A stretch of 64,000 nt of DNA, from NCBI GenBank assembly GCA_003130875.1, contig QEXY01000143.1, positions 18,338 through 82,337 of the forward strand, written 5' to 3'. The position numbers and the translations under genes were made by a program. Below the pieces are notes generated by a model. That model had not been told where the DNA came from. It ran no database searches and saw nothing but the letters and a program-made list of their open reading frames with translations. Source of the stretch: Ardenticatenia bacterium (GTDB lineage Bacteria > Chloroflexota > Anaerolineae > 4572-78 > NAK82). The stretch's first letter is position 1. Each line of letters opens with the position of its first letter. This document shows, piece by piece, positions 1 through 64,000 of this stretch.

Positions 1-663
1 ACGCGCGATGCGATGGGCGCCAATGCGGTCAACACGATGTGTGAGGCGCTGGCACCGCGTGTCGAGGAAATTACAGGGGGACGTGTGGTGCTGCGCATCC
101 TGAGCAACCTGGCAGAACGCCGGCTGGTGCGTGTGCAGTGTACTGTGCCTGCCGAGGCGTTGACTTTCACCTCAGACGGGCATTTCTACCCCGGCCAGCA
201 AGTCGTGCGTCGCATTGTGGAGGCGAGTGCCCTGGCTGTGGTTGATCCATACCGTGCTGCCACGCACAACAAGGGTATCATGAACGGCGTGGATGCGGTG
301 GTTATCGCGACGGGGAATGATTGGCGTGCCGTCGAGGCGGGCGCCCATGCCTATGCGGCGCGTACTGGACGTTACACCGCTCTGTCGCACTGGGAGGAGA
401 CACCCGACGGTGACCTGGTCGGGACGCTTGAGATGCCGATGGCCGTGGGTATCGTGGGTGGTACGGCACGTTCACATCCCACCGCGCAAGTCGCGCTCAA
501 GATCCTTGGAGCCAACAACGCCCAAGAGCTGGCGGAGATTATTGCCGCGGTGGGGCTGGCTCAGAACCTGGCGGCATTGCGCGCGCTGGCTACGGAGGGA
601 ATCCAGCGCGGGCATATGCGGCTGCATGCGCGGCAACAGCTGCTCGCCGAGGAAGGGAGATGA
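1..663 (+). CDS. hmgA: HMG-CoA reductase, C-terminal portion (5' end outside window)
   Basis: Frame 1 is open from nt 1 ([16 protein letters not shown]...). HMGR C-terminal motifs are present: [33 protein letters not shown]. The stop overlaps the next start as ATGA at 660-663. Confidence 0.9.
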
Positions 664-1703
664 AACCGCTGAGATCGGTAGGGATTGTCGGTTACGGCGC
701 CTATATACCACGTTATCGTCTGCCAGCCGGCGAGATCGCACGCGTCTGGGGAGAGAAAGGTGAGCCACCGGTGCGTGAAAAAGCGGTCCCCGGACTGGAC
801 GAGGACACGCTCACGATTGCGCTGGAGGCGACCCGCAACGCGTTGGCGCGTGCTGGCATTGACCCTCAAGAGATCGGAGCAGTATGGGTGGGCAGCGAAA
901 GCCATCCTTATGCGGTCAAGCCGACTGGCACCATCATAGCGGAAGCGATTGGTGCGACACCTTATACGTTGGCTGCCGACCTGCAGTTCGCCTGCAAAGC
1001 CGGCACCGAGGCGATCCAGGCTGGCATTGGCCTGGTCGCCAGTGGCATGGTCAAGTATGCATTGGCTGTGGGAGCGGACACAGCTCAAGGGCGTCCCGGC
1101 GATGCACTGGAGTACACGGCTGCGGCGGGTGGTGCTGCCTACCTGCTCGGTTCCGCCGAGGAGAGCTTGGCTGTGTTTGAGGAAAGCCTCTCCTATGTGA
1201 CCGACACACCCGATTTCTGGCGACGACCTTATATGCACTATCCCAGCCATGCCCAGCGTTTCACCGGGGAACCGGGCTATTTTCACCATGTACTTTCAGC
1301 TGCACAGGCACTCATGGAGCGTACCGGTCACAAGGCGGAGCATTTTCGTCATCTTGTCCTGCATCAGCCAAACGCTAAATTTCCCGAACGTGCTGCCCGC
1401 AGGTTGGGTTTCCGACCGGAACAGTGGAAAACCGGATTGCTTGCTCTGGAAATAGGCAACACCTATGCAGGCGCTGCACTGTTGGGGTTGGCAGCGGTCC
1501 TGGACGAAGCGCAACCCGACGAGCGGATCCTGGTGGTCTCGTTTGGCTCCGGAGCTGGCAGCGATGCCTTTATCCTGCGCACTACCGAGCAGCTCCCGGC
1601 ACGCCAACGGCTCGCTACAACCACGCGCGCCTACATAGCCCGTCGTGTGGTGATCGACTATGCGCTCTACGCGCGTTATCGTCGCAAATTGCTCACAGAG
1701 TGA
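660..1703 (+). CDS. HMG-CoA synthase, archaeal-type (short, ~347 aa)
   Basis: N-terminus [15 protein letters not shown], followed by [11 protein letters not shown], a catalytic-Cys region ([11 protein letters not shown]), and [11 protein letters not shown]. Length and motifs fit the archaeal/Chloroflexi HMGCS clade. Translationally coupled to the HMGR gene. Confidence 0.88.
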
Positions 1704-1774
1704 AGATGGGGCAAAGCCGCCGCTGAGATGAGAAGTGTCAAATATCGGAAGATCGACGCTTGGGGATAGGATAG

Positions 1775-2932
1775 ATGCGTGGGGTGAGCATTATCGGTGT
1801 GGGACAGACGCCGGTAGGGGAACATTGGGATCGCAGTTTGCGCCATCTGGCTTATGAGGCTGTATCGGCTGCGATGCAAGATGCTGGTGTCGAAGGCGCG
1901 CATGCGATGTACGTGGGAAACATGCTTTCGGGAGAGATCAGCAATCAATCCCACCTGGGCGCGTTGATCGCGGACTTCTGTGGGCTGCGTGGCATCGAGG
2001 CAGTCAAGATCGAAGCGGCATGTGGATCGGGCGCGGCGGCAGTGCGGATGGGCTATTTGGCCGTTGCCAGCGGCGTTCACGACCTGATCATCTGTGTGGG
2101 CGTTGAGAAGATGACCGACGATGTGGGTGGCAAGCTCACTGCTGCGCTGGCCCAGGCGGCCGATGCGGAGTATGAACTGGCGCATGGCATCACCTTCGTG
2201 GGACTTAACGCGTTGCTGATGCGTCGCTACATGCACGAATATGGGGTACGCCATGAGGATTTTGCTGGTTTCTCCATCAACGCCCATGCCAATGCAGTGG
2301 GCAACCCCTATGCCATGTTTCGCAGACCCATCACGCTGGAGGATTTCAAGCACGCGGATATGATCTGCGACCCGATCAATCTGCTAGACTCGTCCCCTAT
2401 GGCAGATGGCGCTGCTGCGGTGGTGCTTTGTCCTACCGAACAGGCCCATGCCTTCAAGGGGAAGCCAGTGCACATTGTAGGGAGTGCATTGGCGACCGAC
2501 TGCCTCAGCATCCACGACCGTCGTGATCCGCTCTGGCTTCAGGCGGCTGAGGATTCAGCGCGGCGTGCCTATGCTCAGGCCGGCGTAACACCCCAAGACA
2601 TCGATCTGTTCGAGTTGCACGACGCCTTCACCATTATGAGTGCATTGAGTCTGGAGGCGTGTGGCTTTGCCGAGCGAGGCAAGGGCTGGCGGCTGGCGGC
2701 GGAAGGGGAAATCCGGCCGGGCGGTCGCATTCCCATCTGCACTATGGGAGGATTGAAGGCCCGTGGTCATCCGGTGGGGGCTACAGGGGTTTACCAGATC
2801 GTCGAGGCAGTGCTCCAACTTCGGGGCGAGGCCGGAGCATGTCAGATTCCTGACGCCCGTCTGGCGATGGCACAGAATATCGGTGGTAGTGGTGCAACGA
2901 TCATCACCCATATTTTGGAGGCTGAGGAATAG
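1775..2932 (+). CDS. acetyl-CoA acetyltransferase (thiolase, archaeal-type)
   Basis: 385 aa with IEAACGSGAAAV (active-site Cys), ELHDAFT, GGLKARGHPVGATG and NIGGSGAT. Sits between the HMGCS and DUF35 genes. Confidence 0.88.
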   Translation: MRGVSIIGVGQTPVGEHWDRSLRHLAYEAVSAAMQDAGVEGAHAMYVGNMLSGEISNQSHLGALIADFCGLRGIEAVKIEAACGSGAAAVRMGYLAVASGVHDLIICVGVEKMTDDVGGKLTAALAQAADAEYELAHGITFVGLNALLMRRYMHEYGVRHEDFAGFSINAHANAVGNPYAMFRRPITLEDFKHADMICDPINLLDSSPMADGAAAVVLCPTEQAHAFKGKPVHIVGSALATDCLSIHDRRDPLWLQAAEDSARRAYAQAGVTPQDIDLFELHDAFTIMSALSLEACGFAERGKGWRLAAEGEIRPGGRIPICTMGGLKARGHPVGATGVYQIVEAVLQLRGEAGACQIPDARLAMAQNIGGSGATIITHILEAEE

Positions 2933-3032
2933 CGTTGCTTTATTTTCGTCCTTCGAGATCAGCACAGGCACTGAAATTTGATATATTACCCAAAAAGGTA
3001 TATTACTAGAAAATTTGGAGGTATGAGACAAC

Positions 3033-3434
3033 ATGGGAATTCCTGGCACTTGGCGCTTGCGCAATCAGCGATTGGCGTTGATCGGTGAGGTATGCCACAC
3101 GTGTGGCAAGAAGATCTTTCCACCACGTGACGTGTGTCCGGACTGTGCGCGTGAGGCGCAGCATGCTTTCCGCTTCAGCGGACGTGGCGAAATCTATTCC
3201 TTCACCACGGTGTTCAATCCGCCGGCCGGCTTCGAGGAATATGCACCCTACACTGTTGCGCTGGTAAAACTCGAGGAAGGGCCTATCGTGACGGCTCAAT
3301 TGACGGATGTAGAGCCGGATCAAGTGGCCATTGGGCAGCCGGTCGAGATGGTCACGCGCAAATTACAGGATGAAAGTCGCGCAGGTGTCATCAGCTACGG
3401 TTACAAGTTCCGTCCCCGCATGAGTGCTACATAG
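3033..3434 (+). CDS. DUF35 Zn-ribbon/OB-fold protein (thiolase-HMGCS scaffold type)
   Basis: 133 aa with a CHTCGKKIFPPRDVCPDC zinc ribbon followed by an OB-fold-like segment (GEIYSFTTV...YTVALVKLEEGP). Conserved position after the thiolase. Confidence 0.85.
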   Translation: MGIPGTWRLRNQRLALIGEVCHTCGKKIFPPRDVCPDCAREAQHAFRFSGRGEIYSFTTVFNPPAGFEEYAPYTVALVKLEEGPIVTAQLTDVEPDQVAIGQPVEMVTRKLQDESRAGVISYGYKFRPRMSAT

Positions 3435-3716
3435 TTGCCGTTAGTACAGCGTCCAGCGGCATGCACTGGCTGATCGGAAAGCGGCCAGTGCATGCCATCG
3501 GCGCAAATGGGATGAACCTTCAAGGGCAAGGCATCCCACTGACACATCTGCGATGCTTTTGCTCGGCCTGATCAGGGTATGCACTTCTCACGGAATGCAT
3601 CGGACATACCGAGTCACTTAAAACTTCTATGCCGAAAAGCGGGGAGCATCCCATTGATGTCATTGGAAGTGGTTGTAAAGTGGCAGTACTGGGGGCACCG
3701 CTCAGGGATTAGAAGG

Positions 3717-3813
3717 ACCACAAAATCTTGTGGTACAAAGTGACGAGAAGCGCAACAAATTGTATGTCAACGCCCCGGGTGGGACTCGAACCCACAGCAC
3801 ACGGCTTAGAAGG
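3717..3813. repeat. attL-type direct repeat (contains a duplicated 3' fragment of tRNA-Arg at 3771-3813)
   Basis: Identical by eye to 8468-8564 (offset 4751 bp). Identity stops exactly at the position corresponding to tRNA nt 32, the first nt of the anticodon loop. Confidence 0.9.
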
Positions 3814-3939
3814 TTGCCCAAGCCCCCCGTTTGAGCGCCACCCACACTATATGTTGTGCTTTAATCGCCCCATACCACAAGATATTGTGTGGTGCACCCC
3901 TCCATTGCCCCGCTCGAGCGCTAAAGGAATGTGGGCAAA

Positions 3940-3960
3940 TTGCTGTCAAATTGCTGTCAG
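3940..3960 (+). repeat. TTGCTGTCAAATTGCTGTCAG motif, candidate integrase arm-type site (P' side)
   Basis: A 21-nt motif made of two tandem TTGCTGTCA units. An identical copy is at 8428-8448. Both copies are inside the element, one near each att repeat. Confidence 0.45.
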
Positions 3961-4210
3961 CCACAAAACAGAAAACCGCCAGAAGGTGACTTGCACCCTT
4001 GGCGGCACGTATTACACTATCTCCACCGCCTGGTGCTGTGTCCACCAGCGGCCGCCCTGGACTGTGTAAGCAGTGCCAGGGCAAACCTGTTTTCAGCCTA
4101 ACACCGCAACATTAAAACAGCATTAAAGCCCTGTAATTGCCAAAAAGCGGATGTTTCGCCATCCAAAACGTTTTGGATTGGCTTTTTTGCCCTCACAGGT
4201 AGGAGGGGCT

Positions 4211-4486
4211 CTACGTTATCTCCGTGATAAGTGTCATCCGTTCTTCGGCAGTTAAGGTTTGGGACAATGTCGCCCCTGCCAGCAGGTAGCGGCTGAGCCA
4301 GGCTCGGGCTATCGGGTCGCCCCGTCTAGCGGTCTCGACCGCCCGTTGGCAAATCTCCGCCCACACCTCAGGGGGACAAGCGTCAGACAGCGCACGCAGG
4401 TAGTCACTTTCAACCGCCCGCCGAGGTCGGCCAGGCCCACCCTGAGTCCCTGGTACAAAACGCCCATTTTCATCACGCAGATACAT
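4211..4486 (-). CDS. hypothetical small protein (element cargo)
   Basis: 91-aa ORF. The N-terminal motif ENGRFVPGTQGGPGRPRR resembles short phage/plasmid-borne proteins. No function assigned. Confidence 0.5.
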   Translation of the reverse strand: MYLRDENGRFVPGTQGGPGRPRRAVESDYLRALSDACPPEVWAEICQRAVETARRGDPIARAWLSRYLLAGATLSQTLTAEERMTLITEIT

Positions 4487-4574
4487 GTCACACCTCCCAA
4501 TCCGATTGTTTACGGTTAAAACCGTGCTCCCTTTTTGTCGCTTTTTCCGTAATTGTTCAAGTCAAATGTGTTCA

Positions 4575-4802
4575 CTAACGGTCCACCATCTGAAAATTCG
4601 ACTTTAGCGCTGGAGGGCGCTCCCGTTGGTCAGGTGGTCGTGACAGTTCAAGCCACTGCCGCAACAGCTTTGCCGCCGCCCTCAGCTCGGTCAGTGTTTC
4701 GGGCTCGTTTGGTGAGTCTGCACAATACTCAAGCGCCAGCACTGCCAAGGCCAGCGCCTGCTTCCTCGTCATCCGTACTGATTTGTGCCGCAATTTCACC
4801 AA
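4575..4802 (-). CDS. hypothetical small protein (uncertain)
   Basis: 75-aa ORF. It overlaps the 3' end of the upstream nuclease-like ORF by 44-74 nt depending on the start used. No recognisable motif. Confidence 0.3.
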   Translation of the reverse strand: MVKLRHKSVRMTRKQALALAVLALEYCADSPNEPETLTELRAAAKLLRQWLELSRPPDQRERPPALKSNFQMVDR

Positions 4803-5109
4803 ACCAGTCTTCGAAATCGGCCAGCCGCATCAGCACGATATCATCGCTATGTCGTTCCCCGTGCTGGTGCAACACGACAACACCCAGGCGTGTATCGCCG
4901 GCCGCCGCCCTGGCTTGCCCAAGCGCCGCCGACAGCCAAGCCGGCAGTTTTCGCTTTGATTTTACTTCAATTGCCAGCCAGAGCGTCAACACATCCGCCG
5001 TGGCCCTGCCTGTGTTGCCGACCCGCTGGCCGCCAAGGCGCTTAGCAACGGCTCGTTCTGTTCGTTTCCAAGCTTCGTTTGGCACGGTTCTTGCTCCCCC
5101 TCCATACAT
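4729..5109 (-). CDS. PD-(D/E)XK nuclease-like protein (Holliday-junction-resolvase-like)
   Basis: ERAVAKRLGGQRVGNTGRATADV...LAIEVKSKRK gives a D...E-x-K arrangement typical of restriction-endonuclease-fold nucleases. The start was chosen at the internal Met (5109); the longest ORF runs to 5229. Confidence 0.5.
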   Translation of the reverse strand: MYGGGARTVPNEAWKRTERAVAKRLGGQRVGNTGRATADVLTLWLAIEVKSKRKLPAWLSAALGQARAAAGDTRLGVVVLHQHGERHSDDIVLMRLADFEDWFGEIAAQISTDDEEAGAGLGSAGA

Positions 5110-5357
5110 AGCCCTCTGTGCCCAAGGCGTTTCGTGAAGGATGATGAAGGCAAAAAGCCACTTTTCGAAAAGTCCGCCATGGATCGCCCTCCATGGGGAA
5201 TTTTTCCAAAAAAGGCGGTTTGCCTTCACTATCCTACACTGATGCCTTCGAAATACACGCCACTACTCCTTCGCACCCGACTAACACCGTGTGCTTGCAT
5301 CAACTGGCTAAAAGCCCGCATCGTCCGCACTTCTTGCCTGCAGCCTTCCAAGGACGA

Positions 5358-6341
5358 TCAGGTGTCACGTCCGTTGTCCGCCGTTAAAGTTTCTTTAGTC
5401 ATCATCAGTCGATATAGCGTCCGTCCAAAGGGGCGGTCTTCGCCATTCACCACCGCCTGACGAGCCAGGTCACGAATTTGACCCTCGGGATACCGTTGTA
5501 TCACCTTTTTGACTAGGGCATTATTGCCGCCCAAAACCTCCAGCAGTTCGGGCGTTCCAAGGTCTTTAATGTCATCCCACTGTAAACATACCCCATCAGG
5601 CTCTTTTGGGGAAGGGTCGTGCGGCGGCGTCGGCGCTTGCGTTGTCTCCCTATCTTGTCTTCTATATTGTCTTTTATTCTTTTCATGGGTCACTGTGACC
5701 CATGAAAGGGTAGGTCTTTCTGAGCTACCGGTAGGTCTTTCTGAGCTACCGGTAGGTCTTTCTGAGCTACCACCCACCTCTTTCATAGCTCTTTCTGAGC
5801 TATGAGTCGCCTGGTCAAATTGCGCTCCTATTTGCCGCTTTTGGTGATATAGGTCAGTTATGCCCATAATGTTGGTCGGATTAAAACCATGGGCAACCCA
5901 TTCCCGGATGGTCGCTTCCCAAACACTTAAATCAAAATTGTCTTCACTGGCCACATTGCGGATGAATTCCCTGGTGGCGGGTGACACCTTGCGCCCAACT
6001 AGCGCACGATATATCTGCGCCGCCTTAGTTTCTGCCGCACTATCCCTTTGCCCTGCCAACACGTAGGTATGCGGGACGTTCCGCAAGCCCGGCGTGGAAT
6101 CGACAATCAGCCCCGCCTTTTTAAGGCGTCGCAAGGCCCTTTTTACCGTGGCAACCGAAAGCCCCAAGTTTTGGGCAATTCTGCCCTGGCTGGCATAGCA
6201 ACGCCGACCGCTCATCTGCGTGTAGCGATAAACCTCACCGAATACTGTCGCCTCGATCAGCGTGAAACCCTGTTTGATTAGAGCGTGCGATACTGGCGTG
6301 AAGGGTGTCATCAGGTCGTCATCGCTCACGTCCATCGTCAC
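5358..6341 (-). CDS. winged-HTH replication-initiator-like protein with internal heptapeptide repeats
   Basis: 327 aa. The N-terminal wHTH is ASQGRIAQNLGLSVATVKRALRRLKKAGLI. GSSERPT x3 is encoded by 3x21-bp repeats. The start overlaps the upstream gene stop by 4 nt. Confidence 0.65.
   Translation of the reverse strand: MTMDVSDDDLMTPFTPVSHALIKQGFTLIEATVFGEVYRYTQMSGRRCYASQGRIAQNLGLSVATVKRALRRLKKAGLIVDSTPGLRNVPHTYVLAGQRDSAAETKAAQIYRALVGRKVSPATREFIRNVASEDNFDLSVWEATIREWVAHGFNPTNIMGITDLYHQKRQIGAQFDQATHSSERAMKEVGGSSERPTGSSERPTGSSERPTLSWVTVTHEKNKRQYRRQDRETTQAPTPPHDPSPKEPDGVCLQWDDIKDLGTPELLEVLGGNNALVKKVIQRYPEGQIRDLARQAVVNGEDRPFGRTLYRLMMTKETLTADNGRDT
5709..5771. repeat. 3 x 21-bp perfect tandem repeat (GGTAGGTCTTTCTGAGCTACC), iteron-like, plus a degenerate 4th unit near 5789-5802
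   Basis: Read directly from the sequence. The repeats are in frame inside the Rep-like gene, and 21 bp equals two helical turns. Confidence 0.8.
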
Positions 6342-6826
6342 ACCTCGAATGGAAGCACTAGTTGTTTTGCCTCAGCGGTCGGCTGCGTGTCACCAAGACG
6401 CACCACGGTTTTGGCGAATGGCCACTCCCGCCACTGGCAGGGCGTGAGCCAGGTCAGCGGGACGTAGCGCTCCCCGTCAGCCCCCAGCCGACCACGGTCG
6501 AAGGTGTCAAGGCTGCACACCCCCATCCGCCTGTAGCGGTCATCCCTGAGACAGAAGCGCCGCACACCAAGCCGACGGGCGTAGTCCAGCACCACCTGCG
6601 GCAGGCTGACGACCCTCTGCGTGCCCCGCTGGTTGCGCCAAACCACGGCTAGGACAAGCTCGCCGTCCAGAGGCACAACCTTGGCAATTGTGCACCAGCG
6701 GGCTCGTTTGTGGACTTGCAGGGCTAATAGCTCGGGTGTATGATACGGTCGAGCACTAGCGCCTGTCGTGCTCGTATTTTCCTCGCCTGCCCGTCCCATC
6801 TGCGCCACAGGGGCGGGCCATTTCAT
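6338..6826 (-). CDS. hypothetical protein (element cargo)
   Basis: The start at MKWPAPV forms an ATGA overlap with the RHH gene stop (6823-6826), and the stop overlaps the Rep-like start. The longer 232-aa ORF in the track overlaps the RHH gene and is unlikely. Confidence 0.5.
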   Translation of the reverse strand: MKWPAPVAQMGRAGEENTSTTGASARPYHTPELLALQVHKRARWCTIAKVVPLDGELVLAVVWRNQRGTQRVVSLPQVVLDYARRLGVRRFCLRDDRYRRMGVCSLDTFDRGRLGADGERYVPLTWLTPCQWREWPFAKTVVRLGDTQPTAEAKQLVLPFEV

Positions 6827-7026
6827 TGTTCGCCATCGCATGGCTGCACCTCCATTTGACGCTGTACTGCGCCCAAGCCCGAGCTGACCAGAGCACGCAA
6901 GACACGGCTTAGCCGCCTTTCGTTTCTCTGGCGAGCGAGCTCGACGATGGCCTGGTAAGTCGGGATATCGATCTTTACAGAGACCGTTACGACTGGTTTG
7001 CTCATCGGATTCGTTTGCTGCTCCAT
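6823..7026 (-). CDS. ribbon-helix-helix (CopG/Arc-like) DNA-binding protein
   Basis: 67 aa. KPVVTVSVKIDIPTYQAIVELARQRNERRLSRVLRALV matches the beta-strand plus two-helix RHH pattern. A strong RBS (GGAGGTGA) lies upstream of the ATG. Confidence 0.65.
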   Translation of the reverse strand: MEQQTNPMSKPVVTVSVKIDIPTYQAIVELARQRNERRLSRVLRALVSSGLGAVQRQMEVQPCDGEQ

Positions 7027-7085
7027 GGCGTGTCACCTCCTAAATGTTCGAATCAAAAAGGCCCGGCCTTTTCCAGCCGGGCCCC

Positions 7086-7114
7086 TTGACAAGGTGTCAA
7101 ACATTTGATATAAT
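7086..7114 (+). promoter_or_regulatory. consensus sigma70-type promoter (TTGACA-17-TATAAT) with palindrome TTGACAaggTGTCAA over the -35
   Basis: TTGACA at 7086-7091, a 17-nt spacer, TATAAT at 7109-7114. It points away from the RHH operon and into the integrase 3' end (antisense). Confidence 0.5.
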
Positions 7115-7299
7115 GGCAATAGCCCAGCTGGAAAAGGGGCTGCCACTGTATTGTGGGTGCGCCATGGCTGGCAACCGTCGCACCCACACTTTTTACTTGG
7201 CGAGTTTACCACCATTTGCCGTTTGTGCAAACACTAAAGGCTCATTTTTCCTTAGTGATTTCCTTCACAATCCCGTTGTGTTGTTGCCCTGCGCTCGTC

Positions 7300-8415
7300 C
7301 TAACGCCCCACCTGTAGCGCCTCAGCGATCGCCGTGGCAGCCGCATCTTTCCCTGCGACCCTGTCCACGTAGTGCGCATAGACCCCTAACGTGATATTGG
7401 CGTTTGCGTGGCCCAGCTGTCGGCTCACATCCGTGATGGGCAGCCCTGCGCTGATGAGCAAACTGGCGTGGAGATGGCGGAGGCTGTGCGGTGTCACGAC
7501 CGTCACCCCGATGTGCTGGCACAGGCGCTTTAGGGTGCGTCCTACCACACTAGGGTTTAGAGGGTCACCTTGGTGATTGGCGAACATCAGCTCATCAGGT
7601 CGCCAGCCTGCACCCAATTGCTCGACCTGCCGCACCCTGTGCTGTCGCAGGATAGCCACCACCTCATCGGGCAACGTGATAGTGCGCACACCGCTGGGCG
7701 TCTTAGGGGCGGAGAAGACCCATTCGCTGCCGACCCGCTGGACATTGCGGCTTACCCGTAGCTGTCGGGTTACAACGTCCAGGTCGCCCCACCGCAGCGC
7801 CAACGCCTCGCCCAGGCGCAGCCCAGAGGCAATCAAGAGTAAATATAGCGGATAAAGCGGGTGGCTTTTCGCTCCGTCCAAGAAGCGGCGCAACTCGTCT
7901 TGCGTCCACAGTGCTCGCTGAGCATATGTATGCTTTGGCTTCACCATACGGTCGCAGGGGTTAGTGGGCAGCCACCCCCACAAGACAGCCAATACGCAGG
8001 CACGATGTAGCACCCGATAGACCTTCTGCGCCGTTCGGGTCTTGCCCGCTTTTTGCAACGGCAGGATGAGCCGCTGTATCACGACAGGGGTGAGGTGCGA
8101 TAACCGCAGGTGACCCACCGCTGGCAGGATGTGCACCCTGCACAGTTGGCGGTAGGTTTCTAAAGTGCGGGGTTTCAGGCTGGGCGTCGCCATCTCCAGC
8201 CAGGCGTTCAGCAGGTCGGCCACTGTGCGCTTGCCAGGGTCGGACAGCATACCCCCTAGGTGTGCCTGCTCCTGCAACTGCCTGAGCTTGCTGGCCACTT
8301 CCGAGCGTGTTCGCCCGTAGACAGTGCGACGCTTACCGTCCACCATCAGGCTGGCACACCAACGGTTATCACTACTGCGCCGATAAATTGACCCCTCGCC
8401 ATTGCTGCGCTTCAT
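7300..8415 (-). CDS. int: tyrosine recombinase / phage-type integrase
   Basis: 371 aa with an N-terminal SAM-like domain. The catalytic boxes are GLRLGEALALRWGD (Arg), HSLRH (His-x-x-Arg), LGH and YAHY (Tyr). Adjacent to the tRNA and attR. Confidence 0.92.
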   Translation of the reverse strand: MKRSNGEGSIYRRSSDNRWCASLMVDGKRRTVYGRTRSEVASKLRQLQEQAHLGGMLSDPGKRTVADLLNAWLEMATPSLKPRTLETYRQLCRVHILPAVGHLRLSHLTPVVIQRLILPLQKAGKTRTAQKVYRVLHRACVLAVLWGWLPTNPCDRMVKPKHTYAQRALWTQDELRRFLDGAKSHPLYPLYLLLIASGLRLGEALALRWGDLDVVTRQLRVSRNVQRVGSEWVFSAPKTPSGVRTITLPDEVVAILRQHRVRQVEQLGAGWRPDELMFANHQGDPLNPSVVGRTLKRLCQHIGVTVVTPHSLRHLHASLLISAGLPITDVSRQLGHANANITLGVYAHYVDRVAGKDAAATAIAEALQVGR

Positions 8416-8427
8416 ACCTCCCTCCCG

Positions 8428-8448
8428 TTGCTGTCAAATTGCTGTCAG
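8428..8448 (+). repeat. second copy of the TTGCTGTCAAATTGCTGTCAG motif (P side, in the integrase 5' region)
   Basis: Identical to 3940-3960. It lies 13 nt beyond the int start codon and 20 nt from attR. Confidence 0.45.
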
Positions 8449-8467
8449 GGCAGGGAGGGGGGCGGAT

Positions 8468-8564
8468 ACCACAAAATCTTGTGGTACAAAGTGACGAGAA
8501 GCGCAACAAATTGTATGTCAACGCCCCGGGTGGGACTCGAACCCACAGCACACGGCTTAGAAGG
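8468..8564. repeat. attR-type direct repeat (overlaps the functional tRNA-Arg 3' half)
   Basis: Identical to 3717-3813. It covers 54 nt downstream of the tRNA plus tRNA nt 32-74. Confidence 0.9.
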
Positions 8565-8595
8565 CCGTTGCTCTGTCCGCTTGAGCTACCGGGGC
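8522..8595 (-). tRNA. tRNA-Arg (anticodon TCT)
   Basis: Manual cloverleaf: acceptor GCCCCGG/CCGGGGC, D arm GCTC/GAGC, anticodon stem ACGGC/GCCGT, loop CTTCTAA, T arm GTGGG-TTCGAGT-CCCAC, discriminator G. 74 nt, with no encoded CCA. Confidence 0.9.
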
Positions 8596-8921
8596 ACACA
8601 GTGTCACACATGTTTTAATAAGTTTCCAATGCAGTTTTGCTGCGTTGTTGCCTATTGCTCCCTGACAGACTGCTGAAAGATTGGCTGTCGATTGGCCACG
8701 GTCGCTTTTCCTTTAACACTTGCCAAACAGAAAACTCCAGGGTTCCACGTTCGCCAGCGAGCTCCGCTGTCCTCTCGTCCGTCAGAGCGACACTTCACTC
8801 TGGCCACGAAGTGGACTGCGCAAACAACGCCGAGGCATTTATCCAATTCCATCATAACACAGGTTTTCCAAGTCTCGCAACCTTGCGGGCGCATTGAATA
8901 CATTTCAAACCAGGAGCGAGT

Positions 8922-9194
8922 TTAAGAAAGCGTACCGTTATGCCTATTCACCCAGTTGGACAAATCCGCGCTGAACGATTGAAAGCTTAACTCGGCCCCA
9001 TTCTCGTCGGGAATCGCGTGCAGAGCTTGGTCAATCGCGGGGTGTTCCGGACCCCTCCTCTTGGGCGGTAACGACAGAGGTCCTGACCACTGTGAGGACA
9101 CCCATTCGATTCCACGAGTATGCAAGCACTCGATTGCCAGCTCCTTTAGGTCAGTGGCTGCTGCTAACTCGGTTGCCATTCTTTCTGCATCCAT
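8922..9194 (-). CDS. hypothetical protein (uncertain)
   Basis: 90-aa ORF with no recognisable motif, next to a transposase remnant. Confidence 0.3.
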   Translation of the reverse strand: MDAERMATELAAATDLKELAIECLHTRGIEWVSSQWSGPLSLPPKRRGPEHPAIDQALHAIPDENGAELSFQSFSADLSNWVNRHNGTLS

Positions 9195-9245
9195 TTTGAA
9201 ACCCTGTAGGTCCAGCTTATCTTTGGGTCCGAAAGCACAGCAAGG

Positions 9246-10134
9246 TCATGCCCAACTACTCAAGAAGAGGTGTGAGATTGCCGTCCACCTCGTCGTGCTG
9301 TAATAGGCCAATAGCTCGTTACCGGCCTCTGGGTCACAGATGAGGAGTCGATCGGCCGCAATGCCATCCAACAACACCGGCGGGAAAAGGACAATCCCCT
9401 CATCCCCGCGATAGCCCAAACACCGCAACACTGCCAGCGGCGGTTGGTTCTCCGTCCCCGCCTCCGTGTGCAGACGCAGCCCATTGTAGCCATACACCCA
9501 ACGGGCGTTGAGCGCCAGGAATTGCCGCACACTCTGCGCCTGAAGCAGATAGGGGCAATAGAACGCCTCACCGTCGGTGTGATGACGGCGTTCCACCCGG
9601 CCGTTGCCCCTTACGCACCAGGGGGTAACGCCGCCGTTCACCGCCCAGGAGTTGCAGGAAGCGACGGCTCCGTCCCGCCACGGGCTGCGGGCTGTCGCCC
9701 CCAAACTCCTGCCCCCGGTCGGTCTGGAAGGTCAGCGGGGACTCCACCCCAGAGGCCCGCAGCCACCGCAACACCAGGAGCAGGAAGGCCAGGCCACACG
9801 TGCGGTTCAGGTGCTGGCGGAAGGCCAGAAAGCGCAGACGGGTGCGCCCAGCGCACGCCATCCATTGATAGCGCGGCCGATGATGCCGCCGCAGGTGAGT
9901 GGTAGGCTGCGTGCCCAGACTCGCCTTGGCGTGGATGTCCTGCACGTCCATCTGGATGAGGCGGAAGGGCGTCTCCACCTCCCACGCCCCGTGCGCGGAT
10001 CGACGCACCGGTGTGCGCGACGCAGCTTCCGCTGGCCACAGCGCTGTAGGAGGTAAAAAGTTCTGATCCTCCTGGCGCGAGTACCGCTCATTGTTGCCGA
10101 TCTGTGGTATAATAGGATGTGACATAAATAGCAC
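9246..10134 (-). pseudogene. rve/DDE transposase remnant (IS481-like), frameshifted and N-terminally truncated
   Basis: Two overlapping frames carry parts of one integrase-core domain: QMDVQDI...FQTDRGQEFGG (9568-10134) and NGRVERRHHTDGEAFY (9246-9704). No HTH region, and no inverted repeats were identified. Confidence 0.7.
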
Positions 10135-10186
10135 TTTACCCCATTGCCGTTCATTTGGCGGATGCCGCCCAGGAGGGAGAGATGCG

Positions 10187-12934
10187 ATGAAGGCAAATCC
10201 TGACCCCCAGAGTGCAGATGCGCATCGATTCGTCTATGTCCGCCTCGTGCGGTTGTTCACCGTGATGGCCCTGGCGTCTTTGCTGGGCCTGGCTATGACC
10301 GCTCCTGTGCTGGCCCGGATTACCAGCATATCTCGGGTGCCCACATTGCCCGCGCTTGTCCCGCTCCCGCACGTAGGGATGTACGGCGACGTTCCCGAGG
10401 GAGATGCCCTCGCGAATTTGCCTCTGCGGTTTATTGTCAATCGTGGCCAGTGGGCAGAATCTGTCCGATTTGCAGTGCCAGGGGCAGGACACATCCTGTA
10501 CTTCACACCTCGCCAGGTGATTTTCCGCATGGCCGGGAAAGAGGGAACTGCGACGTATGTGAGTCTGGCCTTTCCAGGTGCACGGGCACATCCCCATATG
10601 GAAGGCGTAACGCCGTTGCCGGGCAGTGTCAACTTCTTCCTTGGCGATGATCCGATGGGCTGGCAAGTGGATGTCCCCACTTATGCTGCCCTCGCATACC
10701 GCAATCTCTACCCAGGAGTGGATTTGATCTACAGTGGGTCTCATGGTCGACTCAAGAGTGAGTTTCGGCTGGCGCCAGGCATCCATCCCCGGGTGATCCA
10801 TCTGGTGTACTACGGCGTTGAGAGCGTTCGTGTGCTGCTAGATGGATCGCTGTCCTTACGCACGACGGATGGAGAGCTGGTTGAGGCGGCGCCGTTGGCA
10901 TACCAGGAAATCGAGGGCGTGCGTCAAAAGGTGACGGCGCGTTATGTGTTGCTTATGTCCCCGCTGCGGACACCCTTCTTCACGATGCGCCTGCCTGCTT
11001 TGGTGCGCTTCGAGGTGCGCGGGCATAACTCGAGATGGCCGCTGGTGATTGATCCCGTGCTGCGCTATGTCAGTTTCCTGGGCGGCGGCCAGGATGAATC
11101 AGGCAATGCTATCGCGGTGGATGGTGCCGGCAATGTGTACATCGTGGGAAACACCAGCTCGAATGACTTTCCTGCCCATACCGCCATCCAGGTACAGCGC
11201 CGTGGAGGTTCGGACGCCTTTGTGACCCAGCTAGTACGCGTGGGCGAGGTGTACACTTACGGCTTTTCCACTTACTTAGGGGGCAGTGCTTCCGACATCG
11301 CGCATGGCATTGCGGTGGATACTACAGGCAGTGCAGTGACCATCGTAGGCGAGACCGCTTCGGGTGATTTCCCCACCTTCAACGCACCTCAAACGATCAG
11401 CAAATGGGTCCCTGATGCCTTTGTGACACGTCTTATCACGCAGAGCGGGGCAGTCACGTTCGCCTATTCCACCTACCTGGGTGGCATTGGAGTTGATAGG
11501 GGATATGCCGTGGCGTTGGACAGCGCTGGCGATGCCGTAGTCGTCGGCGAGACCACTTCGAGCGACCTGTTCACCACCTCGACAGCGATCCAGCCGACCT
11601 GCGGTGGGGCACCTTCGCCGCCTTGCACAGATGCCTTCGTCACCCGGATCGCCAATAGCGGCGGTTACACCTTCACCTATTCTAGCTATTTGGGCGGCAG
11701 AGGCGCCGATCGTGCCTGGGCGGTCGCCGTGGACCCGGCCGGCGACAGCATCTTCGTAACAGGTGAGACCGGTTCGTCGGATTTCCCGCTGCACAACGCG
11801 CCGCAGCCGGTCTGGGGCGTGGCGGGGTTGCATCTGCCCAGCGCGGAACTGGAAGCGACCGCGGCCATCACCTATCCGGATGGGTTTGTGGTCCAGATCA
11901 CCACCAGCGGCAGCTACACCTATGCTTACTCCACCTACTTAGGCGGCACGTTTGTGGATGCCGGGCGTGGCATTGCGGTGGACAGCAGTGGCAATGCCTG
12001 GGTAACCGGTCATACAGGGTCTACCGATTTTCCCCGTACCCCGGATGCAGTGCAACCCGCGTACGGCGGCGGTGCCTCGATCGGTGTGGGAGGGGATGCC
12101 TTCCTGACCTACATTGTGGATGCCGGAGGTGTGTACACCTTTGCCTACTCCACCTTCTTGGGCGGCAGCAGTAACGATGTGGGGTATGGCCTGACGCTGG
12201 ACGGCAATGACGTTCCAGTGATTGTCGGGCAGACCTTCTCCAAGAACTTCCCCACTCGCTACGCGTTGCAGGGCAGCTTGCGCGGCGCAACCGATGCCTT
12301 TGTCACCCAGCTGGTCAACATCACCACGGCGTATACCCTGGGCCTGTCCACCTACCTGGGTGGCGGTGAAACTGACGCCGCATATGGTGTGGCAGTGGAT
12401 GCGACAGGTGACATCTACGTGACTGGTCAGACATATTCCGGCGATTTCCCAACCGTGCAAGCATTGGACGCCAGCCGTTCGGGGACGACGGACGCCTTCG
12501 TGGCACGCATCGGATGGGGTGGGCTGATGATCAGCAAGACAGCGACTCCTACCGTGGTTGCGCCTGGGCGCACGGTCACCTATACGCTTATCTTCACCAA
12601 CGACAGCCCCACCCTGGCGCAGAACGTGGTGATCAGCGATTATCTGGCGATCCCGGCCACTTTCAGCGATGCCAGCTATGTCAGCAGCGGTGCCGCAGTC
12701 ACGCCGACGGGGAGCTTCAGCTATACCTGGCAGGTTGCCGATCTGGCACAGGGCGGAGGTGGGACGATCCATGTGCTGGCCGTGCTGAGCGATGCGCTGA
12801 CGCCGGGCACGCTTGTCACCAACACGGTTGCCATCACTGGGGATGGTGTCTACACGTCGGTCTACAATGCGTCCACGGCGGTCATCACCGTGGGATATGG
12901 GGTGTACTTGCCTCTCATCAGTAAGCAGCTGTGA
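10187..12934 (+). CDS. secreted SBBP beta-propeller-repeat protein with C-terminal DUF11-type domain
   Basis: Signal-anchor FTVMALASLLGLAMTAPVLA. About 10 repeats of DAFVT.L...YSTYLGG...D.G.GIAVD..G...VTG.T.S.DFP. C-terminal ISKTATPTVVAPGRTVTYTLIFTN. Start chosen at the ATG after the RBS AGGAGGGA. Confidence 0.85.
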   Translation: MKANPDPQSADAHRFVYVRLVRLFTVMALASLLGLAMTAPVLARITSISRVPTLPALVPLPHVGMYGDVPEGDALANLPLRFIVNRGQWAESVRFAVPGAGHILYFTPRQVIFRMAGKEGTATYVSLAFPGARAHPHMEGVTPLPGSVNFFLGDDPMGWQVDVPTYAALAYRNLYPGVDLIYSGSHGRLKSEFRLAPGIHPRVIHLVYYGVESVRVLLDGSLSLRTTDGELVEAAPLAYQEIEGVRQKVTARYVLLMSPLRTPFFTMRLPALVRFEVRGHNSRWPLVIDPVLRYVSFLGGGQDESGNAIAVDGAGNVYIVGNTSSNDFPAHTAIQVQRRGGSDAFVTQLVRVGEVYTYGFSTYLGGSASDIAHGIAVDTTGSAVTIVGETASGDFPTFNAPQTISKWVPDAFVTRLITQSGAVTFAYSTYLGGIGVDRGYAVALDSAGDAVVVGETTSSDLFTTSTAIQPTCGGAPSPPCTDAFVTRIANSGGYTFTYSSYLGGRGADRAWAVAVDPAGDSIFVTGETGSSDFPLHNAPQPVWGVAGLHLPSAELEATAAITYPDGFVVQITTSGSYTYAYSTYLGGTFVDAGRGIAVDSSGNAWVTGHTGSTDFPRTPDAVQPAYGGGASIGVGGDAFLTYIVDAGGVYTFAYSTFLGGSSNDVGYGLTLDGNDVPVIVGQTFSKNFPTRYALQGSLRGATDAFVTQLVNITTAYTLGLSTYLGGGETDAAYGVAVDATGDIYVTGQTYSGDFPTVQALDASRSGTTDAFVARIGWGGLMISKTATPTVVAPGRTVTYTLIFTNDSPTLAQNVVISDYLAIPATFSDASYVSSGAAVTPTGSFSYTWQVADLAQGGGGTIHVLAVLSDALTPGTLVTNTVAITGDGVYTSVYNASTAVITVGYGVYLPLISKQL

Positions 12935-14973
12935 ACCATGGGATCGTTTTAGCCTCTCTGCGCCGCCTGTTGTGGGTGGCGGTAGGTGATGCGGAGCGCT
13001 CGGGCGTGGCAGCAACCGACCTGTGGCACTCATCCCGTATGGCGCGGTGGGCTGGCTGGGGTGTGGTGGTGCTTGCCGGAGTGCTTTATCTGCTCACGTT
13101 GGATACCGGCCTGCGTCCAGAGGAGCTACAAGGCGGCGATCTGATCACCCATCAGTATGCCCAGGTGCAGGCGCGCCCCAGCAACGCCCCCGGTTATCCG
13201 CTCTACACAATGGGGGGCTGGTTGTGGTTTCGCCTGACCGGTTTGTTGTTTGGTTGGGCGCTCAACCCGGTGCAGAGGCTGTCCAGCTACTCGACCCTCT
13301 GGGCGCTGCTTGCCCTGATCGTGCTCTATCAGCTCTGTATGCGCGCAGCACGCGGTCATTGGCCGTTGGCTACGCTGACGACGCTCTTCTACGCCGTCAC
13401 CTATTTCTTCTGGTACTACAGTGTCACCACGGAGCAGTATACCTCGGCGGTGCTGCAGACGCTATTGATCGTCTGGCTGGCGTGGCGCTGGGAAGAGGCG
13501 CTGGCGGTCGATCCGGTCAAGGCGGATCGTGCGCTGCTGTGGCTGGCGTTGCTGTGTGGCACATGCCTAGCCAACCTGGTGACCGTGCTGCTCATTCTGC
13601 CGCCGCTCCTGTGGTTCATCCTGGCCCGTCAACCCAACCTGCTGCGCCGACCGCGCCTGTTAGGACAAGCAGCTGGCCTGGCACTGCTGCCTGTACTGTC
13701 GTATGCTTATGTGTACTGGCGTGGCGCGGTGCATCCGGAGTGGCGAGGGCAAGGTAGCTGGCCGGATACGACCGCTTGGTTTCTCGATTTCCTGACCACG
13801 CACCAGGGACGAGATGAATTGGCGCCTGGCTTGACGTTGACCCCCATGTTCACGGATGAGTTTCCTGCGCTGATCTGGGGTGAGCTCACCCCGGTGGTGT
13901 TATTCGGCGGACTGTTGGGCCTGAGGTGGCTGGGGCACCGACGTGCCTTGTTCCTCGGCGGCACCTTGTTTCTGTATGCCCTCTTCTGCTGGGTGGATCG
14001 CTTTGGCAATTGGTATCAGGTTGTCATGCCTGCCTACCCGTTGGTGGCGCTGGGTTTTGCTGCTGGGATGGGCGCCCTGTTGGATAGAGTATCAACGCTT
14101 CCTCGTGTATCTCCTACAAAAGCTGGACTACAGATGTTGGTGGTGATTGTGCTGCTGGGATTGACCACTTACCGTTTCGCTATGAGCTGGCCGCGCGCCG
14201 ATCAGAGCTGGCGATCGGATGACACCGGGCTTGATCCAGGCTGGGCGATTCTGGCGGATGCACCCCCTGCGGATGCTGTGATCCTGGCACGGCATGAAGA
14301 GTGGCTGGCGCTCAGCTATCTGACCATCATCTGGGGCGTTGCCCCAGGACTCCGAACGCTGCCTGTGTGCCAGCTGCCCGCTGAATTGGAAGGGCAACTG
14401 CCTGAGGTCATTTATCTCACGCGACAGGCTGTCGCGGCACAGCCCGATTGCCTGGCCGAGCGACGTCGCTACGCTGCTGGTGCGGAGTTGATATGGACAC
14501 AAGTGCCTCCAAAGTATGCATTGCCGGACTCGGCGTATGTGGTGGCCTGGCAGCTGGGTGCGGGATTGCACGTGGTCGGTTATGAAACCGCATGGCTGCC
14601 CCAGCCGCTCACCGGCAGCACGGGGAGACCCGTGTCTGATAGGCCACGGTGGCGCCTATCGCTCTATTGGCAAACGGAAGTTCCTCTGAGGGACGACTAC
14701 ACCATCTCGGTGCGTCCTCAGCGGGGCGGAGGGCCACTTCGTGACGTGGATGGACAACCACTCATCCAGGATCACCAGCCGGTGTGGAATGCGTTCCCGA
14801 CAAGTCGCTGGCTGCCCGGTGAGGTGGTGCGCGATGATTACGTCTTCACCCTGCCCTCAGCGACCTCTCCCGATGGGGTGCATCTGGTGGTCTATCGTGC
14901 TGGGGCAGATGAACACGGGGCACCGCGTTTTGAGACAGAGGGAGAGATAGTCGTGAGATTGGGTAGCGAATGA
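12931..14973 (+). CDS. DUF2723/TMEM260-like GT-C fold membrane glycosyltransferase
   Basis: Polytopic membrane protein. The first-loop motif GGDLITHQYAQVQARPSNAPGYPLYTMGGWLWF matches the DUF2723 signature (GD...PPGYPLY). A GTG start overlaps the upstream stop; an alternative ATG is at 13039. Confidence 0.75.
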   Translation: MNHGIVLASLRRLLWVAVGDAERSGVAATDLWHSSRMARWAGWGVVVLAGVLYLLTLDTGLRPEELQGGDLITHQYAQVQARPSNAPGYPLYTMGGWLWFRLTGLLFGWALNPVQRLSSYSTLWALLALIVLYQLCMRAARGHWPLATLTTLFYAVTYFFWYYSVTTEQYTSAVLQTLLIVWLAWRWEEALAVDPVKADRALLWLALLCGTCLANLVTVLLILPPLLWFILARQPNLLRRPRLLGQAAGLALLPVLSYAYVYWRGAVHPEWRGQGSWPDTTAWFLDFLTTHQGRDELAPGLTLTPMFTDEFPALIWGELTPVVLFGGLLGLRWLGHRRALFLGGTLFLYALFCWVDRFGNWYQVVMPAYPLVALGFAAGMGALLDRVSTLPRVSPTKAGLQMLVVIVLLGLTTYRFAMSWPRADQSWRSDDTGLDPGWAILADAPPADAVILARHEEWLALSYLTIIWGVAPGLRTLPVCQLPAELEGQLPEVIYLTRQAVAAQPDCLAERRRYAAGAELIWTQVPPKYALPDSAYVVAWQLGAGLHVVGYETAWLPQPLTGSTGRPVSDRPRWRLSLYWQTEVPLRDDYTISVRPQRGGGPLRDVDGQPLIQDHQPVWNAFPTSRWLPGEVVRDDYVFTLPSATSPDGVHLVVYRAGADEHGAPRFETEGEIVVRLGSE

Positions 14974-15242
14974 AAAAGTGCAGACATTGCAATGGATGGC
15001 AGAGGGATTTCCTAGAGGTATGCGGATCTCAACGCGTATCCGCTGCTCGGGTTAAGCTTTACAATTTTCTTTTTTCAGATATCATACGGGCCGGGCGGTC
15101 GTTTGACATCAGGCTATCTATCTCGTGGATGAGGTGACATAGAGATTTCCACCGAGAATTTTGTACCCCTCCATGTTGTTATTCTGCATCAAAGTTCCAG
15201 CGATCAGCCACAGAGCATTTCACAGTTTCTTGAGGTGTCAGT

Positions 15243-16565
15243 ATGACAGCAGTCGATGATCAACCCGTTCTTCTCAGGCGCATTGCGGATCGCACGGCAC
15301 ACATCAGCATCCTGGGACTGGGCTACGTGGGGCTTCCGCTGGCTGTGGAGTTCGCACGTTCTGGATTGCGGGTGACCGGAATCGATGTGGATGCCGAAAA
15401 GGTGAAGACCCTCAATGCTGGCCGGAGCTACATACTGGACATCGCGGATAAGACGGTCAAAGAATTGGTGCGTACCGGTATGCTCTCCGCCACGACCGAC
15501 GTCGCGACATTGCGGGAGGCAGATGTCGCGATCATTTGTGTTCCCACCCCTCTCAACAAGACCCGGGATCCGGATATTTCCTACATACTGTCCGCTACCG
15601 AGCAGGTGGTGCGCTACGCACATCGGGATATGTTGGTGGTGCTCGAAAGCACTACATATCCCGGCACCACAGAGGAGATCTTGTTGCCGCGTTTTGAGGC
15701 GGCGGGCTTTGCCGTCGGCAAGGATTTCTTCTTAGCTTTCTCGCCCGAGCGCATCGATCCAGCCAATCCCACATTTGGAGTGCGCAATACACCCAAGGTG
15801 GTCGGTGGCATCACGCCGCAGTGCGCCCGCGTGGCAGTTGCGCTGTATCGCTGTGCCGTGGATCACATCGTGCCGGTTTCGTCGACGCGCGCTGCGGAGA
15901 TGGTCAAGCTGCTGGAAAACACGTTCCGGGCGGTCAACATCGGCCTGGTAAACGAATTTGCGATCATCTGCGATCGGTTGGGGCTGGATGTCTGGGAGAT
16001 CATCGAGGCCGCTTCCACCAAACCATATGGGTTCACCCCGTTCTATCCCGGACCCGGCCTGGGCGGACACTGCCTCCCGATCGACCCACTCTATCTTTCC
16101 TGGAAGCTCAGGGCACTGCGATATAACACGCGTTTCATCGAGTTAGCGGATCGGGTGAACTCCGAGATGCCCTACTATGTGGTTGAGAAGATCGCTGCCG
16201 CCTTAAATGCGCGTCGTCAGGCGGTCAACGGTGCACGTATTTTGGTGCTGGGTGTGGCGTACAAGCGCAACGTGGGCGATGTGCGTGAGAGCCCTGCTCT
16301 CGAGATCATCAATCTATTGGTTGAGCGTGGCGCGGATATTTCGTACCACGATCCATATGTACCGCGTCTGCAATATGATGGTGGCACTCTCGACTCGGTA
16401 GCATTGGACTCTCAGGTGTTGTCCAACGCCGATTGTGTTGTGATTGTCACGGATCACTCCGGTATTGATTGGCAACTTGTCGTCTCCTATTCCCGCCTTG
16501 TTGTCGACACGCGCAACGCTCTCAAAGGCATACCCCCTGGCAAGGCGCAGGTGGTGAAGTTATGA
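15243..16565 (+). CDS. nucleotide-sugar dehydrogenase (UDP-GlcNAc/ManNAc 6-dehydrogenase family, WbpO/TviB-like)
   Basis: 440 aa with the Rossmann motif ISILGLGYVGLPLAVEFA. GPGLGGHCLPIDP contains the catalytic Cys. Confidence 0.88.
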   Translation: MTAVDDQPVLLRRIADRTAHISILGLGYVGLPLAVEFARSGLRVTGIDVDAEKVKTLNAGRSYILDIADKTVKELVRTGMLSATTDVATLREADVAIICVPTPLNKTRDPDISYILSATEQVVRYAHRDMLVVLESTTYPGTTEEILLPRFEAAGFAVGKDFFLAFSPERIDPANPTFGVRNTPKVVGGITPQCARVAVALYRCAVDHIVPVSSTRAAEMVKLLENTFRAVNIGLVNEFAIICDRLGLDVWEIIEAASTKPYGFTPFYPGPGLGGHCLPIDPLYLSWKLRALRYNTRFIELADRVNSEMPYYVVEKIAAALNARRQAVNGARILVLGVAYKRNVGDVRESPALEIINLLVERGADISYHDPYVPRLQYDGGTLDSVALDSQVLSNADCVVIVTDHSGIDWQLVVSYSRLVVDTRNALKGIPPGKAQVVKL

Positions 16566-17536
16566 ACGTTAAGAACAGCGAAGAAACTCATTGTTATTTG
16601 GTCACCGGTGGTGCTGGCTTCATCGGATCCCACTTGGTGGAAGAACTTGTGCGTCGTCGCCAGTATGTACGGGTGCTGGACAATTTCAGCAGCGGTCGTC
16701 GAGAAAATCTGGCTCACCTAGCCGGCCATGTGAAGGTCATCGAAGGAGATATCTGCGACCTTGCCACCGTGCGACAGGCGATGGAAGGAGTGGATTATGT
16801 GCTGCACCAAGCAGCGCTGGTTTCCGTGCCCGGCTCGGTGGCAGATCCTCTGAAAACGGATCAGGTCAACGTGAGGGGCACGCTCAACGTGTTGCTGGCA
16901 GCACGGGATGCCCACGTGCGTCGAGTGGTGTTTGCCTCTTCATGTGCGGTGTACGGAGATAACCCGGTTTTGCCTAAGGATGAACGGATGCCCCCCGAAC
17001 CGCTCTCACCTTATGCGGTTTCCAAGCTGGCGGGCGAGGGGTACTGTCGTGTATTTCATTACGTGTATGGTCTGCCGACCGTGGTGCTGCGTTATTTCAA
17101 TGTGTTCGGCCCACGTCAGGATCCGCACTCCCCATATGCCGCCGTCATCCCCAAATTTATCCATTCTGCCCTCCACGGTCGCGCGCTGACCGTATTTGGT
17201 GATGGACAGCAATCGCGCGACTTTGTCTACGTCGCGAATGTGGTGGCGGCGAACCTGCTGGCCTGTCAGACGAATGCGGCAGTGGGACATGTGATTAACG
17301 TGGCGAGTGGACAGAGCTATTCACTGCTGGAGCTCATTGACCACCTGAAGGGTATACTGGACGAGAATGCGTTACAGGTCAATCATATGCCACCGCAGCC
17401 CGGCGACATACGTCACTCGCAAGCGGACATCCAATGCGCCAGGCAACTGCTGGGATACGTGCCCCAGATTGACTTCGCCACTGGCCTGCGTGAGACAGTG
17501 GCCTATTTCCGGCAGCAGATGCTTCGGAGTGATTGA
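16562..17536 (+). CDS. NAD-dependent NDP-sugar epimerase (WbpP/TviC-like)
   Basis: LVTGGAGFIGSHL, SSCAVYG and the YAVSK catalytic motif. The ATG at 16562 overlaps the upstream stop (ATGA); the longer start in the track is unlikely. Confidence 0.88.
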   Translation: MNVKNSEETHCYLVTGGAGFIGSHLVEELVRRRQYVRVLDNFSSGRRENLAHLAGHVKVIEGDICDLATVRQAMEGVDYVLHQAALVSVPGSVADPLKTDQVNVRGTLNVLLAARDAHVRRVVFASSCAVYGDNPVLPKDERMPPEPLSPYAVSKLAGEGYCRVFHYVYGLPTVVLRYFNVFGPRQDPHSPYAAVIPKFIHSALHGRALTVFGDGQQSRDFVYVANVVAANLLACQTNAAVGHVINVASGQSYSLLELIDHLKGILDENALQVNHMPPQPGDIRHSQADIQCARQLLGYVPQIDFATGLRETVAYFRQQMLRSD

Positions 17537-17564
17537 ACCGCGCCGGGCTCATTGCACCACTGAC

Positions 17565-19010
17565 TCACCTGGGCAGCATGTTGGAGTAAATCCACACACC
17601 GCTGTGGAGCCCAGAGGCAGCTATCAATAGAAGAGCATGGCGTGCCAGGGCAACTTTATCCTGTAGCTGATTTCCAGAGGTTGTTGCTTGCCTGGTCCAC
17701 GCATAGCTTGCCAGCAAAGTGTACACGAACGCCGAGGGGGCGAACAGGTCCCAGTCTTTGCGCCCTCCATAATCCGGGTTCCAGACAAATGTCCATGCCA
17801 GATAGGCAACGCTGGCGATGACCAGGAATCCCAGAGTGCTGCGTTCCCACGGGTCTCGATAAAGGGAAGTGACGTTTGATCTATGTCTGGCGCCCACTAC
17901 CAGCCCATACGCCAGCAGAAAAAATCCAAAGGGTGAGATGAGGAAATGCTCGTTCGCCCAGTCGACCAGATGAGCAAGTGAGAACATTGTGTAATGTTGC
18001 CATGGGGTCTTGAGCTCGTAGAGGGGCACAAAGGGGATCCCATCGGCGCCGCCGGGTCGATCGTCGGAGAGGAGCGCTGTCACTCCATGCCCTCCCAGTG
18101 TCATGAAAGAGGCCAGAGCGATAAAGACAACCAAGGGGGGCACAACCAACGCACCCCAGATATGCATGTTGGTCCCTGTCGCACATTTTCGCTCACGTGC
18201 TTTCCACCACGCCATGAAAAACATCGCGGGCCACATCACAATCGTCGAAGGATGAAAGGCGTTCGTGACGGCCAGCACTGTGGAGGGCCACACCAGGCTC
18301 AACTGGCCGCGCAGACAGCGCACGCTCAGGTACAATGTGAGCATCAGCCCGGCGGACATAAGGGTGTAGTTCTCGACGTAGCCGAAGAACAGCTGCATCG
18401 CACCTGTCGTGGTGACCATACCGAAAACGAGCCACTTCTCTAAAGGATCGCGTCCGAGCTGGCCGGCAAGGTGGAGAAGTACATACACAAAAGCGATGCC
18501 GGAGAGCACACTCGTTATAGCGTAGAGCGTATCCACCCCGGTGTCAGAGATAGGGTTGAGCAAAAGCCAAAGGCGTGCGTGTAGAAAGATGGTCAGCGGA
18601 GATTGCCAGTTGTAAATGGTCCAAATGGGGCGATCTTCTCCGGTGTACTCCAACGCTTTTACAATGAAAGCAGCATCGCCCCATCCCAAATGTCGAATGC
18701 GCAGCAGCCAAAACAGGCATCCGCTGAGCAGGGCGATGAGGACAAACCAACAGCGGGGACGGGATTTTGCCGGCAATCGAACCCAGACCGATCGCCCCAA
18801 CCGACGAACCGCGTCGTTTATCGGGGTAATCGTGAGTAGGAGAACACCCAGAGCAGCGCCGAACGCCACCGGCAGCGGCAGTGTGGTGTAAGGCCATACG
18901 CTCCAGGCCGACTCCTCAGGCAGCCAGCCTGCCATAAGATGTAATCCCACTACCCCTAGCGCTGCGAATCGCACAAACCAGCTCATCGCTCTCGGGTGGA
19001 GGGGTGACAC
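17565..19010 (-). CDS. polytopic integral membrane protein, function unknown (possible GT-C-like)
   Basis: 481 aa with more than 10 hydrophobic segments and a loop motif HLGWGDAAF. Lies directly downstream of a PT-linker protein gene on the same strand. Confidence 0.6.
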   Translation of the reverse strand: MSPLHPRAMSWFVRFAALGVVGLHLMAGWLPEESAWSVWPYTTLPLPVAFGAALGVLLLTITPINDAVRRLGRSVWVRLPAKSRPRCWFVLIALLSGCLFWLLRIRHLGWGDAAFIVKALEYTGEDRPIWTIYNWQSPLTIFLHARLWLLLNPISDTGVDTLYAITSVLSGIAFVYVLLHLAGQLGRDPLEKWLVFGMVTTTGAMQLFFGYVENYTLMSAGLMLTLYLSVRCLRGQLSLVWPSTVLAVTNAFHPSTIVMWPAMFFMAWWKARERKCATGTNMHIWGALVVPPLVVFIALASFMTLGGHGVTALLSDDRPGGADGIPFVPLYELKTPWQHYTMFSLAHLVDWANEHFLISPFGFFLLAYGLVVGARHRSNVTSLYRDPWERSTLGFLVIASVAYLAWTFVWNPDYGGRKDWDLFAPSAFVYTLLASYAWTRQATTSGNQLQDKVALARHALLLIAASGLHSGVWIYSNMLPR

Positions 19011-19071
19011 GGCACGCTGTCATACCTCGCGGACCGGGTGAGGATCCCGATGGGAGAAGGCATTCTGTTGG

Positions 19072-20040
19072 CTACCAATTCTTGCGCCATCGTGTGAAGC
19101 AGATGGAGGCAATCTCCCACTCCAAATCGCAATATGCTGTGTCGGACAGAGATGGTGCAGCGGGGTTTTTGGCCTCTTCGTATGTGCTTGCCTGGACGAT
19201 GCGCACTTCCCAGCGGCACATCGATCTGGGATCGAGTGGGCTGCTCAGGATAATATCGAAAGCCCCGGGTTCATAGGGTTCACTGGGTGCGTATAAGTTG
19301 ATACCGGAAGGGTTGGAAGCCAACACAGTATCACCGCACTTCGCTTGCATAAAGACGCCCTGTACCGGTTGTCCGGCGGTATCCACCACCTTGCCTCGGA
19401 TTTGTGCCAGTCCGGCGTTCCATTGTCCTTCAAAGCCGGTGGGCTCAAATTGCCATTGAGGAGTAGGAGGTACCGGCGGCGGAGGAGGCTCAGTGGGTGC
19501 GGGCGGAGGTGGAGGCGGCGGTGCCTCGACGTAGGGAACAGCATCCGTGTTCTGTGCAGTGCTGTACTCCGGATTAGCCGAGATCCATCCCTTTCCATCG
19601 GCCGCCCCGGCATAGGCGATCTGCCACCAGGAGCTGTCCGCATTGCGACCGATGACTTCGACAGTGCTTCCAGGTGTCAACGAACCTATCTGCGGGTAGT
19701 TCACTCCAGGACCTGCTCGCACCCGCAGACCCACACGGACTGTCGCGGAGGGAAGCGCAGGCGTAGGTGTCACAGGGGGGGGCGTCGGAGTCGGGAGCAC
19801 CACCGGTGTGGATGTCGGCACCAGATATTGTGTCGGTGTCGCCGTAGGCGTCGCAGTGGGTGTGGCAGTGGGCGGCTGGACCGGGGTCAAGCGCGCCAGT
19901 ATCGTGAAAGTGGGCATCGGCGTACGTGTCGGGACGGACAATCTGGCACGATGCGTCAGCACAACGGTCGCCAATGAAGCGAAAATGATATAATTGACAA
20001 GCACCAAGACCGCAACCAGTGCCCATTGTCGACGAGTCAC
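19072..20040 (-). CDS. membrane-anchored PT-linker protein with SH3b domain and 4-Cys C-terminal domain
   Basis: N-terminal TM WALVAVLVLVNYIIFASLATVVL, an RTPMPTFT motif, TPTATPTATPT linkers, SH3b (LRVRAGPGVNYPQIGSL...WWQIAY) and a poly-Pro segment. The C-terminal domain is paralogous to the end of 48930-49658. Confidence 0.8.
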   Translation of the reverse strand: MTRRQWALVAVLVLVNYIIFASLATVVLTHRARLSVPTRTPMPTFTILARLTPVQPPTATPTATPTATPTQYLVPTSTPVVLPTPTPPPVTPTPALPSATVRVGLRVRAGPGVNYPQIGSLTPGSTVEVIGRNADSSWWQIAYAGAADGKGWISANPEYSTAQNTDAVPYVEAPPPPPPPAPTEPPPPPVPPTPQWQFEPTGFEGQWNAGLAQIRGKVVDTAGQPVQGVFMQAKCGDTVLASNPSGINLYAPSEPYEPGAFDIILSSPLDPRSMCRWEVRIVQASTYEEAKNPAAPSLSDTAYCDLEWEIASICFTRWRKNW

Positions 20041-20105
20041 GCTAGGTCACCTCCCACATTGCCATCATTGCTTCGGCCTAAAGCTCAAAGAGGTTGGGGA
20101 TTATA

Positions 20106-21635
20106 TCACAAAGTCTCGGGGTTGTCTGAAACAATCCCGTTCACCTCCGTTTCCCAGCATTCACATGCATGGCGCACTTGATCATCCTTCACTACCTTTC
20201 CCTCGTACTCAGCGAGGCCGTTCACGGCGCGCCAGCCGGAAAGCACCAGTGATATCGGGCCATCGGCTGCAATCCATTCTCCGTTATAACGGCGGGCGAT
20301 ATGGAGATGACTGGATTCGGCAGCGCCTCCCTCGCATGAGGGATGCCCGACCCGGCTGCCGCGCGCTAGCTTGGTGCCAGTTGACACCCGGTCCAAAGAA
20401 GCGATGTGTAGGTAAAACAACACCCAGCCGGTCTGCTCATAGCCATCTTCATCCAGGTCAATCCATACCTGACCGTCTTCACTGCGCAACACCAGGCCTG
20501 GTGCCGCGGCTGTCGCCCATTCTTGTGAGATAGCACAATGACCCACGACGTCAGGTGGTGCAAAGTCCAACGCAGCCCATGCACTGCCGCTGAACCATGC
20601 GCCGTGTGGGCCGCCACTGAGATACCATGTGCGCCCCTCTGGCCATGGGAGATAGAGCACGGGCTGTTCCAGGCCTTCCGGAATAAGCGGCTCGATAGCA
20701 TATCGACGTGGATCGCCAAAAAGCGTCTCATATGTGCGCAAAAATCCTGAATAGTCCACCGCCTTCTGCCAATCTTCCCATCCATTGGTCAGCGCCAGCA
20801 CGTTCTGGATGCCCACCGTTCCGGCGTTGAGTCCCTGCGCAGCCAGGACACGCTTGCGATCTAGCAAGCGAAAGGCAAACGTGCCATCGCGCTTGTATGT
20901 ATAATAACCTTCGTTGATACGGTTGGCGGCCCAACCCAGTTGGAAGTATAGCCCGGACTGACCGCCGTGTCCGTGGCTGAGAGGGAAATTCAACTTCTGC
21001 TGGCTATTCGGCTCGCCGGTCACCCAACTGCTCTGATACTCCAGCAATGTCAACAGCACACGAGGGCCTACGCCGAACGTCTGGGCGATCAGCTGCACGA
21101 GTTCGGCACCTGTGCGAACCTGCCCATTGACGCGTTCCGAATAGCGTGCCAGATAGCCCCCTTGTTTTTTTACGAAGCTGGCGATGTCGAAGTTCCGATA
21201 GGCCGGGCCATACACCACTTCACTGTCCGGCAGCAATTGCAGCATAGGCCCCGTGTATTTCGTCCTCACCGGGATGCGCAATCTTTGTCCAACTTGCAAA
21301 AGAGTCGCGTCGCTGATCTGGTTGAGCGCCATGAGCTCTTCGACATCGCAGCCGCACCGCTCATACGCGATCGCGCTCAACGTATCCCCTGGCTGGACCA
21401 CATACAAATCGATCGGCGGACCGGAGGGGGTGGGAATAGGCACGCCGGAACCCTGCTGCGTGGCTTCTACACCCCTGGGACGGGGTGATTCAGTGGATTG
21501 GCTCGTCGACCGCGGAGAAGAGGATACAGACGACTGTGAGGAGGTCGGTGAGATCGCAGGCTGCATATCGGGCAAGCGGCCACAGGCCGTCAGCCATAGT
21601 GCGAATAACGCGATTGGTCCCCACTTTTTCAGCAC
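20106..21635 (-). CDS. LysM-domain M23 family metallopeptidase lipoprotein
   Basis: Lipobox LTAC; LysM (YVVQPGDTLSAIA...GQRLRIP); C-terminal M23 core with SSHLHIA. Confidence 0.85.
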   Translation of the reverse strand: MLKKWGPIALFALWLTACGRLPDMQPAISPTSSQSSVSSSPRSTSQSTESPRPRGVEATQQGSGVPIPTPSGPPIDLYVVQPGDTLSAIAYERCGCDVEELMALNQISDATLLQVGQRLRIPVRTKYTGPMLQLLPDSEVVYGPAYRNFDIASFVKKQGGYLARYSERVNGQVRTGAELVQLIAQTFGVGPRVLLTLLEYQSSWVTGEPNSQQKLNFPLSHGHGGQSGLYFQLGWAANRINEGYYTYKRDGTFAFRLLDRKRVLAAQGLNAGTVGIQNVLALTNGWEDWQKAVDYSGFLRTYETLFGDPRRYAIEPLIPEGLEQPVLYLPWPEGRTWYLSGGPHGAWFSGSAWAALDFAPPDVVGHCAISQEWATAAAPGLVLRSEDGQVWIDLDEDGYEQTGWVLFYLHIASLDRVSTGTKLARGSRVGHPSCEGGAAESSHLHIARRYNGEWIAADGPISLVLSGWRAVNGLAEYEGKVVKDDQVRHACECWETEVNGIVSDNPETL

Positions 21636-21767
21636 AAGAGCTTCCGTTTGGGCTAGAATGTGTCTGCTTGCTCTCAGGCGCAGTCGGCTATGCCTGATGC
21701 GGTGCTCATTGTAATATCAGGTTACAAGGTGTCAAGGTTATACTTCACCGCAAAACGGTTGCCTTTT

Positions 21768-21857
21768 GAGGGTGTTGAAAAAGTCCCTTGACCGCTCAGA
21801 TTTTCATAGGAAAATGGGCCAATAAAGCGGGTAACTAAAGAGTTTTTCAACACCCTC
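21768..21857. repeat. MITE-like element, copy 1 (~88 bp, terminal inverted repeats AGGGTGTTGAAAAA)
   Basis: Near-identical to 34828-34915 and, in reverse orientation, to 54280-54365. Flanked by CCTTTTG on both sides. Intergenic, between divergent genes. Confidence 0.8.
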
Positions 21858-21938
21858 CTTTTGACATTTTATCTGGAATATGGCATGTTTCACATACACG
21901 GGTGACAAGTGACCGGGTGATCCAAGAGGGAGAACACA

Positions 21939-23315
21939 ATGGATACGGTAACGCTGGCACGTCTGCAGTTCGGTATCACAACCGTCTATCACTTCTTTTT
22001 TGTTCCCCTGACGTTGGGGCTCCCCATCTTAGTAGCGATCATAGAAACCATCTATGTGCGTACCGGCAAAGAAGTTTACAAACGCATGACAAAGTTCTGG
22101 GGCAAATTGCTCCTCATCAATTTTGCCCTGGGCGTGGTCACCGGTATCGTGCTGGAATTCCAGTTTGGCATGAACTGGTCGGAGTATGCCCGTTTCATGG
22201 GCGATATCTTCGGGGTGCCTCTGGCAACTGAGGCTTTGAGCTCGTTTTTCCTGGAGTCGACCTTCTTGGGCGTTTGGATTTTCGGTTGGAATAAGCTGCC
22301 CAAAGCATTGCACGCCGCGACGATGTGGCTGGTGGCACTTGGCTCCAATCTTTCGGGTCTATGGATTCTGATCGCCAACTCGTTTATGCAGCAGCCTGTG
22401 GGTTATGCCATCGTCGACGGTCGGGCGCAGTTGACAGATTTCGGGGCTCTGATCACCAATCCCAATATCATCACCCAGTATCCTCACGTCCTCACCTCAG
22501 GGGTTGTGACGGCGTCCTTCTTCATTATGGGTATCAGCGCTTATCACCTACTCAAGCGAAACGACGATCGAGAAGCCTTTCAGCGCTCTTTTCGCATCGG
22601 GGCGATCGCTGCCATCATCGGAAGCGTGTTGGTCATTCTGGTCGGCCATGCCCAGACTCAGCACATCGCGCAGAGCCAGCCAATGAAGCTGGCCGCACTC
22701 GAAGCGCTCGTTCGCAGCGAGGATCCTGCTTCCTTCTCCCTGTTCAGTGTTGTGCACCAGGATGAGAGTCGAGTCTCAGAGCTGGTTGCGATTCGCATCC
22801 CGGCCGTGCTGAGCTTTTTGACCTACAATCGCTTCAGTGGAGAAGTAAAGGGTATCGAAGACCTCCAGGCAGATTACGTGGCTCGTTTGGGTCCTGATAA
22901 CTACGTGCCTCCAGTTATGCTGAGCTACTTCACCTTCCGGATTATGGTGGGTGCTGGCTTTCTGTTGGCTCTCCTGGCATTTATTGCGGTGGTTCTGGTG
23001 TGGCGTGGAATTTTTGAGCGCGCTCCACTCTTCCTCCGGGTGCTGATCCCGGCCATCGGACTGCCTTATATCGCGAACACCGCTGGTTGGCTGCTCACCG
23101 AAATGGGGCGCCAGCCATGGATCGTCTATGGCTTGCAGAAGACCAAGGACGCGATATCACCGGCTGTCACGCCAGGCATGTTGGTCTTCTCGCTTCTGCT
23201 CTTCACCCTGGTCTATGGTGGATTGATGATCGCGGATATCTACTTGTTGATGCGATTTGCCAGACAAGGCACCACGGAACATGAGCAGCCGGAATCAGCT
23301 GCCCTGGCTTATTGA
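21939..23315 (+). CDS. cydA: cytochrome bd ubiquinol oxidase subunit I
   Basis: N-terminus LARLQFGITTVYHFFFVPLTLG, a Q-loop region, and GWLLTEMGRQPW. Confidence 0.93.
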   Translation: MDTVTLARLQFGITTVYHFFFVPLTLGLPILVAIIETIYVRTGKEVYKRMTKFWGKLLLINFALGVVTGIVLEFQFGMNWSEYARFMGDIFGVPLATEALSSFFLESTFLGVWIFGWNKLPKALHAATMWLVALGSNLSGLWILIANSFMQQPVGYAIVDGRAQLTDFGALITNPNIITQYPHVLTSGVVTASFFIMGISAYHLLKRNDDREAFQRSFRIGAIAAIIGSVLVILVGHAQTQHIAQSQPMKLAALEALVRSEDPASFSLFSVVHQDESRVSELVAIRIPAVLSFLTYNRFSGEVKGIEDLQADYVARLGPDNYVPPVMLSYFTFRIMVGAGFLLALLAFIAVVLVWRGIFERAPLFLRVLIPAIGLPYIANTAGWLLTEMGRQPWIVYGLQKTKDAISPAVTPGMLVFSLLLFTLVYGGLMIADIYLLMRFARQGTTEHEQPESAALAY

Positions 23316-23337
23316 TGGGTTGAGGAGGCAGAGAAAG

Positions 23338-24351
23338 ATGGATCTGAATACATTGTGGTTCATCCTGATCGGGGTGCTCTTCGCCGGTTTCTTCTTTCTC
23401 GAGGGCTTTGATTACGGAGTGGGCATGCTGTTGCCCTTCCTTGGCAAAGACGACAGGACACGCCGGGTGCTCATCAATACGGTTGGACCGCACTGGGATG
23501 GCAACGAAGTGTGGTTGATCACCGCAGGAGGGGCACTGTTCGCTGCGTTTCCGCACTGGTATGCCACGATGTTTAGTGGATTCTACATAGCGTTTGTGCT
23601 GGTGTTGCTGGCCCTGATTGTGCGAGGTGTTGCATTTGAGTTTCGCAGCAAGCTGGAGAGTCCGCGTTGGCGCGGCGTTTGGGATTGGATGCTCTTTGCA
23701 GGCAGCTTATTGCCTTCGCTCCTGTTGCCGGTGGCTCTCTTTAATCTGTTGCGTGGGGTGCCGATCGATGCCAAGATGACCTACCAGGGCAGCCTGATCA
23801 CCCTCCTCAATTTGCCGGCGTTGCTATGGGGCCTGGCGGGTGTTCTCGGATTTCTTTTTCACGGGGCCATTTTCCTTTCCTTGAAGACGGGTGGAGAGAT
23901 TGCGGCACAAGCACGCACCACGGCAAGACGACTGTGGACGCCTGCGTTTGTCGTGTTGTTAGTGGCGTTGGCTGCTGGTGTCCTCACGACGGACGTGACG
24001 ACACGATGGCCGGCGGCGTTGTTCCTGCTGCCGTTGCTGGCGGTTGTCGCACTAGGGATTTCGGGATTGTCGCTCCAGAAGGGGCATCCCAGCATCGCCT
24101 TTGTCACAGTTGGAATTACCATCCTCCTGGTGGTGAGCTCTCTATTCCTCGGATTATATCCCCGCGTGATGGTCTCCAGCCTTAACCCAGACTGGAGTCT
24201 GACCATCTACACGGCATCGTCCAGCACCTACACGCTCAGGATTATGAGCTACATTGCGCTGGCTTTGGTGCCGGTGGTGCTGCTCTATCAGGCGTGGTCC
24301 TACTGGGTCTTCCGTCAGCGGTTGGTGCGCGAGTCGTCGCTGGAATACTGA
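23338..24351 (+). CDS. cydB: cytochrome bd ubiquinol oxidase subunit II
   Basis: MDLNTLWFILIGVLFAGFFFLEGFDYGVGML...GPHWDGNEVWL. Start chosen after the RBS GAGGAGG; the longer start in the track overlaps cydA. Confidence 0.92.
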   Translation: MDLNTLWFILIGVLFAGFFFLEGFDYGVGMLLPFLGKDDRTRRVLINTVGPHWDGNEVWLITAGGALFAAFPHWYATMFSGFYIAFVLVLLALIVRGVAFEFRSKLESPRWRGVWDWMLFAGSLLPSLLLPVALFNLLRGVPIDAKMTYQGSLITLLNLPALLWGLAGVLGFLFHGAIFLSLKTGGEIAAQARTTARRLWTPAFVVLLVALAAGVLTTDVTTRWPAALFLLPLLAVVALGISGLSLQKGHPSIAFVTVGITILLVVSSLFLGLYPRVMVSSLNPDWSLTIYTASSSTYTLRIMSYIALALVPVVLLYQAWSYWVFRQRLVRESSLEY

Positions 24352-26885
24352 ACTCCGCGTTCCAGAAGGCAACGCACTCGGAGAACCAGCTCGGAGGGAC
24401 GGAAGGGTTTGAGGATGTAGGCGACGTCAGCAGGGGCATTTTGCTCCTTCTCCTGGAGATCGTCCGCGTAAGTGGTCATGTAGAGCACCTTCATACCAGG
24501 ACAGGTTGCGAGCAGGGCTTCGATCGCGCGACCGCTGTCCGCACCGGACAAGGGCACATCGGATGGTTGGCTGGTGAGCAATAGATCGATCTCGCCGCTA
24601 TACTGCATAGCCAGCGCAAGTGCCTCCTGCTTACTCGCTGCCGCGAGTGTCTGATATCCCTCCTGGTCCAGGATTGCCTGCACGAGTTGTCTCACCCCTT
24701 CGTGTTCTTCGAACACCAAAATCGTTCCAAGACGGAGAGGTTGACCTGCCTCGGATGCTCTCGGGCGTCTATCCTGGATACTAGCTTCCTCGACGGCCGG
24801 TAGATAAATATACACTTTTGTGCCTGTGCCAGGAGAGCTTTCGATGGTGATGTCGCCTCCATTCTGTTTGACAATGCCGAACACTGCTGCGAGGCCCAGC
24901 CCGGTGCCTTGGCCCACCTCCTTGGTGGTGAAGAATGGCTCAAAGAGGTGCTGCTTCACATAGTCATTCATTCCAATGCCGGTATCTTCGACCGTCAGGA
25001 GTACATATCGTCCAGATTCTAAGTCAAGACGCCGTGCCGGAGACACCTTATCATCAAGTATGACATTGGCAGTGCGTATGGTGAGGGTACCACCCTCTGG
25101 CATAGCGTCGCGTGCATTGAACACCAGGTTGAGCACGATTTGCTCGACCTGGGCGGGGTCGATCTTGACCATCCATAGGGCGGGTTCAAAATCGGTGACC
25201 AGCGCGATGTTGTGGCGTAGTGCCATGCGCACCACTGACATCAAGCTGTCTAACATCTGATTGAGATCCAGTATCCGGGGTACTATAACCTGTTTGCGCC
25301 CGAAAGCGAGCAATTGATTGACCAGTCGTGCGGCGCGCTGACCTGAGCTCAGGATGCGCTCAACTTTGCTGCGGCGTGGGTCGTCCGACGCCAGCTCCAT
25401 CTGGAGTAACTCGGCGAAGCCGTTGATGCTTGTCAGCAGGTTATTGAATTCGTGAGCAATGCCGGCAGTTAGCTGGCCGATGGCATTGAGCTTCTGGGTC
25501 TCCATTGCGCGGGCAAGCAGCTTGCGATGCACTTCTTCTGTCTGCTTGCGTTCCGTGATGTCCAAATGGGTGCCACAGATGCGCAAAGGCTTTCCATCTC
25601 GGTCCCATTCGACCACCTTGCCTCGATCGAGAATCCATTTCCAGTTCCCATCGCGGGTGCGCATCCGATATTCGGTGTCCACGAGCGGGAAATCTGCGCT
25701 CATCTGCCTTTGCAGGGCTTCCATCTCTTGAGGACGATCCTCGGGATGGACCAAATCCACCCAGGTCTGAATCGTGAACGGTTGCAGCTCCTCGAGGGTA
25801 TAGCCCAGCATTTCAGCATATTGTGCGTTGATCACCACCTCCCCGCTGCGCAAGTTCCAGTCGTACATACCCAAATTGGCGCCGCGCAATGCCAGCTCAA
25901 GCCGCTCCTCATTGCGTCGTAATGCCTCTTCGGCCTCGTGTCGTCGACGATTCAGCAACGCTTGTGCCACTTGATCTGCTACCTCACCTGCGAAGACAAT
26001 TTCGTCTTCATGCCAGCGGCGCGCAGGCCCCACGTGTTCATGACACACAATGCCGACGACCTGGCCCCCTAGGCGCACAGGAGCATCCAACAATGAGGTG
26101 ATGCCCAAGGGGATGAGATAATCATCGGAGAATGCGTCGGTTCGGGTATCTGTCAAGACATTGTGTGCGTCGATGACGCGTGCGGCGTAAATCGCCTCAA
26201 AGTATTTGGGGTAACGCTCCGCTTGTAAAACCATTCCACTTGAATGACGGCCTGAGGAACGTTCGAACAGGCTGACACAGCGCAATTCCCGCGGGTTCTC
26301 CAATGACCATATACTGCAGCGCTCAACCTCTATAGTCTCGGCCGCCAGCTCGGTGATGATGCGGCAAGCCGCCTCGAAGTCGCCCGAGACGACCGTTGGA
26401 TGGGTTGCCAGAGTGACGAGTGTATGTTGCTGACGTTCCAAGCGTGCCAGCTGGGCTTGGCGCGCTTCCTCTTCGCGTTTGCGCGCTGTAATATTTCTGC
26501 CGATACCGATCAAACCGACGATGAGGCCACGGCGGTCATGGATTGGCACTTGAGTCGTGGAGATCCAGCACATCTCTCCGGAAGCAGGGCACGGAAGCAA
26601 TTCCTCGTAGTCGACCATAGGACGGCCATTCCGAACGACACTTTGCTCATCTGCTATCAGACGGTCCGCTATTTCAGGCGGATAGAATGCATGGTCTGTC
26701 TTGCCCACTACAGCGGCTGGATCGGATGCGCCGAGAAAAAGCGCCATCGCACGATTAACCGCCACATAGCGATTTTCTGGATCTTTCACGTAGATCAAGT
26801 CGGGAAGGGCATCAATCAATAGCTGCCATACGGCGTGTCGCACCAGGAAGTGTTCTTCCATCGTTTGTGCTGGCGAGTTTTCCAT
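24315..26885 (-). CDS. PAS/GAF/PAS sensor histidine kinase with C-terminal receiver-like domain
   Basis: 856 aa. H-box IAHEFNNLLTSI; ATPase G-boxes (TGIGM, GTGLGLA). The C-terminal REC-like fold has noncanonical acidic-pocket residues. Its 3' end overlaps cydB by 37 nt (convergent). Confidence 0.88.
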   Translation of the reverse strand: MENSPAQTMEEHFLVRHAVWQLLIDALPDLIYVKDPENRYVAVNRAMALFLGASDPAAVVGKTDHAFYPPEIADRLIADEQSVVRNGRPMVDYEELLPCPASGEMCWISTTQVPIHDRRGLIVGLIGIGRNITARKREEEARQAQLARLERQQHTLVTLATHPTVVSGDFEAACRIITELAAETIEVERCSIWSLENPRELRCVSLFERSSGRHSSGMVLQAERYPKYFEAIYAARVIDAHNVLTDTRTDAFSDDYLIPLGITSLLDAPVRLGGQVVGIVCHEHVGPARRWHEDEIVFAGEVADQVAQALLNRRRHEAEEALRRNEERLELALRGANLGMYDWNLRSGEVVINAQYAEMLGYTLEELQPFTIQTWVDLVHPEDRPQEMEALQRQMSADFPLVDTEYRMRTRDGNWKWILDRGKVVEWDRDGKPLRICGTHLDITERKQTEEVHRKLLARAMETQKLNAIGQLTAGIAHEFNNLLTSINGFAELLQMELASDDPRRSKVERILSSGQRAARLVNQLLAFGRKQVIVPRILDLNQMLDSLMSVVRMALRHNIALVTDFEPALWMVKIDPAQVEQIVLNLVFNARDAMPEGGTLTIRTANVILDDKVSPARRLDLESGRYVLLTVEDTGIGMNDYVKQHLFEPFFTTKEVGQGTGLGLAAVFGIVKQNGGDITIESSPGTGTKVYIYLPAVEEASIQDRRPRASEAGQPLRLGTILVFEEHEGVRQLVQAILDQEGYQTLAAASKQEALALAMQYSGEIDLLLTSQPSDVPLSGADSGRAIEALLATCPGMKVLYMTTYADDLQEKEQNAPADVAYILKPFRPSELVLRVRCLLERGVQYSSDDSRTNR

Positions 26886-26935
26886 CGCTGAGACAATCTC
26901 CTGATGAATTCCCTGCCTTATTGGGTATTCAGCTC

Positions 26936-26964
26936 TTGACTCTTTACATAAATTGTGTTATACT
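26936..26964 (+). promoter_or_regulatory. near-consensus sigma70-type promoter (TTGACT-17-TATACT with TGn extended -10)
   Basis: TTGACT at 26936-26941 and TATACT at 26959-26964, about 430 nt upstream of the first cohesin gene. Confidence 0.5.
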
Positions 26965-27395
26965 AAGTATGTACAGTCTTTGCCCATAGTCCCTTTCATT
27001 ACCACATAGGCGCGTTGGGCGCGTACAGCGTCGCTGTAAGTTGTTGGCCCTCCACATAAGGATCACCCGGGGTGCACTTTCACAATATTAAGAAGGGGTT
27101 TGATGGCATTACCACTGGGTATTGCTCCGCCAAAGTGTTTGGGAGCATCGCGCTTCTCTTCGTCTTCGAGTTTCGAGAGAGAAGCACATTCATTGATTGA
27201 AGCCGTTGTCGAAGCATTTGCTATGGGTTGTTTCCGGATAGAGCGACTTTGTTCGCGTTAAAGGAACAACCCGAGAAACGACCGCGTCGTCATAATTATA
27301 CCATGAAATGTGGTGATTGAGGTGCAATTGTGGTCTTCTTCTAGAAAACTCATGTGGAGAACAAGGGGTATCGCAATAACATCAGGAGGTTGACC

Positions 27396-28379
27396 ATGAC
27401 ACAGCGAAATTGGAATATCGGGCGCTCCTTGCCAACGATAGTGGGAATCGTACTTGTGGCAGCGATGATCGGCGGTCTCTTTGCGGTCGGCCCGGCTGCG
27501 GCTATGCAGGCAGGCACCGTGGTACGCGTCCAGCCGGGCACCCAACAAATAGGCATTGGGCAGACCGCCACAGTCGAGATCCGCATTGAGAACGCTTCTG
27601 GGCTGTATGCCGCCGATATCGAGCTCCGTTTCAACCCGGCTGCCTTACAGGTACAAGATGCCGATCCTGGCCGCGACGGGGTTCAGATTCAACCGGGCAA
27701 CTTTCCTTCCCCTGATTTCGTCGCGCTGAACTCTGCTGACAATGCGACGGGGGTCATCCGTTATGCTCTGACTCAGTTGCCGCCGAAAGCCCCGGTCAAC
27801 GGCAGCGGGTTGCTGGCCACGGTGGTCTTCCGCGGCCAGGCAGCAGGTACTGTCGATCTCACGTTCAGCCTGGTCAATCTGGCCAATGCCCAGGGTCAAC
27901 AGCTACCTGCCTCTTCGCAGGGTGGTAACATCATCGTGGGCGGTGGTGGTCCGCCTCCGGCGACCCCAACGCCGCCTCCGGTGACCATGACACCGCCGCC
28001 TCCGGTGACCATGACACCCCCACCGCCGGTGACCGTGACACCGCCACCCACACCGACACGCTACGTCGTGCAACGGGGCGATACATTGTACTCGATTGCA
28101 CGTCGCTTTGGGGTGAGCATCTGGCAGTTGGCATCGCTGAACAACATTCCCAATATCAATTTGATCTACGTGGGCCAGGTGCTTATCATCCCGACACCCG
28201 GACCCACACCCCCTGGACCCGGCCCGGCACCCAGCCAGTATGTTGTCCAGTATGGTGATACTTTGTTCTCCATCGCACGCCGCTTTGGGGTGAATGTCTG
28301 GCAATTGGCGGCATATAACAATATTCCCAACCCTAACTATATCCGAGCCGGTCAGGTCTTGTTGATCCCGCCCCGTTGA
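27396..28379 (+). CDS. cohesin-module protein with two C-terminal LysM domains
   Basis: RBS AGGAGG and signal-anchor [22 protein letters not shown]. Cohesin-like segment: VRVQPG...[32 protein letters not shown]...[18 protein letters not shown] linker, then 2x LysM ([18 protein letters not shown]...). Confidence 0.8.
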
Positions 28380-28425
28380 CAATATCGCTCTGGGAACACC
28401 GAAACCCCGACCAGCGTAGCATCCA

Positions 28426-28470
28426 CCGAGGTCCTATCCGTGACAGTACGGATGGGACCTCGGTGTTTTT
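28426..28470 (+). terminator. rho-independent terminator-like hairpin
   Basis: CCGAGGTCCTATCCGT-loop-ACGGATGGGACCTCGG followed by TGTTTTT, 47 nt after the stop of the cohesin-LysM gene. Confidence 0.65.
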
Positions 28471-28774
28471 GAGGGGTAATCTTCAGAACTGCCATAGTTG
28501 AGATCGAGCCCTTTCTACCTCTACAATGAAGATGTGAGAGAGGCACGCTCTTGGTGTGGTGCCTTCTCGGCAAAGAAAATCGTTCTGCCCAGGTGATCAT
28601 TGCGATGGAGGCATTGATATGGCACAATTACCTTTCCCATCCGGCATAGTGACTTTGCGCGCTTGGAATGTTGGCTATAATTAGCTCAATCTGTGTAGGG
28701 TTGTATGGCTCTGTACGTTAACTACACATTTGTGGTTCAGCTCGAGTTTCGTTATCTCGATCGGGAAAGGTGCT

Positions 28775-29440
28775 ATGACCTTCGTGCGACATCGGAGCTA
28801 CTTGCGTTGTGGATTGGCGATTGTTCTATTGTGCTTCGCTCTTGACTTGGCGGGCTGCGGGGTTGCTGGACAAGCCACGGTCGAAACTCCTCTTGAAGGT
28901 GAAACTTCCATCTCTACGATCAGTTTGTCCCAAGAGGGTGATTCGCCGCTGAGTACCCCGATGGCAGCATCCACGTCGAGTGACACGGACGCGGCTTCAC
29001 TCGCACAAAGGGGTGAGAAGCCAATTGAGCGCGTGCAGTCTTCCAGCATTGCCACGCTGCGCCTGGTGCGCGCGCCGGACGACAGGGCGTTTATGGTGCG
29101 GGTGGACGATGTGCGGGATTTATATGCGGTGGATATGACCATCCGATTTGATCCCACAAAATGGCAGGTCGCGGATGCCGATGGGCAGCAAAGCGGGGTC
29201 CAGGTCAAACCGGGAGAGGCACCCCGCCCTGATTTTGTGGCCGTGAACGATGTAGATAATGCGAAAGGGGTCATTCGCTATATTGCTACTCAACTGGGCG
29301 ATGCCGCTGCATTCAGTGGCAGTGGAACTATTGCCACAATCTTGGGGCAAGCGGCTGTCACTTCAGACGCCGACGTCTCAATTGAGACGGTGACGTTGGT
29401 GAACAAAAATGCCCAGGCGATCGAAGTGGTGGTGCGTTAA
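28775..29440 (+). CDS. cohesin-module lipoprotein
   Basis: Lipobox LDLAGCG. Cohesin-like segment: VRVDDVRDLYAVDMTIRFDPTKWQV...PDFVAVNDVDNAKGVIRYIATQL. Confidence 0.75.
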   Translation: MTFVRHRSYLRCGLAIVLLCFALDLAGCGVAGQATVETPLEGETSISTISLSQEGDSPLSTPMAASTSSDTDAASLAQRGEKPIERVQSSSIATLRLVRAPDDRAFMVRVDDVRDLYAVDMTIRFDPTKWQVADADGQQSGVQVKPGEAPRPDFVAVNDVDNAKGVIRYIATQLGDAAAFSGSGTIATILGQAAVTSDADVSIETVTLVNKNAQAIEVVVR

Positions 29441-29533
29441 TGCTGTTAAGTTGAACAAGGGCGTTAGGTCACGATGATCTGTGCGGGGCTGAGTCTCAGA
29501 GATAGGGTGAGTAGGATGTTCTGTCGCACGATT

Positions 29534-30466
29534 ATGAAGCTCTCAGTGATCGTCTTGGCGCTGTTTGTTGCTCTGATCCCTATCCTGAGTGTGCATGCTC
29601 AGGGGCAGGCGCGCGTATATCTGCAGCCTGTCCTCCTACAAGACGAAAGGCGGATGCTCGTGAATCTTATGGCGGCCGACGTCATAGATCTGTACGGCGT
29701 CGATGTGCAGCTGCGCTATGATCCAGGTCAACTCCAAGTAGAGGACGCTAATCCACGTTTAGAGGGCATTCAAGTTGCCCCAGGGCCCTTGTTAGCTGCT
29801 GATGAACGTTTTGTTGTGACCAACAAGGTAGATGCCACAGCCGGGTTGATCACCTTCGTAGCCACGTTGCTCAACCCAGCGCCACCTGTCAGTGGACAAG
29901 GAGTGCTGGCGACCATTGCATTCCGCGTTCTGGGCAATGGCCCCTATTCCGTGAGGGTCGTGCGGGCTCAGCTGGTTTCCTCAAATTTGACCACCATCCC
30001 AGTGATAAGTGAAAACCTGGAATTGGCTGCACCCCTGGATGTCAGCTTGTCAGAGGGACAAGCTCCCGCCCTTTGGAGCTGGTGGCTTCTCGGGGTTGGG
30101 GGAGTGTTGCTGATGCTCATTGCCTTTTCGGTTGCGTATCAGAGGCGTCGCGCAGCCGCTCTGCAGGGTGCGGTGGTCGTGCATAATAACAGCATATCGA
30201 CTGCAGAACAAAGTGCCAGTGAGGTGGCTGCCACGCTGACTGAACAGGGACGTCGGGCAATGCAACAGGGCAATCTGGAGCTTGCCCACGAGCTGTTCAG
30301 CCGCGCGGTGGAGCGGGATCCCGCTAATAGCGAGGCCTGGCTGGGAAAAGGATTAGTTGCTCGCCAAATCGGCGAAAAGCGCATCTGTTTTCAGCGTGTG
30401 CTGGCGCTTGATCCGAATAATCCGGTTGCTCAGGCCGAATTGCAGCAACTCGAAAGGGCCAACTGA
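29534..30466 (+). CDS. cohesin-module protein with TM helix and C-terminal TPR region
   Basis: Signal peptide MKLSVIVLALFVALIPILSVHA. Cohesin-like segment LMAADVIDLYGVDVQLRYDPGQLQV...GLITFVATLL. TM helix WWLLGVGGVLLMLIAFSVAY. TPR-like C-terminus (GNLELAHELFSRAVERDPANSEAWLGKG). Confidence 0.75.
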   Translation: MKLSVIVLALFVALIPILSVHAQGQARVYLQPVLLQDERRMLVNLMAADVIDLYGVDVQLRYDPGQLQVEDANPRLEGIQVAPGPLLAADERFVVTNKVDATAGLITFVATLLNPAPPVSGQGVLATIAFRVLGNGPYSVRVVRAQLVSSNLTTIPVISENLELAAPLDVSLSEGQAPALWSWWLLGVGGVLLMLIAFSVAYQRRRAAALQGAVVVHNNSISTAEQSASEVAATLTEQGRRAMQQGNLELAHELFSRAVERDPANSEAWLGKGLVARQIGEKRICFQRVLALDPNNPVAQAELQQLERAN

Positions 30467-32236
30467 ATGCATTCCATATATCACGGCTGTCGCATAGGTT
30501 CTCGACCGTGGTCGTGGCTGGGCCTGTTTATCCTCCTGGCCTCTATGGTATCGCCTTGCCTGGCCCAATGGGAAGAGGGCATATCACAATCGATGCGGGT
30601 GGTTGTGGTGCTGCGGCCCCCTTTCCCTTTGGAGCGTGCCGACATCGCCGCACAGGCAGAGGTGGTGGCCCAGGCGCAAGATATGGTGTTGGCCAGCATC
30701 CCCAGCGCTGATTTTCAGCCGCTCCATCGCTATTCGGTTGTGCCAGGTCTAGCCGGTACGGTGACCCCGCAGGGCTGGCAAGCGCTGCTCAGCAACCCAT
30801 TGGTGCAAGCCGTCGCATTTGATCTCCCGGTACAAGCGACATTAGGTGAAAGTGTCTCCGTGATCCGTGCCGATCGTGTTTGGAATGAGTTTAGGTTCAC
30901 TGGTGCTGGCGTCAACGTCGCCGTGCTCGACAGCGGATATGATCCCAACCATCCGGATCTCAATGACAGCATCGTGGCACAGCATTGCTTTAACCATAGC
31001 ACCTGCCCACCGACGAACACCAACGAGGGCGACAGCGCCAAAGACGAGAATGGACACGGCACGCATGTCACTGGCATTATCACTGGGCGCGGGATCGTCG
31101 CGCCGCGTGGCATCGCACCGGATGCCAGTATCGTGGCCGTTCGTGTGCTCAACAGTGCCGGTAGCGGTTGGACTTCGGATGTAGTGGCAGGTATCGACTG
31201 GGTAGTCGCCAATCAGGCACGTCTGAATGTGCGCATTATGAATCTCAGCCTGGGGGGAGGGGCCTATTCTGGCATATGCGACGCGGCGGATGCCAATAGC
31301 ATGCTATATGCCTCTGCAGTACAGGCAGCACAACGTGCGGGTATCATTGTATTTGCAGCGGCAGGTAACGGTGCCATGCTCGATAAGATGATGACACCGG
31401 CATGTATTTCCAGTGTGATAGCCGTCGGTAGTACCTATGACGCCAACTTGGGAGCATATACATGGGGTGGCGCAAACCCTATTTGCACCGATTCCAGCAC
31501 GGTAGTGGATCAGATTGCTTGCACGAGCAACAGCAGCTCCGCTTTGGACCTATTGGCACCAGGAGCGGTGATCACCTCGGCCGGGCTAGGAGGCGGGGTG
31601 AGCAGCCGTTCTGGGACTTCCATGGCTACACCGCACGCTTCTGCTGTGGCTGCTTTATTGCTGCAGGCACAGCCAGGGCTTTCAGCCGGGCAAATCGAGA
31701 GCATTCTCAAGGAAACGGGTGTGCCCATCACCGACTGGAGGAATGGCCGTGTCACGCCGCGCGTGGATGCCTACGCGGCGGTACAGCGGGTCACAGGCGG
31801 AGCGGGACCTGGAACGCCTATCGGTGGCACCGTGCTCTTGCAGAGTCGGAACACACACGATGGCATCGCGATCTACGTAAGTGGCCAACCATGCACTGCA
31901 TCTCTTTCAGGGGATCAAGTCACCACCACTGATGCCTCTGGCCGCTTTCAACTGCCGCCGGGACAGGCTGCCCAATGTCTGTGGGCAGTGCGGCCTGGAT
32001 TCTTGAGCGCACAAAGGACAGCACCATCCGGTTCGCTCGGCACGATAACGCTGCTTGCTGGAGACGTGAACCGTGATAACCTGATCAACATCTTCGATAT
32101 CGCTGCCGTGGCCGGGAATTACGGAGGCAACACCCCCCTGGTCGATTTCAATGGAGACCAGATGGTCGATATTTTCGATCTGGTCATTGCAGCGGTTAAC
32201 TACGGGAAACGCGGCCCACTGACCGACTGGCATTAA
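30467..32236 (+). CDS. subtilisin-family (S8) serine protease with C-terminal dockerin
   Basis: Asp (VAVLDSGYD), His (HGTHVTG) and Ser (GTSMATPH) triad motifs. The start abuts the stop of the preceding cohesin gene. Confidence 0.88.
   Translation: MHSIYHGCRIGSRPWSWLGLFILLASMVSPCLAQWEEGISQSMRVVVVLRPPFPLERADIAAQAEVVAQAQDMVLASIPSADFQPLHRYSVVPGLAGTVTPQGWQALLSNPLVQAVAFDLPVQATLGESVSVIRADRVWNEFRFTGAGVNVAVLDSGYDPNHPDLNDSIVAQHCFNHSTCPPTNTNEGDSAKDENGHGTHVTGIITGRGIVAPRGIAPDASIVAVRVLNSAGSGWTSDVVAGIDWVVANQARLNVRIMNLSLGGGAYSGICDAADANSMLYASAVQAAQRAGIIVFAAAGNGAMLDKMMTPACISSVIAVGSTYDANLGAYTWGGANPICTDSSTVVDQIACTSNSSSALDLLAPGAVITSAGLGGGVSSRSGTSMATPHASAVAALLLQAQPGLSAGQIESILKETGVPITDWRNGRVTPRVDAYAAVQRVTGGAGPGTPIGGTVLLQSRNTHDGIAIYVSGQPCTASLSGDQVTTTDASGRFQLPPGQAAQCLWAVRPGFLSAQRTAPSGSLGTITLLAGDVNRDNLINIFDIAAVAGNYGGNTPLVDFNGDQMVDIFDLVIAAVNYGKRGPLTDWH
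32060..32209 (+). other. dockerin module (two EF-hand-like segments) of the S8 protease
   Basis: GDVNRDNLINIFDIAAVAGNYG...VDFNGDQMVDIFDLVIAAVNYG, the duplicated D-x-N/D-x-D...D calcium-loop plus helix pattern of type I dockerins. Confidence 0.75.
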
Positions 32237-32390
32237 AACAGGTCGCCAGCAATCACCTCTGGAGGTGACTCGCTCGGTATCCTGGTGTGGGAATCGCTGA
32301 TGCACGCATTTCTGCCCGTTTCGGATGCCCCCTGTGCCCCTTGGAATCCCCTTTCCGGTCCGAGATCCGACGAGGCTTCGAATACCCCTT

Positions 32391-32419
32391 TTGACTCACA
32401 TCTACGGGCATCCTATAAT
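32391..32419 (+). promoter_or_regulatory. near-consensus sigma70-type promoter (TTGACT-17-TATAAT) for the rpiB-deoC operon
   Basis: TTGACT at 32391-32396 and TATAAT at 32414-32419, 65 nt upstream of the rpiB ATG. Confidence 0.55.
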
Positions 32420-32483
32420 CCGTCCTAGGTTCGCGTCACTTTGATCCAGCGTCAGTTTCTCGCGCGCTTGAGGCACTTGCACG

Positions 32484-32561
32484 ATGAAACCTCGTGAAAC
32501 AGAGATTAGAGAATTAGTGCGCCACGTGCTCCATCGCGTGCTGCGCGAGACCCAGCGCGGT
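32484..32561 (+). other. putative BMC encapsulation-peptide-like helix on RpiB
   Basis: [26 protein letters not shown] has an amphipathic i/i+3/i+4 hydrophobic pattern resembling Pdu/Eut N-terminal targeting helices. Confidence 0.5.
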
Positions 32562-33191
32562 GAACATAGGCTGCTGACCAGCCAAGAGATCGAGCAATTG
32601 GAACCGGGGAGCAAAATCCAGATCGAACCAGGCACCATCGTCACCCCTATGGCACGCGAAATTGCGTTAGCGCGCAAAATTCTGATCGAGGAGATCTCTG
32701 CTAAAAGCGGTCAAGCGACTCCTGCACCTGCGACAGGCAAGGTGGTGGCTTTGGGGGCCGATCACGGAGGCTATGAGCTCAAAGAGCTGTTGAAACCTTT
32801 TCTCATCGAGCTGGGCTATGAAGTGTTGGACGTCGGCACGCACAGCAAGGAAGCGGTGGATTATCCTGACTTTGCTTATGCGGTCGCCCGGCATGTGGCC
32901 AGCGGAGCTGCCTTTCGTGGCATCATCATCGATGGTGCAGGTATTGGCTCGTGTATGGTTGCCAACAAGGTGCCAGGGATACGGGCAGCAATGTGCTATG
33001 ACCAGATGTCTGCTGTTAACAGCCGTGCGCACAACGATGCAAATGTGCTCACTCTGGGTGCCGGTTTGTTGGGCCCCAATCTGGCAAAGCAGATTGTCAA
33101 GACCTGGTTGAGCACCAATTTCGAGGGAGGTCGTCATCAACCGCGTATTGACAAGATGATGGCTATCGAGGCACGATATCTCAAGAGATAA
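32484..33191 (+). CDS. rpiB: ribose-5-phosphate isomerase B (RpiB/LacAB family) with ~90-aa N-terminal extension
   Basis: The core [14 protein letters not shown]...[15 protein letters not shown]...[12 protein letters not shown] is canonical RpiB. The N-terminus carries an amphipathic helix [18 protein letters not shown] plus a second conserved-looking segment. Confidence 0.88.
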
Positions 33192-33211
33192 GAAGAGGGA
33201 TCCTAGAGGGT

Positions 33212-34123
33212 ATGGTGTCGACATCAAGAAGTAATATGCAACTAGATTCCAAGACAATTGATTCATTGGTTGAAGAGATAACCAGACAGGTACTGACGGT
33301 TTTGAAGGAGCAGAGCAGTCGGTCAGATGTCTTTCAGCAAGCAACGGACACCATGTCCTCTTGCAGTCGATGCGAGGAGAGAGGTGCGCAACACCTGCCT
33401 AAGACGATTCGAGATGACACAGGGCGCCCAGGTGTCCTATCGGATGCACGAATAACGGCCCAGGAACTCGCCCGCTATATCGACCACACGTTGCTCAAGC
33501 CGGACGCTACTTACGCTCAAATTTCTCAGCTGTGCGAGGAAGCGCGCCAGTACGGTTTTGTCACGGTGTGCGTCAACCCTGTCCATGTGCGATTGTGTGC
33601 CCAGCTACTGCGCGGGTCGGGGGTCGGGATCTGTTCTGTGGTAGGATTTCCACTTGGGGCAACACCCACCAATGTCAAGTGTTATGAGACACAACAGGCG
33701 ATCAGCGATGGCGCCACTGAGATCGATATGGTGATCAACATCGGTGCACTCAAAAGCAAAGATTACGACTCGGTCAGAGAAGATATCGCGGCTGTGGTAC
33801 GTACCTGTCATAACCATGGGGCCATTTGCAAGGTGATTATCGAAGCGGCATTGTTGACCGATGATGAAAAGATCAAGGCGTGTCAGCTGGCTAAGGAAGC
33901 GGGCGCCGACTACGTCAAAACATCCACCGGGTTTGGACCTGGTGGCGCAACCTTGCATGACGTGATGCTGATGCGCCAGGCGGTGGGACCGGACATGGGG
34001 ATCAAAGCGGCCGGTGGGATCAGAACCTACCAGGATACCGTGGCGATGATCAAAGCCGGTGCCACCCGCATCGGCGCTAGCGCCAGCCTCAAAATTATGG
34101 AAGGCGCGCGTTCAGCATCCTGA
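33212..34123 (+). CDS. deoC: deoxyribose-phosphate aldolase with ~85-aa N-terminal extension
   Basis: Core [12 protein letters not shown]...VCV...[11 protein letters not shown]...DYVKTSTGF (Schiff-base Lys)...GIKAAGGIR. The N-terminal extension contains [19 protein letters not shown]. Confidence 0.88.
33236..33313 (+). other. putative BMC encapsulation-peptide-like helix on DeoC
   Basis: [26 protein letters not shown] is an amphipathic helix, followed by a low-complexity linker before the aldolase core. Confidence 0.5.
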
Positions 34124-34143
34124 GGCGGTAAAGGGGGCGGCCT

Positions 34144-34824
34144 GTGAGCCGCATTGCGTCCTATATTGATCACACTTTGGTACGCGCCGATGCCACACCC
34201 GAGCAAATCGCTCGTCTGTGCCGAGAGGCATGCGAGCATCGCTTTGCTGCTGTGGCGGTCAACGAAGTCCATGTCCATCTCGCTGGTCGTCTGCTCCGCG
34301 GCACAGGGATCTCCGTGGCGTGTGCTATAGGTTTTCCTCTAGGTGGGACGAGCACCTGGGTGAAGTGGTACGAGGCACGCAGCGCACTGCGCGGGGGCGC
34401 CAATGAGCTGGATGTGATGATCTACTTGGGCGCTCTCAAGGATGGTCGCTATGACTTGGTAGAGCATGACCTGAGCGCTATCGTGCGGCTCTGCCGCGAT
34501 TATGGTGCGCGGTGCAAGGCCATCTTGGAATGTGCTCTGCTGACCGAGGACGAAAAAGTGCGCGCGTGTCAGCTGGCAGTTGCCGCGGGGGTGGACTTCG
34601 TAAAAACGTCAACAGGCTATGGCCCGAGCGGCGCAACAGTGCACGATGTGACCCTGCTACGTCGTTTGGCTCCACCTACTGTAGGTGTCAAGGCAGCGGG
34701 TGGCATTCGCACTTATGCGGATGCAATCGCCATGATAGAAGCCGGTGCAACACGTCTCGGAGTCAGTGCCCAAGCCAGTCTGCAAATTTTGAGCGAAGAG
34801 CGCTTGCTCTTGGAAAACCCATAG
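34144..34824 (+). CDS. deoC: deoxyribose-phosphate aldolase (second paralog, no extension)
   Basis: GTG start after the RBS AAAGGGGG. YIDHTLVRADAT...ANELDVMIYLG...DFVKTSTGY...GVKAAGGIR. Confidence 0.85.
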   Translation: MSRIASYIDHTLVRADATPEQIARLCREACEHRFAAVAVNEVHVHLAGRLLRGTGISVACAIGFPLGGTSTWVKWYEARSALRGGANELDVMIYLGALKDGRYDLVEHDLSAIVRLCRDYGARCKAILECALLTEDEKVRACQLAVAAGVDFVKTSTGYGPSGATVHDVTLLRRLAPPTVGVKAAGGIRTYADAIAMIEAGATRLGVSAQASLQILSEERLLLENP

Positions 34825-34827
34825 CAG

Positions 34828-34915
34828 AGGGTGTTGAAAAAGTCCCTTGACCGCTCAGATTTTCATAGGAAAATGGGCCAATAAAGCGGGTAACTAAAGA
34901 GTTTTTCAACACTCT
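34828..34915. repeat. MITE-like element, copy 2, with 8-bp target-site duplication CATAGCAG
   Basis: TIRs AGGGTGTTGAAAAA / TTTTTCAACACTCT. CATAGCAG is present at 34820-34827 and 34916-34923. The left duplicate contains the deoC2 stop codon. Confidence 0.85.
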
Positions 34916-34950
34916 CATAGCAGTGGATGTGAAACGGATGAGGTTTTGCG

Positions 34951-35226
34951 ATGTACATCGGACGCGTGCGGGGAAGTGTGATGAGTACAATTAAATTGGA
35001 GATCTATGAAGGGTGTCGTTTGCTCGTGATCGATCAGCTGGATTTAGACGGCAATCCGACCGGCGAGTACGATATCTGCGTCGATGTCGCCCAGGCTGGT
35101 CCGGGCGATATTGTATTCGTGATCGACGAGGGCAATTCGGGGCGTCAGATCCTCGGTCGTGAGCCGGACGGCGCGGTGCGAGCTGTGCTGGCCGGCGTTG
35201 TGGATGAGATCGAATGGCACGCATAA
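34951..35226 (+). CDS. bacterial microcompartment vertex (pentamer) protein, EutN/CcmL/PduN family
   Basis: 91 aa. The pattern MYIGRVRGSVMSTIK...GCRLLVIDQLDLDGNPTG...VDVAQAGPGDIVFV...AVLAGVVDEIE aligns motif-for-motif with EutN (G.V..T.K...KLL.V..D..G.P.G...A.D..GAG.G..V...GIVD). Confidence 0.85.
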   Translation: MYIGRVRGSVMSTIKLEIYEGCRLLVIDQLDLDGNPTGEYDICVDVAQAGPGDIVFVIDEGNSGRQILGREPDGAVRAVLAGVVDEIEWHA

Positions 35227-35260
35227 CCGCGCTAATGTTTGACGTGAGAGGTGATGGGAA

Positions 35261-40573
<5,313 letters not shown>

Positions 40574-40709
40574 CATTACACTGTTTCCACAATCGAATGG
40601 GGTCACTGGCCTCAAAAGTGTCTTGGGCGTTGTTTCTGGGCATGGCATAAAGTACAAAGGCGGACTGTCCGCAGGTAGGGATATCGACTACCGGGTGAGT
40701 GATTAGGCA

Positions 40710-41306
40710 ATGATAGACCATCCAGGCAGTGAAGCGTTTCGACGTATTTTGGATCCTGCCGATAACGCTACCGGTGGAGGCGCAGCTGCCGCTATTGCCG
40801 GAGCGATGGCTGCTGCATTGCTGGCGATGGTAGCACGCCTCTCGGTTGGTAAGGGACTACCCAAACCCGATACATTCTATACGGCGGTGGCGGCTGAGGC
40901 GGAAACGATCTCGCGACAGCTGCTAGCCGGCGCGGATGATGATGCCCAGGCGTTTGATGCCGTGCGCGCCGCTTACCAATTACCTAGGTCAAGCGAGGCA
41001 CAACGCCAGGAACGTTCCAGGGCCATCCAGTCCGCGCTGGTGCACGCCACTTATGTGCCCCTCACGAATGCCGAACATTGTCAGCGGGTGTTGCAGCTGT
41101 GCCGCATGGTACAGGATCACTGTAACCCCAATGTGATCTCCGACCTGGAGTGTGCTGGGCTGCTGGCATATGCAGGGCAGCAAGGATGCTTGTCCAATGT
41201 GGAAACCAACTTGCGCGCGATTAAAGACACCGAAACGCGCGCCAAGCTTGCCCGTCGTGCAGAGTGCCTACGTGAGGGTATTCCTGTGTCTGACATATCG
41301 CTTTAG
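40710..41306 (+). CDS. formiminotetrahydrofolate cyclodeaminase-family protein
   Basis: 198 aa. The GGGAAAAIAGAMAAALLAMVARLS helix bundle is typical of the cyclodeaminase/cyclohydrolase (FTCD C-terminal) family. Confidence 0.8.
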   Translation: MIDHPGSEAFRRILDPADNATGGGAAAAIAGAMAAALLAMVARLSVGKGLPKPDTFYTAVAAEAETISRQLLAGADDDAQAFDAVRAAYQLPRSSEAQRQERSRAIQSALVHATYVPLTNAEHCQRVLQLCRMVQDHCNPNVISDLECAGLLAYAGQQGCLSNVETNLRAIKDTETRAKLARRAECLREGIPVSDISL

Positions 41307-41355
41307 TAGGAGAGTGTACGTCCAGGACAACATTATAGGTTTATGAGGTGCCTTT

Positions 41356-42252
41356 GTGGCTGTCTTGATGTGTGTGCCCAATATCAGTGAGGGAAGAGAA
41401 GTTGCCACGGTCGAAGCAGTGGCCGATGCGATTCGTGCCACGCCGGGGGTCAAACTGCTAGATTACTCCGCCGATGCGCACCATAACCGCTCTGTGTTCA
41501 CATTCTTGGGACAACCTGAGGCTGTCCTGCAAGCTGCCCAATCGATGACTCGCATGGCCCTGGAGCGCATTGATATGCGGCACCATCAAGGGGCGCATCC
41601 TCGCCTGGGTGCGGTCGATGTGGTGCCCTTTGTGCCGGTGCGGGGTATGGAAATGCGCGCTGCGGTTGAGATTGCCCGCCACTTCGGTCGATTCGTCGGG
41701 GAACTTGGCATCCCGGTGTATTACTACGAAGAGGCAGCGACGCGCCCCGAGCGGCGCAATTTGGCCGATATTCGCAAGGGAGAATATGAAAGCTTACCTC
41801 AAAAGCTGCTTGACCCGGCATGGCAGCCCGATGAAGGACCTGCAGTATTCCACCCTCGATCGGGAGCGCTGGTCACCGGAGCACGTTACCCTTTGATCGC
41901 TTTTAACGTCAATCTGCGCACCACGGATTTGAAAGTCGCCCAGCATATTGCCCAGGCTGTGCGCCACATCAACGGTGGCTATCGTTATGTGCGGGCTATC
42001 GCGCTGGCATTGGAGGATCGGGGTATGGTGCAGGTTTCGATGAACCTGACTAACTACACCCAGACCCCTATCCCACGGGTCTTGGAAACTATTCGGACAG
42101 AGGCGGCGCGCTTTGGGGTGAGCATCGCCGGCAGTGAGCTGATCGGCCCGTTGCCTTTAGGTGCTCTCGAGGAGGTAGTCAAACATTACTTACAGGTCCA
42201 TGACTTCTCGTTGGGTCAGATCATCGAGATGGCACTGATCCCGGAAGAGTAG
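41356..42252 (+). CDS. glutamate formimidoyltransferase
   Basis: The N-terminal CVPNISEGR motif, RLGAVDVVPFVP, and a ~300-aa length match the FTCD N-terminal transferase domain. GTG start; an alternative ATG is at 41368. Confidence 0.85.
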   Translation: MAVLMCVPNISEGREVATVEAVADAIRATPGVKLLDYSADAHHNRSVFTFLGQPEAVLQAAQSMTRMALERIDMRHHQGAHPRLGAVDVVPFVPVRGMEMRAAVEIARHFGRFVGELGIPVYYYEEAATRPERRNLADIRKGEYESLPQKLLDPAWQPDEGPAVFHPRSGALVTGARYPLIAFNVNLRTTDLKVAQHIAQAVRHINGGYRYVRAIALALEDRGMVQVSMNLTNYTQTPIPRVLETIRTEAARFGVSIAGSELIGPLPLGALEEVVKHYLQVHDFSLGQIIEMALIPEE

Positions 42253-42291
42253 CGATAATCTATTACACCACACGAAGGGGGAGCAATTCAT

Positions 42292-43152
42292 ATGGAAAAG
42301 AGAGTGCTGGGCCGTACCGGAGAAATGCTGAGCGTGGTGGGCTTCGGTGGTATTGTTGTGATGAACGAGGAACCTGAGGCAGCATGCCGCCTGGTAGCGC
42401 AGGCGATCGATCGCGGCATCAATTACTTCGACGTCTCACCTAGCTATGGCAACGCCGAGGAACGTTTGGGTCCGGCGCTGGAGCCCTACCGCAAATCCGT
42501 GTTTCTCGCATGCAAGACGAAGAAACGCAATGCTAAAGAAGCCACTCAATTCTTACATGCTTCACTCAAGCGATTACGCACCGATTACTTCGACCTGTAT
42601 CAGTTGCACGAAGTAAGGACGCTTGAGGAAGTCGAGGAGATCTTCGCGCCGGGCGGCGCTATGGAAGCCTTTGTCCAGGCACGGGGACAAGGCTTGACAC
42701 GATATTTAGGCTTCTCCGCCCATTCAGAGGAAGCGGCCCTGGCACTGATGGAGCGTTTTGATTTCGACACGATCCTGTTCCCAATCAACTATGTGGTATG
42801 GTACAAAAGCTCCTTCGGACCACGTGTGATCGAGGAGGCACATAAACGCGGAATGGGCATCCTGGCGATCAAGTCGCTTGCCAAGCGATTGTGGGGCAAG
42901 GATGAGCCGCATAGGTGGCCTAAGTGCTGGTATGCGCCCGTCGAAAGCTATGAGGAAGCCGCTCTTGCCCTGCGCTTCACCTTGTCACAGCCTGTCACCG
43001 CTGCGGTGAGCCCCAGCCACGCCGAATTCCTATGGTGGATGTGCGACATCGCTGAACACATGACCCCGCTTTCTGGAGATGAATATCGACAGTTAGAGCG
43101 GATGAGTGATGGCTTGGAGCCAGTGTTCCCCATCCCACCTGAGTTCTGGTGA
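42292..43152 (+). CDS. aldo/keto reductase
   Basis: LGRTGEMLSVVGFGG...INYFDVSPSYGNAEERLG...YFDLYQLH. Confidence 0.85.
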   Translation: MEKRVLGRTGEMLSVVGFGGIVVMNEEPEAACRLVAQAIDRGINYFDVSPSYGNAEERLGPALEPYRKSVFLACKTKKRNAKEATQFLHASLKRLRTDYFDLYQLHEVRTLEEVEEIFAPGGAMEAFVQARGQGLTRYLGFSAHSEEAALALMERFDFDTILFPINYVVWYKSSFGPRVIEEAHKRGMGILAIKSLAKRLWGKDEPHRWPKCWYAPVESYEEAALALRFTLSQPVTAAVSPSHAEFLWWMCDIAEHMTPLSGDEYRQLERMSDGLEPVFPIPPEFW

Positions 43153-43208
43153 TGTATGTTGTTCAGGCTTGTATGGCAACTTGGCAAAGCCCCCGGAATT
43201 ACCCCAGA

Positions 43209-43246
43209 AGACTCAGAAAGGCGCCATATGGCGCCTTTCTGAGTCT
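43209..43246. terminator. perfect 17-bp-stem hairpin between convergent genes (bidirectional terminator candidate)
   Basis: AGACTCAGAAAGGCGCC-ATAT-GGCGCCTTTCTGAGTCT, located between the AKR stop (43152) and the PKD protein stop (43265). Confidence 0.6.
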
Positions 43247-43264
43247 CTATATTCAGCCAGGTTC

Positions 43265-46200
43265 TCATCCGGGCGGGGGCGTGATGATCACCGCCTGCCA
43301 CGTTTGACCGCTCAGGCCTTTGTCATCCGTGACAGTCAGCACTACTGTGTAGGTGCCTGGCTGGTCGTAAATCTTGGTTACCTCCGCGTCATAGGCCACG
43401 GTGCCATCTCCGAAGTCCCAGATATATTGCACAATGCTACCATCACTGTCATTCGAGGTGGCGCCACTGAAGGCGAGTGGCTGCTGCGGTAGCCCACCTG
43501 CCAAGCCAGGGCCGCTAATGACCGCTGTCGGGGGTACATTATCGGGCGGTGGTGGTTCAACCGTGATAGGTTGCAAGGCCTGACCAATGGCACCCGCGTC
43601 GTCGGTCACCGTTAGTGTGATGGTATAGACACCTGTTTGCGTATAAACTTTGTTGACTGTCACACCGTTCCAGGCACTGCCGTCACCGAAGTTCCAAGCG
43701 TAGTGAACGATGCTTCCATCCGGGTCAACTGAACCGCTGCCATCGAGGGCCAACAGCATGCCCACCTGTGCTTGAGGTGGCGCCATGATAACAGCCACTG
43801 GCGGCTGGTTCGGCACCGGTGTAGGTGTGGGTTGTTCGATCATCACCTGCTGTACCGCCTGCCCAGTCAAACCACCGTCGTCTGTCACTGTCAACTGCAC
43901 CGTGTATGTGCCTGCCTGAGCATAAGCGTGCTGCACCTCCGGGCCGCTTGCACTCGTGCCATCGCCGAAGTCCCAGGCATAGGCGGTGATGCTGCCGTCC
44001 GGGTCGTATGAGCCACTCCCATCGAAGGTGAGCACCTCGCCCACCAGCCCGCTCGCCGGCGCGGCAATCTGTGCCGTCGGCGGCTGTCCAGGCGTCGGCT
44101 CGGGCGTCGGTGTCGCCGTGGGCTCAGGCGTGGGTGTGTCCGTCGGCGGCACCGGCGCGGGCGTCGGAGTGGGTTCCACGACTGCCACTGTCCAGGTAGC
44201 CTGTCCGATCAGCCCACCGGCATCGAGCACCGTCAACTGCACCGTGTATGTGCCCGCCTGAGCATAGGTGTGCTGCACCACCGGGCCGCTTGCACTCGTG
44301 CCATCGCCGAAGTCCCAGGCATAGGTGGTGATGCTGCCGTCCGGATCAACTGAGCCACTCCCATCGAAGGTGAGCACCTCACCCACCAGCCCGCCCGCCG
44401 GCCCGACAATCTGTGCCGTCGGCGGCTGTCCAGGTGTCGATGTCGGTTCAGGTGTCCAGGTCGCCGTCGGTGTGTCGGTCGGCATCGGCGTCCAGGTCGG
44501 TGTGGGTGTGACACTGGGTGTCAGCGTCCCCGTCGGTGTGGGCTCGGGCGTCCACGTTGCAGTGGGTGTATCCGTCGGCATCGGTGTCCAGGTCGGCGTG
44601 GGCGTCCACGTTGGAGTGGTGGTTGGGCCGGGCGTTGGGGTCGCCGTAGGTGTTGGTGTCAGGGTCGGTGTCAGTGTTGGTGTCGGTGTGGGCGTCGGCG
44701 ACACGATGTCCACCCGAATCGCCGCGGTTGCTACCATACCTTCGCTGTCGACCACCAGCAGGGTCACCTGGTAAATGGCCGGATTATTGTATACATGGTT
44801 GACCACGATGCCCTCTGCCGTGCTGCCATCCCCAAAGTCCCAGCGGTACCAGGAGATTTGCCCATCCGGATCATACGAGTTCGCTGCGCTGAAGGTGAGC
44901 CGCTGACCCACTTGAGCGCTGGTAGGCCCGCTGATGACCGCCCGCGGCGGTTGTCCCATAGCGCCAATGTGGACAGTCGTCTGGGCGAACCCCTGTCCGC
45001 CGTCCTTGTCCGTGACGGTGACTGTGGCAACGTAGGTGCCAGGACTATTATAAACGTGGCTGACCACCGCCCCGCTGCCCTGCAAACCGTCGCCGAAATC
45101 CCAGCGATAGCTCAATGTTGCCTGGTCGACAGGGCTGGGGTCATAGGCAGATGCTGAGAGAGTCACCGGTTGGCCCACACGACCGGAGTAAGGACCGCCA
45201 GCAAATGCGATGGGCGGTACATTCCGCACATCCACACGGGTGGTGGCCAAGTCTGTGGCGCCGCGATTGTCGGTCACGCGCAGTCCGACGAGTATAGAAG
45301 CCGGGCCATCCGCAAAAGAGGTGCTCACAAGAGGCCCACTGCCGATCACGTTGATGGCACGTCCATCGGTGGTGGTACCCCACTGATAGAGGACAATGCG
45401 CCCGTCTTCGTCGCGTGAAGCGGTGCCATCAAGGATCACCTCGGAGCCCTCATCCACGACGTAAGGCCCGCCTGGGTTCGCTCTAGGGGGTCTATTGGTC
45501 GGTTGTCCTTGACCTGTGTCAAGCCGCTCCCAACGCAGTGTGATCAGGGCATCACCAGTGCGCTCGTAATATTCCAGCCGCAGGCGGTGGATGCCTGCAT
45601 CGAGAGGGCGCTCAGCGCGCAACAGACGCGAGCCCCCATCGCGCCAATCGTCTATCACCAGCTGATCGTCAATCCACAGACGTGCGCCGTCGTCCACCCG
45701 CACGCTGAAGCGGTAGGTGCCACCCTCAAAACCGATCTGGCGCGTCCAACGTGCTGAGAAGTTATCGGCCGGCACCCCCGGCCCGGGCGAGCCCTGTCCC
45801 CAGTTGTAATTGATATCCAGTTCATTGCGTACCAGCACAGGGTTACCCGTCAAACTAGGGTTGGCATAATACTCTGCCTTCCAATCCGGATACGACTCCA
45901 ATCGCTCCCACATCAGCTGGACCAATGCATTGCCGGTCCATTCGAAGTACTCAATGCGCAGGTGATGGGGTCCCTCGCTCAAAGTGACATCGGCGGCGTA
46001 GAGTGCCGGCGCGCTTTCATGCCATCGGTCGATGATCAGATTGCCGTCAATCCACACTCGGACGCCGTCGTCGACGCGCACATAGAAACGGTATGTGCCA
46101 CCAGGGAAGCCGATGGTACGTGTCCAGCGTGCCGAGAAGCGATCCGGCGGTATGTTGGGCGCAGGGGAACCGGCGCCCCAGTCAAAATTGATGGCTGGAT

Positions 46201-47125
46201 CATTGCGCACCAGTACAGGTGAACCGCCCAAGGCGGGGTTGTTGAAGTACTCTCCGCGCCAATCGGTAATAACAGGGGGTGTCGGAGGCGGCGGAGGCAC
46301 TAGAGTGGATGGAGGCAGAGGCGGAGTCGGCTGCTGAGGCGGAGGCGGTGGTGCCACCACCGGCACGTTGCTCACATTCTCTGCCGTCACATACTGTCCG
46401 GCCACCCAACCCCGTTCGCCTGGCACACCGGGGAAAGCGATCTGCCACCAACTCCCTTCGGCGTTGCGTCCGGTCACCGGAGCGGTCTGGCCTACCGCCA
46501 GCAGACCCAGGGAGGGGTACTGTGTGCCCGGACCACTGCGTACGTTAAGGTCCGTATTGGCTGTGATCCTCGGAGTGCCTGGCTGAACCGGTGTTACCGG
46601 CACAGGAGCAGTGACGCTCACTATTACAGTGGGCGTCAGAGTTGGGGTGGCAGCTACTGTCGGTGTGGGTGTCTCCACAGCCGGCTCCAAATTAAAGGGG
46701 GCTTGGGCGGTCAATCCTCCGCCGACCACCTGGGCAACCACCGTCGCGGTGCCGGGAGTGCGCCATTTTGCATCGCTGGGGATGGTGAACTGGGTATCAA
46801 AGCGACCTTGGGTGTCAGTCAGATTGCCGGCCATTGCGTAGCTAGGCAGTGCCGTCTCATCAGGTGCTAGCAGATAGATGAGCACCATCGTTTCTGGAGG
46901 CCAATTTTCACCGCGTACGGTCACAGGAGTGCCTGGCGGGCCGGCCGTTGGTTCAACCGTGATAGTGGGCAAGCCGGTCACTGTCTCAGGTGGTCGTGCT
47001 AACCCAATCCGACTGACAACTAAAACGGCCACCAAGACCGCTGCGATGACCACTAAAGCCCATACGGTCACTACAGCGATCACGATCAGCTTGTTTTCCC
47101 GGAGATATCGCATCAAGTCTTGCAT
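43265..47125 (-). CDS. membrane-anchored surface protein with SH3b, two PA14 and ~8 PKD domains
   Basis: 1286 aa. N-terminal TM; SH3b ([15 protein letters not shown]...WWQIAF); PA14 x2 ([13 protein letters not shown]...RFSARWTR...[17 protein letters not shown]); repeated PKD cores (YxWDFGDGS...HxYxxxGxYxVxLTVTD) joined by TPTPT linkers. Confidence 0.88.
43889..44440. repeat. recent intragenic duplication of a PKD module (two ~210-bp copies, period ~343 bp)
   Basis: 43889-44098 and 44232-44440 differ at only scattered positions by eye. The flanking TPT linker ([19 protein letters not shown]) is also duplicated further along. Confidence 0.7.
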
Positions 47126-47407
47126 TTGCCCTGCCTCCCCAGCTCATCTTTTAGCATGTGCATTATATCTACGGTCTCTCTTTCCGAAAGGGATGAGACT
47201 GGCGTATTTGCAAAGCTTTGCACTCTGTTATTTAAAGACGTTACTTCGTACTTTGTGGTTCCCCGCCGCATCCGCCGTAAACGGAACTCCTCCCTGCCGT
47301 TTAGCGTCTTCCATCAAGGGTGAAATCCTCTGGGTCGCGGGTCGTGCGTTCGAACCTAAATTTTGGAAGGGGGTTCTCCCTTGTGTTATAATGGTGCGAA
47401 GTTCTTA

Positions 47408-48160
47408 ATGAACCGAAAGGAACAGCCAGTGTCTCCTAACCGAAGGTTCTCTATCTTGTTGCTGATCGTAACTGCGCTTCTCATTGCGGGTGCAGGGTGT
47501 GTGTTGACTGATACCCTATCCCGTCGCTTGGGGCGTCAGGCGCGCACGCCGCTGGCCCAGGTGTCACGCACTCCGAGGCCTACTTTCACTCCAACGCCAC
47601 CCTGGACACCGACGCCAACTGACACTCCCACACCGACGATGACGTCGACACCCACGAACACGCCCATCCCAACGGACACCCCGATCCCGACAGACACGCC
47701 CACCCCAGAACCGACAAACACTCCCAGGCCGCGCCCCAAGCCACCTACGGATACGCCGGCGCCGCCACCTACGCCGGAATACCCCTTCGCGGTGATCGAG
47801 ATCAGCCCGCCTGAGTTCACTCGCACCACCAATCCAATGATCGTGGTGTATGTCGCCATCACAGATCAGAACAACACACCTCTGGGCGGCTACAGGGTGG
47901 TCGGCGATAGTGCTCAATCACCTTATCAATCTCACGTGGAGTCTCCCCCCTCCTGTTATGATTGGTGTGCTACCAGCGGCCGGGGGGGATACATCAAGGC
48001 AGCTAATGTGAAGTTTGAGCCTGGTCCTTTCATTGACGGCACGTGGAACATTTATCTGGTTGACGGAGCGGGACAACAAGTTTCGCCAGTTGTGCCGCTC
48101 ACCTACAGCACAGATCCTAATGCTTGGCGCTGGGATTTTGTGTTTTTCAGATTGCGATAG
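47408..48160 (+). CDS. PT-linker lipoprotein-like protein, C-terminal beta-rich domain type B
   Basis: N-region RR plus LLLIVTALLIAGAGC. SRTPRPTFTPTPP motif; a ~70-aa Pro/Thr linker; TPEYPF junction; ~125-aa C-terminal domain. A likely promoter (TGtTATAAT at 47383-47392) is close to the ATG. Confidence 0.75.
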   Translation: MNRKEQPVSPNRRFSILLLIVTALLIAGAGCVLTDTLSRRLGRQARTPLAQVSRTPRPTFTPTPPWTPTPTDTPTPTMTSTPTNTPIPTDTPIPTDTPTPEPTNTPRPRPKPPTDTPAPPPTPEYPFAVIEISPPEFTRTTNPMIVVYVAITDQNNTPLGGYRVVGDSAQSPYQSHVESPPSCYDWCATSGRGGYIKAANVKFEPGPFIDGTWNIYLVDGAGQQVSPVVPLTYSTDPNAWRWDFVFFRLR

Positions 48161-48176
48161 CCCCGGTGTTCGCTAG

Positions 48177-48893
48177 ATGATGAGACGTGCGCTGATCCCC
48201 TGGCTTCTTTTGCTTGTGATGCTGGGCGGACTGGGTTGTTCGGTGGGAACGTTGATCGTGCGCGCGCCCACGCCCACCCGACAACCTACCCGTACGCCGC
48301 GGCCGACCTTTACCTTCACGCCTAATTGGACACCGACGCGGGTGCCCACACTCACGGCAACACCTACCCAGACACCGACTGAGACGCCAGTTCCCACTGA
48401 GACTGCTACCCCCACGCCTGTACTTGAGGAGGTCGCTGAGCCTGCCGAGCCAGATGAACCCCCACCACCACGAGATACGCCCACGCCTGAACCACCCACA
48501 GCAACACCCACGCCTCAGTATCCTTTCACAACCGAGGTCTTCGTTTTCGACACGCAGGGCGCCTTGGAGACGCGGGTGACGGCTTACGTGGTCGAAGTTT
48601 TTGACGCCAGCACCGGCCATTTTAAGGATCTATGGGATTATCAAATCGTGCTGATCGACCCAATGGGTGGTGAGCATCTGAGCAATATGTCCGGTGGCAA
48701 GAATCACACAGTGGGCCCAGGTTTGGGCAACGATCGTTGGTTCAATACCGAGGTAAAGTTCTCCCCTTATACGCCGGGCCATTATAAGGCCTGGCTGGTC
48801 AAGGATGGGGTACAGCAATCGTCAGTGGTCGAGTTTGATATGTCTCCTTCTCCTACACAATATGTGCATATCGACTTTCTGTTGAAGCATTGA
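48177..48893 (+). CDS. PT-linker lipoprotein-like protein, C-terminal domain related to type B
   Basis: MMRRALIPWLLLLVMLGGLGC; TRTPRPTFTFTP motif; TPQYPF junction. The C-terminal block VKFSPYTPGHYKAWLVKDGVQQSSVV resembles VKFEPGPFIDGTWNIYLVDGAGQQVSPVV of the previous gene. Confidence 0.75.
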   Translation: MMRRALIPWLLLLVMLGGLGCSVGTLIVRAPTPTRQPTRTPRPTFTFTPNWTPTRVPTLTATPTQTPTETPVPTETATPTPVLEEVAEPAEPDEPPPPRDTPTPEPPTATPTPQYPFTTEVFVFDTQGALETRVTAYVVEVFDASTGHFKDLWDYQIVLIDPMGGEHLSNMSGGKNHTVGPGLGNDRWFNTEVKFSPYTPGHYKAWLVKDGVQQSSVVEFDMSPSPTQYVHIDFLLKH

Positions 48894-48929
48894 ACCACTT
48901 TCGTGAACGAGGAGCTACGCTGAGCCAGG

Positions 48930-49658
48930 ATGAGAGCACAGAAGAGCTTTATCACCTTGCTGGTCGTCCTATTGATGGTAGGAGTATTGGGGTGTGTACT
49001 GACAGATCGACTGTCTGGGCGACGTAGCACACGTCCTGTCTCAGTAGTGCGGCAGGTGGCCACACGCACACCGTTGCCCACCTTTACACCGACTCCTCCG
49101 GCTACACCCACCCCGCTCCCTACGCTGACACCTACGAACACGTCCACGCCGACGCCGACGTTGACACCGACACCAACGGACACACCTACTCCAACCAACA
49201 CGCCACGACCCAAGCCCAAACCAACGGAGCCGCCACCGGAGGCACAGGCTCCGCCACCTCAGCCGACTCCTGAGTACCAATTTTCACCAGAGCCTTGGGA
49301 AGGACAGTGGAACGGTGGATTGGCACAAATCCGAGGCAAGATTCGTGATCGCAATGGACAACCTGTCAACGGCTACTTTGTGCAGGCGCGCTGTGGGGGT
49401 ACTGTATTGGCGTCCAATCCATCTGGCATCAATCTCTATGCTCCCGACAAACCTTATGAACCTGGTGCCTACGATATGATTCTCAGCTCGCCGTTGGATC
49501 CCAACTCAATGTGTCGATGGGAGGTGCGTGTGGTACAAGCTTCCAATTATGAGGAGGCCAAAAACCCTGGAGCGCCTTCCCTTTCGCCTGTGGGATACTG
49601 TGATTTGAGCTGGGGCGAGATGTCCATCTGTTTTGCTAATTGGCGCAAGAACTGGTGA
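48930..49658 (+). CDS. PT-linker lipoprotein-like protein with 4-Cys C-terminal domain (type A)
   Basis: LLVVLLMVGVLGC; TRTPLPTFTPTPP motif; TPEYQF junction. The C-terminal ~125 aa are highly similar to the end of 19072-20040 and end in NWRKNW. Confidence 0.8.
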   Translation: MRAQKSFITLLVVLLMVGVLGCVLTDRLSGRRSTRPVSVVRQVATRTPLPTFTPTPPATPTPLPTLTPTNTSTPTPTLTPTPTDTPTPTNTPRPKPKPTEPPPEAQAPPPQPTPEYQFSPEPWEGQWNGGLAQIRGKIRDRNGQPVNGYFVQARCGGTVLASNPSGINLYAPDKPYEPGAYDMILSSPLDPNSMCRWEVRVVQASNYEEAKNPGAPSLSPVGYCDLSWGEMSICFANWRKNW

Positions 49659-51742
49659 CCGAACGGGACGAGCGTTACGACACTTTCATCACAGCACTGC
49701 TGGTCACAGCCCTGGTGATGTTGGCCTGTGTGGTCAGCGGCATAGGTGCGTACTTGTCGCTGCGGATGGCGCCGCTACATCACATACACGCATCCGTCAC
49801 CACTGTGACTCCGACGCCTACCGCTCATGTTCTGGCTATCCCCGACTCTCCTAAGTTGCACCCAACACTGCCAGCCGCTGTAGAAGGAAAGGGATATCTG
49901 TCGCGAGGTGGACAACCTGAAGGCATCGGCTTAACAACGGAGCAGCTGTTGGACGAGGTCGAGATCCCAGTGCGCGACCGTCTGGCATTGGCACAACGCC
50001 TGAAGCTGTCCGATACCCCCATTCCGTCTGTCGTCAATGCGGTAACACCGATTTATCGCCTAGGGGAGCAACACAATTTCTGCGTGCTGGATAGTGACGC
50101 GGTACGATATACGTGGGCAGTTGCCACGTTGCGCTATGTAGGCGATCATAGCTATTGGTGGGTGCAAGATGGTCACTCTGTGAGCGACGAAGCAATCACT
50201 GCCTCGGCACAGGAGTTCGAACAGCGTATTTACCCCACGAACCGCGATTTCTTTGGTGGGGAGTGGAGTCCGGGAGTGGATAATGATCCGCGTATCCATA
50301 TCTTTTTGGGCGATGTGCCGGGTGTAAGCGGATATTTCTACAGTGCTAATGAATACTCCTGCTTGATCAATCCATGTAGCAACGAGAAGGAGATGTTCTA
50401 TATCAACATCAATGCTGTGTCGCCGGGCAGCGAGGATCTCCATATCACTTTAGCCCACGAGTTCCAACATATGATCCATTGGCATCACGATGCCAACGAG
50501 GAAACGTGGGTCAATGAGGGGTTGTCCAATTTGGCCGTTGAGCTCAATGGATATGAAACGGCCGACATCACCTACGCTTTCAGCCAGCGACCTGATACCC
50601 AGTTAAACACCTGGGCAGAGGCGCCTCAGGACACTTTTCCTCACTATGCTGCCAGTTATCTTTTCATGAGCTATTTCCTCGAGCGCTTTGGCGAGGACAT
50701 AATGCGTGAGGTAGTAGCAGAACCGGAAAATGGGATCGCTGGCTTCAACGCTGCTTTAGCGCGAGCACGACGGCCATATCGTTTCGCGGATGTCTTCGCC
50801 GACTGGGTGATTGCAAACTATTTGGACGACCCCACCACCGGGTATGGGAATTGGGGCTATCGGCGACTGGATCCACAGCCGGTTAAGATCGAGGCAGAGT
50901 ATAGTGCCTACCCTGTTGAGGTAAGTGGCCAGGTCGGCCAGTATGCCACCGATTATTTCAAGTTCGGTGGCATGGGAGATCTGACAATCGAGTTCGAAGG
51001 TGTCCAGCACGTCAGGATTGCCCCCAATGAGCCCCATAGCGGTACCTTTCAGTGGTGGTCGAATCGCGGCGATGATTCGGACATGACATTGACGCGCTCT
51101 TTCGACCTTTCCCATGTGAGTGAGGCAACGCTCGAATTTTGGCTCTGGTACGACATCGAAAAGGGATGGGATTTTGCATACGTTGAAGTGTCCGAGGATG
51201 GCGGCAAGACCTGGACCATCTTGCCCGGTCGTTATACCGAGACAGATAACCCTAGCGGCAACAGTTTCGGCGCAGCGTGGACCGGCATCTCAGGGGGAGG
51301 TGAGGTGCCCCAATGGGTACATGAGCAGGTGGATTTGACCCCATATACGGGACGTCAAGTGCAAGTCCGATTCGAGTACATCACGGATGATGCGGTAAAC
51401 CGCGTGGGTCTCATGCTAGATGACATCGCGATCCCCCAGCTTGGTTACTTCGACGATGTCGAGGCTGGAGATGGTGGCTGGGTGGCCCATGGGTTCGTGC
51501 GCGTTGACAATATATTGCCACAGCGCTACTTGGTCCAGGTCATTCAGAAGGGGGATACCGTGCGGGTTCAGCGCATGACCCTCGATCAGGATAACCGCGG
51601 CCGGTTGACACTCCGCGGAATGGGCAGGGCATTTTCTGAAGCAGTGCTGGCCGTAAGCGGTATAACCCCGTTTACAACCGAACCGGCTCTGTACCGCATA
51701 CGTGCCAGCTTGATATCTCCTTCCGACGAGACACAGCCTTGA
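49640..51742 (+). CDS. membrane-anchored HExxH zinc metalloprotease (InhA/M6-like or MA-clan)
   Basis: N-terminal TM ITALLVTALVMLACVVSGIGAYL. Zinc site TLAHEFQHMIHW...WVNEGLS. The C-terminal beta domain LWYDIEKGWDFAYVEVSEDGGKTWTIL resembles InhA-type domains. The start is uncertain (TTG 49640 or GTG 49655) and overlaps the upstream gene. Confidence 0.75.
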   Translation: MAQELVTERDERYDTFITALLVTALVMLACVVSGIGAYLSLRMAPLHHIHASVTTVTPTPTAHVLAIPDSPKLHPTLPAAVEGKGYLSRGGQPEGIGLTTEQLLDEVEIPVRDRLALAQRLKLSDTPIPSVVNAVTPIYRLGEQHNFCVLDSDAVRYTWAVATLRYVGDHSYWWVQDGHSVSDEAITASAQEFEQRIYPTNRDFFGGEWSPGVDNDPRIHIFLGDVPGVSGYFYSANEYSCLINPCSNEKEMFYININAVSPGSEDLHITLAHEFQHMIHWHHDANEETWVNEGLSNLAVELNGYETADITYAFSQRPDTQLNTWAEAPQDTFPHYAASYLFMSYFLERFGEDIMREVVAEPENGIAGFNAALARARRPYRFADVFADWVIANYLDDPTTGYGNWGYRRLDPQPVKIEAEYSAYPVEVSGQVGQYATDYFKFGGMGDLTIEFEGVQHVRIAPNEPHSGTFQWWSNRGDDSDMTLTRSFDLSHVSEATLEFWLWYDIEKGWDFAYVEVSEDGGKTWTILPGRYTETDNPSGNSFGAAWTGISGGGEVPQWVHEQVDLTPYTGRQVQVRFEYITDDAVNRVGLMLDDIAIPQLGYFDDVEAGDGGWVAHGFVRVDNILPQRYLVQVIQKGDTVRVQRMTLDQDNRGRLTLRGMGRAFSEAVLAVSGITPFTTEPALYRIRASLISPSDETQP

Positions 51743-52482
51743 CGCTCAAGCTCTCCATTATCGTTCCGGTCTACAACGAGATTGCCACTCTGCGTGAAAT
51801 CCTGAGCCGTGTACGCCGGGTGGATGTAGCAGTATGGGTCGACTTCGGCCCCTATAGCTATCTCGAGCAACCAATCCGCCTGGAGAAAGAGATCATCGTG
51901 GTGGATGATGGCTCACAGGATGGCTCACGAGAGATCATCCAGAGTGAAGAAGCAGCCGGCCATATTCGCGCCTTCTACCATGCCCGTAATCAAGGCAAAG
52001 GGTCAGCAGTACGTACAGGTTTACAACATGCCACGGGTGACTTTATCGTGATCCAGGATGCTGATCTGGAATACGACCCCCGTGAGTATCGCATCCTACT
52101 ACAGCCCCTGCTGGAAGGACGTGCTTACGTTGTTTATGGGTCACGCTTTCGTGGAGGACCCACCAAAGCGATGTTCTTCACGCATATGCTGGGCAATCGC
52201 TTTCTCACTTTGGTGACGAACATTTTGTACGACTCGATCATCACGGACATGGAGACGTGTTATAAGTGCTTCTGTGCAGATGTGGTGCGCAACATTTCGC
52301 TTCGGGCGCGCGGCTTCGAGTTCGAACCGGAGATAACGGCTAAGGTGCTCAAACGAGGTTATCGTATCTACGAGGTGCCCATTTCGTACACCGGGCGCGA
52401 ATTCCACGAAGGTAAGAAGATCAGCTGGCGTGACGGTTTTAAAGCCCTGTGGACGCTTATTAAATATCGCTTTGTGGACTAA
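51739..52482 (+). CDS. family 2 glycosyltransferase, polyprenol-phosphate sugar synthase-like (DPM1/GtrB type)
   Basis: LSIIVPVYNE...IIVVDDGSQDGS...IQDADLEYDP...YGSR. The TTG start overlaps the upstream stop. Confidence 0.8.
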   Translation: MTLKLSIIVPVYNEIATLREILSRVRRVDVAVWVDFGPYSYLEQPIRLEKEIIVVDDGSQDGSREIIQSEEAAGHIRAFYHARNQGKGSAVRTGLQHATGDFIVIQDADLEYDPREYRILLQPLLEGRAYVVYGSRFRGGPTKAMFFTHMLGNRFLTLVTNILYDSIITDMETCYKCFCADVVRNISLRARGFEFEPEITAKVLKRGYRIYEVPISYTGREFHEGKKISWRDGFKALWTLIKYRFVD

Positions 52483-52485
52483 ACT

Positions 52486-53439
52486 ATGACGCAGTCCGTC
52501 GTGGTGCTCGGCAATCCAGTGCTGGACTATGTACTCCAGGTAGAACGGCTGCCCTCAACTTCTGGAATGCGTCAGGAAGTGCGAGCGTTCTGTGTGGGCC
52601 CAGGTGGTGCTGCCAATATCTCGATTGGCGCCGCGCGTCTGGGCTTGCAAGTCCAAGCACTTGGGGTCGTGGGTGGTGATGGCGTAGGGCGGCGTCTGCT
52701 TGATTGGCTTGATGGTGAAGGGGTGAACACTCACGCACTTCTTCGGCTGTCCGGCGCGCGTACGCCACGCGTGTTCATACTGAGCACGTCCCAGGGAGAA
52801 CAGGTGTTTCTAGGTTACCATCCGAAGTCCAATCCTCCTCCAGGCCTGCCGACCAGCTGGGGCGACGTCATTTCTCAGGCAGCTGCTCTCTACTGTGATG
52901 GCTGGAGTTGTAACAACTTGGGCATATCCCTGGTGCAACAGGCAGTTCAGCAAGCATGTGTGGCAGGTGTGGCGGTCCTCTTCGATCCAGGTCCGCAGGT
53001 GCATCTCTGTCCTGCCGGGCCGCTAGCCGGCATATTACGCAATACCACTGTATTGACACTCACTGAAGAGGAAGCACGTGCTCTCCTTCCAGGCTCTCTC
53101 GCATTGCCGGAACTGGCAGCTGCTCTGCGAGAGCGCGGCCCACGATTGGTGGTTATCAAGCGCGGCGCTCAGGGGTGCTACATCCAGCATGATGACGAGG
53201 CAATACTTCATCCGGGTTTTTCCGTGCCCGTACGCGACACATCAGCGGCCGGCGATGCCGTCTCTGCCGCTTTAGTATGGGGATGGTTACGCCGTTGCGA
53301 GCTGCCACAGCTGGCAGATTTATTGAACGCCGCCGGCGCGGTTGCTGTGCAGCGTCTGGGAGGAGGGCTTCGCATGCCGTACCTTGTCGAGATCAAGGCT
53401 CTGTTGCAACAACAAGGAAAGGCCACAGATTTCATGTGA
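52486..53439 (+). CDS. PfkB-family carbohydrate kinase
   Basis: VVVLGNPVLDYV...GGAANIS...C-terminal DTSAAGDA anion-hole motif. Confidence 0.82.
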   Translation: MTQSVVVLGNPVLDYVLQVERLPSTSGMRQEVRAFCVGPGGAANISIGAARLGLQVQALGVVGGDGVGRRLLDWLDGEGVNTHALLRLSGARTPRVFILSTSQGEQVFLGYHPKSNPPPGLPTSWGDVISQAAALYCDGWSCNNLGISLVQQAVQQACVAGVAVLFDPGPQVHLCPAGPLAGILRNTTVLTLTEEEARALLPGSLALPELAAALRERGPRLVVIKRGAQGCYIQHDDEAILHPGFSVPVRDTSAAGDAVSAALVWGWLRRCELPQLADLLNAAGAVAVQRLGGGLRMPYLVEIKALLQQQGKATDFM

Positions 53440-54149
53440 GGGCGTGGCGCATCAATTTGTATCCTCATTCCCGTCTAGAAAACGGTTCATCCACACAAAC
53501 GAAGTCGCACGTTGAGATTGTCATTCCAACGGCAGGAGTGTTGGTTGTTGCGGCTTACATCGCGGCCCAGATGCTCTCTGATCTTATGAGCTTGAAAATC
53601 GCCTATGTGGCGTCTTTTAGTGTGGATGCCGGCACTTTTATCTACCCTTTTACCTTCACATTGCGCGATCTCGTGCACAAGTTGTTGGGCAAACGCCATG
53701 CACGCATCATCATCGTCACCGCTGGTGCGATCAACTTGGTGATGGCAGGTTGCCTGGCTTTTGCTGCCTGGCTTCCCGCTGATCCTACCTGGCCATTACA
53801 GGATGCATTTGCCTCCGTCTTGGCGCCCACTTGGCGGATTGTCATTGCCAGCATCATAGCGGAAGTTCTCGCCGAGCTGATCGATACCGAGCTGTACAGC
53901 CTGTGGGTGCGATATATGACCCGGCGTGTGCAATGGTCGCGTGTGCTAGTCAGCAACGCGATCAGTATTCCGGTTGACAGCTTGGTTTTCGTTTGGTGTG
54001 CTTTTGGCCAGTGGGGTGGGCTATTGCCGGGTGGTTTGCCAGATGCCACCGTGTGGGCAATTTTCTGGGCCAATGTGTTGCTCAAAGGTGCCGTCACCTT
54101 AGTGAGCCTGCCTGGCATCTATGTGGTTCCAGAGAGAAGCGGCGCTTAG
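53436..54149 (+). CDS. yhhQ: YhhQ/VUT-family queuosine-precursor transporter
   Basis: AGTFIYPFTFTLRDLVHKLLGKRHARIII...SIIAEVLAELIDTELY...NAISIPVDSLVF matches the YhhQ (DUF165) pattern. The GTG start at 53436 overlaps the PfkB stop; the longer ATG start in the track lies inside the PfkB gene. Confidence 0.75.
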   Translation: MRAWRINLYPHSRLENGSSTQTKSHVEIVIPTAGVLVVAAYIAAQMLSDLMSLKIAYVASFSVDAGTFIYPFTFTLRDLVHKLLGKRHARIIIVTAGAINLVMAGCLAFAAWLPADPTWPLQDAFASVLAPTWRIVIASIIAEVLAELIDTELYSLWVRYMTRRVQWSRVLVSNAISIPVDSLVFVWCAFGQWGGLLPGGLPDATVWAIFWANVLLKGAVTLVSLPGIYVVPERSGA

Positions 54150-54279
54150 AGGTAAATTCCCGCAGGGCTTTTCACTCCTATAATAGTATTTCCTCGACTG
54201 GGTGAAGGGGCAGACCCAACCCCCGATCCGGACGCGCCGCCAGCATACGCCGACCATCCGGAATGAAGCGAAACCCTTG

Positions 54280-54365
54280 AGAGTGTTGAAAACCTTTAGT
54301 TACCCACTTTATTGGCCCATTTTCCTATGAAAATCTGAGCGGTCAAGGGATTTTTTCAACACTCT
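54280..54365. repeat. MITE-like element, copy 3 (inverted orientation)
   Basis: AGAGTGTTGAAAAC...TTTTTTCAACACTCT is the reverse complement of copies 1 and 2 with a few substitutions and one indel. No clear target duplication. Confidence 0.8.
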
Positions 54366-54376
54366 CACTTTTCTTA

Positions 54377-54427
54377 TTGACAACAAATCGAAACCGTGCT
54401 ATAATGATTTTGTAGCAAATCGCAACC
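54377..54427 (+). promoter_or_regulatory. perfect consensus promoter (TTGACA-17-TATAAT) with two CAAATCG(A/C)AAC direct repeats, upstream of the DeoR gene
   Basis: TTGACA at 54377-54382 and TATAAT at 54400-54405. The repeats are at 54384-54394 (in the spacer) and 54416-54426 (just downstream of the expected start site), 32 bp apart. Confidence 0.55.
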
Positions 54428-54431
54428 CATA

Positions 54432-55280
54432 ATGATTGCAACCGTAACAGATATGCCAGCCAACCAATCAGCCCGTGCGCAGCACAACCTCGAGACGGGT
54501 ATCGTGCCCGATGCCCAGGTCCGACGCGCGATGATCCTCGAAGAGTTGGCCACCCATCGAGTGGTACGCATTGCTGATCTGAGTGAACGTTTTGGCGTTT
54601 CGGAAGTCTCCATACGGCGTGACCTGGAACGTCTTGAGCAAAACGGTTTGCTGAAGCGCATCCACGGAGGAGCGGTCAGCATCCCTGGGGCGCCCATCCA
54701 TGAGGTTTCCTCTGCCCGCGTGCTTGCCCACGCCCGCGAAAAAGAGCGCATTGGACGTGCCGCAGCTCAGATGATCCGCGAAAACGAACGGCTGATCTTC
54801 GATTCGGGCACAACCACCCTGCAGGTAGCGCGCAACATTCCCGGCCACTTGCTTACCTCAGGAAATTTGACCGTCATCACCGCTTCCCTGCCGATTGTGT
54901 ATGAGCTGGGTGCTTGGAAAAACGTGCACATCATCGTGCTGGGAGGTGTCTATCTCCACGAGTACCAGGTCATGGTAGGGCCACAGACCATCGAAGCATT
55001 GCGCGGATTGCATGCGGACACCATGTTCCTCGGAGCAGATGGCCTGACCTTTTCCAACGGTGTCACAACAGCTAATGTCTTGGAGGCGGAGGTGGATCGC
55101 GCTCTGGTGCGCAGTGCTTCGCGGATTGTGGTGGTAGCCGACTCGAGCAAGATCGGTGTGATCGGTCTGGTGACTATTATGCCGCTCACCAAGATCAACG
55201 CTCTGATCACGGACGACAAGGCACCACCCGATTTTGTCACTCGTCTGCGCGATGAAGGAGTGGAAGTGATTACCGTGTAG
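54432..55280 (+). CDS. DeoR-family transcriptional regulator
   Basis: HTH VVRIADLSERFGVSEVSIRRDLERLEQNGLLKRIHGGA, plus a DeoR C-terminal sugar-phosphate sensor domain (IFDSGTTT...). Confidence 0.88.
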   Translation: MIATVTDMPANQSARAQHNLETGIVPDAQVRRAMILEELATHRVVRIADLSERFGVSEVSIRRDLERLEQNGLLKRIHGGAVSIPGAPIHEVSSARVLAHAREKERIGRAAAQMIRENERLIFDSGTTTLQVARNIPGHLLTSGNLTVITASLPIVYELGAWKNVHIIVLGGVYLHEYQVMVGPQTIEALRGLHADTMFLGADGLTFSNGVTTANVLEAEVDRALVRSASRIVVVADSSKIGVIGLVTIMPLTKINALITDDKAPPDFVTRLRDEGVEVITV

Positions 55281-55520
55281 CGTTGCAGAGATACAGAGGC
55301 GTTAGCTCAGTCGAGTAAGAGGCGAAGAGGGGGATGCCCGCGCCTGCCTGCCAATTCCCGACGAGCATCCCCACATTACACCGGATCCACGCTGTGGCCT
55401 TGAGATCAAGTGCCTGCAGCGCTGCCGGTTTGTTGCACATCATACCAAACATGAAGGCATATCGCAAGTTATCCGGACCATATGCACGTCACATTCACAA
55501 CACCAATGGGAGCATTTCCA

Positions 55521-56312
55521 ATGTCAGGAAAGGCGATCCGCCTCAGTAGACTTTTTCCCGAGGGGGCCAATACCGTCATTGTCGCGATGGATCACGGTCA
55601 AACATTCGGGCCCATGCCCGGCTTGGTGGATTTCACCGCCGCTGCAGAATCTCTCAGAGAAGCAGATGCCGTGCTGATGGCCCCCCAGATGATCCGTTTC
55701 GCCGGCAAGCTTTTCGATGGCAAGAGCAGTCCAGCGATCATCGCCCGGCTGAATTGGAACACCATCCATTGCGAGCCATGGCATTATCGAGAGGCATATA
55801 TCGTCCAGGCGATGTCCGTCGAAGCAGCTGTCGCCGCCGGAGCTGACTTGGTGTTGGCCAGCCTGGTGCTCAAGACAGACAGCGAAGAACACGACGCCCG
55901 CAATGTCCAGGTGTTCGCAGAGATCGCAGAGCAAAGCTATCGGCTGGGTGTGCCACTGGTTGGGGAGATATTCCCCGCCGGCGACCTGCGTGCCAGTTCG
56001 GAAGAGTTTCACGATTATATCAAGAAAGCGTGCCGCATTGCGTGCGAGCTGGGCGCGGATGCCATCAAAACTTTTTACACTGGTGAGCGCTTTGCCGAGG
56101 TTGTAGAAGGAGTGCCCATACCCATCTTCGCACTGGGCGCGGAGAAACTCGCCTCAGAGCTCGATGCGCTCACACTGGCACATAAAGCGGTCCGTGCGGG
56201 TGCTCGCGGGGTAGTGTTTGGGCGTAACGTCTTGCAGGCGGCGAACCCAGCCCAATTTCTGCGTCGATTGAAGAACGTGGTGCAGCGCCATATGGCGCCG
56301 GAGGTGGCGTAG
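55521..56312 (+). CDS. class I aldolase, DhnA/FbaB/LsrF-like
   Basis: VIVAMDHG...GADAIKTFYTG (Schiff-base Lys)...GVVFGRNV. Start chosen at MSGKAIRL. Confidence 0.78.
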   Translation: MSGKAIRLSRLFPEGANTVIVAMDHGQTFGPMPGLVDFTAAAESLREADAVLMAPQMIRFAGKLFDGKSSPAIIARLNWNTIHCEPWHYREAYIVQAMSVEAAVAAGADLVLASLVLKTDSEEHDARNVQVFAEIAEQSYRLGVPLVGEIFPAGDLRASSEEFHDYIKKACRIACELGADAIKTFYTGERFAEVVEGVPIPIFALGAEKLASELDALTLAHKAVRAGARGVVFGRNVLQAANPAQFLRRLKNVVQRHMAPEVA

Positions 56313-56316
56313 GAGG

Positions 56317-57825
56317 ATGCCCGAACGACTCTTGGGCTTGGATGTCGGCACCACCGCTACAAAAGGTCTCGTTTTCGATCTGAGTGGGAACATCCTCGCC
56401 TCAGCGAGCCAGCCCTATGAGTTGCTCACCCCACAACCGGGTTGGGTGGAACAATCGCCTGACGAGCTGTGCAAGGCGGTTGCGCAGGTCATCCGCTCGG
56501 TGCTTGCGCAGCTAGAGCCAGGAGACCACATCGCCGCTATCTCCCTGTCCTCACAAGGAGGCACCACTATTCCTGTGGATGCCGAAGGGCGCCCCACCTA
56601 TAACGCCATCAGCTGGATGGATCAGCGCGGCACCGTCCAGGCGGAGCGCGTCCGTATGGCGCTGGGGGATGCATACGTATACACCACCACCGGCTGGCCA
56701 CTCCAGAGCGCGCTGCCATTGCAACACATCGCCTGGCTGCGCGACGCTATGCCAGATCATTTCGCTCGTTCGCGCTATTTTCTATTTGTCAACGACTTCA
56801 TCGGTCACTGGCTGACCGGTGAGCGCTGCATGGATCCCACGAATGCCGGCATCACCCAGCTGATGAACATCGCTACTGGAGACTGGGACGAGCGTCTGCT
56901 CGAGATCGCCGGCATCCAAAGGGAGCAGCTCTCGCCCATTCGACCCTGTGGAACGGTGATCGGCAAGGTGACAACCGCGGCGAGCGCGGTGACCGGGCTG
57001 GCACAGGGCACTCTCGTGGTCAATGGCGCCCACGATCAGTATTGCGCGGCTGTCGGCGCCGGCGTCATGCAGCCGGGCCAGGTGCTGCTCTCGTGCGGCA
57101 CAGCGTGGGTGTTGCTCGCCGTTCCGGAAACCATAGAAGCAGGTCTGGCCAGCGGGATGGCAGTCGGGCGGCACGCAGTGGAAGGACACTGGGGCGCCAT
57201 CCGCAGCCTGGGCGGAGTCGGCAGATCGATGGAGTGGTTGGTGGATATTCTGTCGGACGAGCGTTCTCCGAATCAGGAACGCGCCGAGCGCTTGCGTTCC
57301 CTCGACCAGGCAGCGGCACGCGCCACAACGGGTGCGGATGGGTTGTTCTTCTATCCACTCGCCGGTGGTCACGCAGCCACCTATGGCCCAACGCGCGGCG
57401 CCTTCATCGGCCTCACTTTGAAGCACGGACGCGGTGATCTGGCCCGCGCCGTCATGGAGGGAATTGCCTTTGAGCTGAAGTGGACGTTAGAAGAAATTCA
57501 CACGGCTGGAGTACACGTGTCCGAATTGAAGATGGTGGGAGGCGCTGCCAAAAGTGTGATCTGGCCACGCATCGTTGCCGACGTCACCGACACCATCGTC
57601 ATTGTGCCCTCTTCGGGAGAAGCTGCCAGCCGAGGCGCAGCTATCCTGGCCGGTACAGGGGTGGGATTGTTCCCCAACGTGTTCGCTGGCTTCACTACGC
57701 TCAAAGCACACGAGGAAACCCTGCTCCCAGAGCCGGCCAGTGTCACCCGGTATGCCGAGGTCTTTGCGGTGTATCGGCGCGGTGCGCATTTCGACTCCAC
57801 CCAACCCAAGATCGGAGCAGCATAA
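56317..57825 (+). CDS. FGGY-family carbohydrate kinase (xylulokinase-like)
   Basis: LGLDVGTTATKG...GWVEQSP...GGAAKS, 502 aa. Confidence 0.85.
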   Translation: MPERLLGLDVGTTATKGLVFDLSGNILASASQPYELLTPQPGWVEQSPDELCKAVAQVIRSVLAQLEPGDHIAAISLSSQGGTTIPVDAEGRPTYNAISWMDQRGTVQAERVRMALGDAYVYTTTGWPLQSALPLQHIAWLRDAMPDHFARSRYFLFVNDFIGHWLTGERCMDPTNAGITQLMNIATGDWDERLLEIAGIQREQLSPIRPCGTVIGKVTTAASAVTGLAQGTLVVNGAHDQYCAAVGAGVMQPGQVLLSCGTAWVLLAVPETIEAGLASGMAVGRHAVEGHWGAIRSLGGVGRSMEWLVDILSDERSPNQERAERLRSLDQAAARATTGADGLFFYPLAGGHAATYGPTRGAFIGLTLKHGRGDLARAVMEGIAFELKWTLEEIHTAGVHVSELKMVGGAAKSVIWPRIVADVTDTIVIVPSSGEAASRGAAILAGTGVGLFPNVFAGFTTLKAHEETLLPEPASVTRYAEVFAVYRRGAHFDSTQPKIGAA

Positions 57826-57826
57826 C

Positions 57827-58870
57827 ATGTCTCTACAGGTTCGTGAGGCGGACAGACAATTTTATCGAGACCATCTAGAAGATTTCCTTCCGGACGTGAT
57901 CATCGATGTGCACACCCATATATGGCGAAAAGAATTCCGCGTGCCAACCTATACCAGCACGCGAGGCCCTGTGTGGCCGCGTCGGGTGGCGGAGGAAAAC
58001 ACGGTTGAGGAGCTGTTGGACACCTACGCGCACATGTTCCCAGGCAAGCAGGTGACTCCGCTCATCTTCGGCTGGCCAGAGCGCGATGTAGACTTGGAAC
58101 GCACCAATGCGTACACCAGCTGGGCAGCGCGGCGCCATCAATTGCCTGCCCTCCTGGTGACGACCCCATCTTGGTCGGCTTCTGAGGTGGAAGAGCGGGT
58201 GCGCAAGGGTGGCTTTATCGGGCTCAAGCCCTATGTCGACCAAGCGCCGCCCCATATCCCAGCGCAGGAGATCACGATCTATGACTTCTTGCCCCGTCAG
58301 CAGCTCGAAGTAGCCGACGCGCATGGCTGGCTTGTGATGTTACACCTCCCACGGCCGGCCCGCCTTCGGGATCCGCTCAACCTGGAACACCTGTTGGAGA
58401 TCGAGGCCACCTATCCCAACCTGAAACTCATCGTCGCCCATATCGGACGCGCCTACTGCGAAGAGGACGTCGGAGAGGCCTTCACCATATTGCGTGCCAG
58501 CCGGCAGCTGCTCTTTGACTTCAGCGCTAACACCAATATCAAGGTCATGGAACAGGCACTGCGCACCGTCGGCCCGCAGCGCATCGTGTTCGGCAGCGAC
58601 TTGCCGGTTGTGCGCATGCGCATGCGGCGCATCTGCGAAGATGGGCGCTATGTCAACCTCGTCCCGCCCGGCCTTTACGGCGACCTGCATGACGATCCGC
58701 ACATGCGCGAAGTGAGCACCGCTGAGGGCGAGCGCCTGACCTTCTTCCTGTACGAGGAGCTGCTCGCCTTTCGCCGCGCTGCAGAAGTGTGTGGCCTGGG
58801 GTCCGCTGAGATTGCTGATGTCTTCTATGGCAATGCAGCGCGCCTGATCGCAATGGTGGAAAGGAGGTGA
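57827..58870 (+). CDS. amidohydrolase-2 family metal-dependent hydrolase
   Basis: DVIIDVHTHIW (HxH)...KLIVAHIG...VFGSDLP. The ATG at 57827 follows the kinase stop directly; the longer start in the track overlaps the kinase gene. Confidence 0.75.
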   Translation: MSLQVREADRQFYRDHLEDFLPDVIIDVHTHIWRKEFRVPTYTSTRGPVWPRRVAEENTVEELLDTYAHMFPGKQVTPLIFGWPERDVDLERTNAYTSWAARRHQLPALLVTTPSWSASEVEERVRKGGFIGLKPYVDQAPPHIPAQEITIYDFLPRQQLEVADAHGWLVMLHLPRPARLRDPLNLEHLLEIEATYPNLKLIVAHIGRAYCEEDVGEAFTILRASRQLLFDFSANTNIKVMEQALRTVGPQRIVFGSDLPVVRMRMRRICEDGRYVNLVPPGLYGDLHDDPHMREVSTAEGERLTFFLYEELLAFRRAAEVCGLGSAEIADVFYGNAARLIAMVERR

Positions 58871-58994
58871 TCGGTTCAATCAGTACATGATCAACAGTCA
58901 AGGTCTCGCATAGTCAGATGATCAAAGCAGTTTTGTTCGTCAGCCCCTAAATGATGGAGGGCCCATTCAGCAATCGCGCAAGGAGGAACACAGA

Positions 58995-60329
58995 ATGAAC
59001 GAGCGCATTCGAATCTGGACCATTTTGTTGATCGTAGGTGCCTTGGTGGCCTCTTTCTTCACCAGTGGTGCGGCACCCTCGCCGCAAGAGGAGCCCATTG
59101 TCATCCGCTTCGCCGGCTGGATCGGCATGGAGGAGTCCACCGCTAAGCAGTTCAACTATATGGTGGAGAAATTCCAGGAGAAGCATCCCAACGTCAAGAT
59201 CGAGTACGAGGGTATTGCTTGGGAGAACACGCGGCAGCAGCTGCTGATGGAAGCCGCCGCCGGCAATGCTCCGGATGTGGCCCAAGTGGCGGCGCCGTGG
59301 ATCGGGCAGTTTGCCTATTCGGGGGCGATTGAGCCGCTAGAAGAGAGGGCAAAAGACTTTGCTGCGGATTACGTCCCCGGCGTGGTCGAGTCCTACACCT
59401 TCCCCGGTGCCGATGGCGTCGCACATATGTGGGGATTGCCCTGGGTGGCTGTGCACGACACACTGTTCTATAACACGGCCTTGATGCAGAAAGCTGGCCT
59501 CGATCCGACAAAGCTGCCCAGCACTATCGAAGAATTCGAGCAGGTGGTCTACGCCATTGCCAAGCTGGGCACGGATGAGAAGGGGAACAAGATCTGGGGC
59601 TATACGACTGCCACCGACCGTTCGGAGCTGGCCGCTAACGTTTTCAATGCCTGGCTGTTCAACTTTGGCGGCGACGTGTTGGATGAAAACGGCAAGGTCA
59701 TCATCAACAACGAAGCCGGCGTCAAGGCACTGACCTTCTGGAAAAAGCTGGTGGATGATGGGGTGATGCCAGCCGGATTCTCCTTCCGCGATCAATACAA
59801 CCTGATGGTCAACTATCAGACCGGCGGCTTCTCCGACGGTTCCTACGCGCGCGATGTACTGCGCATCACCAGTGGCAAAGGCAAGGAGTTCGACAAGGAC
59901 TTCGCCGTTGCGTTACATCCAACCACATTGCCCAACCCGGAGGATCCCTGCCAGCACAAAGCGATCTTCCACCACCATACCCTGGTGCTCTTCAAGCAGA
60001 GCCAGCACAAGGACATGGCGTTCGAATTCATCAAATTCCTGAGCACGGATCCTGAGATCACGCTCTACTACGCCCAGGGCAGCAGCCTCTTCCCATTGTA
60101 TAAGCCCGCTCTGGCCGATCCATTCTACTCTCAGGATGCCTTCGCCAAGACCTTCCAAGACGCCTTGTGCGGCGCGAAGCTCTACGGCATCAGCAAGACC
60201 CCGCAGTACGCTCAAGCGGTGGACTTCATCGCCATCGCCATCACCCAGGCGCTTTCAGGCGGCGATCCCAAGCAGGCATTGGATGAAGCCGCTGCCAACC
60301 TGAAAGTGCTGTATAAGCAAACGGATTAG
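58995..60329 (+). CDS. ABC transporter extracellular solute-binding protein (CUT1 sugar type)
   Basis: 444 aa with an N-terminal signal-anchor. VIRFAGWIG...WENTRQQLLMEAAAGNAPDV is typical of family 1 SBPs. Confidence 0.85.
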   Translation: MNERIRIWTILLIVGALVASFFTSGAAPSPQEEPIVIRFAGWIGMEESTAKQFNYMVEKFQEKHPNVKIEYEGIAWENTRQQLLMEAAAGNAPDVAQVAAPWIGQFAYSGAIEPLEERAKDFAADYVPGVVESYTFPGADGVAHMWGLPWVAVHDTLFYNTALMQKAGLDPTKLPSTIEEFEQVVYAIAKLGTDEKGNKIWGYTTATDRSELAANVFNAWLFNFGGDVLDENGKVIINNEAGVKALTFWKKLVDDGVMPAGFSFRDQYNLMVNYQTGGFSDGSYARDVLRITSGKGKEFDKDFAVALHPTTLPNPEDPCQHKAIFHHHTLVLFKQSQHKDMAFEFIKFLSTDPEITLYYAQGSSLFPLYKPALADPFYSQDAFAKTFQDALCGAKLYGISKTPQYAQAVDFIAIAITQALSGGDPKQALDEAAANLKVLYKQTD

Positions 60330-60344
60330 CTTGACAGATCTCGC

Positions 60345-60379
60345 GGTGCTGGGGGAGGAGATTTGACTCCCCCAGCACC
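60345..60379 (+). promoter_or_regulatory. intercistronic stem-loop (12-bp stem) between the SBP and permease genes
   Basis: GGTGCTGGGGGA-11 nt-TCCCCCAGCACC, with no T-tract. Its position is typical of mRNA-stabilising or attenuating hairpins after SBP genes. Confidence 0.5.
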
Positions 60380-60412
60380 CCGATAGCTCCCGATCGACTG
60401 AGGAGTGAGCTT

Positions 60413-61354
60413 ATGTCGGCCAGCAAGTCTATATCCCTGGAACGTTCCGCTGCAACCGGCAAGCGCCGGTTCACACTCACCAATACCCAGTTCTCCATAA
60501 TATTATTGTTGCCAGCGTTGCTAACCCTGGCGTTCACCGTCCTCTATCCCCTTCTGCGGGGCATCTATCTGAGCTTTCATTCCTACAGCTTGGTCGATCT
60601 TGTTTCTGGCATCCAATGGGTGGGGCTTGAGAATTTCAAAACTCTGTTGAGCAGCTCGGCATATCGCTCTGTCTGGGGTACCACGCTCATATTCGTCGCC
60701 GGCTCGGTGGGTGGTCAATTTGTCGTTGGCTTCTTGACAGCGCTGGTGCTCAATCAGGACCTGGCACAGCGTAACCTGTTCCGTGGATTGCTCTTGATGC
60801 CCTGGATCGTACCCACCGTTGTGGCCGCCCTGTTGTGGAAATGGATTTTCAACCAGCAATACGGCATCTTCAACTACGTGCTTCACTCCTTGGGTCTCAT
60901 CTCTTCCTTCAAGGCATGGATCGGTGATCCATCGCTGGCACTTTTCTCGGTGACGCTCGCCAACATCTGGAAGGGGTTCCCGTTCCATATGATCGTGCTG
61001 CTGGCTGCACTGCAGACCATCCCGCCGGACATCATTGAGGCAGCGATCATCGACGGCACTACAGCGGTGCAACGTTTCCGCTACGTCGTATTGCCCTACC
61101 TGCGGTATATCATCATGATCGACTTGCTCATCTCCATCATTTGGACCTTCCAGAGCTTCACCACCATCTGGACGATGACAGAAGGTGGACCGGTTACAGC
61201 GACCACCACACTGGCCATCAGCATTTACCGAACAGCATTTCAGGCGTTCGACATCGGTATGGGGGCTGCTATCGGCACCTTGTGGCTGGTGGCCATGTTA
61301 GTTTTCAGCGCGGTGTTCGTGCGATTGTTCGGTGGTACTCGATTGGAAGTGTAG
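60413..61354 (+). CDS. sugar ABC transporter permease (MalF-like)
   Basis: Six hydrophobic segments; EAA-loop region EAAIIDGTTAVQRFRYVVLP. Confidence 0.88.
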   Translation: MSASKSISLERSAATGKRRFTLTNTQFSIILLLPALLTLAFTVLYPLLRGIYLSFHSYSLVDLVSGIQWVGLENFKTLLSSSAYRSVWGTTLIFVAGSVGGQFVVGFLTALVLNQDLAQRNLFRGLLLMPWIVPTVVAALLWKWIFNQQYGIFNYVLHSLGLISSFKAWIGDPSLALFSVTLANIWKGFPFHMIVLLAALQTIPPDIIEAAIIDGTTAVQRFRYVVLPYLRYIIMIDLLISIIWTFQSFTTIWTMTEGGPVTATTTLAISIYRTAFQAFDIGMGAAIGTLWLVAMLVFSAVFVRLFGGTRLEV

Positions 61355-61367
61355 GAGATCGGACGCG

Positions 61368-62228
61368 ATGTTATCCCTTACGCACCGCCGTCGGTTGGTC
61401 AAAGGTCTCTCCTATTTGTACATCCTTGTGCTGTTGGTGTTGGCCCTGTTCCCGATTGCATGGATGGTCTCATCCTCGATCAAGCCTATCGAAGACTTAT
61501 TCGTCATCCCGCCGCAGTGGATACCAGAACACCCGACGCTGAGCACGCTCAACTCGGTCATCTACGGCGATTACGGACGTGGCAGCCTCTTTCCCAGATA
61601 TTTTGCTAACAGCGTGATCGTCACGGTGGGCACCACGCTATTCTGCCTGGTGATCGCGACGCTGGCAGCTTATAGCTTCTCACGATACCCATTCCGCGGC
61701 AGCAACGGGCTGATGGTGGGCATCCTTTCCACGCAGATGTTCCCACAGGGTATGTTGCTGATCACGTTGTATTTGACCTTCTTGGCACTGAATTTATTGA
61801 ACACCTATCCGGCGCTGATACTGGCCAACACCACCTTCGCCATTCCGTTCGCGATTTGGATCCTCAAGGGCTTCTTCGACACTGTCCCACGAGAGATCGA
61901 GGATGCAGCCCTGATCGATGGTTGCGGTCGGCTGGGTGTCCTGACGCGTGTCGTGTTGCCTATGATCGCGCCCGGTCTGGTCGCTGCCGGAGTTTACACA
62001 TTTTTGATCGCCTGGGATGAGTACCTCTTTGCTGCCACTCTGACAATCAAGCCAGAAATGCGCACGCTGCCACCGGGTATTATCCAATCCTTCGTGGGTC
62101 AGTTCTACTTGAACTGGCCCAACGTCATGGCCGCTTCCGTGTTAGTCACGATACCGGTGACCGTGTTGTTCATCTTCTTCCAGAAACATCTGGTGCAAGG
62201 CCTGACGGCCGGCGCCGTGAAGGGATGA
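61368..62228 (+). CDS. sugar ABC transporter permease (MalG-like)
   Basis: EAA loop EDAALIDGCGRLGVLTRVVLP. ATG chosen after the RBS GTAGGAG. Confidence 0.88.
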   Translation: MLSLTHRRRLVKGLSYLYILVLLVLALFPIAWMVSSSIKPIEDLFVIPPQWIPEHPTLSTLNSVIYGDYGRGSLFPRYFANSVIVTVGTTLFCLVIATLAAYSFSRYPFRGSNGLMVGILSTQMFPQGMLLITLYLTFLALNLLNTYPALILANTTFAIPFAIWILKGFFDTVPREIEDAALIDGCGRLGVLTRVVLPMIAPGLVAAGVYTFLIAWDEYLFAATLTIKPEMRTLPPGIIQSFVGQFYLNWPNVMAASVLVTIPVTVLFIFFQKHLVQGLTAGAVKG

Positions 62229-62235
62229 TGGCACT

Positions 62236-63375
62236 ATGCGGAAAGAACGCATGAGCCCGCGCGAACGGGTAATGACAGCGATCAATCACCGCGAGCCGGA
62301 CCGCGTGCCGCTCGATTTCTATGCCGTTCCTGAAGAGCTCGAAGCGCTGGAAAAGCACTTGGGGCTGACTCCGCAACCCGATCCCGATTTTCCCCACTAT
62401 ATGGCCGCCCATGAAGCGCTGCTTGAATACTTTCACACTGATGTGCGCTTTGTGGCACCGCGCTACATTGGCCCGGAGCTGCCCAAGTTTGAGGATGGCA
62501 GTTTCATGGACGTGTGGGGTTTCCGGCGCACGGTGACCAATTACGGGCTGGGTGTCTATTACGAGTTTCTCGACCCACGCCTGGCGAATGCCACCACGGT
62601 TGCTGAGGTGGATGCCTATCCATGGCCTGACCCGGATTGGTGGGATTATTCGGTCATCCACCTCCAATGTGAACGCTATGACCGCTACGCCATCATCGCC
62701 GGCGATGACGGCAACGTGGACTTCATCAATCGCGCTTCTTTCCTGCGCGGGTACGAACAGGTGATGCTTGACATCGCCACGCGTAACGAAGTGTTGTTCC
62801 GCATCTGGGACCACCTGTCCGATTTCTTCTACGAATACGACCGGCGCATCCTGGAGGCAGGCGACGGCCGCATCGATATTATGCACTTCGGGGATGACTA
62901 TGGCAGCCAGCGCGACACAGTGATCAGCCCTCAGGTATACCGTGAACTCTTGCAACCGCGTTGGCGGCGCCACATCGATCAAGCACGCGCATACGGTTGC
63001 AAGGTGATGCACCATTCGTGCGGCAGCACGCGCCGCCTCATACCCGACCTGATCGCGACCGGCATCGACGTGCTGGTCACGGTGCAGCCTTACGCTGGCG
63101 GGATGGATTTGTGCGAGATCAAAGCTCTGTACGGTGATCGCCTCGCCTTTCACGGTACGCTGGACATCCAGCAAGATCTGCGCGTCAACTCGCCTGAAAG
63201 GGTGCGCGAGATCGTGCGCGAACGCATCGAGGTGATGGCACCGGGCGGCGGCTTCATCCTGGCGCCGACGCACATCGTCCAGCCCGATGTGCCGGTTGAG
63301 AATGTGCTGGCCGCTTATGAGGCAGCATTGGAGTATGGGTGGTACGACTCGCTGGGCAAATCCACAAGGAGATGA
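62236..63375 (+). CDS. uroporphyrinogen-decarboxylase (URO-D) family protein of unknown substrate
   Basis: SPRERVMTAINHREPDRVPLDF...HFGDDYGSQ...MHHSCGS...ILAPTH pattern of URO-D/MtaA-like TIM barrels, embedded in a sugar locus. Confidence 0.7.
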   Translation: MRKERMSPRERVMTAINHREPDRVPLDFYAVPEELEALEKHLGLTPQPDPDFPHYMAAHEALLEYFHTDVRFVAPRYIGPELPKFEDGSFMDVWGFRRTVTNYGLGVYYEFLDPRLANATTVAEVDAYPWPDPDWWDYSVIHLQCERYDRYAIIAGDDGNVDFINRASFLRGYEQVMLDIATRNEVLFRIWDHLSDFFYEYDRRILEAGDGRIDIMHFGDDYGSQRDTVISPQVYRELLQPRWRRHIDQARAYGCKVMHHSCGSTRRLIPDLIATGIDVLVTVQPYAGGMDLCEIKALYGDRLAFHGTLDIQQDLRVNSPERVREIVRERIEVMAPGGGFILAPTHIVQPDVPVENVLAAYEAALEYGWYDSLGKSTRR

Positions 63376-63380
63376 ACGCG

Positions 63381-64000
63381 ATGAATATGACAGGCAAGGC
63401 AAAAATCGGGCTGTTGGGTCTAATGCTGGAGTTGTACGATGCCTGGCCAGAGCTGAAACCAGCCATGGCAGAATTTGCGCGTGCGCTCGGCGATACTTTA
63501 AGCGCTTTCGCTGAAGTAGAATTTCCGGGTGTATGCAACACACGCGAGCAGGTGGAGCGCACTCTCGCCGCGTTCGAAGCAGCGGGCAAGGATTTGCTCT
63601 TAGTGGTGCTGCTCACCTACGCGCCCAGTCACATCGCCCTGCCGGCTTTGCTGCGGACGCGTCTCCCCATCCTGATTTACAATACGCAGCAGCTCTACAC
63701 CGTTGGGCCTGACACACGCTCGATTGATACGACGCACAACCACGGCATGCACGGCGTGCAAGACCTGGCCAACGTGCTGTTGCGCGCCGGCCGCGATTTT
63801 TATCTGGTCACCGGCCACTATCGGGATGCCCGTGTCATCGAGGAAGTGCGGCAGTGGTGTGACGCAGCCCGCGCCGTCAAACAAATGCGCCAGTTGCGCA
63901 TCGGTCTGCTGGGCTACGCCATGGAAGGCATGGGCGATTTCGGCTTGGACGAAACCGCTTTTCTTGCTCAGATAGGCGTCGAGGTCCGCCATATCGCGAT
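63381..64000 (+). CDS. L-arabinose/L-fucose isomerase-family protein, N-terminal part (3' end outside window)
   Basis: Hand translation: MNMTGKAKIGLLGLMLELYD...LLLVVLLTYAPS...NHGMHGVQDLANVL...LRIGLLGYAMEGMGDF. Open to the window end, and not in the ORF track because it is unterminated. Confidence 0.75.
   Translation, partial: MNMTGKAKIGLLGLMLELYDAWPELKPAMAEFARALGDTLSAFAEVEFPGVCNTREQVERTLAAFEAAGKDLLLVVLLTYAPSHIALPALLRTRLPILIYNTQQLYTVGPDTRSIDTTHNHGMHGVQDLANVLLRAGRDFYLVTGHYRDARVIEEVRQWCDAARAVKQMRQLRIGLLGYAMEGMGDFGLDETAFLAQIGVEVRHIA

Follow-up and report, generated by a model that had tools for sequence, protein, structure and literature searches.

A candidate stalk-start motif, (R/K)TPxPTFT, in membrane-tethered surface proteins of Anaerolineae

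Three adjacent genes (A, B and C) and a distant fourth (D) lie in a 64,000-nucleotide stretch of DNA (the window) from an Ardenticatenia bacterium. A preliminary description proposed that their products share an N-terminal leader, an RTPxPTFT motif, a Pro/Thr-rich (PT) linker and a junction motif in front of a C-terminal domain. This arrangement raises the question of whether the short motif is a real element or part of a low-complexity linker and, if real, what it does at the base of an exported protein. All four open reading frames were found as described, with the motif and the junction always in the same order (Table 1). The proteins A–D sit on the surface of an Anaerolineae (Chloroflexota) bacterium, tethered to its membrane at their N-terminus. 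In each of them, an anchor, a variable 10–25-aa spacer, the sequence (R/K)TPxPTFT(P)TP, a disordered Pro/Thr stalk and a ~125-aa beta-sandwich domain follow one another.

Table 1. Positions of genes and sequence features in the 64,000-nucleotide window
Feature	Position	Strand	Remarks
Gene A	47408..48160	+	250 aa; lipoprotein-type leader, beta-sandwich C-terminal domain
Gene A Cys31 codon	47498-47500	+	lipobox rule
Gene A motif SRTPRPTFT	47564-47590	+	
Gene A PT stalk	47591-47770	+	
Gene A beta-sandwich domain	47771-48157	+	includes junction TPEYPF
Gene B	48177..48893	+	238 aa; lipobox Cys21, codon 48237-48239
Gene B motif TRTPRPTFT	48288-48314	+	
Gene B stalk	48315-48509	+	
Gene B domain	48510-48890	+	includes junction TPQYPF
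Gene C	48930..49658	+	242 aa; lipobox Cys22, codon 48993-48995
Gene C motif TRTPLPTFT	49062-49088	+	
Gene C stalk	49089-49265	+	
Gene C domain	49266-49655	+	includes junction TPEYQF
Gene D	19072..20040	-	322 aa; conserved signal-anchor helix
Gene D motif TRTPMPTFT	19903-19929	-	
Gene D SH3b domain	19576-19731	-	bacterial SH3, PF08239, aa 104-155
Gene D junction TPQWQF	19447-19464	-	
Gene D C-type beta-sandwich	19075-19464	-	
Promoter-like site TTGGAA-18-(TG)TATAAT	47363..47392	+	consensus match only; number of sites in region not above shuffle expectation
InhA-like M6-type metalloprotease, membrane-anchored	49640..51742	+	HEFQH; PF20773 at 2e-37
GT2 glycosyltransferase	51739..52482	+	overlaps protease stop by 4 nt
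Polytopic membrane protein, 481 aa	17565..19010	-	immediately downstream of D; conserved neighbour of D orthologues
TMEM260-like GT-C, protein O-mannosyltransferase homologue	12931..14973	+	about 4 kb from D; PF11028 at 4.9e-13

The A, B and C proteins look like lipoproteins, as had been proposed, with lipobox-rule matches at Cys31, Cys21 and Cys22, respectively. D contains no cysteine and does not match the rule, in agreement with its description as a signal-anchor protein. The rule is a PROSITE PS51257-style regular expression that demands K or R in the first seven residues, an uncharged h-region and the pattern [LIVMFWSTAG]2-[LIVMFYSTAGCQ]-[AGS]-C with the cysteine at position 15–35; the lipobox and hydropathy assignments are thus rule-based rather than SignalP or LipoP predictions. 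The linkers span 59–65 aa with a P+T fraction of 0.58–0.73 and come directly after the anchor and motif. D has an SH3b domain inserted in its stalk, which was absent from its earlier description. The protein ends (…WRKNW, …FRLR and …LLKH) belong to the beta-sandwich itself and contain no C-terminal sorting signal and no LPXTG. For gene A, the ATG at 47408 is favoured as the start over the TTG at 47363 because the promoter-like site ends 15 nt before the ATG. A search upstream of gene A for an RNA or tRNA remnant found none.

In the six-frame translation of the window, the patterns [STA]RTP.PTFT and TP[EQ][YW][PQ]F each match exactly four times, once in each of A, B, C and D, as the preliminary description had it. 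At the DNA level, the codon pattern CGN ACN CCN NNN CCN ACN TTY AC gives four matches in the window versus 0.00 expected from 100 dinucleotide-preserving shuffles. Across 37 D orthologues, identity is 0.86 in the motif versus 0.38 and 0.42 in its flanks. A set of 91 homologues was identified solely via the C-terminal domain, and 65 of these have the motif. In another homologue collection, the high motif frequency is partly a product of the word-based gathering of candidates, and reliance is therefore placed on the domain-recognised homologues, a DNA-pattern scan and an index-free profile search. The motif also occurs with no PT linker behind it, for example in D (FTILARL) and at loci L015 and L051. 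It is carried by only 4 of 288 neighbouring open reading frames with an N-terminal hydrophobic segment, and the six-frame scan of the window found none in the 1286-aa PKD protein or the InhA-like protease; the motif thus labels some exported proteins and leaves other PT-stalked ones unmarked.

Scanned at the codon level, 185,579 species genomes yielded at least 127 matches. Among the matches listed, 60 lie 12–56 aa after an N-terminal hydrophobic segment, with 36 of these 60 following a lipobox-like cysteine, and 55 of 57 loci with such N-terminal copies are labelled Chloroflexota. Another 38 of the listed matches are internal (class-2) copies inside long PT linkers of many phyla. Among the matches listed, the two classes differ at position x: T and P are absent there from all 60 N-terminal copies, whereas T stands there in 19 of the 38 internal copies (P = 4e-10) and T or P in 22 of them (P = 5e-12). 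This position-specific residue, the 86% versus 38–42% conservation and the empty shuffles bear out the view that RTPxPTFT is not chance PT sequence. On the evidence of sequence comparison, it is a genuine, selected and position-specific element.

The motif has a fixed place behind the anchor and is independent of the passenger domain. When a leader profile was compared with 1.84 billion proteins, all 100 of 100 significant matches fell near the N-terminus. The distance from the cysteine to the motif is 18–24 aa in A–C and 11–50 aa elsewhere, and the passengers behind the motif leader are unrelated (DUF3048, esterase, GH5, GH99, LysM, Ig-like and SH3). Since unrelated passengers stand behind the same leader across the Anaerolineae, the earlier proposal of one export or anchoring module with varied passengers holds at the level of the class, but not as cassette shuffling within A–D. 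The D-type proteins and several other families carry the motif behind an uncleaved-looking, Cys-less signal anchor, and the motif is thus independent of lipidation. It is a clade-restricted "stalk-start" element that stands behind the lipobox or anchor in exported proteins of many unrelated kinds and is nearly confined to Anaerolineae. No description of the motif was found in the literature on the motif strings, on Anaerolineae and Chloroflexi lipoproteins or on PT linkers.

The preliminary description had assigned different C-terminal domains to these proteins. Instead, all four domains belong to one divergent ~125-aa beta-sandwich superfamily. The terminal domains of C and D are about 75% identical in alignment, and profile–profile comparison (hhalign) connects the A-type domain, for which 21 homologues were found, with that of B at E = 4e-5. 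In iterated profiles, A and B join by iteration 2 and reach the C/D type by iterations 3–4 with zero reversed-decoy matches. The A, B and C/D domains are therefore remotely homologous to one another, not different domains. Pairwise BLAST of the domains was too weak to decide homology; the profile–profile comparison and the iterated profiles with reversed decoys settled the question. AF2 models of the C and A domains (pLDDT 95.3 and 94.4, respectively) retrieve overlapping fold sets in Foldseek, including the CnaB domains of BcpA and SpaC, intradiol dioxygenase sandwiches and the carboxypeptidase D regulatory domain, with best E-values of only 2.7e-3 and 8.6e-3 and TM scores of 0.3–0.5. The models suggest a transthyretin/CnaB-like topology. 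Pfam gave no match for A, B or C at E ≤ 0.1 and SH3_3 only for D, and NCBIfam gave no domain for A–D; spurious GltJ matches driven by low-complexity sequence were the only others. The beta-sandwich family is one without a Pfam or NCBIfam model. The TPEYPF junction, earlier proposed as a possible separate signal, forms part of the domain as its nearly invariant N-terminal cap and first strand (consensus P-x-[YWF]-[QP]-[FY]). The stalk-start motif and this strand both fit the form TPxxxF[TS]P, a likeness that hints at strand donation.

The A-B-C genes continue into an InhA-like protease gene, whose start overlaps the end of gene C by 19 nt, and a GT2 gene. The protease has an HExxH sequence (as HEFQH) and an InhA-like MAM domain; its catalytic-domain profiles are weak (Peptidase_MA_2 at 0.008; NCBIfam MXAN_6640 HExxH at 1.9e-12, below the cut-off). 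The best NCBIfam matches of the GT2 protein, none of which reaches its curated cut-off, are to the polyprenyl-phosphate sugar synthases AglJ, ArnC, PpgS and PgfS, the last a protein-glycosylation enzyme of streptococci. Synteny of the InhA-like gene with A-B-C is found at loci L001–L003 and L012. L001 has the order A'-B'-C'-InhA-GT2 with PMT_2 nearby, and its GT2 orthologue is 75% identical and in the same position. L012 has the order A'-B'-C'(+SH3)-InhA. The A-B-C-InhA order is kept where C is only about 52% identical or has the extra SH3 domain. By gene order and homology, A, B and C are ancient paralogues in an operon with an InhA-like metalloprotease, and usually a GT2, that is conserved in distant Anaerolineae. 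The 481-aa membrane protein is 80% and 56% identical beside the D orthologues of L102 and L124, respectively, and had no match in Pfam (E ≤ 10), NCBIfam or PDB sequences. The TMEM260-like GT-C gene and nucleotide-sugar enzyme genes lie within 6 kb of D.

The reading preferred for these observations as a whole, held tentatively at a probability of roughly 0.45, is that A–D are tethered stalked proteins whose motif marks the stalk for O-glycosylation by a GT-C enzyme. The motif would mark or prime the membrane-proximal start of the stalk. The GT2 would supply the sugar as its polyprenyl-phosphate form, and a PMT_2 or TMEM260-like GT-C enzyme would move this sugar onto Thr residues outside the membrane. 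The glycans would stiffen the stalk and shield it from proteases, including the co-encoded one, such that the passenger could be displayed beyond the wall. The putative link between GT2 or GT-C enzymes and motif proteins rests on gene proximity. At L051, L083 and L006, the D-like or LysM motif proteins have PMT_2 GT-C genes and a distinct GT2 beside them, and the same GT2 subfamily adjoins motif genes at L049 and L069. Among the eight-kb motif loci (about 57 listed), the GT2 cluster is present in 9 and PMT_2 in 4, which are modest, raw counts without a genomic background. GT2 and PMT_2 genes are numerous in Chloroflexota, which weakens the neighbourhood argument. A sequon is not known to be required by PMT-type enzymes. 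The conserved Arg/Lys and Phe residues are not obviously needed for glycosylation of Thr and would equally suit a protease or binding site.

Other explanations account for parts of the same evidence. Recent joining of different C-terminal domains behind a fixed leader in the tandem array was proposed on the grounds that the A and C leaders are nearly superimposable. This likeness stands at the protein level, and the A and B domains give only weak pairwise BLAST matches to C, but the leader DNA is only ~53% identical and contains no long DNA repeat. Gene conversion or DNA repeats as the source of the leader likeness are ruled out by this identity and by synonymous differences in the motif codons among A–D. 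The domains are, moreover, homologous and of the same fold class, the A-B-C order is kept in deeply separated lineages and every leader type stays with its own domain, all of which makes such shuffling very improbable. It is improbable, too, that the motif has no specific function and is the inherited or compositionally favoured first unit of the Pro/Thr linkers of the clade. The same nine residues do occur in the internal PT linkers noted above, and the PT-codon periodicity gives the linkers 60–70% self-similarity throughout. However, the motif is far better conserved than the linker on either side, avoids T and P at x in its N-terminal copies and is present where no PT linker follows. Common descent cannot explain the motif, which is common to non-homologous proteins.

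Two further explanations give the motif another role. Under proteolytic processing, which is unlikely yet accounts for the conserved basic and aromatic residues within an otherwise permissive linker, a protease close to the membrane would cleave in or beside (R/K)TPxPTF and free the stalk with its passenger from the anchor. The cutter would be the co-encoded InhA-like enzyme for A, B and C and a housekeeping protease for other motif proteins. A membrane-anchored metalloprotease of this type is translationally coupled to C and kept in L001 and L012, but the InhA-like genes adjoin the A-B-C operon only (window, L001–L003 and L012) and are absent at the other ~55 loci listed, which makes the enzyme unlikely as a general reader of the motif. 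Pro-rich sequence is also generally a poor protease substrate. Moreover, the transmembrane helix of D is conserved as strongly as its globular domain, which argues that the anchor stays in the working protein. Glycosylation-controlled cleavage of a linker has a precedent (PMC12041528). Alternatively, an Anaerolineae-specific machine would read the motif and route, retain or covalently attach the tethered proteins to the wall or sheath. The clade restriction, the fixed post-anchor position, the independence from the passenger and the lack of Pfam, NCBIfam or literature matches to the motif strings agree with such a signal, and the conserved 481-aa protein beside D orthologues could be part of the machine. 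However, no candidate enzyme recurs across the motif loci, the 11–50-aa cysteine-to-motif distance is loose for a membrane-acting machine and the 481-aa protein accompanies D-type genes only; this explanation is slightly less probable than processing. In its boldest form, (R/K)TPxPTFT would be an Anaerolineae-specific N-terminal sorting or attachment signal read by a dedicated envelope machine that decides between display, fixing and release on the filament surface; a specialised GT-C and the 481-aa membrane protein next to D are among the candidates. This form is unlikely; if true, it would parallel, at the N-terminal tether, the sortase and exosortase systems that act at the C-terminus.

The filamentous Anaerolineae abound in wastewater sludge, sediments and hot springs, and little is understood of their envelope. 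(R/K)TPxPTFT is an apparently undescribed signature at the stalk base of lipoproteins and anchored enzymes, including esterases, glycoside hydrolases and LysM and SH3 wall-binding proteins. It makes a simple sequence tag by which the tethered surface proteome can be listed from metagenomes, and it points to an unstudied step of surface display, which may be glycosylation, processing or sorting. Further conserved components of the envelope are the A-B-C-protease-GT2 operon and the beta-sandwich family that lacks a model.

Several known systems resemble parts of this arrangement. In actinobacteria, Ppm1/Pmt O-mannosylates lipoproteins and PT linkers. As in the GT-A plus GT-C systems Pgf, GtrB-PgtC2 and Ppm1-Pmt, a disordered extracytoplasmic segment rich in hydroxy amino acids lies beside a lipid or helix anchor. 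Nearby are also genes for a GT2 that resembles polyprenyl-phosphate-sugar synthases, PgfS among them, and for putative GT-C partners. For the streptococcal GtrB plus PgtC2 and Pgf pathway, the proposed role is protection of the linker from proteolysis (PMC12041528). No discrete motif is reported for the three systems, whereas here a nine-residue motif with conserved R/K and F starts the stalk; the streptococcal glycosylated regions are mostly C-terminal tails, whereas the stalks here are N-terminal tethers. Like Lgt/LspA lipoproteins, A, B, C and most motif proteins of other genomes combine a basic n-region with a hydrophobic h-region and [LVI..][ASG..][GAS]-C, but D-type proteins and several families bear the motif behind a Cys-less signal anchor. 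The predicted A and C folds resemble, at the modest Foldseek scores given above, those of transthyretin-like, carboxypeptidase-regulatory and CnaB domains, and the pattern G-x-[IV]-x-D-x-x-G-x-P-[VL]-x-G is present. Unlike those families, the A–D domain has no Pfam match and has its own P-x-Y-Q-F cap, Cys pairs and a C-terminal ANW[RK]KNW, and, unlike CnaB-type pilin and adhesin hosts, the A–D proteins carry no C-terminal LPXTG sortase signal. The lipoprotein export signal (LES) of Bacteroidota and other short post-lipobox codes, such as Lol-avoidance residues, lie at positions +2 to +5 and are acidic or defined by single residues. They share with the present motif a short post-Cys sequence, unrelated passengers and restriction to one clade, but the motif here is 11–50 aa from the cysteine, combines basic and aromatic residues within Pro/Thr and is also found in non-lipoproteins. 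In A–C, the motif starts 18–24 aa past the cysteine, away from the LES positions. Finally, the PT linkers of secreted glycoside hydrolases, for example the PT boxes of Cellulomonas fimi, are internal and repetitive and lack a conserved start motif. Both have long (PT)n-like spacers between modules, and the internal x = T copies found here belong to this ordinary PT-linker class.

Genes A, B and C, three adjacent lipoprotein-like genes, and the distant gene D encode proteins of a common architecture, as the preliminary description had proposed. Rule-based assignments (hydropathy, lipobox and start codon) place the lipobox cysteine at residue 31 (A), 21 (B) or 22 (C) by a PROSITE-style rule, and D has a signal-anchor-like N-terminus with no cysteine. 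The anchors fit an ordinary lipoprotein or signal-anchor export type. The linkers span 59–65 aa with 58–73% Pro+Thr, and D also contains a bacterial SH3 domain (PF08239). In a six-frame scan of the window (G+C ∼57%), the leader motif ([STA]RTP.PTFT) and the junction (TP[EQ][YW][PQ]F) each occur at four sites. All eight sites lie within A–D, with one leader motif per protein and the order leader motif, linker and junction throughout, which bears out the claim that both elements are shared. The codon-level motif pattern has 4 matches, versus 0.00 in 100 dinucleotide-preserving shuffles. The leader motif is absent from the PKD/PA14 protein, the LysM-M23 peptidase and the InhA-like protease of the window; given its absence from the PKD/PA14 protein, the motif is not universal among the PT-stalked proteins of this genome.

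Positions of the features in the window (gene lengths from the ORF listing)
Feature	Position (nt)	Strand	Remarks
Gene A	47408-48160	+	250 aa, counted from ATG
Gene B	48177-48893	+	238 aa
Gene C	48930-49658	+	242 aa
Gene D	19072-20040	-	322 aa
D-type signal-anchor helix	19957-20040	-	aa 1-28; RRQWALV..L.L.NYIIFASL; 79% identical over 37 orthologues
TPxxxF[TS]P pair in A	47570-47593; 47771-47794	+	equivalent sites in B, C and D
Post-Cys element	47498-47530 (A); 48993-49025 (C)	+	C-x-L-[TS]-[DE]-x-L-x-x-R; alignment A4
Promoter-like site	47363-47392	+	TTGGAA-18-TATAAT, upstream TG
PKD/PA14 protein	43265-47125	-	1286 aa, TM-anchored; seven PKD, two PA14, one SH3, several PT linkers
InhA-like metalloprotease	49640-51742	+
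Operon GT2	51739-52482	+
TMEM260-like protein	12931-14973	+	GT-C protein O-mannosyltransferase homologue
UDP-glucose/GDP-mannose dehydrogenase	15243-16565	+
NAD-dependent epimerase/dehydratase	16469-17536	+
Surface-type protein	10091-12934	+	947 aa; DUF7948, SBBP beta-propeller repeats, DUF11
Polytopic membrane protein	17565-19010	-	481 aa; immediately downstream of D
Phage-type integrase	7300-8415	-
tRNA-Arg(tct)	8521-8596

The C-terminal domains of A–D have no match in Pfam or NCBIfam. Homologue searches returned 348 matches for C, which come from Anaerolineae and Chloroflexota MAGs; the A domain had 21 and the B domain 11. The A and B domains match in a profile–profile comparison (E = 4e-5), and iterated profiles of the C-terminal 128-aa segments joined A and B at iteration 2 and reached C/D-type members at iterations 3–4, with zero matches to reversed decoys. 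By these profile links, the four domains, previously taken to be different, are divergent paralogues of one β-sandwich superfamily that lacks a Pfam or NCBIfam model. AlphaFold2 produced confident all-β models for C (pLDDT 95.3) and A (pLDDT 94.4). In a Foldseek comparison with the PDB only, the two models gave no strong match (best E = 2.7e-3 and 8.6e-3) and retrieved one common fold set, comprising CnaB pilin domains (BcpA and SpaC), intradiol dioxygenase sandwiches, the carboxypeptidase D regulatory domain and SlaB. The predicted fold is probably of the transthyretin/CnaB type. When 35 C/D-type domains are aligned, conservation reaches 90% or more at P3, Q6 and P9 of P-x-[YFW]-Q-[FY]-x-P, and the first strand begins at the junction Phe in both models. 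Thus, the junction is conserved in A–D but, according to the models, corresponds to the first strand of the domain and not to a distinct element. The leader motif and this strand have the common shape TPxxxF[TS]P (TPLPTFTP and TPEYQFSP in C), a resemblance that makes strand mimicry by the motif, or strand donation to the β-sandwich, conceivable.

Gene order argues against the cassette shuffling that had been suggested. Locus L001 contains A-type, B-type and C-type genes, an InhA-like metalloprotease and a GT2 in the order of the window (C protein ∼52% identical), and in the more distant lineage of L012 InhA comes after the A-type, B-type and SH3-bearing C-type genes. In orthologues, every leader subtype keeps its own domain type. 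The leader DNA of A and C is only ∼53% identical, with synonymous differences in the motif codons and no long DNA repeat, which leads to the rejection of a recent exchange of cassettes and of gene conversion. A and B are 16 nt apart and B and C 36 nt, C overlaps the protease gene by 19 nt, and the protease gene overlaps GT2 by 4 nt; this tight packing suggests one transcription unit. The best promoter-like site of the region stops just 15 nt 5′ of the ATG of A, so the TTG at 47363 is unlikely as a start codon; the site implies a very short leader in which no Shine-Dalgarno sequence is obvious. The closest relatives among the loci listed are Anaerolineae MAGs (L089 for A–C and L102 for D). The rplI gene (ribosomal protein L9) adjoins A/B-like motif gene clusters of different lineages (L001, L022, L055, L074 and L089), with dnaA nearby in L001, and is replaced in the window by the PKD/PA14 gene.

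Across 37 full-length D orthologues, mean identity is 0.79 in the transmembrane helix, 0.38 in the spacer before the motif, 0.86 in the motif, 0.42 in the linker after it and 0.77 in the globular domain. As judged from sequence comparison, the leader motif is under selection, and a motif devoid of function is very improbable. Among 91 homologues recognised via the C-terminal domain and with the N-terminus present, 65 carry [RK]TPxPT[FYW] and 80 carry TPxPT[FYWL] no more than 55 aa from the hydrophobic segment, and most of the others retain PTFT or TFT; these counts point to a PTFT core with an upstream (R/K)TPx. The D helix matches the globular domain in conservation, which is unusual for a passive anchor. 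The 481-aa membrane protein, which has no match in Pfam, NCBIfam or PDB sequences, is kept beside D orthologues (80% identity in L102 and 56% in L124) and could be a partner of this helix. A second conserved element directly follows the lipobox cysteine in A- and C-type leaders and many relatives, and looks like an amphipathic stretch with a terminal basic residue.

Because the first protein search gathers candidates by common words and favours the motif, a codon pattern of T-R-T-P-x-P-T-F-T was scanned over 185,579 species genomes, yielding at least 127 matches in at least 120 loci. Among the 127 matches listed, 60 lie 12–56 aa (median ∼17) downstream of an N-terminal hydrophobic segment, 36 of them preceded by a lipobox-like cysteine; 38 lie in internal PT linkers and 29 are out of context, in many phyla. 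By deposited MAG taxonomy, 55 of the 57 loci with listed N-terminal matches are Chloroflexota (Anaerolineae, Caldilineaceae, Ardenticatenales and others), and the other two are an 'uncultured bacterium' and a 5-kb contig binned as Gemmatimonadetes. Position x is L, R, K, V, M, Q, F, I, A, S or W, never T or P, in the N-terminal matches listed, versus T in 19 of the 38 internal ones (Fisher P = 4e-10). An index-free search of 1.84 billion representative proteins with a 52-position leader profile gave 100 proteins at E ≤ 1e-3, all of which matched near the N-terminus. The leader motif is general to predicted exported proteins of Anaerolineae, and its presence in 4 of 288 neighbouring ORFs with an N-terminal hydrophobic segment makes it the mark of a subset. 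The passengers among the matches listed are unrelated (DUF3048, esterase PF00756, GH5 cellulase, GH99, Big_9/Big_2, SH3, LysM repeats and several β-sandwich families); a fixed leader with different passengers thus holds across Anaerolineae but not within A–D. A separate family of 420–520-aa lipoproteins with SH3 and an unrecognised C-terminal domain (L024, L034, L041, L046, L057, L059 and L088) has the motif 31–34 aa after the cysteine and a degenerate copy upstream (…SRTPRLTATP…TRTPLPTFT…).

Three lines of genomic context favour O-glycosylation. The operon GT2 best resembles the polyprenyl-phosphate sugar synthases AglJ, ArnC, PgfS and PpgS, all below curated cut-offs. In several lineages (L051, L083 and L006), a D-like or LysM motif protein is flanked on one side by a PMT_2 GT-C glycosyltransferase and on the other by a distinct GT2, whose subfamily also adjoins motif loci L049 and L069. 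The TMEM260-like, dehydrogenase and epimerase/dehydratase genes, all within 6 kb of D, form a putative glycosylation-type cluster (12931-17536). The 947-aa protein is another large surface-type protein close to glycosylation genes; farther away, the integrase adjoining tRNA-Arg may delimit an integrated mobile element (7300-8596). From this context and a published precedent (PMC12041528), the motif is proposed to mark where a stalk, which would be glycosylated, begins on its membrane-proximal side, and the conserved protease and paralogous β-sandwiches would constitute one surface module.

However, the phylum is rich in GT2 and PMT_2 genes, and a cleavage or binding site would account equally well for the conserved R/K and F residues. 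Proteolytic cleavage at the motif is considered unlikely, and a dedicated sorting or attachment signal, amounting to a genuinely new sorting system, is about as doubtful. The glycosylated stalk remains the preferred reading.

The discrete (R/K)TPxPTFT element, which has a fixed position and is confined to Anaerolineae, the C-terminal domain superfamily and the A-B-C-InhA-GT2 operon are not described in Pfam-A, NCBIfam release 20 or the searched literature. The stalks of A–D resemble PT linkers. The nearest concepts to the motif are linker O-glycosylation and the Bacteroidota LES, a post-lipobox sorting code defined by position +2 to +5 and acidic character. The leader motif differs from the LES in both features and would instead serve exported proteins as a tether or linker signal.
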